From Chrysomallon squamiferum (taxonomy: Eukaryota > Animalia > Mollusca), in the NCBI GenBank assembly GCA_012295275.1, contig CM022672.1, positions 5,828,001 to 5,892,000 on the forward strand: 64,000 nt of DNA, given 5' to 3'. Positions 1 to 64,000 of this stretch are shown here, in pieces (position 1 is the stretch's first letter; each line of letters starts with the position of its first letter). The notes under the pieces were generated by a model. That model ran no database searches. It was not told where the DNA came from and saw nothing but the letters and a program-made list of their open reading frames with translations. The position numbers were made by a program, and so were the translations under genes.

Positions 1-815
1 ACACACACACAAAATGTGATCATTCCACAAAAACACTTGGCTCTCATCATCTCCTTGCTTCTAGCTACCAAACAATTTTTCTTGATTTACCATGAAATAT
101 ATTTTTCATATATGTTATTCAATTCAGCTGTATAAATGTCAGTGACATTTAACAAAGTTAACATATAAAATATTTAATCTTGAAAATAATCATGGGAAAA
201 CAAAACATTTATTTAATTTAGGCTTTGTAGCTGTGATCACAGACATACACATAGATGTATCCAGAAAGGACAATAGATGTATTGATACAATTTCTAGACA
301 CATACTTGATTAAGTTTCAACACTGCACATACAGATAAATCAAAGAGCTAAATTAAGAATAAAAACAGGAAAGTTTGCTTCTGTACACTCTTATAAGTAA
401 TGGTTTTAAACTTTAGTGGTACAAATATCATCATTTTCCATATTATTTTCTATAAAGTGTTTTTAAACCTTCAAATTAATATCAAAAGTACCATCTATTT
501 CAACAGCAATGTTGAATGTAGTATTTAAAGAAACATAAAAACAGTCACACAGTGTTTAAGAAGCTTGTCAAATGTTATTTATGAATCTATCTGCCAAAAA
601 CAGTTATTTTTTAACAAAGTTTCTTTTTATTGGTTTGTAAAGAGCAGTCAGTTGCCACTTGTAAAATATCAGAATTAAACAAATAATCAGATTATAAAAC
701 CTTGCTCCTTTCTGAGAAGTTGATATAATCAAGTTGGTCAGCATTACAGAAGTTAGTTTACAGTTTGTGACATTTATCTCTTCCTCAGAGTTTTGAAAAT
801 TATAATAGTATTTTT

Positions 816-846
<31 letters not shown>

Positions 847-1253
847 TGAATTTTTTCTTTAAAACAGAAAATGTTTTATTTTTTATTAAGATGTAATATG
901 TCACTGTTGGTTGTATTCTGATCAACAATTCTGGCAGATAACGTCAAATTTACAGGAAAATAAAAAAAATAAAAAAGTAATAAAATAAACATATCAAAAT
1001 GTCATTTAACATAAGAAAAGATGGAGAAAGATGAAAGTGATTTTGTTTTGAAAGTTAAAAAATGAGTTATTCTGAAAAATCAAGGTCTTTATATGCCAAA
1101 TGTTTTTACTAAAATTACAGGTTGTAAAAGTTTTGAATTTTCTCTTTTATAGCTATTACAACAACAGCAGTAACAGTAATAAATAACTTTAAAAATCACA
1201 AAAAAAACAATAAAATAATAATGAAAATAAATCATTTTTGAAATTTATTTTAC

Positions 1254-8739
<7,486 letters not shown>

Positions 8740-9123
8740 TTTTCTAAATTTTAGCAACAATTAGTAGACAAAAAAAAAATCGTTTGAACATGAATCATTG
8801 ACTGATCCTTAGCATGTCTATATAAATATACGAAATACTTATTTTGTCGTAACAGTTTCAAAAATTAGTGTTGTGCAGATGGCTAATGGCTAAAAAATTA
8901 ATATAGCAGGAACAAAATTATATTTGTGAAAATGGCGTATTCCCAAATGTAAATTAAAAACATTTATAAATAATGTACCAGGATGTTTAATTTTAAACTG
9001 CAATCACTTCTTGTTAGTAACGTTTGTTATTCGATTTTTAGACGTTCCCAAGATCATGCTGACGTTAAATCCAGATTTTAGATGGTATCTTCAGTTGTAA
9101 AACTTTACAAATAATGAAAAATA
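8740..9123. promoter_or_regulatory. Bidirectional promoter region between the DNAAF9 and TRF start codons, with an RFX X-box-like half-site TAGCAAC at 8752-8758
   Basis: Divergent ATGs 384 bp apart, with local CpG enrichment relative to the introns. Confidence 0.6.
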
Positions 9124-9534
9124 ATGGCTAGTTGCAGTCAATATTCTCTTTCGGAGTTGGAAAAAGATTCGTATGGGTATATGCTGGAACTGATATGTTG
9201 GCTGGAGTGGCAGGAATTTAAACAAACGCACCAGGTGTCATCTCGAGATTCTATTCAAGGTATCTTTTATTTTTGTCTAGAATTATAGAATATAACCTAT
9301 AATAATAATAATAATAAGAAGTTAAGTAAGCTGTAACGTATGTTGCATACACCAGTGAATTATATTTATGATACTACTTTTACTGTTACTAGTACTACTA
9401 CTAGTAACTATAGTAATTAGTTTATTTTATAAATCATTACATGGTATTACTATAAGTGCTTGTGTAATTAAATTAGTGGTATGGAATAGGAGTGGAGTGT
9501 CAATATTATTATTATTTATATTACATTTTTATTA

Positions 9535-9589
<55 letters not shown>

Positions 9590-12044
9590 AAAATATGGAA
9601 AGAGTGCAATCGTTTCCCCATCTACTCGCTTGCTTTTTATGCATACCATATTATATCCTCCGACGCCAATTTTTGGCGGGAAAGATCGTACGAGGTCGTG
9701 ATTTATTTATTTATATCCGCGTTGTTGTTGTTGTTGTTTACCCTCCATATTCCTTTTAATTTTTTAATTTTCTTTTCTTCTTCTTTAAACCAGTTTTAAC
9801 GGATAATCCTAGAGATATGGTTTATAAATTCAGTTTTAAATAAAATCTTTTTTTGTTGAATACTTCATTGTAGCATTCGCTGCATTGTGAGTTGACTTCC
9901 TTGAATTAACAACCTCACAAAAACATGATGGTTCATGGAAATTATTTCATGGAATTAAAGTAGTTCAGATCTCAGTGTAAGTGACAACATAACAAAATAA
10001 ATAAATTATAAATCATATATATATCTGAATGACCTGTATATCGTTAGTTAGGCCTTGACTATAACTTTTTTCATTGATAGCCCTCTGTAAATGTTGGTAG
10101 TCTCATCAGATTTTTTAAAATAAGACAATAAAAGAAAATTAAAATCACACACACACACATACATAACCTCCCAACCCCCCACTCTTATCATGAGTACTCC
10201 ATTTGAATTTTAACAAAATATATATATGAACAATATACATTTAAAAGAACATGCAAAGAATAGATGTCAATTTATTGATAAAACTTTTTAAAAGTAACCA
10301 GTATTTATTCATCTTATAGGTCCTCCTGATCTTAAAATCTTTCATGATGTTTAGATTACACTGCCAAATGTAATTGATGAATGGACTGCCATGTTTGGTA
10401 ATAACATGAATTGAGAAAATTTAACTTTTTAGTGTTCTTTTTATTTAACATTTATAGCATTTCTACTGAATTTTTTGTTTCCAGTTTTGTTTGTTTTGTT
10501 AACTCAACTGCAACGCTCTTTGCTTTTTCAGTGTTTGTTTATTAAAGGTTTTACATAAAACATAAAATGATCAAACTGTAATTTCTTACATGAGAAAGAG
10601 TGTTTTTTTCTTCATCACCTCCTTTTCCCAGGACAGCGTGGAATCTCTGTTTAGATTTTTTCACAGCTATTTCTTGTTTCTCTTGTTTCCATTTCACTCA
10701 CTTTGCTTTTAAATAACGGTCAAATACTTGGCTATGGCGTAACATCATCAGAATGAGCATTAGCCAACCAAATACTGTTTTTTTAAAAAATGTGTAATTC
10801 TAATCCCCAAAATACAGGCTTTACAAATTGTTTCATGTAGATCTAAACCAATATTTTTAGCTCATTTTTCATTTGAATCAGATTGTTTTGAAAAATACAA
10901 AAAAATCCCCACCAAAAACAAGTATACTCTTTTAATTCAGTAGTCATATTAGACCATAGAATAGTTAAAATTGTTATGGTAACTTGTATCAAGACATACG
11001 TATGGAAATTATGTAATCACTGGACATAGTGAAGAAAAAAGTCATAGTCCAGTTGACTACTGGGTTTAGATATAGGTAACCAAAACACTCTGGACTAAGG
11101 TCAAGCCCTATTAGTCACAGATAATCCATTCCTTCCTGTAAATCTTCATATGAAAATATCAAAAGACTCCCCAGTCTTATTAATATACTTTGTGGAGTTT
11201 AATTACCTGAAAAACCTAAAGCAAAATTGAGTATTATGTAATAAAAACATATATGTTTATATATGCATGATGTATGTTTGCAGTCAGCAGAGAATGGGTA
11301 TATTGTTCATAATTTTAAAACTAAAATGCCAAGTGTTAACAGTTAAGTGAGATTTATATTAATTATGAAAATAACATTGAAACATTTTCATTTTCACTAG
11401 GTATATTGTGTCGTAACATAGAGAAAACTCCCTATCAAGCCTGTCGTTTGCAGCTGCTGCTGATTATGTGTAAGCTAGTAGATGGTGAGGATTATTATAT
11501 TCGGTACTCTGAAGACAGTATTATCACAGTGCTGGAAGGTGTTGCCCTGTCGTTTGATGCCATTTTACAGTATATGCATGACTACCCACACATACTGAAG
11601 GCATCTGAAGAATACAGGCTACAGATTCTCAAACAGGTAATGACATCTGTGTCATTTATTTTTTTCCAATTATATTATATATATCATTTAACTGTAACAG
11701 TTTACAAATTAATATATGCATATTTCAATATTTGTTTATCAAATCTCTGATGAATAAGAAATCATCTCATTATTCTCGAATGTAATGGATTAGCAACATG
11801 GGCTTTTTCATGTACACTTTTCCCTAAGAAGGTAACCTTTAATCAAATATATGGCTTTGACTGGAAATGATTCTTAACTCTCTGTTATATCTGTTATTTC
11901 CATGAATGGAAAAGGAAAGTTCTATCCAAATAGACTGAACTGGCAAACCATCATGTCTCAGACAGTTGCTTTCTCCACTTAGTAACTTAGCTGCAACATA
12001 TTTGTCTCATAAAATAATTAATACATTTTAACTAATTTTGAAGC

Positions 12045-12098
<54 letters not shown>

Positions 12099-15000
12099 TT
12101 AATGTTGTTATTATTATTATTATTATTATTATGAATGACATACATTTCAGGCTGTTTTTGTTTGTTGTAAAGCTGGGGATTTTGATGCAGCTAATGAAGT
12201 TTATCAAAGACAGTGGTTAAATGTTCCAGAATCAGCATTGGTAACTACGCAACATTTTCACATTTCTTTTTTTATTTTAATATAGGAGTATATTTTTAAG
12301 AAAAAAATAGACAACACATATATATATATATATGTAATAAAAATTAAAAAACAAAATAACATTGGTTTATATCACATAATATTTTACATTATTTTTCTGT
12401 CTCTTGATTGTACTTGTGTTACTTAATCAGATGATAAAATACTTTGCATTTTCTATTTACCTATTTGTACAGACATTCATACTTTGTTATATCTTTTTTA
12501 GGATATTCACAAGGAAGTGCTGGACGTTATTAAGTCCGAAGATAAAAATCACAAACTTCTTATAGACACAAACAACAGCTATGACAAGTTTTTGTGTAAA
12601 CTTGTTTTATTTCTTGATAAAATATTTCAGTGCTTACCTGAGCCTTTTTTCCTCCAGGTTTGTTTAGTAATAACTTATTTATGTATACCAGAGATTCTTG
12701 TTTATATCTTCTTCTGTTGCCAAAATTTCAGGTATATAACTAAAAATCATAAATAATAAAGAAGGAAAAAGTCCTTACATAGTTATTATGAAATGTGACA
12801 GAGGGAAAATTAAATTTTCAAATGCATGGTTATATCATGTATGTATGTTTGTTTATCTATATTATTATATATTAGAATGTCTTTACATTTTTAATACATT
12901 TTGCAGGTACTAATATCCAAACATGAAAAACGTCATCTTTTAGAAATTGGCGAGACGACAGTTATCAATAACCCATTCAATAAAATCTCAGATCATTTTG
13001 GACATATTCACAAAATGTGGATGACCATTCCCACCACCTTGACAGCCAAACTTAATAATATAAGAAAAGAAGTATGTACCTTTTTGTACCTGGTGATATC
13101 ATTATATTACAGACAGGATGTTAACTTCAGAATGACCTGAAATAAATACATTATACCATTTTTAATATTTTCAAAATATCTCAGACAAGTGATTATTTTT
13201 TCAAAATTTGTCTTACATTGATTTACCTCGATTAATTCTTTTTTTTGTTATTAAATTTTTTTATTATTTGCCTGTTTTAATTTTGTTTTGGGAACTTTAC
13301 AGGATGATCATAAGTAATATATTGAGTAAATATGTCCAATACAGAAGGTTTAAAAACAATTTTGACTTCAATCTCATTAAAAAGCCCAGAGATCTGGTTA
13401 GTAATATGAATCACGTCATTGTTTTCAGACATTGAAAGATGTTGCAGTTGAAATGGATACATCAGGAAGAAAAGTAAGGGATAAAAGAAATTTATCTTGG
13501 AATAAAGAAATAAACAACAATGGTATGAATTAAAGAATCAGTAGTGAACAAATAAAAGAACGTTTTTTATTTTAAGTGTCATGAAATATATATAATATAA
13601 ACAAAATGGCAAACAAACATCCTATAGTGATTGCTCTAAAAAAAGTAACATGATTATTTATTTGTCTGTAATTTATGCTGTTATTAACAGACCAAAGAAT
13701 TCAATTGCCAATCATTGTTATATGAGGGGGTGTTGATAAACAATCATTCATTCATTCACTTCACCTCAAAAAAACAACAACCATTAAACAATAGTTTGAA
13801 CGTTTTGATATTAATGTTTATTAGGAATAAGGCATACATTGTGTTATGTTTGCCAGATAATGCAAAATTTAGTATACTTTTCAAACCAAATATTTACAGT
13901 ATTTAAAGACTTGTAATTTATTCTGCATTTCAGAACATCAGAATGATGTATCATATAATGACAAAGTCAACAAAAGCAGGTACCTTTCTAAAAATGTTTT
14001 TAAATTGAATTTTAGAAGATTATTTGCATTTAGATATATCAATATACATCGATCACTTAGAAGTGTATCATTAAATTTCATTAAAAAAGGGATTTACTCT
14101 TACAGTTAGACATTATCACAAACACTTTATTTTTCAAGATAGAAAATTTAGAAATTCATATTTATTTTTGGATTTCAAATATATCTTCCCTTAATACTTC
14201 CCATGGATACTTAGTAAGCTCGAATTTAAGAATTAACACTGGTAATTATGTTTATAGATTTATGAAACTTGGTAGTAAAGTGAATGTGATTAGACATATT
14301 AATGATATTAGGATATGACTAGACATCTTGAAAGATTACTAACTGTACACGTTGGTAAAATTGGTTGATTATGTTGATTTCTGCAAATGTTTTAAGTAAT
14401 GATATTACTTTCGTAAGATTACACTATTACTGCTCATTGTTAAATTTATAATGTATTGAGGTGGTAGAGGCTATATAAAATGTTAAACGTTTTTCCTTGG
14501 AGATCTGAAAAGCAGTCAAGGAAAAGAACTGCATCTGATGTTTTAAGTATGGCTCACAAGGACAGAAAAAAACTGAAAGAGGCTACAGATCAGTATGGGT
14601 ATGATTGCAATACTGTTACCAGATTGTAGTAGCTTTAATTGTTTAGTTACGAAACACAGCCAACATGAATTAACTTCATTCTGACAATCTATAAGATGTG
14701 AAACATAGCTTAATAATTTACAAAAGTGAATTATCTTTACCTTTAAAGGTTTTATACCGACACACTTTGTTTTAACAAATTATATTTATGAATCAATAAA
14801 TTCTGTCAAGTGTCTTTGCACATTATCATTCGACAATAAGACAAAATTAGTTTTGGTGTCTCTTCCAGGAAACATTTTCCTCTGTCACGAAGGTACAATT
14901 CTGATGAAGATGATGATGAAGACGATGATGAAAGGTATACGTTTTAAACCTGTGGAAGGTTTATGTTACCCGGTGGTGGATTAAAAACCACCAAGTGGGA

Positions 15001-16109
15001 TTTAAAACCATATTAGTTTATTTCTACAAAGATTCAATAAACTGTACGAATAGCAACTAATACTTGAGTTAATAGTAAGGGGATATTGAGATATCTAATG
15101 TAGAAAATTTAGATAAATACCAGTACTTAACACATACAAAATCAGTTCTTTAATTACATTTGATTACATTTACATTATCATGCTAATAAATGAACATTGC
15201 AGCAATATTTTATAAATATAATTATATTATTGAAATATGGACAGAATTATTTATTTAAATAAAGGGATTCTGTGATTATTTTCATCTTCATTTTAACACA
15301 AGGGCCTTTTAATTTAATGTATTTTTAGCTCTGAAAAGGAAACCACTGCACCACCAATTAAGAAAAATCTTCATAGATTCCAATACAATAAAAACAGAAA
15401 CCGTCATGATTGCCTGGATGATAATTCACAGTCTCTGATTTCAGATAGTGATATTGGTATGTACTTGAAGACAGTGTTATATTTTAAGTATTTATAAAGT
15501 GCATCAGAATATAATAATTAAGCAGATGATACAGTGATTATTGCCTTTGGAAAACAGTTTTTGTTTACTGATGAAAATAATTAACAGTTTTAATTATGTT
15601 CCCCAGTTATTTCTGTTCAGCCAGTTTTCATAATTAACAACTGATCACAGTTCCCAAATTATGCATACCAACACATATTTCATTAATGAAAATACCCTTA
15701 TTGTGTAATGAAATTAAATTTATTTTGTAATAAAAACAACATGTATGCATGATTTTAACAGTTGGTTTGTTGTTCTTTTCATTTCTTTGCAGAAGAATTG
15801 AACAGACCTCCACATTTGAAAAGAATACAACACCAACATAGAGTATGTGAAGGCCTAAGATATACAAAACAAGTTCCACAGACAAGCTTGAGGAGTTTAC
15901 GAAATTTATGGACAGAAGAAGAAGAAGAGGAATTTTACTTAAAAGTTCAAGAATATGGAATAGGAAATTGGTCAGCAATATGCAATGCCATGAAAACTAG
16001 GCGTACAAATGTCAACTTGAAAGACAAATGGAGGCAATTAAAAAAAAGTGAACGAATGAAATATCTAATAAAGAAATATGGTCATATCTCAAAAATAATT
16101 AGGAAATGA
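9124..16109 (+). CDS. TERF: Telomeric repeat-binding factor (TRF1/TRF2-like): N-terminal TRFH domain and C-terminal telobox Myb domain, ~509 aa
   Basis: Exons 9124-9259, 11401-11636, 12151-12240, 12502-12657, 12907-13071, 13429-13522, 13934-13979, 14503-14598, 14869-14934, 15329-15456, 15793-16109 join in frame (the linker exons are less certain). TRFH-like motifs: GYMLELIC, ITVLEG, LKQAVFVCCKAGDFDAANEVYQR, NSYDKFL. Telobox Myb: WTEEEEEEFYLKVQEYGIGNWSAI..RTNVNLKDKWRQL. Confidence 0.88.
9537..9586. repeat. (TA)n microsatellite
   Basis: Directly visible. Confidence 0.95.
12045..12131. repeat. (AAT)n followed by (ATT)n inverted microsatellite pair
   Basis: Directly visible; ends ~20 nt before the TRF exon 3 acceptor at 12150. 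Confidence 0.9.
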
Positions 16110-16979
16110 TAAGAAAATTCTTTTATTATAGTCATAAAAGATTCACTGAACTGGATTTTCTAACATGAAGGCAGAGTTAAAAAAAAAAAAAAAAAAATGT
16201 ATAAATAAAAAAAATTCAGAATCGACAAAGAAATACATGTGAACATTCCTTGATTCAAAGTAACAGGATTGATTAGTTTTGTTTAGTTATAATTTTATAA
16301 ATAACATTCTAGTATAAATACAGATTCTGAAACTTACAGAATCACATTTTATAAAGAAATGTTCAGAACACAACCAACTACTTGTACAATAAATATTTTT
16401 TTTTATTTTGTTGTTTTTTATTTTTTAAATAAATCTGTTCTTTTAGTAACTATATGTATGCCTTTTCATAAAGTTAAAATATATATATATATATATATTA
16501 TGTATGAATGTATGCCTTCCATCTAAAGGTAGATATGATTCCAGAGTAACCATCTAGCTCATAATCCAAAACAGTCATTAAAGAACTAGGTAATTAAGTT
16601 AGCTGATGGTCAGTTTTAATTCATAAAGTTACGGCTATCACCCACATTTTATTTAAAACCATTATTCCTCTACTCAGTTTTTCTGCTGTCATCAGTATCT
16701 TAGAGAAATGTAAATTTTATTCTTAGTACATGCATCTCAAAAATAGATAACAGCCATGTTTGATCGTGTATTCAGGATGTTGCCTTAAGAAATGGTGGTG
16801 GGAGATTATAATAAAACATTAAGTTTGAACTGGTAAACCAAATGTAGTCAACAGTGACGACATGATAACTGAAGCATCCAGCTGAGCATAGATTATTTAT
16901 TTGTTTTTTGTTTGAACTAGTTGGGGAAAAAACATTAAAAAAAAAAAATAATAATAACAAAAATGAAAACGCAAAAAAA

Positions 16980-17760
16980 AATAATGTAATGACGAGGTCT
17001 AGTACTAAATTGCTAGATTACTATAAAAACAATAAAAGCTATAAATATTTACACGGTCTTGTTATTGATAATTTTGGTTTTCGAAGTTAGGTTGTAAGGT
17101 CAGACGTATTTCTGTACTACAATGCACTTCAATCGAACACTGCACTGGCGTTTAATATTGAGAAAAAGCTTAGTTCAATATCCGATCCAATTTCGGTTGA
17201 TTCGAATGCGTTCTTGCTTAGTCTCGATTTCTACAAATGCATACAACCATTTTCATCGAGACAGAATTTACCGACGATAACCACCGAATCGAGCACTTGA
17301 AATACGAAGATTTCCGTGTTGTTTGTCCAAGACGTTTATTTTACTTAGAAGGTGCTCTTTTTAAATGTTTAAGTCATGAAGTTAGTTGCATAAAAATTAT
17401 CACGAATATATCCATTTTCCAAAGTGGTTGTAAAAGATTCAGTTTATAAGGTCACGAGAATAGATATAATTATGTTTATGTCTCATGGCTAACCTTGGTA
17501 ATCATTACGGTATTAACTAATTAATATCTTGACTGTGCACGTAAATTCTTGTAATAAACTATTATAAAGAAAGGAAATAAGAACCGCTGCGTGATACGCA
17601 CGCGCACCATACTGTTAAGCCGATTGATTTGGCATTCTGAGATTAGGACTATAGGCTTTATAAATTATATCAAATAAAAGAGATTATGACGGTTGAAAAG
17701 AATCGGATATAAATGACAACTCGGTCAGTACATGTAAAAGACTAACATTTTGAACAGGTG
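16980..17760 (+). promoter_or_regulatory. CpG-enriched promoter/5' leader upstream of the mannosidase gene; candidate acceptor ttttgaacag ending at 17758
   Basis: Many CG dinucleotides relative to the flanks; NRF1-like ACGCACGCGCAC at 17596-17607. Confidence 0.45.
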
Positions 17761-17805
17761 TAGTGATGACATGTTCATGTTTATGTGCATGCAGCACCAA
17801 CAGTG

Positions 17806-20800
17806 ATGGGATTTAGAAGAAAGTCGATAATTGTTTGTTTTATAGCATGTTTAATTTTGAATGTCTTCTTGTGTTTATGGGTGTATTTAATAGCTGAAAG
17901 CCAGTTAGAAGCCACAGTGATAATTCAGCATGAAACTCATGTCGCAAAGTCGTGGGGATTTGGATTCATCAAGGAAAGCTGTCAGCTTTACCATGTCCCA
18001 AGATACAATGACCAATCAGAACAGAGAATTATGGAAAACCGTACTGAAATGGAGTTTTTTGAACCTGGAGAAGGTACTTGTAGTATTCAGTTGGCAGCAG
18101 AAATGCATCATGTTGATATACAGATGGAGAAGGAGTGGGACAAAATACACACTGGCTATCCACAGTATGTGTACACTGTCAGTGGTTGGAAGCAGGTGAT
18201 AGATATCCCATCATACAAAGTCAAAGGCCATGACAGACCTCTCCAGGTTATCATTGTTCCTCACTCACACCAAGACCCAGGCTGGCTGCATACTTCTGAC
18301 AGCTATTTCACAACATACACCAGAGAAACTCTGTCACTGGCTGTCTCTAAACTTAAAAGTCATCCACACTGGAAGTTCATCTGGGCTGAAGTCTTATTTC
18401 TGGCTCGATGGTGGAAACAGGCATCTTCTAAAGAGAAGGACAATCTTAAGACTTTAGTGAACAATGGTCAGTTTGAAGTTGTTACAGGAGGATGGGTGGT
18501 TTCAGATGAGGCCACTGAGCACTATGAGTCCATGCTTGGCCAGCTTATTGAGGGACATCAGTGGCTGCTGAAGACTCTTGGGAGAGTTCCTACTAATGCT
18601 TGGTCTATTGATGAGTTTGGTTACTCTCCAACAATGCCTTACATGTTGAAGAGATCAGGATTGGAAAATATTGTCATTCAAAGAGTCCACTACTCTGTTA
18701 AAAAGCACCTTGCTTCATCACTGAATCTTGAATTCTACTGGAAACAGGTTTGGGATGGCAAAAACAAAACAGATATTTTTACCCACATGATGCCTTTTCT
18801 GTCATATAACATCCCATCTTCTTGTGGTCCAGATCTTTTTATTTGTTGTCAGTTTGATTTTTCCAGAAAAAAATGCACATTGGGTCAGAAAAAGATTCCT
18901 CTTGCTACAGTCACAAAGGAAAATGTTGCATCTTTGTCCAGGAAACTCTGGGAGCAATTTCAGAAGAAAGCCCAGTTGTTCAGAAGTAATGTTCTTTTGG
19001 TTCCACATGGAGATGATTTTAGATATTCTGACAGTTCTGAATGGGACAACCAGTTGGGTAACATGGAAAAATTGATGACATACATGAATGAAGCTAAAAC
19101 TATGCATATCATTGTTAAGTTTGGAACTTTATCCGATTATTTTGATGCTTTGAAAAATGATAAACAGCACATATCAGAAGATTTACGAAGGTTTCCATCT
19201 CTTAGTGGTGATTTTTTCCCATACAATGACCGTGATGACCAATACTGGACAGGATACTTTACAAGTAGGCCTTTCTTGAAGCATATAGCAAGGATTCTAC
19301 AATCTCGGTTAAGATTAGCAGAAATTTTATATTCTCTTAGTCTTGTTGAAGCTCTCAGAACTAGATCAAACTGGTTTAGTTTTCTAGAAAATAAATATGA
19401 AAATCTTGTATCTGACAGACAAGCTCTTGCTTTATTTCAGCATCATGATGCAATAACTGGTACATCAAAGGCTTCAGTTGTGAAAAACTATGCAAGCATT
19501 CTGCATACAGCTTTAAAAGATATTAACTCTTTGTTAGCTGCTGTTATTACTTTCTTTATGCTAAAGTCATCTTCACAAACAGCTGGTGAGTCGCTGATGA
19601 TGTTAACTGAACTGAGTTTATTTCCAAATAAACCCCCAGAGAAAATAGTTAATGATGTTACAGATAAAAAAATTGTTGTTGTCTCTAACCCTTTGACTGT
19701 TCACAGAAATGATGTCGTCAGTGTTAAAGTGTCTAATCCTTACCTCAGAGTTATAGAGAGTATCAGTGGTAAAGGAGTTCTTTATCAAATCAATCCAGTT
19801 TTTAATAGAAAAAAGGACTGGGAGCCAAACCTGTATGAAGTGTTGTTTGCAGTCAGCTTAGCTCCACTCTCTTTGAAAACATATATTTTGATGCCAGTTG
19901 TTGAAAAGACCCAGGATGTTTTCTCAAAGGTGTTGATGATTAACAAAGAGCTGATAGATGTAAATAGTATTTTCAGTATCAGTGTTGCTGGAGCTGAAGT
20001 GACCGAAACGGAGATACACAACAATTATCTAAAGGCTTCATTTTCCACTTGCACTGGGTTACTAAAGTATGTACAGAGAAAAGCAGATAAATCAAATGTT
20101 AATGTTCAAATGAAATTTGTGACTTACGGAACAGGTTCCTGGAAGAATCCTTACAAAGATAAAAGTGGGGCATATATTTTTCTTCCTGACGGACCTGCTA
20201 AAGAAACAAATCTTTTGTATCCTTCCATGTTTGTTGTTTCTGGTTCTGTGTCTTCCAGTGTATACACAGTGCTGCAAGGTGTAGTACAGAAAGTCACTTT
20301 ACACAATGTTGAAGGACCTCTGAGCAGTGCTGTTTTGGTTGATAATGATGTTGATATTGGTTCAAGTACATGGGATAACAAAGAACTTGTCATGAAATTG
20401 GAAACTGATATAAATAACAGCGATGGAACTTTCTGTGTTGATTTAAATGGTTTTCAGATGCACAGGAAGAAAAGGCGAAGCAAAATGAAAATCCAAGGAA
20501 ATTTTCATCCTTTGACTTCTTCCGCTTTTGTTGAGGATCTTGCCAGAGGGGAACGTCTGACTCTGCTTGCAGGAGAAGCTCATGGAGTAGCAAGTCTTGA
20601 TGTGGGTTGGCTTGAAGTGGTGTTAGATAGAAGACTAATGCAGGATGACTGGAGAGGTCTTGGTGAAGGTGTCAAGGATAACGAAGCAACTCCCAGTCGA
20701 TTCATAATTGTCATAGAAAACATGACGTCCTCACGACACAGCGACATTGCAGCTTGCTTTTTATCAATGCTGAGCAACATTTTGTCACAGTATTTAAATA

Positions 20801-21177
20801 ACCCAATTATTTCATTTGTACCTGTTTCTTCACTTGTTAAACACATTGCACCCATGAGGTCTTTCATGAATTTTCAACTTCCATGTGCTTTACAGCTTTT
20901 GAATCTACGATCATTTCAGCCAAGTAAGAACAGTTTTGTCACTGCTCTGTTGATTGTGCACCACACTGGATTGGACTGCAGCTTTCAGGAATTGCCAGAG
21001 AATAAAAACAGTTGTAAATCTGTTGAGAAATTAAACCTTGCAATGTTTGATGGCGTAAAGATAGTGTCTGCAACTGAAATGAATTTGAGTGGTGTACATA
21101 AGAAAAAAGCAGCAAGTTTGAATGAAGAAACAATTCCACCCATGGAAATACAAACTTACAAAGTTATTTTAAAATAA
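17806..21177 (+). CDS. MAN2A: Golgi alpha-mannosidase II-like (GH38), type II membrane protein, intronless, 1123 aa
   Basis: Single ORF. The first ATG is at 17806 (the track start at 17785 is GTG) and is followed by a short basic tail and a TM helix (SIIVCFIACLILNVFLCLWVYLIA). GH38 motifs: HSHQDPGW (Zn ligands), WSIDEFG (nucleophile Asp), GDDFR (acid/base), YWTGYFTSRP, QHHDAITGT, SGAYIF, LDRRLMQDD. Confidence 0.95.
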   Translation: MGFRRKSIIVCFIACLILNVFLCLWVYLIAESQLEATVIIQHETHVAKSWGFGFIKESCQLYHVPRYNDQSEQRIMENRTEMEFFEPGEGTCSIQLAAEMHHVDIQMEKEWDKIHTGYPQYVYTVSGWKQVIDIPSYKVKGHDRPLQVIIVPHSHQDPGWLHTSDSYFTTYTRETLSLAVSKLKSHPHWKFIWAEVLFLARWWKQASSKEKDNLKTLVNNGQFEVVTGGWVVSDEATEHYESMLGQLIEGHQWLLKTLGRVPTNAWSIDEFGYSPTMPYMLKRSGLENIVIQRVHYSVKKHLASSLNLEFYWKQVWDGKNKTDIFTHMMPFLSYNIPSSCGPDLFICCQFDFSRKKCTLGQKKIPLATVTKENVASLSRKLWEQFQKKAQLFRSNVLLVPHGDDFRYSDSSEWDNQLGNMEKLMTYMNEAKTMHIIVKFGTLSDYFDALKNDKQHISEDLRRFPSLSGDFFPYNDRDDQYWTGYFTSRPFLKHIARILQSRLRLAEILYSLSLVEALRTRSNWFSFLENKYENLVSDRQALALFQHHDAITGTSKASVVKNYASILHTALKDINSLLAAVITFFMLKSSSQTAGESLMMLTELSLFPNKPPEKIVNDVTDKKIVVVSNPLTVHRNDVVSVKVSNPYLRVIESISGKGVLYQINPVFNRKKDWEPNLYEVLFAVSLAPLSLKTYILMPVVEKTQDVFSKVLMINKELIDVNSIFSISVAGAEVTETEIHNNYLKASFSTCTGLLKYVQRKADKSNVNVQMKFVTYGTGSWKNPYKDKSGAYIFLPDGPAKETNLLYPSMFVVSGSVSSSVYTVLQGVVQKVTLHNVEGPLSSAVLVDNDVDIGSSTWDNKELVMKLETDINNSDGTFCVDLNGFQMHRKKRRSKMKIQGNFHPLTSSAFVEDLARGERLTLLAGEAHGVASLDVGWLEVVLDRRLMQDDWRGLGEGVKDNEATPSRFIIVIENMTSSRHSDIAACFLSMLSNILSQYLNNPIISFVPVSSLVKHIAPMRSFMNFQLPCALQLLNLRSFQPSKNSFVTALLIVHHTGLDCSFQELPENKNSCKSVEKLNLAMFDGVKIVSATEMNLSGVHKKKAASLNEETIPPMEIQTYKVILK

Positions 21178-24100
21178 TCTCTTTTATCATCATCATCATC
21201 ATCATCATTTTTGTTATTTTTGAATTATACATAAGTGTTACTGGTATTTTAAGAAATATTTGCAATGTGGTATGAATCATGTTGATTATGCATCTCATAG
21301 TATTATTCAACAGCATATATCATTTAACAAATAAACATTCATAATTACCAGAATTTAATTTCAGTAAAAAAAATTCTGTTAAATTTTAACACAGATTTGA
21401 TTTTTAAAGAAGAGATGATTATTTTTACATATCACTATAGTTTAGATTTGTTTTATGAAGAAAAATTAAACAATGATTTTTAACCAGTTTTATTTAGTCT
21501 TTTGATTCTTTTTTTTTTTTTTTTTCCCCTAAATTCATTAAGAATAATAATAAAAAAAAAATGATGAAAAATAAATAGGATCTTTGTTTGAAAAGTATTA
21601 ACATAATTTTAAACCTTTTTAATTTTTTTCCCCCTGTTCCACCTAAATGAGATAGGATCTTTGTTGAAAAGTACTATAAATTTCAGTTTCTCTTTAGTAT
21701 CTAAGGAGGATTAAAAAATCCATAACAACATTGTGAAGTTCAAATATCTTGGGCAGTGTTAAAAATGCAGTTAACTAGATTAATACAAAATCCAGTCACA
21801 ACTTCTGCAACCAGCTTTGCTCTGAAGATTTCCTGCACAGGTTTTAATCCTGAATGGCATTTAATATTACTTGTTTTTGTTTCTTCCTTTTGGTTTATTT
21901 GGCAACAGATTAGAAACAAATATTTCCTAATATGTTATATTTTTACCCTTTAAGTATTTTAGAACTTTTAATTTTTACATTTTTTAAAATACAAATGCAC
22001 ATTTTTGATAGTTTAATTCTTCTTTTGTTATTGGATCACCTGTAATTATTATAATATATATATATTTTTTTATTGTTATGACACTTTCATAACAACTGAT
22101 ATGTCAACTGACAATTTGTCTTTGTAATAAAATTTCTAAAGCCTCAGGTTACAGAAACATACAGATATGCATATTGAGTAATAGGGAGTCTGTGTATGCA
22201 TGTCTGTCTGTGGGTTTGTATGTATGTACATGGACATGAACTCATAAAAGACTTCACTTTATTTTATTTCTTTATTTCTGCATTGCATTATAATTCATGT
22301 CCTGAGTTTTTATAATAATTACGCACATTTTAACATTTGAGTTTGCATGAGTTTTATTTTGTACTACACATTTTTGTCTTTTTCAAGTCACCTCTAATTA
22401 CAACTCTTTAAAAAATTATTCTTATAAAACCACATATCTTCTTAATGATTATGATATGATGTTTAAAGGTATTAGTAGTGTAAAGTATTGTTTTTACACT
22501 TATTAGTTTTATATTCTACATGTGAGTATGCCATTTACAGGTTGAATTTTGCAAAGTCAACTTTCCAAATCCCACAAAGTCCCAACACTTGTCTACGGCT
22601 CAGCAAATTCCCATCCTATGCAACAGTCCCATTAACTGGTATTGTTTTCACTCGAGTTTTAAAAAAGTGCTTCTTTCTGTGCAGTGCAGTGCAGATCCAT
22701 GCCATGTGCTTTGATTGTTTAACATTTGTATACATTATTATACCATTTAATAGTCAAAATGTGGCTCCAAATCACCTCAGTGGCACTGTTCCAAAAGTCT
22801 GCAAATTCTATTAACTAGCATGGTGCTGGTTCTAGTGATACTGAGTTTGGGAAGTTCAATCTGTATTAAGGCTTAAAATACATTGGAAAGCTTTCAAATT
22901 TTGATTCCAAGAAGATATTCTGGTGTAGGCTAAGAAAATGAAAGTTTGTTTTAATGATAATAAATGAAAAAACAAAAACAAGTCTGATGTTAATCATCCT
23001 TTTCAATGATTAGTTTTAAATAAAAATTTATGAAAATAAAAATGTTAAGACTTCTTTTGCACAGAAAGTGGCAGTGGAAAGCCAAAGTTACTTTAGGATA
23101 AAATGGATTATTAAAAAACATACTGTCTGTTATGAGTGACTTTGTTGCCTGCACAACCTTGCTTGTAGAGATTATGTTACTATTAAGGATGGCTGGAATG
23201 TGTTCTGTACACATATATGCAACTGTTTTATTTGTTTCTTGTTTAATTTTATCTGTATGATCTGAACAGTTTGCCTTTGTATATTTTGAATACTTCCAGT
23301 TAGGAATTTCTTTTCCTCTTTTGCTAATAATAAAGTACGACTTGAAAACGTGTAATTTTAAGAGGCCACTGTCGTGCATTACTTAGAAATGTAAATAAAT
23401 TGATTTGGCAGTCTTGCTTTTCTTTTTTACTTTCACAGACTTGGAGAAAATCACTGAACAAATTGCCAATTTTATCAGCTTCTTTGAATTTCTGTGAACA
23501 TGTCACTGAAAAATATTTTGTCAAAGACAGGTGTCTAGAGTTTAAATTGTTAGCTGGAAGTGTAAAAAATAAACAGGCTATTTATAGGAATTATCACAAA
23601 TAGTATATACACTTTAAAATCAGTATTATATATATTATATGTGAAGTGTTTTTATTTGTATAATTATTATTATCCTTCACTTCTTTTTATTTTTTCCTGT
23701 TATGCAATTATATTGGTATGTACATATATGCAGCATTGTTTTCTTTTTCTTCCTTTCTTTATTTGGCAATAAATGTTTTTAATGTTCTAAAAATGTTTCA
23801 TTCAGTTTGTTAATCTACAATACCTATAACACCTATATCACAACGTCAGTTCTGTTCATTGTACACATTGGGATACATCCCATTCTAATCATTGTCTCAT
23901 TAACTGATAAAGCAAATTGTTAATATTGCAGACTGGTCTTGGTACTTATTTCACAAGGTGTTATGGCTATTTTTAAACATACAATTTTTTTTTTTTTTTT
24001 TTTTTTTTGCATAACCTGGTTATTAATAATTTGATTATTATTTTCTTTTTCTTCTTCTTATGTTTATCCTCGTATTTTATAAGCAGATGGATTTAAATTA

Positions 24101-24199
24101 TGTTATTGTCCAATTTTATTTATTTACAGTTTGTAATATATATTTGGTTAGAGACCAGTTTTATTTAAAAACACTAGTTTCTTTTCTTTAAATTTCAGA

Positions 24200-24460
24200 A
24201 AGTTATGAAGACCATTCTAGAATCAACAGACTTTAGAACATATTAAATAGATATATCAAAACATCAGGATGTCTTGGTGAAGGTCTCAGTAAAGAGCAAT
24301 TAAGAACCTTGGTCCAGAAAAATGGATATTACTAGATTTGAACATGGGAGGCCACTGGGTTAGAACAAGGAAGAGAAATGGATTAGAGAATTGCCCTGAG
24401 TAGGAGAGATTACTGGTACAAGATCAGAGAGAGGGAAATAACTGGTTTAGGCCTGGAACG
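24200..24460 (+). mobile_element. Degenerate non-LTR (RTE-like LINE) 3' fragment
   Basis: Broken-frame translation gives ..CLGE..FEHGRPLG/RTRKR/WI..LVQDQRE.., resembling the LINE ORF2 C-terminal 'WLGHV..GRRPxGRPRKRW..LAQDR' pattern, with stops and frameshifts. Confidence 0.35.
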
Positions 24461-24836
24461 GAATAAAAGAGAGAACTCACATGACCACATCAGAATGTTA
24501 ACAGCAAATTTGATGTGAGCTAATATTATGTTTTTCAGTTTCAGTTTGATACATTCAAGGATTATTGCCAGATAATTGTATTTTATAGTCACATGACAGT
24601 TTCCAGTGATCGATGTAGTTTAAGTATGTACAAAGTCTCATTTCAGTGAGTTTTTGAAATGTTGTGAAAATGTATGTAACCTTCTAAACTAACTCATATT
24701 GATTATGATAAGGAAATATAATTATGAGAGTGAGAGAGAAATGGTGAGAGAAAGAAAGATGAAAAGCATTCCCTTAAAAATAGTCCTATACATATATTAC
24801 TTTAAAAATTATAATTAAGATAAATATATTTTTCAG

Positions 24837-27337
24837 AACAGAAAATCTGCACTTATTTGGTGAGCATGTTCTGCAATGCTCTGTTTACATTTCACATGGT
24901 ATTCATGATGATGGCAACAATCTTGTACTGCAGTATGTATGTGCTCTTCTTAACTCTGGTGGTGGCATCTTGCAGATGAAGAATGTTCAGTATGAGACAC
25001 TTTTGTCTAAAGATCTGGATACATGGTGGAGTGGCATGGAATGCAACTTTGCTACCATCCTGTCTGGCGATGACATCTGCAATTATTTTGACTTCATTGG
25101 CAACTTTGATGATCCTAACATCTATCTTTTTGTGAAATCTGCTGAACATCTTTGTACGGTGGATTACCACTGTCGTCTGCCAACTGAAACAGCTACTCAC
25201 GATGTTACTTACCAGTCAGTTGTCAAACTCATCACAAGACTGGGAGACACTGGAACACTTGCAGATCTGCCAGCCATACCATCAGAGTTCCATTTCAGGA
25301 AGACAGAAGATGTGTTAAAACAGGAAGGCAAACAGATTCAGTTTAAACATGTCACTGCCAACTCTTTGACATCAAAGTCTGTACCTGATAAAATTCAACA
25401 GTGTGTCACTCGCTATATTTCTGCTTTTGCGAACCATGAAGGCGGCCATATTTATTTTGGTATTGAAGATTCTCAGGCTCTTGTTATGGGTGAAATAATG
25501 TCACATCGTGATCAGGAAAAAACTGGTAAATATTTATTTACATGAAGTATATTCTTAAATGAGTAAACGTTTGTTAAACATGAAATAGATTATAAGATTA
25601 TAAAAACTAAAATAAAAAGATGACAGTATATTAACAGAAACTTGTACTAAAATGAACAGGTAACAATTTATCGATAGGTTCTGAGGTAACATTAAGAAAT
25701 ATACCAAAACAAAATATATTAAAAGTGACTTCTAAAAGAAATAGATTATTAATGGATGATATTGTTATTGTTGGTATTACTACGAAAATGTACCGATGCA
25801 CTGTCTATGGAAATTTTCATTTTTTGATATTTTGTTATTTACATACTATTATACTCATATTAGAAAACTTGTACAGAAGTTTGTGTTTTCAGTTCGTGGT
25901 ATAGAGAAGAAAATGAAGAGTTTTATATGGGGAAGCACATCATTGAAAGCGGAAAGAGGCAAACATTGGGACATTAAATTCTTTTTGGTGAAAGATTGCT
26001 GGCCTGTATGTTTTATGTTTTTCAAGAAATATTTTATTATATTACACTTTACATATAAGTATACACACATAACTATCAAAATAATGAGATATTAAGATCA
26101 GTAAGTTTTAATATCAATAAAATGTAATAATATGAGTATGTTTGTTAACTGAAAAAAACTTTAAAACTATCTAAAGTTCATTAATATTTGTTATAAATTG
26201 ATAAAAAAATAGGACTGGCATGTCAGAATCTGGGGCTATCAGAACTTTTGAGTGAATGTCAGCAAAATGGAATTTGACTAGGGTGTTGAAATCCTTGCTT
26301 TATCTGTCGCCCATAAACAGTGGCTATCAACACAGTTCCCACTTAAAAGGTAGAAAAATATGTTTCAAAATTTAACTAGATTGGATTTTTCTGTGTTCCA
26401 GGATAGAAGAGTGGTTGTCGTGGTTTCAGTTTGTAAGTTTCCTGGAGGAGTATTCACTTCCTGTCCTGAAAGTTTCCATGTTAATGAGAAAGGGCAAGTG
26501 GAAAATTTTACCTTTGAAGAGTGGAGAGATCTTCATTTTGCAGCTGTCAGAGGTATATCCAGATGTCATTTTGCTGTGGTTTTTAACATCTGTTTTCATG
26601 CACAATGAAATTTATTAAATTATTAAAACTATTATATATTGAAAGTTTATTAAAACTGAATTTAATCTGTACCTGCAAACAAAATAGTTCAGCTGTGTTT
26701 TGTATATCTCCAATAGTCTGTTGATAAACACACACATAAGAGATGCTTGGAGAAGTTAGTCATATTCTCATATACAGAAAGATCTGATTAATTATTACAT
26801 ATGGTAATTTTGCCATGATTTTTTCACTATTGCTAAAATAAAAAATTTACTTTAAAACAGGAAATCTGTACATCATCATCGTCGTTTTTATTTATTGTTA
26901 TTGTTATTGTAATGATATTATTACGCTTGTTTTGTTTTGTTTTTGTGATCTAATATTTAATATTTGATATTCATTTATTTTTCAGATAAACCTCAGCTTC
27001 ATGCACGATTTCTCAAACTAGCAATAAATACTCCTCAGTCTCGCCTGGTATTCACACTCCCTCACACAGTTCACAGTATCAAACACAAAGTACTCAAGTG
27101 TGAGTATAAATATAAGTGAATTAAACTGTGACTTAACAACTGGAGATTTAATCTGGATGCATATATGTGGGGGTATGTATATGGGTGTGTATGTGGTCTT
27201 TTGTGTGGGTGTTTTTAGGATAGAATATTCTCTGCCAGATATATGTTTTTATGTATGTTTATATGTATATTTTTATGTATGTATGTAGATAGGTAGGTAG
27301 GTAGGTAGGTAGGTAGGTATGTAGGTAGGTAGGTAGG

Positions 27338-27372
<35 letters not shown>

Positions 27373-29417
27373 GTGCATTGACAAGCACAATAAAAACCTA
27401 TAATGTAAAGAAAATAAAGAACTTAATGATGATAATGGTGATGACGACGACGACAACAAGAATAATAATAATAATAATAAACAAAATATGGAGAATATCC
27501 ACACTATAAAGTTTTAACCGCAGTTCATTTTGTTTTCAGATTCTTCTGGATTCAACCTCCAGCCTAAATATGTTTTAGAAAATCTCTCTGAGCCAGCAGT
27601 TAAAACTGTAGTTAGAAATATATTATCAACATTCTCTGATGAACCTCATCTTGCTCTGGATATCCATTCTTTTGGAATTGACTTAGATTTACAATCTACC
27701 ACAACCAGTCATTTTGACATTCTCATACTCAGTCCACACTATGGCCTCCACATGGTCTCCATGACAACCAAACCAGCTAATGATAGTTCAATACTGACAT
27801 ACTGCAGATCACTGGCTTTTTCTTTGAAGAAAAAACTGGTGCATCATGGGGGATGTGTTGAAAGGTTTGGAATACAGATCCATATTGTTAATATTCACGA
27901 TCCTTTGTGCTTGGAAAATTTTCAGACCGAACTTGATAAAAACATTTTTCCAATGACATATGACAACAGCGATGTCGTGTTGGATAAGATCTTATCCAGT
28001 CTTGTTATAGCCATGTCTGCTTACAAACCACATGAAGCTGAAAGTAAAAATGAGGAATATTTCTTCCTTTTGACCTGCGACCAGTTCGAACTCTTATGGA
28101 ACTATCAGTTTATCAAGGAATTGTGGGTACATGGACCTCCCGGTTCAGGGAAGACTGTATCCTGCCTGTTGATGATCAAACACCTAACACAGCGAGGATG
28201 TCACCAAGAGGAAATTTTGTACATTGCAGAAAATGATTTACTGTGTGCTTATGTCAGGTAATAGCAAAATATATCATTATTTTTAAGTATAAGAGGCATG
28301 ATTAAATGACTTACATCAGCTCGTTAAGCATCATTCCATTTACTTGGGCCTTGGAGGGTCACAAAATAACCTTTCTTCTGTTTGACTGCAAATTTTCTCT
28401 CCTAGCCTATAAATGCACTATAATACTATAATTATTATTAATATGATAACACTACAAATATATTGTTTTGTATTTCATCATTAATTTTAGAATTTTGAAT
28501 TTTAAAATAAACCATTAACAGGTTTCAACAAAAAACCAAGCTCGACACCCACTATACTGTAAAACATTTGTACTATACTTGTACTGTTTTCTTTTTTTCA
28601 TTTTTCTTTCAGATCTTTTGATCTGTGTACAGTAGTAACTAGAAGAGAACTCATGTCTGATACTAAAGATCATTCAGAGACTGAAGGAAAATACAGCAAA
28701 ATCAAAAATGTTTTCATTGATGAAGCTCAGAACTTCAAAGACAGGGATGGAGACTGGTATTCATTGGCAGAAAAATTAGCCAATCAAAATGTGGATAATC
28801 AGTTTTCTCGTAACAGTGGTTATTTCTGGGTGTTCATGGATTATGCTCAGAAGGTTCACAAGTTTGAAGCTGGGCTGCCAAGTGTCATAGGAAAACACAA
28901 CTTCATGCTCAGTGAAATATCCCGAAACTCAAAAGAAATCTTTGAGTATGCTTCCAAATTCATGCAAACTTCCGATTCAAAAAATCTTGTTAAACCAAAT
29001 ATCAATAATCCTGTTGCTAAACTTGGCCATGATTACTCTACTGGGAAGGATGTTAGTATAATAAAATGTAGTCCTTCAGCGGTGAAGGACACTCTGCTCA
29101 AAGTTCTTGAAGGGTACACATCTGAAGGAATAAAACAAGAGGACATGGCAGTTCTGATGGGAAAGAAAAAGGATGCTGAGACTGTACGTGACACAGTTGT
29201 CACTGATTTAGACACAGGCAGTTCTGATACTGTAACCGTGGATACTGTAAGAAGGTTTAGTGGACTTGACAAACCAATCATCATTGGTTTGGATCCTCAC
29301 ATTAATGAGGATCATGCAGACTTCAACAAGTTTATTGTCAATCTGGCAACGCGAGCGAAAGATGGTTTGGTTATTATTACTACCTCAGATGCTCTGTTAA
29401 ACAAGCTCAAGGGTTAA
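24837..29417 (+). CDS. SLFN: Long-form Schlafen (SLFN5/11/13-like): Schlafen/AlbA_2 core, SWADL-like linker and SF1 helicase/ATPase; >860 aa, first coding exon not located
   Basis: Exons 24837(or 24842)-25525, 25893-26005, 26402-26552, 26986-27099, 27540-28257, 28613-29417 join in frame. Motifs: CALLNSGGG, IYLFVKS, EGKQIQFK, YISAFANHEGGHIYFGIED, VFTSCPESF, SFGIDL, LLTCDQFELL, Walker A HGPPGSGKT, Walker B FIDEAQNF, GDWY, WVFMDYAQ, SRNSKEI, DTVRRFSGL, LATRAK. Confidence 0.92.
27276..27370. repeat. (GTAT)/(GTAG)n plus (GT)n compound microsatellite in a Schlafen intron
   Basis: Directly visible. Confidence 0.9.
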
Positions 29418-32400
29418 TTGTTAGGTTTTGTAATTACATATATATATATATATAATATCTTATTCATCTTTTCAAACTGACATGAAATCTCAGCTTGTTT
29501 TATTTGCATAATAATTTTACCAGTACATGACAGTTTATTGAACTCTTAAAATTTGGTTCCAAGTTTATTGAATATTTTAACATAACCTTTTCTTCAGTCT
29601 GTGTTATATCACCTTTTATAATTATACTTTTTTTATATCTACATACTGAAATTTTCCATTATTTTAATTACATTATTCTAGTGTTTTTACTTAAATCAAT
29701 ACAGTATTTCCACATCTCATTATAAAGTTTTTATTTTACTATTTGCTACATTTTACTGGGTTTTTCCTTTTTTTATAATTTAATATGTGCAACATATTTT
29801 CAAAAATGCACATGAATAAATTCTTATCAAAGAAAAAAGTATCCTGTTATTTTATCATAAATAAAAACTTTAAGTTGAGCATTCAGATGCTGCAGATATA
29901 TCTCATTATCATTATTATACTGACTTCTAAATTTTTGTCTGGAATATAAAGAATTCTTCACTGATACTAGGTTTCCATCCTTTACAAAGAACTTTAAGAG
30001 GCTTTTTTTTACTTTTTATCTTCTTTTTTTTATTGTTTGTAAGTTAGAAAACATTGCTTCTTCAATGAACAAATTAGAAAACTGAATCCATTCTTTGAAT
30101 TTAATTCTTGGCTGCCATGTATTTTACAAATGGTAAATGGTTAAAGGAGACTAATTTTTTTTTTTTTTTAAAAAAGGAAAAAAAGAAAATGGCCCATTTT
30201 ATTTGTTCATCCTGTTATATTCAAATGAAGATATGCGATTAATATACCATGGTAACTCCTGCTAGTAGAAAAGGTACATCAAACCAGCCACTGACAACTG
30301 CAGTGTATTAAAGTCCAGGAATACTTGCAAATGGCTCTAATCCATGATAGAATTTACAGCCATTAAGATACATCTCCAACCATAAAAATTTTGAAATTAA
30401 AAACAAAACAAAAATCCAGGACAAAGCCTTTAATATTTCACAGAAATCTGTGAATGAAAATATTAAAAATAATGTTAAAGCATTTCAATGACATTATAGC
30501 ACTCAGTATACAAAACCATTCACAAAATACAAATTAATAAACAATGTTCAAATTATGACCATTAGCAATGTCATAATTAATACAAAAATGAAGAAGAATA
30601 TTTTCCAATTTTGATCCTATGAAAACTGTCAGGTATAATAAAAACTAAGTATGAACCTGCTTGATTTGACAATGTGCAGGTACAACAAAAAGAAAATTAC
30701 ATAAGTTTATTTTCATATTGCAGTATTTATCTCAAAAAAAAAAAAGACAGATAAATTCTTTTAAATAACCATATTAAATAAATTATATTAAATCTTTGCC
30801 TGCCCAATAAGGTACACCTTACATAATGTACATACATGTACATTCAAAGCCAATTTAAAAATATATATATTGTACATCCATAAAATTACAAAAATTATTT
30901 TTAATAATGTACATTTTTGCATTATACTTGGTAGGGTTTTCTGGGATATTTGGAGAGATGTGTAGTGAGATGCTGTAAAGCTTCCACTTTGATTATAGGA
31001 AGACATGCTCAATGACTGCAAGAAAGCATAGCTTGAGCAGCTTAAGCCTCAGTAATGGATTGTCAAAATTTATATAATATGAAATCAAAAGTCCCTTGAA
31101 ACTATTTAAAACAATTTTATTTTTTCGTAACAAGTAGTTTACAATTGCTGAATTCAACAACTTTTTAATAAAATGTTGATGAGTATTACACAAAAATATT
31201 TACCCAATAAAAAGTGAACAGACCCATCCAAGCATGTGCACACACACATACTATTTGTTATTTGACAATAATGGTGTATTAATATGAGAACAATTTGTAC
31301 ACAGTATTTAGAGATTTCACAGGAATCTGACAAACAAAAAATATAATAAAACTGTTTTATCCTGAAATCTGCATAAGAAACCAAAAACCAAATTTTTTTG
31401 TATAAATTACAAACTGTTGATCTATTTATAAGAATAAAGTATTAACCATCACCCTATTTCTCATCTAATGGTGCCTGAACCGTACACAGAAATTAAACCA
31501 TTACGTTTAGACAGCTAGGGAACTGTTATCTAATACTGAAAATAAAAATAGATGTATCAATTTTGTTTTAAGCATCTTTCAATGAAATTTAGTATAAAAT
31601 AAAGCAATGGCTATGGAATAACTATCACATTTATCAAAATTTCATGTTTCAAAAATAAATCTTTGTACATATACTTGCTATGTCAGACATGGACTAGACC
31701 TGCATTTTGTTGTCAATTTTTTTTATTTATTTTTAAATCTCTAATAGTTGTGATGTTTCTTCTCTTGGTCCATTCCTTTTTGACACAGAAAACTGAAGCA
31801 GGAACTTTGGTTTCTGTTATGGACACACTTTGCTTGATATATGCAGTTAGAGGTATGGTTTAGATTTATGGATCAAAGGTCAGGTAATCATAAGAAATCT
31901 TTCTGAGTTATGACATCTGAGGTACTGGCATGCAAACAGGAGTCTAACACTAAACTAACACATTGCTGGGCAATCAATAGCTTGACCATTACGTGCTCAC
32001 AGACTTTATTCCAAATATAAGTATTAGTTTGTAAAAAAACACAATCTACTTTTTGTTATTTGTTTGATCACAAAGTTTCATTTTTTATACATTTTTCTTT
32101 TCACTTTTTCCTTTTGAAAAACTAACATCTTTTGTTATGGTATGTACAAACTTATTTCTGATGCTGCAGTTCAAATTATGAAAATGTAAAACATGAACAA
32201 AAATCTACTACATAAATAGTGCGTAGTAAATTTAAAAAATTGCCAAAAGCAACAAAATATTAAAAAAATAAAAATGCAAAATATTACATTTTATAAACTG
32301 AATGGTTAGTTTCCTGATTAAAATTTTTTTATCCTTCTTTTTTGAAGTTTAAAACATTTAAATAAAACCACAAATCAAAAATAACCTGCAAAATCAGAAA

Positions 32401-32948
32401 ATAAAACAAAAATAAATGGAATGAATAAATTGCATAACAATATTGTAAGAAACTTGTTCTTATCATATTCTCAAAGACAAAAATTATGTTACTTGTACAC
32501 ATTGCAGGCTGTGAAATAAACTCTAAAAGGCACTGAAGTCTGACTAAAAGTTTGTGAAATTAGTTACTGTAACAAAAAGCCATCTCTGTGATCTGGCATC
32601 AATTCAGGGATCTTCATCAATATAAACAAATATTACTGGACTGCCGAGATCCAATGTATACCTAACATACTCAGAGTTTATTTCACATTCTGATATTGTT
32701 ATATTAATCTGCCAAAATATTACATTCCAGGACTTTAACAAAAACAACTAAAAGTAACAAAATTGTAAAAGCATACATCTAAATAATGAATTCATATTTT
32801 TCTGTAAAACATAAAAAAAAAAAAAAATAATAATAATAATAAAATTAAATGCAATATTTTCTTGTTCTGCAAATGAAATTTAATCCCATTATTGTGTAGA
32901 TAACATAGTATGGAAATATAGTAACATAGCATGAGCATGTTTGCAGAA

Positions 32949-35900
32949 TCAGCAATATTGTGACTGTGGCATGGAGAACGTGCTTTGATTGTCCGAGACA
33001 TTTTCCTGATCAGAGAGTGGCTTCTGTTTCTTCTGTGTCAGTTCATGCATGTGCTGGGCAGCTTTGTGAAGTTTCTCCACGAAATCTGGGACCCCTGTCA
33101 TAAAGGTATTTCAAAATGAAATTTGTGAAAACAAATTACACAGAGACAGTGTAAAGTATCTCTTAAAGACATTTTTAACAATACACATTTTAAATTTGCA
33201 GTCCTGCAGATCACTTCATTCTTATTATTTCACTGCCATATTCTCTATGATTATAAAGTTGATTATACTTGAATATTTAAAAACAAAATTTTCAGTACAA
33301 ACGAATATATATACATCACTAAAGTTTGCTCCATGCTTTTTTCCACTTAGCTGATCTCATTAATATCAAGGCGAAACATACACATTTCCACACCATTCCA
33401 GATACAATATGATTACAGAGTGAAAACTTTGTCTCTCATTCTTTAATGTATATTTATAAAATCTTGACACTGCAATTCAGATTAAACATAGCATTCACTA
33501 ATGTTTGGTTTTGTCTTTTTCAAGAATTGAACAGTCAAACATTACGTTTATACAATTTGTAAATTTCTTGCAAAACCAGTGCAAAACTTTAAAGTCTTAG
33601 TTTTTTTGTTTTACTTTTCACCCCAGAATATGCAGTATAAAATGTAGGATGCTAATACATGGTAATATAACAAAATATAAATGTAAATTAATGTATTAAA
33701 AAGTCTCCAGTCATCAGGATTAAAAAAAACATTATTTAGTTCTACATATTCCTAGTAGTAAATATTTCTCATGTAAATAAAAAGTGTATGTTATGGTAAG
33801 AAATATACAAGAGCACTTATTGGAAAACAGAAAAATTAAATAAAATCTTTGCATATTTTTGCATTTTCTATCCATAAATAGTTATGACATTATTTACATT
33901 TTATACAAATAATTTTGTCCAAATATTCAATTTTTCTTCAATATTAGCTGTTCTGTAATTTATGTTACAAATATATTTATCTGTTATAATACAACTTCAG
34001 AACACAAAGGATGTTTTACCTGTGCGAGCCATCCAGTTATAAGCAGGTGATGGGAATGCTGCCTGGGGATCATCAAAGTATGTCAGACAATAGTCAAATC
34101 CATTCTGAAATTCACAAAAAACATGCTTTGTAACACAGTATTTCAATTAATAATGTGACTAAGGATGGACATTTTCTACTTTACTGCAGAACACAAATAA
34201 ATTTCTAGTAGTAAATTTTGACATAAATGTTTGTTTATTTCTTGCTAACTGTACAGCATTTACTAATATTTAACTTCCTATTTCCATGTAATCTTTTGAA
34301 AAAATATAAAATCTGCTTCTGCTTAAATGATTTAAAGCCCTACAATTTTCTAAAGCCACAGTTGGTCACTATGAGGTTATATCTCATTTACCTCATCAAA
34401 TGAGGTGTGAGGGTGTATGACCATCGTTGATGTGTATGTAGAAACCCGAACAAAGTTTTCATCAATTGGACACGTAGGATGTTCCACGGCTCGGTTTGTG
34501 ATAAGAAGCATCTGGTTCTCATGGTCAACTTTGTATCTTCTCACATAAACATAGTCTCGGCTGTACATCGGAAACTGCAACAAGATATGACCGATGGAAG
34601 ACATCACATAACAATATCAGCTGTTTCATTAATATGCATTTTATGAAACTGTTAATCTTACTTTATGGAATAGTCTTTGATTATCAGCAAAAGATTTGTT
34701 TTATTTGCATCTTCCAAGAGAAAAGACTGAATTGTTAGGTTTCCATATCTTAACCTTGATTGGGAAAATTGGCAGATTAATACAATCACTGACTTTAAAA
34801 AAAAATAAGAAGATTGAAAAAGTGCTCAATGCTGAAATTCTAAATTTAGTCATAATATATTTATGTATTAATAACAATATAACAAGAACAAAAAATAGTT
34901 TGTAAAAGTTTTTTTTTTGTAACTTTCTATGATACATATAAATAACAGCTTTATTAAAAAGTTCCCAGGAAAGTTTGCGATACAAAAATCAGGACTGGGG
35001 ATGTACATTGATAATATAATCACAGTTCTGTACTTCCATTTTCTTCCTGGCAATAATTCAGCACACATCAATTATCATAATAAAAAATACCAAAACACTT
35101 ACAGGATATTTCATTTTCCAATAAACAACTTCTGAATCAGATTCTTCATCGTGATCAACAACTTGAATATCGATTGTCAGTCTGTCCCACTGTTTTCTGA
35201 ATGACAGATCCACCTGAATCAGTAATAGAAAGAAAGAAATACACATTTTCAGTAAGTCAGTTTATTAAAACCATTGTTAAATGCATTGAAAAACAAAAAA
35301 ACCCCATCAGTCTTAGTTTTAGAACTGGATATTTTTTTGACAGATAAATTCGTGATAAATATTTAGTATATCAGCAGATATTCAATGGGAAAGAAAAATC
35401 TTTCACCTGTCAAAACATAAAAGAATTAACACATTTTAACATCTTTTCACATTTTAAAAGAGCCTGTGATAACATTTTTAAATAATGATTTTTTAAATAT
35501 TATTTTGTAAGATAAGAACTCTCACATAGCAATTAAAGGAACAACATTTTTTTTTTTTTGAGAAAAACACTTGTATTCGTAATTCAATCATGATGTAATG
35601 AGAAAACATCCCAGTTTGGTTTTGAGAAAACTGATGCTGCAACTTATCTGACCAGTGCTCTAAACCACAGGCTTTAATTAATTTAATAAAGTTTATTACC
35701 TGTGTATTATAAAATGCCCTTGCAGGAATATCACTGAATGTTCCATAAACTGTCAATAAATTTATAAAAATAGATCAACTACCTGGTTAAAACATTTTAA
35801 ACCATGAATTTATAAAAATTGTAATTGTCAGTGTTGGTTAACAAGTATTTCAAGCTTGAAAGCAAGTACTAATTATCATATTTCACAATCCAAGTGTAAC

Positions 35901-37137
35901 ATGTATTATATAATTAAACTGTATCAATTAATTATGAAACAAAAGGATGTATAATTTTTTCTTTCTTCAGTATACAGATCTAAAAAATGCATTTCACTTA
36001 GTGACATGCACCTTCTCAAGACAATGAATGAAAACAAATTATCTACTTTAAATAAAAGAATGTAAAACGAGTAAATACTTTTTATTTATTATTATATTTT
36101 TAACCTCTGTATTGGTAGGTGTAGCTATCATGGACAGGTCTTCTCCAAACTTTCAAATGCTGTTTGTCAATAACTTTCTCCCATCCAGAACAATCTTGTT
36201 TCTCAACTTGCATGGGTTGATGAACTAAACTCTGAACTTTGACCATCTCATCTTCAAACCTAAAATGATTAATCATTAAATATGTAAATTTCTGGTCAAA
36301 CTAATAATAAAATTTGAAATATATAAATTTTAACAAATATAACTAATGTCAATTTACAGATAAGATATATATTAAATTAACATTAATAAATAACAATGTT
36401 AATATTATCAATTTCCTTATTTTTTTTACAAGTGGTATAAAAATAGCTAAACTTTAAAACTGTATGATTGTTGAAGTTTTGAAGCTATTATTATAATGTA
36501 GTTTTAATTCAAAAGCTATTACAACAGAATGTTCCAAAGTATTTAATAAAACTGCTTAATAAATTAAAACATCTGTATATGAACTATCTGCATTTTCTCA
36601 TTGTACATGTCAGGTTCACTTGTGGATGTGATAACTATGACCTTGTGAGGGGCGACATATTTGAGGGAGGCAATTTTGTAAATAATTGAAATACATTTAA
36701 ATTTACCCTTTTAGCTCCTCGTCTGTAACTCGTTTGTCATCCCAAGAAAAAAATGCTGCACCCAGTAAGGCAAATAATGATTTGTTGGTGCGTAACAAAG
36801 ATCCTTTAAATCGGTCAGCAAATTTTATCAACATTACCTCTCCATAGAGCCTTTTGTACAGGTTAAGAATTTGCGATGCTCTTCTTACTTTCTGTACAGC
36901 TATTGCGTTGCACTGCTTAGCGAAACATTCACTTACAGCGTTTACAACCTCTGAGACAGACTTTTTTATGTGGGTGACACTTTGCGTACAACTCTGTCCG
37001 AACATTAACCTGGCACACCGGTTACCAACCATGTCTGATACATTTTGCACGCACACTGCAGTTGTCTTGTTGCGATGTACTTGCAAGATTCTAGTCCATA
37101 ATAATTTCATATTGAATAAAATCGTCTCATTTGACAT
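32949..37137 (-). CDS. STARD7: StAR-related lipid transfer protein 7 (phosphatidylcholine transfer START domain with N-terminal mitochondrial-type extension), 386 aa
   Basis: Exons 37137-36707, 36259-36105, 35749-35700, 35213-35103, 34574-34392, 34104-34020, 33094-32949 (TGA) join in frame. Motifs: VRRASQILNLY, FSWD, WEKVIDKQHLKVWRRP..YQYRVYGTFSDIPARAFYNTQVDLSFRKQWD, YPFPMYSRDYVYVRRY, FDENGFDYCLTYFDDPQ, GVPDFVEKLH. Confidence 0.93.
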
Positions 37138-38242
37138 CCTGATACTGTTACCTTAAAATATAAATTAATAATTCTTCGAAAAACTTTCAACAGTTCCAAC
37201 GCACGAGCACATACGAATAGTAGAATTTTGTAGACCACACCATAAATTGATAAATAAGAATGTTTGAAAAAAAAAATATTAATCAGGATAGATGGAATTC
37301 GTAAAAGTATGGAACATGATTCCCTTATCTATTCTAGAATCAAAGAGATTAAATAAAAAATTTCAAAATAATATTTATATTTATTTGCTTAGTTTTGGCA
37401 GTTAAATACTTTTCAGTTGGTAAAGTCTGTATGCTATCGGAAATGACGACCTTGATTAAACTGGAGTACTAAACATCAAACTGAAATACAAATCCACTTC
37501 AGTTGAACGGAGATGATTGCATCATAATATATAATAATGGTTGTATAGAAAAAAATCAGATGTAACAAAAAAAAAAAAAAAAAAAAAAAAAAAACCAACA
37601 ACGTAAATTTGTTATTGAAATGTCTAATTTTATTTAGGAGGATTTTAGAATGTTAGAAATAGCACACACATTAAAATTAACAGATTTTGTCCGAAATAGA
37701 GGTTCGTTAAGTGTATAAATTACATAAAGAAGCATATATTTATTGAAATATGTTTCTGTTTGTATAAAATATCAAATATTAGAATTACTATTACTACTAC
37801 CTCTGCTGCTATTTTTATTACTACAACTATTATTACCACGGCTACTAGTACGGCTGCCACGTATTATCAGCTATTTCAGTATTTGGCCCTGTATGACATT
37901 ACATTGCTTTTAATTAAGAATGTTACCAAACAAATTGTCACAGAACTCTTTTTTTCAAGAAATGTGGAATAAAGCAAAAGTATAAGTTTGGCATGTGGAA
38001 GATGTATACGATATTCTGTCGTGACAAGTATCAATGTTTCATAATAAATAACACAGAACAGAGCTAGCATTATCAACAGCAAAAATTCATTGTACGCATG
38101 CATTAAACGAAAACTACATGTAGTTTAGTAGCAAGTACCACGAGAAAATACGCGATTCCACCATAGCAACAGACTGTCACAACATGGATGCTATGTGCTT
38201 GAAAACAGTGTATAATCAATGGGAATAAGCTAGTATTGAAAT
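37138..38242. promoter_or_regulatory. Divergent promoter region STARD7/CFAP43, with RFX X-box-like CCATAGCAAC at 38161-38170
   Basis: Head-to-head ATGs ~1.1 kb apart and CpG-enriched. ATAGCAAC matches the conserved half of the RFX X-box ~75 bp upstream of the ATG of a ciliary gene. Confidence 0.55.
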
Positions 38243-38463
38243 ATGGATCAGTTTGGAGTTTTGGAACTATCGTAAGTTATCTGCACAATAAGATTTTTGT
38301 AATTTAACATATGAAACTTTTGTTGCGTTAGGTTTTTTCACCAGACGAATGTGTTTGACGAATGTGACAGCCAGTGTGGCAGTGGATAATTAGAATCAAT
38401 CCATTACATTTTTCAGTTAATAATAAATTAGATTATTTTTATGTGATGTAATAATTTATTTAT

Positions 38464-38550
<87 letters not shown>

Positions 38551-39255
38551 TAACAAAAACAACATGTAACAATAAATAATAACAGTATTAGAAGACCAGC
38601 ACATTAATACTGCCATCTTTTTCTAAAAGTTAGATACATTAGATAATTCTGCAATACATATCAACAGTATGTAAGTGTGATAATATTAACTGAAACTGAA
38701 TCTGTCATTAGAAAATTTTCTTTATTCATCAAAACTGATAAAATTTTTTTTTTTTTAAATAATAATAAATAAATAAATAAAATTTCCTTTATTCATCAAA
38801 ACTGATAAAAAAAAAAAAGAATAAATAAAATCAATAAATAAATAAATAATAAAGAAAGATAGACATAAAAAAAAAAAAAACAAGAAGAAAGTATTCATAT
38901 AAATTGTTTTTAAAAATATAATTATTAGAGTAAGAAAGTAATAGAAGAAAGCAGTCCAGACACTCTACATGTATTTTCTCTTTTAGATGGGCTCAGGGCA
39001 TAACAGGTACCGAGGCACATTATATTGATAAAGAAATTATCTGTTATCAGTGTGGGAAGAATGTGAAATTCCTCCATGAAGATGGATCAGAAGAAATTTT
39101 TGCATTTAAAGGAGAAGGGCAAGGACCGATTGCTATTCATGAAGTTAACAAACATTTTGCTGTGGCAGAACATTGCCTGAAGCCGAAAATCTTCATCTAT
39201 GATTTTGACACTTTGGATGAAATTGCTGTTCTGGCTGGTTTGTACATTTTTGTAC

Positions 39256-39297
<42 letters not shown>

Positions 39298-42200
39298 TAT
39301 GAAAATAATAATAATAATAATAATAATGAAATATCATTTAAAGTTTGAATTATATCTAGAGTTCAACTATTGATTGATCAATTACATTGTTGTAGGTGTT
39401 GCTGTATATAATATGATACTGATAAAATATATGAATCATAACAAACCTTATCTCATCACTGTGATATTTTAAATATTTCTTAAGTCAGTGTGTTTTCTGT
39501 TACTGTCAGAGGGAGCAAAGCTGGAGTTTCAGAAACTTGTTTTTTCTGCCAGTGAATATCTAGCCAGCATTTCAGGAATCCCTGACTTCGAACTGATGTT
39601 GTGGTGAGTATCATTATTAGTCTGGAGTAAGGACCCATTAAAAAAGAAAACGTTTCTGAAAGCTTCATAAATATATATTTTTTTCTTTTTATTTCTTTTC
39701 TTTTCTTTATTTATGTGTTTGTTTTTTTAAAGCATTTTTATTAAAAAAAAAGAGGAAAGGTTACGTAAAAAATATTTGCAGTACAAAGTCGATGCTAAGT
39801 TTCACTGCACATTTTGTATAACAGGATGTAAATATTCTTATATCTAAATGCAGCCTTTTGAAAACTTATGCTTTGATCAGAATAGTAATTTGTATTAAAT
39901 GTTTGCTTCTATTCTTTCTACTAATATTTGATTTATTTATTAAATTTGTTTATTGTTATTTCTGTTATTGTTTTTTAAAAAATTTTAAAATCTCTATAAT
40001 TTTAATAATGTTTTTCTCATTTTTTTTCATTAAAGTACATTCTTCATTTTGCTTAAACAAAATTAAGAAAAAAAAAAAATTCATGGAATATCTTACCATG
40101 AAATACCAAAAGCATACCTAGTCTTGTAATATTTTTATAATTTGTTTTTTGTTATCACAACATTCTCTACATTACAGGAGATATAAGACTGGTGAAAAGC
40201 TAACATCTGTGAAAATATCTTCTGAGCCTATCACCAGCTTTGGGTTCAATCCTGCAAACTGGCGTGATATCTGTGTAACAACAGCCAAGGAAATCACAGT
40301 ATGGCAGGCAGAACAGTCCAACAAGAAATTCATACTCCTTCCACAGTATGTTGTAAAATTTTTCAAAAATCTGCTATAAAAATTATAGGTTTAAAATGAC
40401 TACAGTTTCAAGAAATGCTTGCTTTTTCTGCTTATATTATATTTAAAAAATTAGTTGCCTACACATTCTGTTAATCTAAATCCAAACTGTTAAATTTATA
40501 ATATTTTATTGTGCACAAAGCATCACTTGTATAATTATATATAGATGTATTATTGGTTTGGAGTAAAAGTTTGTAGCATTTTTCAATAGGTGATGTTTGA
40601 TTGAAATATAAGATATTTATATACACATTCTGAAAGGTGAACAAAATGTAAGTTAATATTTGTTGTTAACTTCAGTTTGTTCCAAAAAACAAATGATCTA
40701 ATCACATATATTTACAGAAAGGCTTTTTGATTAATTTATTTCAGAAAGGTGAGGCTGCCTCCTGAGGACCCATTCATTGCGGAGGAAATTAAGGAAGAAG
40801 TGATAACAAGGGCCTCCACCCGTATGTCACGATACACAGTGGATTTGCCAAAAGCTGCTATTGCTGGTCTTGTAGGAGAACTGGCAGAGAAACTTGACGA
40901 AATTCAGGACACAGTTCCTCGTGTGAAGCCTACATCTCAAAGCTGGACACCTGCTGGTGAAATCTACATTGGATGCAAAGGGGGACAACTGTTAAAGGTA
41001 TGACATTATGTTAGGATTTCAGCTTAACTGATTTAAGATTACCAAATTATTTAAAACAAATTTCACTTCGTTTTTGTGGGTATATGTATTTTATTTTGTT
41101 AATGCTAGTGGTGGATCAACAAATAATGGCAGCACTTTGCAAGACAGAAAGCTTTCATCCTGTACAGATAATTTTTATCCTGTACAGATAACCAAGAGAT
41201 TGGAACGTCTCCAGAGTTTTGCATTTCTGCTATAATTTTGTTCGAGTGTATAAAATGATTGCCATTCTGTGCATTTTTCAGCTGGATGCTGAGACTTTTA
41301 CTGCAAGATGTCTGTACTACCCACCTGCAGCTGTCAGTGAACCACAGTCGGGACCTCCCAGTGCTCACAAGAGCAGATCTGACATTCACGGCAGACCTTC
41401 AAGTCACTACAGCCAGATCAGTCATTTTAGTCAGACTAGTCACCTCAGCCAGACCAATGTACACGACCAGAGCACTGTACATTACCAGAACACTGTACAT
41501 GACCAGCCAAGTGACCTAGACCAGCTCAGTGACCATGACCAGACCAGTCAAGAACAGCTGGTGCACCAAGAACTTCCCGCTGACCACGATCATAGCAGTT
41601 ACCACGAGCAGATCACTCGTGAGGATGGTATGTTTTTAAAAGTTTTTATTAAATGTGTTGCTCTTCTAATGGTACATCATATTAAAGATAAATATCTTAC
41701 CTTGACCAGTGGTTTTTAAATAACACTTTGCTTACAGTTTCAATTAATAAGTTTCAAATTTAATTCTGATGGATAGGAGTTGATTTTCCATTAGGGTTAT
41801 CTTTAATAAATGAATACAAACATTTATTTTATAAGTGTTTTTATTTAGTAATTGCCTTCTGTCATTATGCTGTATCCACTTTCAGTCAAATAGACAGATA
41901 TAAACATTTACTACAGTGCTTCTAGATCTTTCATAAACTGTTAATAAAGATTGGCTCCTTTAGTCTTTTTTTTTTTTTTAAAAAGAAGAAAAAAGTATTA
42001 TTTTAAATAACTAATAATGATTCAGTAATATTATTATTAATAATTGTTATCATTATTCAAAACATTTTCATCATGTAACTGTTACAATATTATATATGTT
42101 TATTAAAGACAGTTAATAATGATTTTAACTATGGTTTACAAACAGTTTGTTCAGTATCACTATCAAAAATGAATGGTGCGTGACTTGAATTTCGAAAACT

Positions 42201-45200
42201 ATAGTTATGCAGTACTGTATTATCATTAATATATTTTTATTTAAATTTAATAAAGTCAAATATGCAGCATCTATAACCTTCCCTAATATTTCACAAATTT
42301 TTAACATTTTGTTCAGTAATAGTATTATTATTATTAAAGAGTGGGTTCAGTTCTTGAATTTTAAAAAAAGGATGTGTATACAGTTCTATATTATCAATGT
42401 ATTTTTAGTGAATGAAGGAATGGAAGAGGTAAAGAGTCCAGTGTTGGCTGGAAGTCTCAGTGCTATTGGATTCCATAAAGATGGTCTGTACGCTGCTGGA
42501 GAGGTCAGTGCAACAGTGTAGTTTTTTTTCTTGAAACTGTTGAAATTAAATAAAGTTTTGATAAGTAAAGATCTTTTTCCTTTGATGACAGATATACACA
42601 TGTTACAAATGGTTTCTCTTCTTACATCTGTGAGTTAGATCTGAAAGTATGTTGAACAGGTGAAGGTATGAAAGAAACATTAAAGAAAATCTTCTTAAAA
42701 TGTTTTTCTTAATGATTAAAATGACATAAATAGGATGATTAATAATTAAGATGACATAAATAGGATGATTAACAGTTCAGATGACATAAATAGGATGATT
42801 AACAATTAAGATGACATAAATAGGATGATTAACAGTTAAGATGACATAAATAGGATGATTAACAGTCAAGATCGACATAAATAGGATGATATGGAAAAAG
42901 ATAATGGAGAGACAGATGACTGTTGTTGAAGATAATGGATCTGATGTTGGAGAGTCAGGGTTTGATCCTGCTTGTGTAGAGTTGGTTTGGTGTTTCTACC
43001 GAGACAGTTTCTTGAAGGATCACTTGAACAGAGAATTCCTTTTCTTATGACAAATGACCAGGTTAACCATCTGGCACACTTTAGTTAATCTATGCATTAG
43101 GATTTTGCCATCCCTGCTTCAGCAAGACAAAATGCCTTCATTAAAACCGTTTCAGGTTCTGAGGTCCTGGCATAATATTGTCTATCTTCAAAATGCAAAA
43201 TATTTTGGTGTGCATTGCAAAGAAAGTAGTTGGTCCTTTCATTATTACTAGACATTACATACATTTCCAATAATGCAGATGCCTAGAGATGCCTAAACAG
43301 ATACAGTTGAACATTTTAATGATAAGTGTACATGCACATTTGCATCTGTAGATATATATTTGAATAAGTGCATTGTGTTTGTATGGGTGTGTGATTTGTT
43401 TTGTGACTATGATTTATTTAAAAGTATATAGTTTATTGTTATACACTAAGGTATGTGTGCATATGTTTTTGTGTGTGGTATGTATAAGTGAAAGGATGTA
43501 ATTTGTATCTGTGTCTAAAAATAAATTTTTGTTCAAACCTAATTTTATTTCTTATATTGATAATGATTCTATTTGAAATGTATGTATGTTCATGTTCATT
43601 CAGTCTCAGTTTATTTCACAATTTATATCTCTTAGGTACAACACATGTTTTGGATCTTTTTCTAATTTTATATTTAATATTAATTTCTTTTTATATGCTT
43701 TTATGGAAACAACAAACAAAAATACCAAACCACAACAACAACCCAACAATGTTTTTATTTCTATTTAAGGATGGCACAGTAAGAAAAATCAACCTGCTTC
43801 ACGAGGAATTCCAGGTGGAAGAAGAGTGCAGAATTGGAGCACCCATCTCCTCGCTGTTTTTCTCCAGAAATTACTGCCACCTTGTTCTCTTATCACCACA
43901 TGTAATGTGTTCACTTTTACCATATTATTGAAAACATACTGGTGATTTCATAAGATCAAAAAAAAAAAAAAAAAGAATTAAATAAACAGAATGTTCAGTA
44001 AAACTGTATATTTCAGGAATTACTAAAGTCATACTGCAACATCTTTGAGATATTTAGCATCATAGATTTTCAACATTGTTACTGATTTTAAGGAAAGAAC
44101 CTTAAAAGCTAAGAACACTAGATTTATACTTGTTATCACTTTATTTTTCATAATAAAATATTTCTTTAATTAATTTTATTCTTACTTTAATTAATACTAT
44201 TATTTTTATTATTAATCAAAATAGTCATGTTGTTACTTTTATTTTTTATTATTAAAACTGAAATTTCTATTATTATTTACATCTTCTTATTATTATTGTG
44301 ACATTTATTTATTTTATCATTATTCAGCATGTGAACTTTTAAAACTTTTTGATATAAGAAATATAATTATTTAATTTTTGTTTATTACACTGATATTTTC
44401 CAGGGGTCAGTCTATCTGTATGAAACTGGACATACAAAGAGTTTAGTTATGTTAAAAGACATTCACTATGGCAAGTTCATAGGTGTGTGCCAGCTGGCTG
44501 GCATGTCCAAGGAATGTGTTGTAAGTAGTGTTTACAAGGAATGTGTTGTAAGTAGTGTTTACAAGGAATGTGTTCTAAGTAGTGTTTACAAGGAATGTGT
44601 TGTAAGTCGTGTTTACAAGGAATGTGTTCTAAGTAGTGTTTACAAGGAATGTGTTGTAAGTAGTGTTTACAAGGAATGTGTTGTAAGTAGTGTTCACAAG
44701 GAATGTGTTGTAAGTAGTGTTTACAAGGAATGTGTTTTAAGTAGTGTTTACACAGAATGTATTATCAGCACTTCTTACAAAGACTGCTCTTGTACGAAAG
44801 GCTTACCAAGTACTGTTTACCCAGAATATAATTAGCACTTCTTACAAAGAATATCTTGTATGAAATATTTACAAGGAATATATAATTAGCACTTCTTATA
44901 AAGAATGTCTTGTATGCAATGTTTACAAGGAATATATAATTAGCACTTCATATAAAGAATGTTTACCCAGAATATAATTAGCATTTCTTATAAAGAATGT
45001 CTTGTATGAAATGTTCATAAAGATATATAAGGAATGCAAGTATTGTTTGTAAGGAATGATTATCATTATTACAAGAAATGGTTACCTTTACTGTGAATAA
45101 TAAATGATGTTTACTAGGAAAGTGTAAGAACTGTTTACAAGGAATTATAGGTATTGTTTATAAGGAATAATAAACATTTACAAGAAATGTTTATTATATT

Positions 45201-47112
45201 TTACATTTACTATGAATAATGAGTGATGTTTACAAGAAACGTATATGATAAAACTGTTGACAAGGAATAATAAAGGTTCTCAATGAATAAGAAGAAAATG
45301 AATGACATTAACATACATAAAGAGTCGTGACTGAATCTTTGTTTACTTTAATAAAATTATCTCAGTTTGCAAAAATAATATGACAAAGTAATGCCTTATG
45401 TAGAAAATATTTATTTATTTACTTATTTATTTATTGAAGAGTTGTAAAGAAGATGGAGTCTTGCAGGCATGGAACATTGAGGATGGACAGTTGATATCTA
45501 CTCTGTTTTTAGATATTCAGGTGCTTGTTAATATTTTATTTTTTCTTCCCTTTCCTCCTTTTTTTTACCAGTTATTTTCTTTCTCTTTTTGTTTCCTCCT
45601 GAACATTTTTATTTTGCCTTTTTATTTTTATCTTCTTTTATCTACTTTACATTTTATATTTACTTTTATTTGTTTTTCTTTTATTATTTCATTTTTTTTC
45701 TTTCTTGTTTATATCTAAAAAAAAAAAGTATTATTGATGGATAATAATTTGGAATGATAAGGTTTTCTATGTTGTTATTTATTTATTTATTTATTTATTA
45801 TTTTATTTATATATTTATTTATTTATTTATTTACTTATTTATTTATATTAAAATATCAATCAAAAATGTTTTACCATAACTAATTCTGTTTATAACTATA
45901 ATTTTAGTTATTTTATGAAATTAATTTCAGGCCACATGTATGGCTGGCAGCCCTCTCTGTCACTACGTCATTGTGGGCAGCAAGAGTGGACACGTCTTCT
46001 TTGCAGACTACACCACAGCTGAAGAACCCCGAATTGTTTACAGCATTCGACTCTTTTCTGGACCCGTCAACCATCTGGTGTATGTATTTTCATTTATCTG
46101 TTTAATATGGCTTTCTCTGAAATTAAACTTATGCCTACAGTGTTTTCCTTTCTTTCTTTGTATCTAAGAAAATATTGATGAACAGTCATTTTTAATGTTA
46201 ACATTTTTCTTGCTGTTTTTTCACTTCTGTTTATTATGATTGTAAATATGTTAAAATGTGAAACTTTTTTTTCAGTGTTTTCTCATATTTCTTCTAACAG
46301 CTGTTATTAATGTTATCATTATTGTCATTATAAATTGTAATTGTTGTTGTTGTTGTTATGAAGATGATGAAAAAGGTTTTTTGGTTGTTTTTTTTCAAGA
46401 TTTGATGATGATGGTACTTTCTGTTTTGCTGCTTCTGAAAGGGAACATGTCATTTTTATAGATGGCCATCCTTCAAGACGTTTTAATCCTTTGGGATACA
46501 CAGGTAACTTTTATTTATTATTAAAGGCAATTTATAGCTGCAAAATATACCCAAAATGACAGTTAAAAGATTTATTTTTTTCTCAATAAAATGACCAGAA
46601 ATGCTAACCTTAGAATAGTTAGTTATTGTAAGAAAATGCTCTTGACTGTCAACAATTTAATATGATGTTTATCATTGGACTTGGAAGGAAGAAAAAAGCT
46701 GATCATCCAATACTGTTTGATTATTTGGAAAAATTAACACTTTAAATATACTCAATAAACTATTCATTTTAATGAAATGTCCAAAATCTTAGCATGTCTT
46801 CTGGTAATTTAAAATATCCAAGCATATCTCTTTTTTTTTCTCACATATGTTTTTTAATTGGTTGCAGTGGTGAAAGGGGATATTATTGGACTGTCAACCT
46901 ACATCAATGGAAGGGACATCCAGCTGGTTGTCACCACCAACACAACCAAGAACAAGGGACATGGAGCCAATGAGCTGACATACTACTTGATAACACAGCA
47001 GTTTATGAGAGGTAAAGCCATACATACATGCTCTAAAAACATAACTGCATACAGACACTCGTACATTTTCACAAATGCACACTCATATATTAAAATATAA
47101 CAGTACTCAAAT

Positions 47113-47157
<45 letters not shown>

Positions 47158-50100
47158 AACAGATATACAAACATGTGGTTGGTTATACACTTAACAATAC
47201 AAAACAAAATTGAATTCTTGACTAATCATATAGAAAAAACACTCAACTGAGGAAACTTTTTCTTATCAGGAAATAAGTATTTATATTTCATAAGAAAACA
47301 TCCAGATCACTGATGACAACCTTTTGAAACATGCACACCCTGTCAGTAATTAATTGTCAGTCATAATGGTCCAGATGCACTTCAACACTGGTCACATCCA
47401 AATGATTCATAAAAAACAACCTATCTGATATTAATTATAACCAATCAAAATGTACAGCATTATTTTCATTAACTGCCAGGTTTCTTGCAGTCTACACATC
47501 CTAAAAAAGTACCCTGTCTTGCTGTTCTTAAGTTTCAGCACTGCTTATTTTCTGACCTTGGCATTCAGTTTTTATTTCCAGAAATATTTTTGTATGGCAG
47601 CCTCATGTATGATACTTTTATTTTAATTATTATTCACACATGTATAACAACAATCTGAATTTTCAAAAAGACAAATTCCATGTCGTTTTTAAATTAAATC
47701 AGTGCTTTTTTCTTTGACCAGATTAGAAGATGATCTAGTTTTGACCGATTGTTAGAATTACTACAAAATTTTTTTTTTTTTTGTAAAAATATTTTTCAGA
47801 TATGCACATGCATTATAATAGTCAAAGACTGGATTTCAAAGATGAAGTTTTAGAGCGAATGAATTTGTTTTTAACGGTTCCATCATACAGTGTTGCTGTT
47901 GCTGAGTCAAATCGAGTCTACACAGTCTGTCACGCTACAAAGAAGATTTGTTCATTTCTTCTACCAGACCAAAAACCAAAAAGGGTATAAATAAAAAAAA
48001 TAAAAAAAAGAATAAAAAATATATGTAAATATTTAGAGAATTACATCTTTCCCTCATTTTATTTCATCTTTGTTTTTTGATAGTTTTTTTTAAAAATTTC
48101 TTTCTTTCTTTACGTTTTTCTTTATTTTGTTTTTCTTCAGTTTTCTTTTTCAATGGAATGTATTGTTTTATAGTTATTTTTAAACAATACGGTTTCCATT
48201 GTTATTATTATCTTTCTTTCTTTCTTTTTTCTTACTGCCAGTAAATTATTCTTTTACATGAAAATATCATTAATAAATTTCACTAGAAATGATATTTTAA
48301 AACTCTACTTTAACTGAATGTAATTCTTTTTATTTCAGTTTTACTGATTCAGTGACACACATTTAACTTTCAATCACCATCCATATCTAAATTTATACAT
48401 TACAAAAATGCATGTCATTGTTATTCAGTGCAGATGTCATTAAAAAAAGAAAGAAAGAAAGAACAAAAAAAGAAATATAAGAAACGTTGTGACTGAAATT
48501 TTTTTTTTTTTATTTTTTTATTAATTTCTTATTTAATTTCTTATTTTTATATTATGATTCAAAAAGATTAAATTTAATTTGGTTATCCATGTATCACAAG
48601 CAACTCACTTTGGTTTCCAGTCCACCAGTACTGAAGCGTATCTCGGTGCTGAAAAAGAATTTCTTGCCCACCAGCTACCAGGAGGAGGTTTGGTCCTTTC
48701 CCCACACAAGAAGTGGCTGGCTTCATTTGGAGCTGATGGAGCTGTGATGCTGCGAGCTACTGGAAGCATGGTACATAATTCACATACAGTCATCTGATTA
48801 AGTACTGATGGCATATTATGTGTTTTAAATACTGATTTTTAGATAATGATCTAGCACAGAATATATTTCAAATAATGATCATTTTTTTTCTACTGATTGC
48901 ATGTTATATCTTTCAAACAGTGATTGCTTATTATGCATTTCAAATAATGATTTAACTATTTACTGATCCTATCATACGAGTTTATAATTATCTGATGGCA
49001 GGATAATATATACTTCAAATAATTATCTGATTTTCAACTAATGTTATTGTGTATATTTCAGCAAATTTCAGAGAGTAATATGTAATTATTCTGGGGCAGT
49101 ATGATTCAAATTGTTACATGGTTTTTTGCTGATTGAGTTATTCAGATAGTGACACCGATAACATTTGTGCCTGATACCTGACATTTTTATTTGTACAGGA
49201 TCGTTATTTGCGAATCACACCTCATGAATTCTGTCATGGAGGTGTGAGATTTGCATGCTTCTCAGAGAACTGTCAGTGCATCTTCACTTCTGGATATGAT
49301 GGTGTTCTCACCTGTTACAAGTGGAAGTAGGTATTCCCAGTCATTAATGAACCTGAGATACTCACAACTGTCTAGTATTCTTCTACCAACACCATCATTG
49401 TTTCATTATTGTATTTAATAATACCCAATACTTTTCTGTTATTCTTGCATGTTCCTGAGCAACATATTTTCATGTATATATTTTATTTTTATTAATTAAT
49501 TTCATCACTCACATCATTCATTCTTTTTCCATTTATTTTTATTTTTCATTTCCTTTTTAATATATTAATTTCTTCATTCATTCATTCATATCTTTTTTGA
49601 TTGTATTTTTGTTTTATTCATTCGATTATTCATTCATCCATCCAACCATCCATGCTTTTGTTATTCCTGCCTTTATAATGCTATTTAAAATATTCAGATT
49701 CAACAACATTGGTCTGACAAAGTCAAAATCGGCAGAAGATGCAGCACAAAGTCACAAAATGAGACTGCTAGGACCACAGAAGGATGAAGACCAGAATCTG
49801 AAGAATATGGAAGAATGGACATCTGATAAAATATCTCAGACTGCTTCAGAATTTGAAGAGCAGGAGAAGGTTTATTTTTAAAACATTTTTGACTGCATTC
49901 ACACTAAAAAGAATTTAAAATGTTAATAAATTAGATTAGTTAAATGTCTTATGAGAACTGGTAGATTGATTGGCTGACTGAACCACTTCATGTAAAACAT
50001 TTTGAATATACCAGCTGTTAAGAGCTCAGGTTTTTGTGATATTTATTTGGAAGAGAAAGTTAAATATTATTGTTTTGTGATGGTAGTGTCTCGTAATATT

Positions 50101-50583
50101 TTGTAATACTTCAGCTTTTTAATTTAATTTTTTCAAAACATGTTTAATGTTTTTTATATTGGTATGATAGTATTTTGACTCCCAGATTTGTTCAAAATGT
50201 AGAAACCAGTTTTCTTTTGTGCAACTACATTTAATGCTATGGTTGTCACACCCACTCTCCTTACATAGTTCAAGTGATATAAATACAAATGGCATGATCA
50301 TTTTCTGACATTTTGCTGATTAGGAGAAAATTAGGGAAAAGAAGAAGATGGCCATTGAGAATGATGATATTTACCAGACACCCACTCCTACTCCAGGGCC
50401 AGACGCCACTTGGCTGGAAGAAAGAGAAATGAAGGTATTGAGTTGTTGATAGATAGTTCATTTCTAAGAAAGTATAAATCTGCTTTAAGTAATTACCAAG
50501 GATAATAATTATCCAAACTGTCTTTAAAGAAAACATGAAGCTTTTATATCTGTTAGAAAGACATCATCTGTCTCTTATTATAA

Positions 50584-50636
<53 letters not shown>

Positions 50637-50643
50637 TATAGAT

Positions 50644-50674
<31 letters not shown>

Positions 50675-51421
50675 AAATAGCAACCAAAAAAATACAACAA
50701 TACTAATAACAATTTGTTTTGGCTAAAACTTTTCCTTTAATCATACATGTTTGGTTTTGAATTGTTAAACTGTGTTTTATTACTATTAATATACTTGATG
50801 AGACTTACTGTATTTATTGATTTCAGGCTACCATAGAAGAAAGTATACAGTACAGAATCCTGAAAAAAGACATTCGCATCCAGCTGAGAGATATTAGAAA
50901 ACAAGTGAGAACAATTTCTGTTTTTATTCTCATGAGATCTGTCTTGTAAAATCTGTAAACAATCAAATATATCTACACACTGATTCTAAAATTACTGACT
51001 GTACTAAGTATTGCTATCACACTGAACTCCATTCTGAGGAGAAATTGTCCCTACCAGCATAATTATTATCGTAATTACCTCATTAACGATTTCTAAAGAG
51101 CATTTATTTGCCTTTCCAGTGATAAAAAGAAGAAGTTAAAACAGTTTAGTGAATCAAGTTATAGACAATTTTATGTACTTACTGCACACAGACCTGATCT
51201 GAGTAAATGAACTGCAGGCAGTTAGTATTGTGTATGACTGAAATACTGGAGTTTTATTTCTGAAATTATGTTCTTTATCTTAGGACTGAGAAGTTCAGCT
51301 CTCTAAATTCTGAGTTATAATCTGTGTAACTTGTTCTTGCAAGTAAAGTCACATTCAGATAGAAGTAGTTTTCATATCACAGTTAAAACTCATTTGTTGA
51401 TACCAGATCAAATAACAACAA

Positions 51422-51466
<45 letters not shown>

Positions 51467-53498
51467 TACAACAACAACAACAACAACAACAATCGTCATC
51501 ATCATCACCATGATCATCTCATACTGATAAAATTAATAGTGATGATTGTGATGATACTTGGGGTAATGATGATGTTTCTATTTTTTCTTTTAATCAAATA
51601 TAAATTACTAACTGAATGTTACAGTAGTTATGATTACAGTGACTATTCTGATGATGATTTATTTATTTTTACAGATTAACACTTATCACTGTTTGTATTG
51701 TTTTAGATTCAGAAAATGATTAACAGTAATGAAGGACTGCCAAATATAGAGAAACTTGAACGTCACGAGTTTGATCTGGACATTGATGAACAGCTTAAAC
51801 TTCAGGCAGAGGGAGAGAATGAAGTGCAGAGAGTAAGTTTTTACTTAACACTAGGAACTAACTGACATTTTAAAAATCTTAATGTTTTCAAGGAAATATT
51901 CTTTGTTTCATATACAGAGTAAGTTTTTACTTAACACTAGGAACAGACATTTCAAAAATCTTATAGTTTTCAAGGAAATATTCTGTCTTTTGTACATCAT
52001 AAGATGCTACATTTTAATTAATTTTCTGTTTTTCCCCAAACCATAAATTAATTCATGCAAAGATATGGGTTTTTTTCACTTGTCTTAGCTCACTAGTAAT
52101 TGTTATTTTAAAATATCTCAATGTTTTCAAGGAAAATATCATTGATGTTTTAAAATATCTTGATGTTTTTAAGAAAATCCTGAAAGTAAGTTTTTTTTTT
52201 ACTTAAGTACATTATTTACAATTTAAAAAATGTATTGTTTTCATCAAACAGTTCATTTAGTCATTCACAGAGTAAGCTTTTTGATTTACAGTAAGACACT
52301 ATAATAGACATTTTAAATATTCTGTTACCACTGAATCATTCATTCATTTATTAATTTATATTTTCTTTCTATTTATTGTTTATTTATTTTGGACTGTATA
52401 ATTATTCTCATATATGCTTAGAGCAAAAAATAGAACAAAACCATACAAACAACCCCCCAAAAAAAAAAAACAATAGAAAAAATGAAACAAAAAAATAAAT
52501 AAAACAACAACCAAAAAATAACAAATAACAATTAAAAAAACGACCTTACATTATATACAAGGGCTAAGAAACAAATCTGAAAAAGCATGCAGCTATAATC
52601 TTCCAAACTGGTAACATTAATCAAAAATGGTAATAAGTGTCTTTAATTATTTGCTTTAATTAATTTGTTCATTTATAACTACAGGTGAGGGAAGAAATTG
52701 AGTTTGAGAACCTGGCAAAGATTTACCTGCGAGAAATGATAAAAAAAGAATGCTGGGATCAGATGGTTGTCAAAGGCCGTTCACTGTTGGTCAGTATTTT
52801 CATCCAATTTTGAAATCAACAATATTTTCTGAATGCATGCATGAAATTTTACAATGTCTTACTGAATTAAAAAGTTTTTCATTTTGATGAGAATTTTTAT
52901 TAAAAAATGCATGAAATATTTCTGCATTATGATTATTTTTTTGATATTTTTTTTGTGGTAATGGTCATTTTGGAAGACAATCACAGATATAAAAACTTTA
53001 AAGACAGATCTACTGGGCTATTTGTGATAATTTTATCTTCTTCTTTGTTACATTTTTTAAAATAAAAAGAAATCATTAGTAGATTTAAATAATAAATAAA
53101 CTGATCAGTAATTTGAAAAAAACACCAAAAAAATCAACTAAAAACAACAAAAATGAATAAATAGAATTAATAATCAGATTTTAAAAGTAAAGAATATAAA
53201 TTTATTTTATTGTGTAATTATTTTGTTGTTGTTACTGTTCTTAGTTATTAATCAATTTATTTATTTTCCCAGTCATTCAACACTTACCTAGAAGTGTCAA
53301 ATTTTCCAATGCGAGAAATACCAGAAGCAATTATAGAACAGCTAAAAATTGCTGTGAAGCGCAGGAAAATAGAGATGGCAGAGATGGCTGTAAGTATGGT
53401 TACTGTTCTGAGATTAATTTATATATACAATGGTGACACTTTAATTGCATATAGATATACTGTTTTGTATTTTTATTGATGGCTACTATTATTATTAA

Positions 53499-53543
<45 letters not shown>

Positions 53544-54248
53544 TTAACACTATTATTATTACTATTATAATAATAATAATAATATTGTTATTAATTTTAT
53601 TACCACTTCTGCTATTATTACTACAACTACTACTACTACTACTATTACTACAGCTATTACTATTTTTCTTTTTTTGTAGGTGAGGAAGGAAGAAATAGAA
53701 ATCAGTTTGAAGGCTTTACCCTCTGTAAGAATAATAATAATTTTTGTTGTGTTATGTTTTTAATTGCTTATGGAGCAAAACATCTGTGTTATGTATTGTT
53801 TATCTGTTTGTGTTCACCCTTTTGTTTATTTACACTGCAAAATGTTTTTCTATGCTGTCTGTTTACCCTGTGTGTATGTTATTTTTCTGTATGTGTATCT
53901 GTTCACATTCTCAATAATGCACACACAAAACCTTTTTGTATATGATATCTATGAGCTTTGTTGTCAATCATTTATATAATGACAGAAATAACCTTGAGTA
54001 ATATGCTGAAGTAATAAGTAAAATTTATTAACATAAAATGTTTTTGTTATATTAATTTGGTGATGGACTGTATACTGGTCTTTTATTCAGAATAAATTAT
54101 TCCACAAGAAAGTGAAAAGAATAAGTATTTATCATAATAATAATAATAATAATATAAAAAACACATTTCTATCATCAATAATCTAATATTAAAATTTGCT
54201 AAAAGTATATATTTTTATTAATATTATTATAATTATTATCATCATCAT

Positions 54249-54293
<45 letters not shown>

Positions 54294-54633
54294 TTTAAAA
54301 AAAAATAATAAACTGACTAAATATATTTTCAACTAATATTAATTTTGTATTTTAGTTTCAGTTATTAAATTTATTTCACATAAAAATAAAATTAAAACTA
54401 TATTCTCTTTCATAGAAACAGTATTTAGACGAAATGATAAATCATAAAAATATAACTGAAAAATAATTTCTTAACAGACTTATGCTCCTTTTAGATTCTC
54501 AATTTCAAAAATAAACAATTGTTTCCATGCTTACAATTATTTACATGTTTCCATAATTTCAGTCATTATTTTCTATTATTTTTCTTTTGTTGTTTTTATT
54601 TTATATTAATTATTATTATTATTATTATTATTA

Positions 54634-54685
<52 letters not shown>

Positions 54686-57600
54686 TTTAATTTTTTCATT
54701 GTGTATTATTTTTAATTTTAAATTTTACAAAATTATCCACTCAGCACGATTTCCTTACTCTGAATATTAATACATAATAATTACATTGATTTACATTTTA
54801 CTGATTTAAAATATTTTTTCAAACAACCCTGTTTAAGATATTTGTTTCCATTCTTCAAGTTTTTTAGCAGCAAGTCTGTTATTGTGCACGAATTAGTAAG
54901 TTTTTGTAGATGACATCTGGACTTAGTTATTTTTGTTTTAAAGTTTTAATTTTCTTTCCTGTAGATTTCTTCCGTGTCCTGTTTCCTTTCAGATTACTTT
55001 TTTTTAATTCTCAGTTCTTTTTTCAGATTTCATTTGTCTTTCATTTCATTTCTTTTTTTTCAGACTGATTTGTTTCTTTCTTTTATTGTTCAAAATTTTC
55101 AAAGATTTATATTGTCTTTCCCTGTATTTTACACTATATCTTTGTTGAAGTAGGATAATATTTTTAGCTAAATATTAAATCATTAGTACCTAAATAACTA
55201 AAATAAATTGAAAATACAGATGTACCTAGATACATACATGCAAACATATATACAAGCACGTGTACATGTAAATGTAAAAATAGGTGCACATGATCCCAAA
55301 AATAAACACATACATAAATATAATTATAACATTCAGGTTCCTTCAGAAAGCTACATTATAATGGGTTATTTATATCTCTATCTATCTGTCTATCTATTGA
55401 TAAACAAACAAAGACTGGGAAATAAAAACAGCATGCACATAGAGACAGAGATAATTAGGATTATGATAACATACATGAAAGCCACATAGACAATGTAGTT
55501 TAATAACATTCTGTGGTATTTAGTGTGTAGGAAACCTAACAGTGGATGTAGTAATGTGTGTGTAAGTGTATATAGAATTTAACCAAGCTCAGGTAGGTTG
55601 GTGGTAAGACTTCACTTACTTGTTTCATTTTTAAATTTTTGAGTGCAATAATATTAACGAAGAATGCTCAAGAAGCTGTTTCCATGTAAATTTAAGAAAT
55701 AATAATAATAAAAATATGAAATAAAAATAAAAAGTAAGTGTGAATAACATAGAATTAACATCATTATGACAGATGTCAGTACCGTCATTCTGTTGCTTTT
55801 CAGTGTTTTTTAATTTGCTCATTTGTAATAAAATAATTTATATGCAGAAACAGCTTTTAAGTTTTTTCAAAAATAATATTCTTTTAAACAGTTACAAAAT
55901 ACTTTTGTTGTACATATACAAGCATTACATACACACACTCTCAAATTCAATTTATTCAAGCATGGCACTGCATGAATAGCATGTAATTATTAATTTTTGG
56001 TTTTGTTTTATTCTATTATAAAAATGATGTTTTTTTTTGTCTGTTTCTTTTTATTTGATTTGAAATGAAATAGATTACTTGTTAAAGATTTTAAAACAGC
56101 AACTGGTTAAAGCACTAAGCAACACATACGCACACAATTAAGCTGAATCTAAAATCTACATTTGCTAGATTTGTTAGTATAATGTCAAGACACTTTGACT
56201 GTTTTCAGTTTTAAAAAGTAATACCACCATTTTGAATTATCAGTAGTAATTTTTTATGTCTTGTATTTTCTGAAGAACCTAATATCTGATTTCAACCTAA
56301 GTCCAAGCACTTTTCTCAACACAGTGTGCACCATGGAGGCAATTCACATATACGTTTACAACAAACAATGTAATTATAAATTATACTGTAAAGCAATATT
56401 TAACACAGAGTTTCAATGGTGAGAAAATCTGAGAATTATGTTGTTGATGATGTTGATGTTTTGTGTTTTGTACAGGATGAGGACCATGAGGATGAGGATG
56501 ACGATCACACTGAAAAACCATCTACCACTGGAAGTCTAGGTAAAAAACAAATTTTATATTTTAATTCACTAGTTCACAGTTTAAATTCATTTTCTTCTGT
56601 ATAAAGTTTTATTCAGTTAAATAGAGTTTTGGGCTTTTTATATTGGATATTTTTCTAGGTCGTTTCATTTTTTCATTTTTATTTTTATTTATTTAATTAT
56701 TTATTTATTTTGTTTTTAGTTTTTTTAATTTAATTTTGATCATTCTTATTTTTATATGCTTAAAGTAAATTCACATAATGATAGATGTATTTTTGTTTGA
56801 TGTTCAGTGATGATTTCCCTTTGTTAACTCAATTCATTTTAATGCACTGTTTTTATTTGTTCATTTAATGTTAATAGATAGATTTAGTTCTCATAATTTA
56901 ATAGTTTTATTTCATTTAATTTTAACATGTAATTTTAGTTGAATTTATTTAAAACATAGTTTCATTTTTTTCTCTTAATTTTAGTTAATTACAATTTTAT
57001 CTACTTTAATTTTTCACACTTACATTTTCAGTTGTAGTTCACCTAGTTTTATTTGCATTGCAACTTACTTAGTAAAAATAAAAAATGAACAAGCTTTTGT
57101 AATAATTACTTTGTTCAACTACTGTTGGTCTGACATATTGTTTATTCAGTTCAAACTGTGTGTTTCTGTTGTTTTATTTAGGTGCTCAGTATGGTGGAGG
57201 CAGTGAACTGTTTTACAACCAGTTTGAACTTCACACACGTGAACAGAAAATAACACAGATCATCTTGCTACAGGTAAACACATATTTTTACATCTTCTCC
57301 CTGTTCACCTGTAACCAGTACTAATTGTAGGTATAGATATATTTTTATATCTGTTTATCTGTCACCAATTCTTAATAACAGGTATGTATGTTTCTCTCTG
57401 TAAAGTTGTTACTAGTACTTACTGGATGTACGTGCATGCATTTATCTCTCTTTACCTGTCACAAGTACTTACTACAAGTACAGAGTTGATTCAGTTCACT
57501 AGTTACCAGTACTTATTACAGGTATGTACATAAGTTTTTTCTTTAGTCAGCAGATACCAGCACTTATTACATATATCAGGTACTTATAAGTTTCTTATTA

Positions 57601-60219
57601 AGTATATTAAAAGAAAGGAGAACAAAAGGCATACAAAAAAAGGAATTTTTCATTCTTTTTCATTTGTTTTTTTTCTTTCTCAGGATGCCATTCATCGCAT
57701 TAAAACTGCCTTTAACGCAGAGTTTAATGAGGTCTTCCAGAAAAAAGAACAAGAGATTGCAAAGATCAAAGACAAAAACAAACGAATCAAGAAGATCATG
57801 GATGATCTTGACTTGGCGGAACCAATGAATGTTCCAGAACTGTGTCCTGCTGAGAAACCTGAGATGTTACTTACAGTGGATGACACTGAGGTGAGTTTTA
57901 AAAAATAGTCTAGCATTTATACCTACCTATATACATATATACCTACATATATATATATATATATCTGCAAAGGTACATGCTAACATCAAATCACGTTACC
58001 AGAAAAATTCATACACAGTTGATTAACTTCTCATTGTAAAATACAGATAATAATAAGTTGTTCAGTTGAGATGACCAAGTGTATGTATTACATTCAACCA
58101 AGGATTTTTATTAATAGCAATCCATTTCCCTTCTCCAAAATTCTTAAATATAAACCCACAGGCTTTAACTAATATTGTTGAGCATTTATTCTTTTGTAAA
58201 GCCAAAGATCATAATATCACTGGAGTTTCATTAAACATTTGTTCATTCATGAAGTATCATACGTTCCTGATTGGAGTTTGCCTTATTGTGCGTGTGACAT
58301 ATTTCAGGTCAAAGTTGAGAAGTTCATGACTCCAGAACAGAGGAAGAAGTTCGAGGAAAAACAGAAACAGGATGAGGAGAGGAGGATGAGGGAGAGAGTG
58401 GACAATGCCAGAGAGCGAGCTCTACTGATGATGATGGGTGGAGTGCTTGAAGTGAAAAAAGAAGATGAACTGAAAAAGGTAAGTTATTATTTGTCTTTAT
58501 AAATCAGTATATCTCTTTATCATGTCTCTATGTGTGTAATGTTAAAATTTCAACCAGTTTCTCATATTGTAGTATGTCTTTTTGTTTGTTTTCTATTTGA
58601 CTGTATAACTTATTATTGGTTTGCTTTAGAAAAATGACACATAAGAGAAAGAAAAAACAAACAAATACACATACACACACACAGACACACAGACACACAC
58701 ACAAAGACACACACACAGACACACAGACACAGACACAAAATGACAGAGACAGACAGCTTGATAGAATGTGTGTACATTTATTTATGCTCTTCCAGAATGG
58801 ATAGATTATGTTCACAACCATTAAATAATAAAATATAATTTTGTTCCAGGATATTCCAAAGCCTCAATTTATGTTGGCTAAAAATGAAAATGAATGGTCT
58901 GAGGAGGAACAGAAAATTGCTAAGGAGTACGAGAAGAAGGTCAAAGATCTACTGGAGGAAAGAGAGAAATACAGAAAGGTACAAACCACCAAATTCATAG
59001 CATCATTTTAGCTACTAAAATACATTTGATGCTATGAATAGATTGGCGATTAACATTTTGTATACTTTTAGATTTATATTTTATTTGTTTATCTTAGCAG
59101 TCTTTGCTAATTTAACAGTTAGTGTACATGCAGAGTCTAACATTTTCAATGACAGATATGGTGAAATAATTATTTGCTTTTAAATTATTTTAGTTTAGCG
59201 ATAAGTATTTTTATTATTTTTTATTATTAATATTATCATCATTTTATTATTAATATCATTACCATTGTTGCTATTGTTGTTGTTATTACTATTATTATTA
59301 TTATTATTACTATTATTATTGATATTATTTAGCAATTGGAGACTGAACTGCGAAAACTACAGGGGATGATTTCAGATGGCATGTCTAATTTTGATGAAAC
59401 ATTGAATCAACTGTTTCTGAAAAAAATTAAAATCTTGATGGTCATCTACCAGGTAAGACTTTGATTATTATTTAATTATTAAGTACTAATTTATTGTCAG
59501 CAAGAATATCTTTTAATACTGGTAAAGTGTTGAATTTACATCACAATTAATACTGATATAACCATTATTATTTTTTCTTCTAAATCCTTATTCAAACCAT
59601 ATTTTTAAAAAATTATTATTTCTTCTTTTATAAAACTGATAATAAATGAATAGAATTTTAAGACTTTTAAGTTTTATAAAATATGTTATTTACTGATATA
59701 ATTATATATTTATGTAAATAAATAAATAAATACAGATAAAAACTTTTAAAAATAATGAAGTAATAATGGTAAAAGAGTAGAAAAAAAAAGAAGAAAAATA
59801 ATTTAAAAAGTAATAAACATAAAAATAAATGAATATAATTAAGAAAAAAAAAAAGGAAAGTTAAATGAAGTGTTAAACACTAACAGCAAAAATATCAAAA
59901 TTAGTTAAAATGAAGTGAAACATATTCTAATTCATACAGTACACAGCTTACTAAAAAGGGCATAGAGGAAGAAAATACTAAATAAAAAAATCCTTCAGAA
60001 AACTGGTAAAATGAACACAACCATAAATGATTAACTATCTGAGTTTTCACTGTAAGGAGCCCAATTTTGAAATAAGAAAAATAAATATTTAATTACTTTT
60101 TAACAGGAACAGTTGAAGATTAATCGTCTGCGATATTCACTGTTAATAGAAGAGGAACTTGAAGTGAGGCAACAGGAGCTGAATCGACTTCTCTCTCACA
60201 AACGATTGTTGAAGGTTTG

Positions 60220-60268
<49 letters not shown>

Positions 60269-61090
60269 ACACACATGCCTCTTACTATTTTAAATGTTAT
60301 TTTAGTCAAGTTCACAAAAACAGCAGTAAAGAGAATATGCATATGTTTACATGTGTAAAATAATAACAAATGACATTAAAAATGTTTTAAAAACTAATAG
60401 AAGATGAACTTTCTTGTGTTTAGATGATCTCTTCAGGAGGATAAGCGTGTAATATTCCTTTTTATATAAAACTTGCAAGCAGTTTTACGTATAATTATAG
60501 ACTAAAACTTCTCTGAACCAAACCAAGTGATAAAAAATTGTTTACAGAGGTTTTGCAATTGGGTTTGTAATAAATCATGGAACAATTAAAAAATGTTCCT
60601 GTTTGTGGGAGGAAATTCATGTTTAGTGAGGGTTCAGTTTTGAATAGTTTTTCTCTAGATGCACAAGTTTTGGATGTTTGAACATCTTCAGCACTTGTCT
60701 CTCTCTGTATGGAGTTTAACAAACAAGTACACTGCCTGATAAAAAAAATATATATATACATTAAAAAAGATGGTGTTAAACAAATCTGTTTCATCTTCCA
60801 CAGCACCTGGCTTATGAGGCTTCTGTGGAAGCAAAGAAGAATGTTGATCAGTTCAGAGATGAGTACGACATCCTGACTGCTGAAGACAAAGTGCTGGATA
60901 AGTCGTTCAAACGCGAGTTCCCCGATGTCTCAGCCACCATGTTCGACCAGCTTTCCAGATTGTTTAGAAAGAGACCCAGGTATGTATACACACACAAACA
61001 TACAGTAGCATGCAGCTCAAATATATGTATACCAACACACACACACAGAGACAAATATACAGTAGCATGCAGCTCAAATGTATGTATACC

Positions 61091-61124
<34 letters not shown>

Positions 61125-62722
61125 TATACAGTAGCACACACTAGAAACAATCAGTGGATATTTCATTATCATCCTGCATGTCATCATCTATCTCACTATA
61201 AATCATCAGTCATCATACAGTGTACAATCATTTATAACATCATGTACTATCATGCTATATATATATATATATCAAACTCCATATCATTATCTATCATGCA
61301 GTGTAACATTAAGAATCATGTATTGTGTTATGTATAATAATCTATTACTTGTTTATCATCAGTTATTATACCGTATCATCTATCATACTACATAATCATC
61401 ATATTTCAGACACAGTGTCATTATCTTGTCACACAATATCATCAACTATCACACTATGTCATTACATATCATTTGTCCAACGCATTACATCTCATCATTT
61501 GTACACTATACATCATCATCTTTTACACAGTGTTTCATAGTTTATCATATTATGTATAATTGGCTATGACACATCATATCATCACTCTGTGTTTCAGTCA
61601 TTCACTGCATCATCTATCACATTATACATCACTGCCTATCACATTATACATCACAGTTTATCACATTATACATCACTGTCTATCACATTATACATCACAG
61701 TATCACATTATACATCACTGTCTATCACACTCTGTCATCATCTGTCAGACTGTGTACAGTCATCTGTAACACTACTGTGTTTTTACAGAGGTCAGAAGTA
61801 CAAGAGTATGGATTCACATGACAGAGGGGTGGGAGACCCGTTTGCTGACCGCCCATCCACAGCCAAACAACAGGCCCATGCAAACAGGATTCTGGAAGCA
61901 GCCCTTGATGACATGGACAAAGATTCCAATATGCCAGAAGGTCTTGATCCAAACATCTGGATCAGATTTTGTAAATACAGGCGAGACAAAATCTACAGTG
62001 AGCAGCTGGTGAGAACAGATCATATTTTGTTGTTAATTTTATCAAACTTCTAGCCTACATAACTTTTAATGTATCTACCTGTCTACTTACCTGTCTGCCT
62101 ACCTAAACCATCCACCTAGTTACCTTCCTAATAACTATTTCTGTACCTATTTTATTTACTTAACTATCTACCCAACTATATTCCTATATAACTAATTAAC
62201 TACCATCCTGTCTTCTTATGTATTTACCTATCTACCTCTCTACCAACCTACCTACTGTACAAACTGCTAGTATGTTGAAATGTTTATTATTATTTATTAA
62301 TTGTTTATCATTGTAGGTAAAGACAAAAGCTCTGGTTCTGGCTGACATGAATGCATTTTTACAAAGACGACAAGAAGAAGATGAAAACCTGAAGAATGAG
62401 ATTGACAATGTAATAGATGACATTAAAAAGTAATGTATTAATTAATTTACTTTATTTTTATAACAAACAAATTTCAATTTTGTAATATAAAGTTTGCTAA
62501 CTGAAGTCAGTAAATATTGAAAAGATTTGTTAAATATGTTTTTATGTAGAAAAATAATTTTGTACTAACTACATTGCCTGAACTTTTGCTGTTGTTATTG
62601 TTAGTATATCATTATTACCATCATCATCATCATTATAAAAACAAATGATTATTATTATTTATCATCATCAATATCATGACAATATATTTTTCTTCTTCTT
62701 CTGCTTATTATTATCATAATTC

Positions 62723-62756
<34 letters not shown>

Positions 62757-63537
62757 GTTATTGTCATTGTCATTGTTATTGTTGTTGTTATTATTATCAC
62801 TGTTGTTCTTATTGTTATTGTTTTTGTTGTTGTTGTTGTTGTTGTTATTATTATAATTTTAGGTTGAAAGATGACAAACAACGTTTTATTCTCAATCTGG
62901 AGGTGCAGCTGCTGTTAAAACAAGGTCAGGTGGAGATTGACATGACAAAGTTTGTTCCAAACTACACAAACAGTGTTCTCCTGCACAGATCAGTCGTAGA
63001 GGAACTCAATGGAACCATCAAGGTAAACTGCCAGAATTCAGATATAAATAATAAGACTAACTAAATAGTTTTGCTTAAAATAAATAAATAGATGTGAATG
63101 TCAATATAAAAATATAAATATAAATAATAAAGCTGTATAAATGAAAAAAAAAACGTTAGCCAAAACAATTTCTGTTGTTTATTTTTATAGACATTATTTT
63201 AAATATACCTTAAATATCTGAACATGATTAAATGATTGATTATTAAGACTGATTGGTCATTGTATTGCGAAAATATATATTTTTAAAAACTTGGGTTTAT
63301 TTGAATGCACTGTGTAGTTACGTCACTACAATCTCTCCTTCTTGGTAAACATTTCCTAACTGGATAGGTTTCACACATACTTGAAGATGTTTGTTTGTTT
63401 TTGTGTATAGTTTGTAATATTATTATAACTGCTGGTTTATAATAAATTTGTAAATATTTTCAGCAACTTGGAGAAAGTAAAATTACCAGCATGGTGGAAA
63501 GCAAGGATTTCAGGAAAGGCATTATACAGCTGGAATG
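38243..63537 (+). CDS. CFAP43: Cilia- and flagella-associated protein 43 (WDR96): WD40 repeats then coiled coil; continues beyond the window end
   Basis: Exons 38243-38271, 38987-39237, 39510-39603, 40178-40345, 40745-40997, 41282-41627, 42409-42503, 43770-43901, 44404-44520, 45440-45520, 45931-46079, 46400-46503, 46868-47011, 47800-47984, 48621-48770, 49199-49326, 49698-49869, 50324-50434, 50827-50904, 51707-51832, 52685-52789, 53273-53389, 53680-53724, 56476-56539, 57182-57273, 57684-57890, 58308-58478, 58850-58978, 59333-59452, 60107-60214, 60804-60979, 61789-62008, 62317-62429, 62863-63022, 63464-63537. CFAP43 signatures: [87 protein letters not shown]. Confidence 0.92.
38471..38548. repeat. 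(TA)n plus (AAT)n microsatellite in CFAP43 intron 1
   Basis: Directly visible. Confidence 0.95.
38712..38810. repeat. Direct duplication of ~30 bp (ctttattcatcaaaactgataaaa) twice
   Basis: Copies at ~38712-38743 and ~38779-38810. Confidence 0.8.
42711..42890. repeat. 30-bp minisatellite, ~6 copies (aacagttaagatgacataaataggatgatt)
   Basis: Directly visible near-perfect tandem units in CFAP43 intron 7. Confidence 0.95.
42915..43270 (+). mobile_element. Possible degenerate tRNA-derived SINE
   Basis: B-box-like GGTTTGATCCT at ~42959-42969, followed by a more GC-balanced body ending in a short tandem tail (cattacatacat). Confidence 0.3.
44508..44750 (+). repeat. 27-bp tandem repeat x9 (caaggaatgtgtt|gtaagtagtgttta) spanning the CFAP43 exon 9 splice donor; degenerate derivatives extend to ~45270
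   Basis: Directly visible; translates as (KECVVSSVY)n in the exon reading frame. Confidence 0.95.
51829..51985 (+). repeat. ~87-bp tandem duplication starting at the CFAP43 exon 20 donor
   Basis: agagtaagtttttacttaacactaggaac...caaggaaatattct occurs at ~51830 and ~51916. Confidence 0.85.
60980..61137 (+). repeat. Three ~45-55 bp units (tatgtatac-(CA)n-aaatatacagtagcatgcagctcaaa) starting at the CFAP43 exon 31 donor
   Basis: Directly visible. Confidence 0.8.
61614..61730. repeat. ~22-bp minisatellite (ctatcacattatacatcactgt) x~5 within a longer degenerate CAT/TAT-rich tract
   Basis: Directly visible. Confidence 0.85.
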
Positions 63538-63917
63538 GTGAGTATGTTAAATAAACGAGTAACATTTTCATTATTGTAGTTTAAAGGTTTATTTCTAATT
63601 TCTTTATTCCTATTTTTTTTTAAATTTATTTTGTCTCATTACTGAAGGTTTTTTTTAAAGATTTATTTCTAATTTCTTTTTTCTTTCTTTTTAAAAAATT
63701 TATTTAGGTTATATTTTGTTTCACACATTGTCACAGCTCATGACTCGGATGTGCTAAATCAGAAAATCAATCTTCCTTAGTGTGTCATTTGGCAGTTTTT
63801 AGCTTATAGTTAAATATGTGTGATGACTGAAAATGTTAATAATAAAAATTAACAAATTACGTTGTCATTAAATGTTCATTATATTTGTGTAATTAATTAG
63901 CAGCAAGGTCTAGTTAC

Positions 63918-64000
63918 AGTAGTCAGTTGGTATAGTGGATCAAAGGATCTGATCTCCTTAGAGCACGTATTGGGTTATTTACAATTGCAGCCAGCACTGA
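63918..64000 (+). mobile_element. Possible tRNA-derived SINE head (truncated by the window end)
   Basis: A-box-like TGGTATAGTGG at ~63928-63938; no recognisable tRNA cloverleaf or good B-box. Confidence 0.2.

What the first reader, a model, noticed from the sequence alone, without database searches (positions are those of the whole stretch)
24837..29417. Full-length SLFN11/13-type Schlafen (nuclease core plus helicase) in an invertebrate genome
Seen: complete long-Schlafen architecture with motifs closely matching mammalian ones (CALLNSGGG, SAFANxxGGxxxxG, SFGIDL for SWAVDL, HGPPGSGKT, DEAQNF, GDWY, DTVRRFSGL, LATRAK). Known: long Schlafens are interferon-linked tRNA/rRNA nucleases and replication-stress sensors described mainly in mammals, with patchy presence in other vertebrates. 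By motif alignment, the position equivalent to SLFN11 K652 (ssDNA binding; ..CRAETRK vs ..CTVVTRR) is basic. Inference: a candidate ancient innate-immune or DNA-damage sensor in a lineage without canonical interferon.
Basis: partly seen in the sequence, partly recalled or inferred. Interest (0 to 1): 0.85.

Follow-up and report, generated by a model that had tools for sequence, protein, structure and literature searches.

The report
Ancient snail Schlafen with altered nuclease
A sea-snail gene, spliced in RNA data, encodes a full three-part Schlafen protein of the kind that the literature treats as vertebrate-only; it belongs to an old, slowly changing mollusc–acorn-worm lineage whose RNA-cutting site carries a glutamine where human SLFN11 needs a glutamate, so it likely senses single-stranded nucleic acid but is predicted to cut RNA differently, or only weakly.

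Summary
RNA contigs of 4 runs (one study) join every intron. The host is a gastropod close to Gigantopelta aegis (75% identity; the nested flanking gene agrees). Pfam, PDB and fold searches confirm Schlafen core + linker + SF1 helicase. It is not an SLFN11/13 orthologue in any strict sense. It sits in a strongly supported mollusc–hemichordate clade that follows the species tree and evolves slowly. In 35 of 35 aligned full-length members the catalytic motif is E-x4-Q-x-K, not E-x4-E-x-K, and the zinc finger is absent; Walker A/B and the K652-equivalent arginine are kept. Other full three-domain Schlafens turn up in cnidarians, echinoderms, hemichordates and hagfish, against a published jawed-vertebrate origin, and three intron positions appear shared with vertebrates. 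RefSeq already auto-labels these proteins 'SLFN13-like', but my searches found no paper characterising them. Verdict: new variant of a known kind; likely a conserved nucleic-acid stress sensor with a variant nuclease site rather than a fast-evolving antiviral tRNase. No function was tested.

The parts
17269..17351 (+). Non-coding exon 1 (5' end approximate, taken from the longest contig overhang)
   Evidence: Joint 17349->24197 (GT..AG, cut +2) in 4 of 4 RNA runs
24199..24514 (+). Exon 2: 5' UTR with 6 upstream ATGs, then start codon at 24495 and 7 codons
   Evidence: Joints on both sides in 4 of 4 runs; N-terminus matches G. aegis P0001; uATGs counted
24837..25525 (+). Exon 3: Schlafen core N-lobe (CALLNSGGG) and start of C-lobe
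   Evidence: Pfam SLFN_AlbA_2 E=1.6e-12; splice sites
25324..25347 (+). Variant active-site motif E170-x4-Q175-x-K177 (SLFN11 E209/E214/K216); D218 (SLFN11 D252) at 25468-25470
   Evidence: Alignment: E, Q, K, D each 35 of 35
25893..26005 (+). Exon 4: core C-lobe; positions of SLFN11 zinc ligands H285/C287 are S251/S253
26402..26552 (+). Exon 5: end of core; positions of zinc ligands C321/C322 are P288/G289
26986..27099 (+). Exon 6: core-linker connector; both its boundaries match break points in vertebrate/hagfish isoforms
27540..28257 (+). Exon 7: linker domain (SFGIDL at 27668-27685 for SWAVDL), interdomain region, Walker A HGPPGSGKT at 28130-28156
   Evidence: Pfam SLFN_GTPase-like E=1e-08
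28613..29417 (+). Exon 8 coding part: R613 (K652 equivalent, 28644-28646), Walker B DEAQNF (28719-28736), helicase C-lobe, stop codon
   Evidence: 3' UTR covered by a contig to 29701
17806..21177 (+). Unrelated single-exon GH38 alpha-mannosidase II gene nested in intron 1 of the Schlafen gene
   Evidence: ORF; Pfam; best hit G. aegis 66%; lies inside the spliced-out 6847 nt

Best explanation
This is a spliced, transcribed gastropod gene for an 869-aa three-domain Schlafen of an old mollusc–hemichordate lineage; it likely works as a conserved nucleic-acid stress sensor whose helicase-like module is predicted to bind ATP and single-stranded nucleic acid and whose core is predicted to bind structured RNA and likely cut it through a variant E-x4-Q-x-K site, more weakly or on other substrates than SLFN11. 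Shown: gene structure, splicing, domain order, residue states, clade membership, slow evolution. Inferred: (1) ssDNA/ssRNA binding, from conservation of 7 of 10 SLFN11 ssDNA-contact positions; (2) ATP binding, from intact Walker A/B and a predicted SLFN5/SLFN11-S753D-like open arrangement; (3) coupling of sensing to the core, by analogy with SLFN11; (4) residual RNase activity, from the invariance of the whole site; (5) a surveillance role (replication stress or RNA quality control) rather than an arms-race antiviral role, from evolutionary rate.
For: Splicing. Domains; model pLDDT 84, pTM 0.81 aligns to SLFN11 S753D (TM 0.74; Z 25.8, rmsd 4.3 over 758 residues) and SLFN5 (Z 26.0), against rmsd about 21 to the SLFN11 dimer form. 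ssDNA contacts named in PMC9482658: N633->N594, T650->T611, K652->R613 (R in 33 of 35), R674->K644, S853->T813, R855->R815, R856->R816; K605, T606 invariant, E669 33 of 35. Active site E170, Q175, K177, Y200, D218 each 35 of 35, whereas the dead SLFN5 site is reported to drift (PMC8789055). Q at this position in 57 of 66 core-only/other-tail relatives and 10 of 15 non-vertebrate-clade three-domain proteins, with E and K kept. The Schlafen is more conserved than the nested mannosidase in 15 of 15 genus-matched comparisons; clade support SH-aLRT 100, topology close to the species tree.
Against: E214A abolishes SLFN11 cleavage, and family members lacking one of E209/E214/K216 are reported as nuclease-deficient (PMC9482658); E209 and E214 hold the manganese ions (PMC11615386); bacterial Schlafens keep Ex4(E/D)xK (PMC13056530). 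So no characterised active Schlafen that I read about has Gln there. 3 of 10 ssDNA contacts differ (Q634->D595, T653->E614, R656->S617), two of them to acidic residues. SLFN11 dimer-interface residues R82, R590, K591, Y722, E725, E726 are not kept. The S753D/SLFN5-like form is in SLFN11 the state that does not bind ssDNA. The mannosidase yardstick is one gene and may itself evolve fast. 'Schlafen proteins' were up-regulated in mussel gills after Vibrio (PMC7772429; gene identity unknown), which fits an immune role. Nothing was assayed.
Confidence: 0.45

Rival explanations
1. Pseudo-nuclease, SLFN5-like: the core only binds nucleic acid, and the protein acts as an ATP-binding chromatin/transcription or RNA-binding regulator.
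For: E214 is essential in SLFN11 and ligates Mn; here it is Gln in 35 of 35. Predicted arrangement matches monomeric SLFN5 and SLFN11 S753D. Dimer-interface residues needed for SLFN11 tRNA cleavage are not kept.
Against: The other site residues are invariant across molluscs and hemichordates, unlike SLFN5; the same E-Q-K-D signature is kept in 42 of 66 core proteins with unrelated tails, which is hard to explain for a site with no chemistry, although substrate binding alone could do it.
Confidence: 0.33
2. One reading: a functional SLFN11 equivalent, i.e. an ssDNA-activated dimeric tRNase acting in antiviral defence or DNA-damage-induced cell death.
For: Same architecture, best PDB match is SLFN11, basic K652 equivalent, intact Walker motifs; mussel gill up-regulation of unnamed Schlafen genes after bacterial challenge.
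Against: E214->Q, no zinc finger, dimer contacts not kept; slow single-lineage evolution, unlike the duplication and positive selection reported for mammalian SLFNs; clade is not the exclusive sister of vertebrate SLFNs in the best tree.
Confidence: 0.2
3. Artefact or transfer: vertebrate contamination, horizontal transfer, or independent fusion of Schlafen and helicase domains.
For: Patchy distribution: no named cephalopod, annelid, brachiopod, arthropod or amphioxus member among the hits or the 30 proteins named; only 20-35% identity to vertebrate SLFNs by domain.
Against: AT-rich introns spliced in the organism's RNA; flanking gene is gastropod; gene tree follows mollusc phylogeny; homology runs across all three domains; three intron positions coincide with vertebrate isoform break points.
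Confidence: 0.02

Closest known systems
Human SLFN11 (group III Schlafen; PDB 7zel, 9erd)
   Same: Core + linker + SF1 helicase in the same order (E=4.5e-57); E209, K216, Y234, D252, Walker A/B and 7 of 10 ssDNA contacts kept or conservatively changed.
   Different: E214 is Gln; zinc finger absent; SWAVDL is SFGIDL (mostly C/S-W-G-L/I in relatives); dimer interface residues differ; interdomain region has Pro at 526 in 24 of 35 and varies from 20 to 66 residues; about 24% identity.
Human SLFN5 (PDB 7ppj)
   Same: Three domains, one catalytic residue changed, predicted domain arrangement closest (Z 26.0, rmsd 4.4).
   Different: SLFN5 lacks the lysine and its triad drifts between species; here Lys is kept, the second acid is Gln, and the site is invariant. 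SLFN5 has the zinc finger.
RefSeq/GenBank 'schlafen family member 13-like / 8-like / 5-like' proteins of molluscs and hemichordates (e.g. G. aegis P0001)
   Same: Direct orthologues: 75% to G. aegis, about 50-59% to other molluscs, same signature residues.
   Different: Automatic names only; the numbers 13, 8, 5, 11 do not reflect orthology. No characterisation found in my paper searches.
Other invertebrate Schlafen-domain proteins: C. elegans PUCH; bacterial pSlfn; SAMD9
   Same: Share the AlbA_2 nuclease lobe.
   Different: No linker + SF1 helicase; characterised active members use acidic catalytic residues.

Membership tests
Long (group III) Schlafen proteins | Two-lobed Schlafen core with AlbA_2 C-lobe | tested here: met
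   Pfam PF04326 E=1.6e-12; model covers SLFN13 N-domain at Z 18.4, rmsd 3.3
Long (group III) Schlafen proteins | Linker (SWAVDL/GTPase-like) domain | tested here: met
   Pfam PF21026 above cutoff; motif degenerate (SFGIDL; W in 30 of 35 relatives)
Long (group III) Schlafen proteins | C-terminal SF1 helicase-like domain with Walker A and B | tested here: met
   PF09848 25.3 bits vs cutoff 24 on the G. aegis orthologue; K567/T568 35 of 35, E639 33 of 35
Long (group III) Schlafen proteins | All domains on one transcript | tested here: met
   RNA contig joints and a 3220-nt contig
Long (group III) Schlafen proteins | Core zinc finger (H285, C287, C321, C322) | tested here: not met
   S251, S253, P288, G289; G at the C322 position in 35 of 35. 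Also absent in the hagfish protein, so it looks like a jawed-vertebrate addition
SLFN11/12/13/14-type tRNA/rRNA endoribonucleases | Ex4ExK catalytic motif (E209, E214, K216) | tested here: not met
   E-x4-Q-x-K in 35 of 35; E214 essential per PMC9482658
SLFN11/12/13/14-type tRNA/rRNA endoribonucleases | Metal-dependent tRNA/rRNA cleavage | not testable with these tools
   Needs biochemistry
SLFN11/12/13/14-type tRNA/rRNA endoribonucleases | Dimer-interface residues (R82; R590, K591, Y722, E725, E726) | tested here: not met
   A79; Q552, F553, gap, F699, M700 by alignment; alignment in the N-lobe is about 24% identical, so R82 mapping is less certain
SLFN11 (ssDNA sensor) | Basic residue at K652 and ssDNA-binding groove | tested here: met
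   R613, R in 33 of 35; 7 of 10 contact positions kept or conservative. Binding itself not tested
SLFN11 / SLFN13 orthologues | Phylogenetic grouping with vertebrate clade 4, or Unc45b-Pex12 synteny | tested here: not met
   Separate clade; exclusive sisterhood to vertebrates p-AU 0.014 but not rejected by KH/SH, and not rejected when Amphiura is included (p-AU 0.35). Neighbours here are a Myb-domain gene, mannosidase, a START-domain gene and CFAP43
Interferon-stimulated Schlafens | Induction by virus/interferon-type signalling | not testable with these tools
   Only assembled contigs were available; they show presence, not level

The most novel reading that the evidence does not exclude
The complete nuclease–linker–helicase Schlafen predates the cnidarian–bilaterian split by a wide margin over the published jawed-vertebrate date, and E-x4-Q-x-K is a second, catalytically active form of the Schlafen RNase site, used by this conserved mollusc–hemichordate sensor and by a large unstudied invertebrate family of Schlafen cores with other tails.
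Probability: 0.4. Interest if true: 0.72.

Novelty: new variant of a known kind. Interest (0 to 1): 0.52.

Why it matters
Mordier et al. (PMC12492265) found no Schlafen hits outside jawed vertebrates with a 40% identity filter and date the cluster to about 450 Ma; a 2022 review (PMC8875196) says no other non-mammalian organisms than Xenopus and elephant shark have them. Full three-domain proteins in molluscs, hemichordates, echinoderms, cnidarians and hagfish move the origin of the architecture back to early animals. The conserved mollusc orthologue is present in oysters, mussels, Aplysia and Biomphalaria, so the ancestral job of long Schlafens (genome or RNA surveillance versus antiviral translation shut-off) becomes testable outside the interferon system. 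The natural E-to-Q site offers a direct test of Schlafen catalytic chemistry. The age claim is well supported; the functional claims are not yet.

Tried and rejected
Homodimer prediction of the core (residues 1-330 of the G. aegis orthologue, 2 copies): no answer, score 0.01; no evidence either way. No genome was held, so copy number in this host was not tested. ESM Atlas did not complete. Burroughs & Aravind 2020 (PMC7685563) could not be read and may already mention invertebrate long Schlafens. My first residue table used an uncorrected numbering offset and was discarded; one search is the corrected one (its rows Q576 and R889 still carry labels that are off by a few residues and are not used). 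My first exon coordinates were off by one and my first search for the start exon assumed the wrong phase. Ultrafast bootstrap timed out, so supports are SH-type and the AU test used 5000 replicates with a warning. Paper searches for exon coordinates and for E214Q/E209Q (zero occurrences in the 20 listed of 129) gave nothing; one search was badly built and returned no Schlafen papers. The mussel paper's one held supplement has no Schlafen entry; other supplements were not seen. Earlier scan findings: none on this gene. Rejected: vertebrate host, pseudogene (no stop or frameshift; listed RNA variants in the CDS 10 synonymous, 5 non-synonymous, none at key residues, 44 rows not shown), horizontal transfer.
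Full report
Gene structure. Three long open stretches lie at 24784-25545, 27518-28261 and 28563-29417 on the + strand. With three short exons between them, six AG/GT-bounded exons (24837-25525, 25893-26005, 26402-26552, 26986-27099, 27540-28257, 28613-29417) give 862 codons and one terminal stop. Assembled RNA contigs of 4 runs from one study show all six coding introns and a first intron of 6847 nt (joints in 4, 4, 2, 3, 3, 4 and 3 of 4 runs, 5' to 3'). One 3220-nt contig has listed pieces in exon 2, exon 3 and exon 8, with 1093 nt between them, which equals the four exons in between. Contigs show presence and splicing, not expression level or strand.

Host. The best relative of exon 3 is Gigantopelta aegis 'schlafen family member 13-like' (83% on that exon; 652 of 869 = 75% overall). 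The mannosidase nested in intron 1 also has G. aegis as best hit (66%), followed by other gastropods. The host is therefore a gastropod related to G. aegis. No genome was held.

Architecture. Pfam finds SLFN_AlbA_2 and SLFN_GTPase-like on window exons and all three Schlafen families on the G. aegis orthologue. The orthologue matches human SLFN11 at E=4.5e-57 over residues 182-864, then SLFN5 and SLFN14. Its AlphaFold2 model (36-sequence alignment, pLDDT 84.2, pTM 0.81) superposes on SLFN11 S753D (TM 0.74; Z 25.8, rmsd 4.3 over 758 residues) and SLFN5 (Z 26.0, rmsd 4.4), but poorly as a whole on the SLFN11 dimer form (rmsd about 21). PMC11615386 (passages) describes the S753D form as monomeric, ATP-binding and unable to bind ssDNA, with the interdomain helix broken. 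In the invertebrate proteins this region has Pro at position 526 in 24 of 35 and ranges from 20 to 66 residues, which fits a broken helix. This is a prediction for the orthologue, not the window protein itself.

Residues. I aligned the window protein with 31 mollusc-clade and 3 hemichordate full-length proteins (left out: two second entries of the same species, P0014 and P0029, and non-full-length hits P0037, P0045, P0046; core-only hits P0038-P0044 were aligned but not counted). SLFN11 numbering was carried through a primate SLFN13 and checked against the SLFN11 alignment. Results: E209 = E170, K216 = K177, Y234 = Y200, D252 = D218, each 35 of 35; E214 = Q175, 35 of 35. Zinc ligands are absent. 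Walker A K/T 35 of 35; Walker B E 33 of 35. K652 = R613 (R in 33 of 35). Of the 10 ssDNA contacts named in PMC9482658 (passages), 7 are kept or conservative and 3 are not (two become acidic). Dimer-interface residues are not kept. The same paper shows E209A, E214A and K216A abolish cleavage while D252A and Y234A do not. Bacterial Schlafens keep Ex4(E/D)xK (PMC13056530, passages). So the defining catalytic motif is not met. Against a simply dead site: SLFN5's inactive triad is poorly conserved across species (PMC8789055, passages), while this one is invariant. Among the 150 best representatives, 108 cover the site: position 175 is E or D in 25 of 27 vertebrate-clade proteins, Q in 10 of 15 other three-domain proteins (E in 4), and Q in 57 of 66 proteins with the core but other tails. 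E and Q alternate between sister sequences in one clade. That E-to-Q is a usual inactivating change in metal nucleases, and that Mrr-type nucleases use a QxK variant, is recalled, not from a call.

Distribution and age. Named full-length members of the window's clade come from 25 mollusc species (gastropods and bivalves), one more, and 3 hemichordates, usually as one entry per species (Mya and Batillaria have two, probably the same gene; not checked). The database is clustered at 90% and the search is word-seeded, so single-copy status is likely, not shown. I named 30 of the 150 representatives. They include three-domain Schlafens from Actinia and Actinostola, a partial one from Stylophora, Amphiura, Patiria, a second hemichordate set (Saccoglossus x2, Ptychodera, Glandiceps) and the hagfish Myxine. 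Trees (63 rows FastTree; 34 rows IQ-TREE fast mode; midpoint-rooted) give molluscs + hemichordate set a SH-aLRT 100, with window + G. aegis 100, gastropods 100 and bivalves 93. Vertebrates + Myxine have 99.4. The mollusc–hemichordate clade is not sister to vertebrates in the best tree; that constraint has p-AU 0.014 (KH 0.07, SH 0.27), but with Amphiura added it is not rejected (p-AU 0.35), while pulling molluscs away from hemichordate set a is rejected outright. The deep order is unresolved. Indirect intron evidence: two hagfish isoforms differ by exactly the segment between window codons 325 and 363; a gerbil SLFN11 isoform and electric-eel models break at 363 (the eel models also differ at 325 and 602); a turtle protein ends one residue after 602. 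These match three of the window's introns and argue for one origin of the three-domain gene. I could not see vertebrate exon coordinates directly.

Rate. The window Schlafen is more similar to its counterparts than the nested mannosidase is to its own in 15 of 15 genus-matched pairs (for example 75 vs 66, 59 vs 49, 53 vs 47, 50 vs 42%; two pairs use different species of one genus). This is one yardstick, but together with short branches it contrasts with the duplication and positive selection reported for mammalian Schlafens (bioRxiv 10.1101/2024.01.12.575368, passages) and with the long branches of hemichordate set b.

Literature. Mordier et al. report no hits outside jawed vertebrates, using a filter of more than 40% identity (preprint passages; journal version PMC12492265 passages); the invertebrate proteins are 17-35% identical to vertebrate ones by domain, below that filter. 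A review states the same restriction (PMC8875196, passages). Searches for schlafen with invertebrate + mollusc (7 papers), evolution + metazoa, mollus/cnidaria, non-mammalian orthologs and oyster (5 papers) listed no study of mollusc long Schlafens; I saw most of these only as listings. One mussel transcriptome paper mentions up-regulated 'Schlafen proteins' after Vibrio without naming the gene (PMC7772429, passages); Mytilus also has core-only Schlafen genes. The library lacks most subscription papers, and Burroughs & Aravind 2020 could not be read. PMC10730379 (passages) supports K652 as the determinant of chromatin loading; PMC10567574 and PMC12680541 (passages) were read for PUCH and SAMD9.

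Mechanism and verdict. It works like a long Schlafen: a helicase-like sensor coupled to an RNA-binding core. It is a member of the long-Schlafen architecture class, but not of the SLFN11/13 tRNase group by its defining motif, zinc finger or tree position. I commit to a conserved nucleic-acid stress sensor with a variant, probably weaker or differently targeted RNase site (0.45), against a pseudo-nuclease (0.33) and a true SLFN11 equivalent (0.2). The existence of the gene is in databases under automatic names; the early-animal age of the architecture and the E-x4-Q-x-K site are what is new. Interest 0.52.

Noticed in passing
window 17806-21177 (+), inside intron 17352-24198: A single-exon 1123-aa GH38 alpha-mannosidase II gene is nested on the same strand in intron 1 of the Schlafen gene, starting about 450 nt after Schlafen exon 1; contigs cover 17408-18373 unspliced, so the two genes may share a promoter or first exon.
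   Followed up: partly
window 24199-24494: The Schlafen 5' UTR holds six upstream ATGs with short ORFs of 2-19 codons, one overlapping the main start; possible translational control.
   Followed up: partly
proteins P0039-P0044, P0080, P0087, P0113, P0125, P0131 and many: A large family of about 600-750-aa proteins has the two-lobed Schlafen core with E-x4-Q-x-K fused to an unrelated tail (weak TPR hits in P0131; P0042 named TPR protein); named members are from Mytilus.
   Followed up: partly
protein P0050: A 2337-aa unnamed NCBI protein with 20 Pfam AlbA_2 stretches, 13 of which show the E-Q-K-D signature; may be a tandem array or a mis-joined gene model.
   Followed up: no
protein P0091 / P0203: Hagfish Myxine glutinosa has a full three-domain Schlafen with E-x4-E-x-K but no zinc-finger cysteines, sister to jawed-vertebrate SLFNs, although a recent survey found none in hagfish.
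   Followed up: partly
proteins P0149, P0155: Two divergent unnamed three-part Schlafen-helicase proteins (997 and 980 aa, E-type site) from 18-22 kb ENA contigs; source organism unknown.
   Followed up: no
window about 11340-16109 (+), 33000-37150 (-), 38200-64000 (+): Neighbours: a multi-exon gene ending in a Myb domain (telomere-repeat-binding-factor-like by my recall; Myb Pfam hit, spliced), a START-domain gene on the minus strand, and CFAP43. No synteny with the vertebrate Unc45b-Pex12 cluster.
   Followed up: partly
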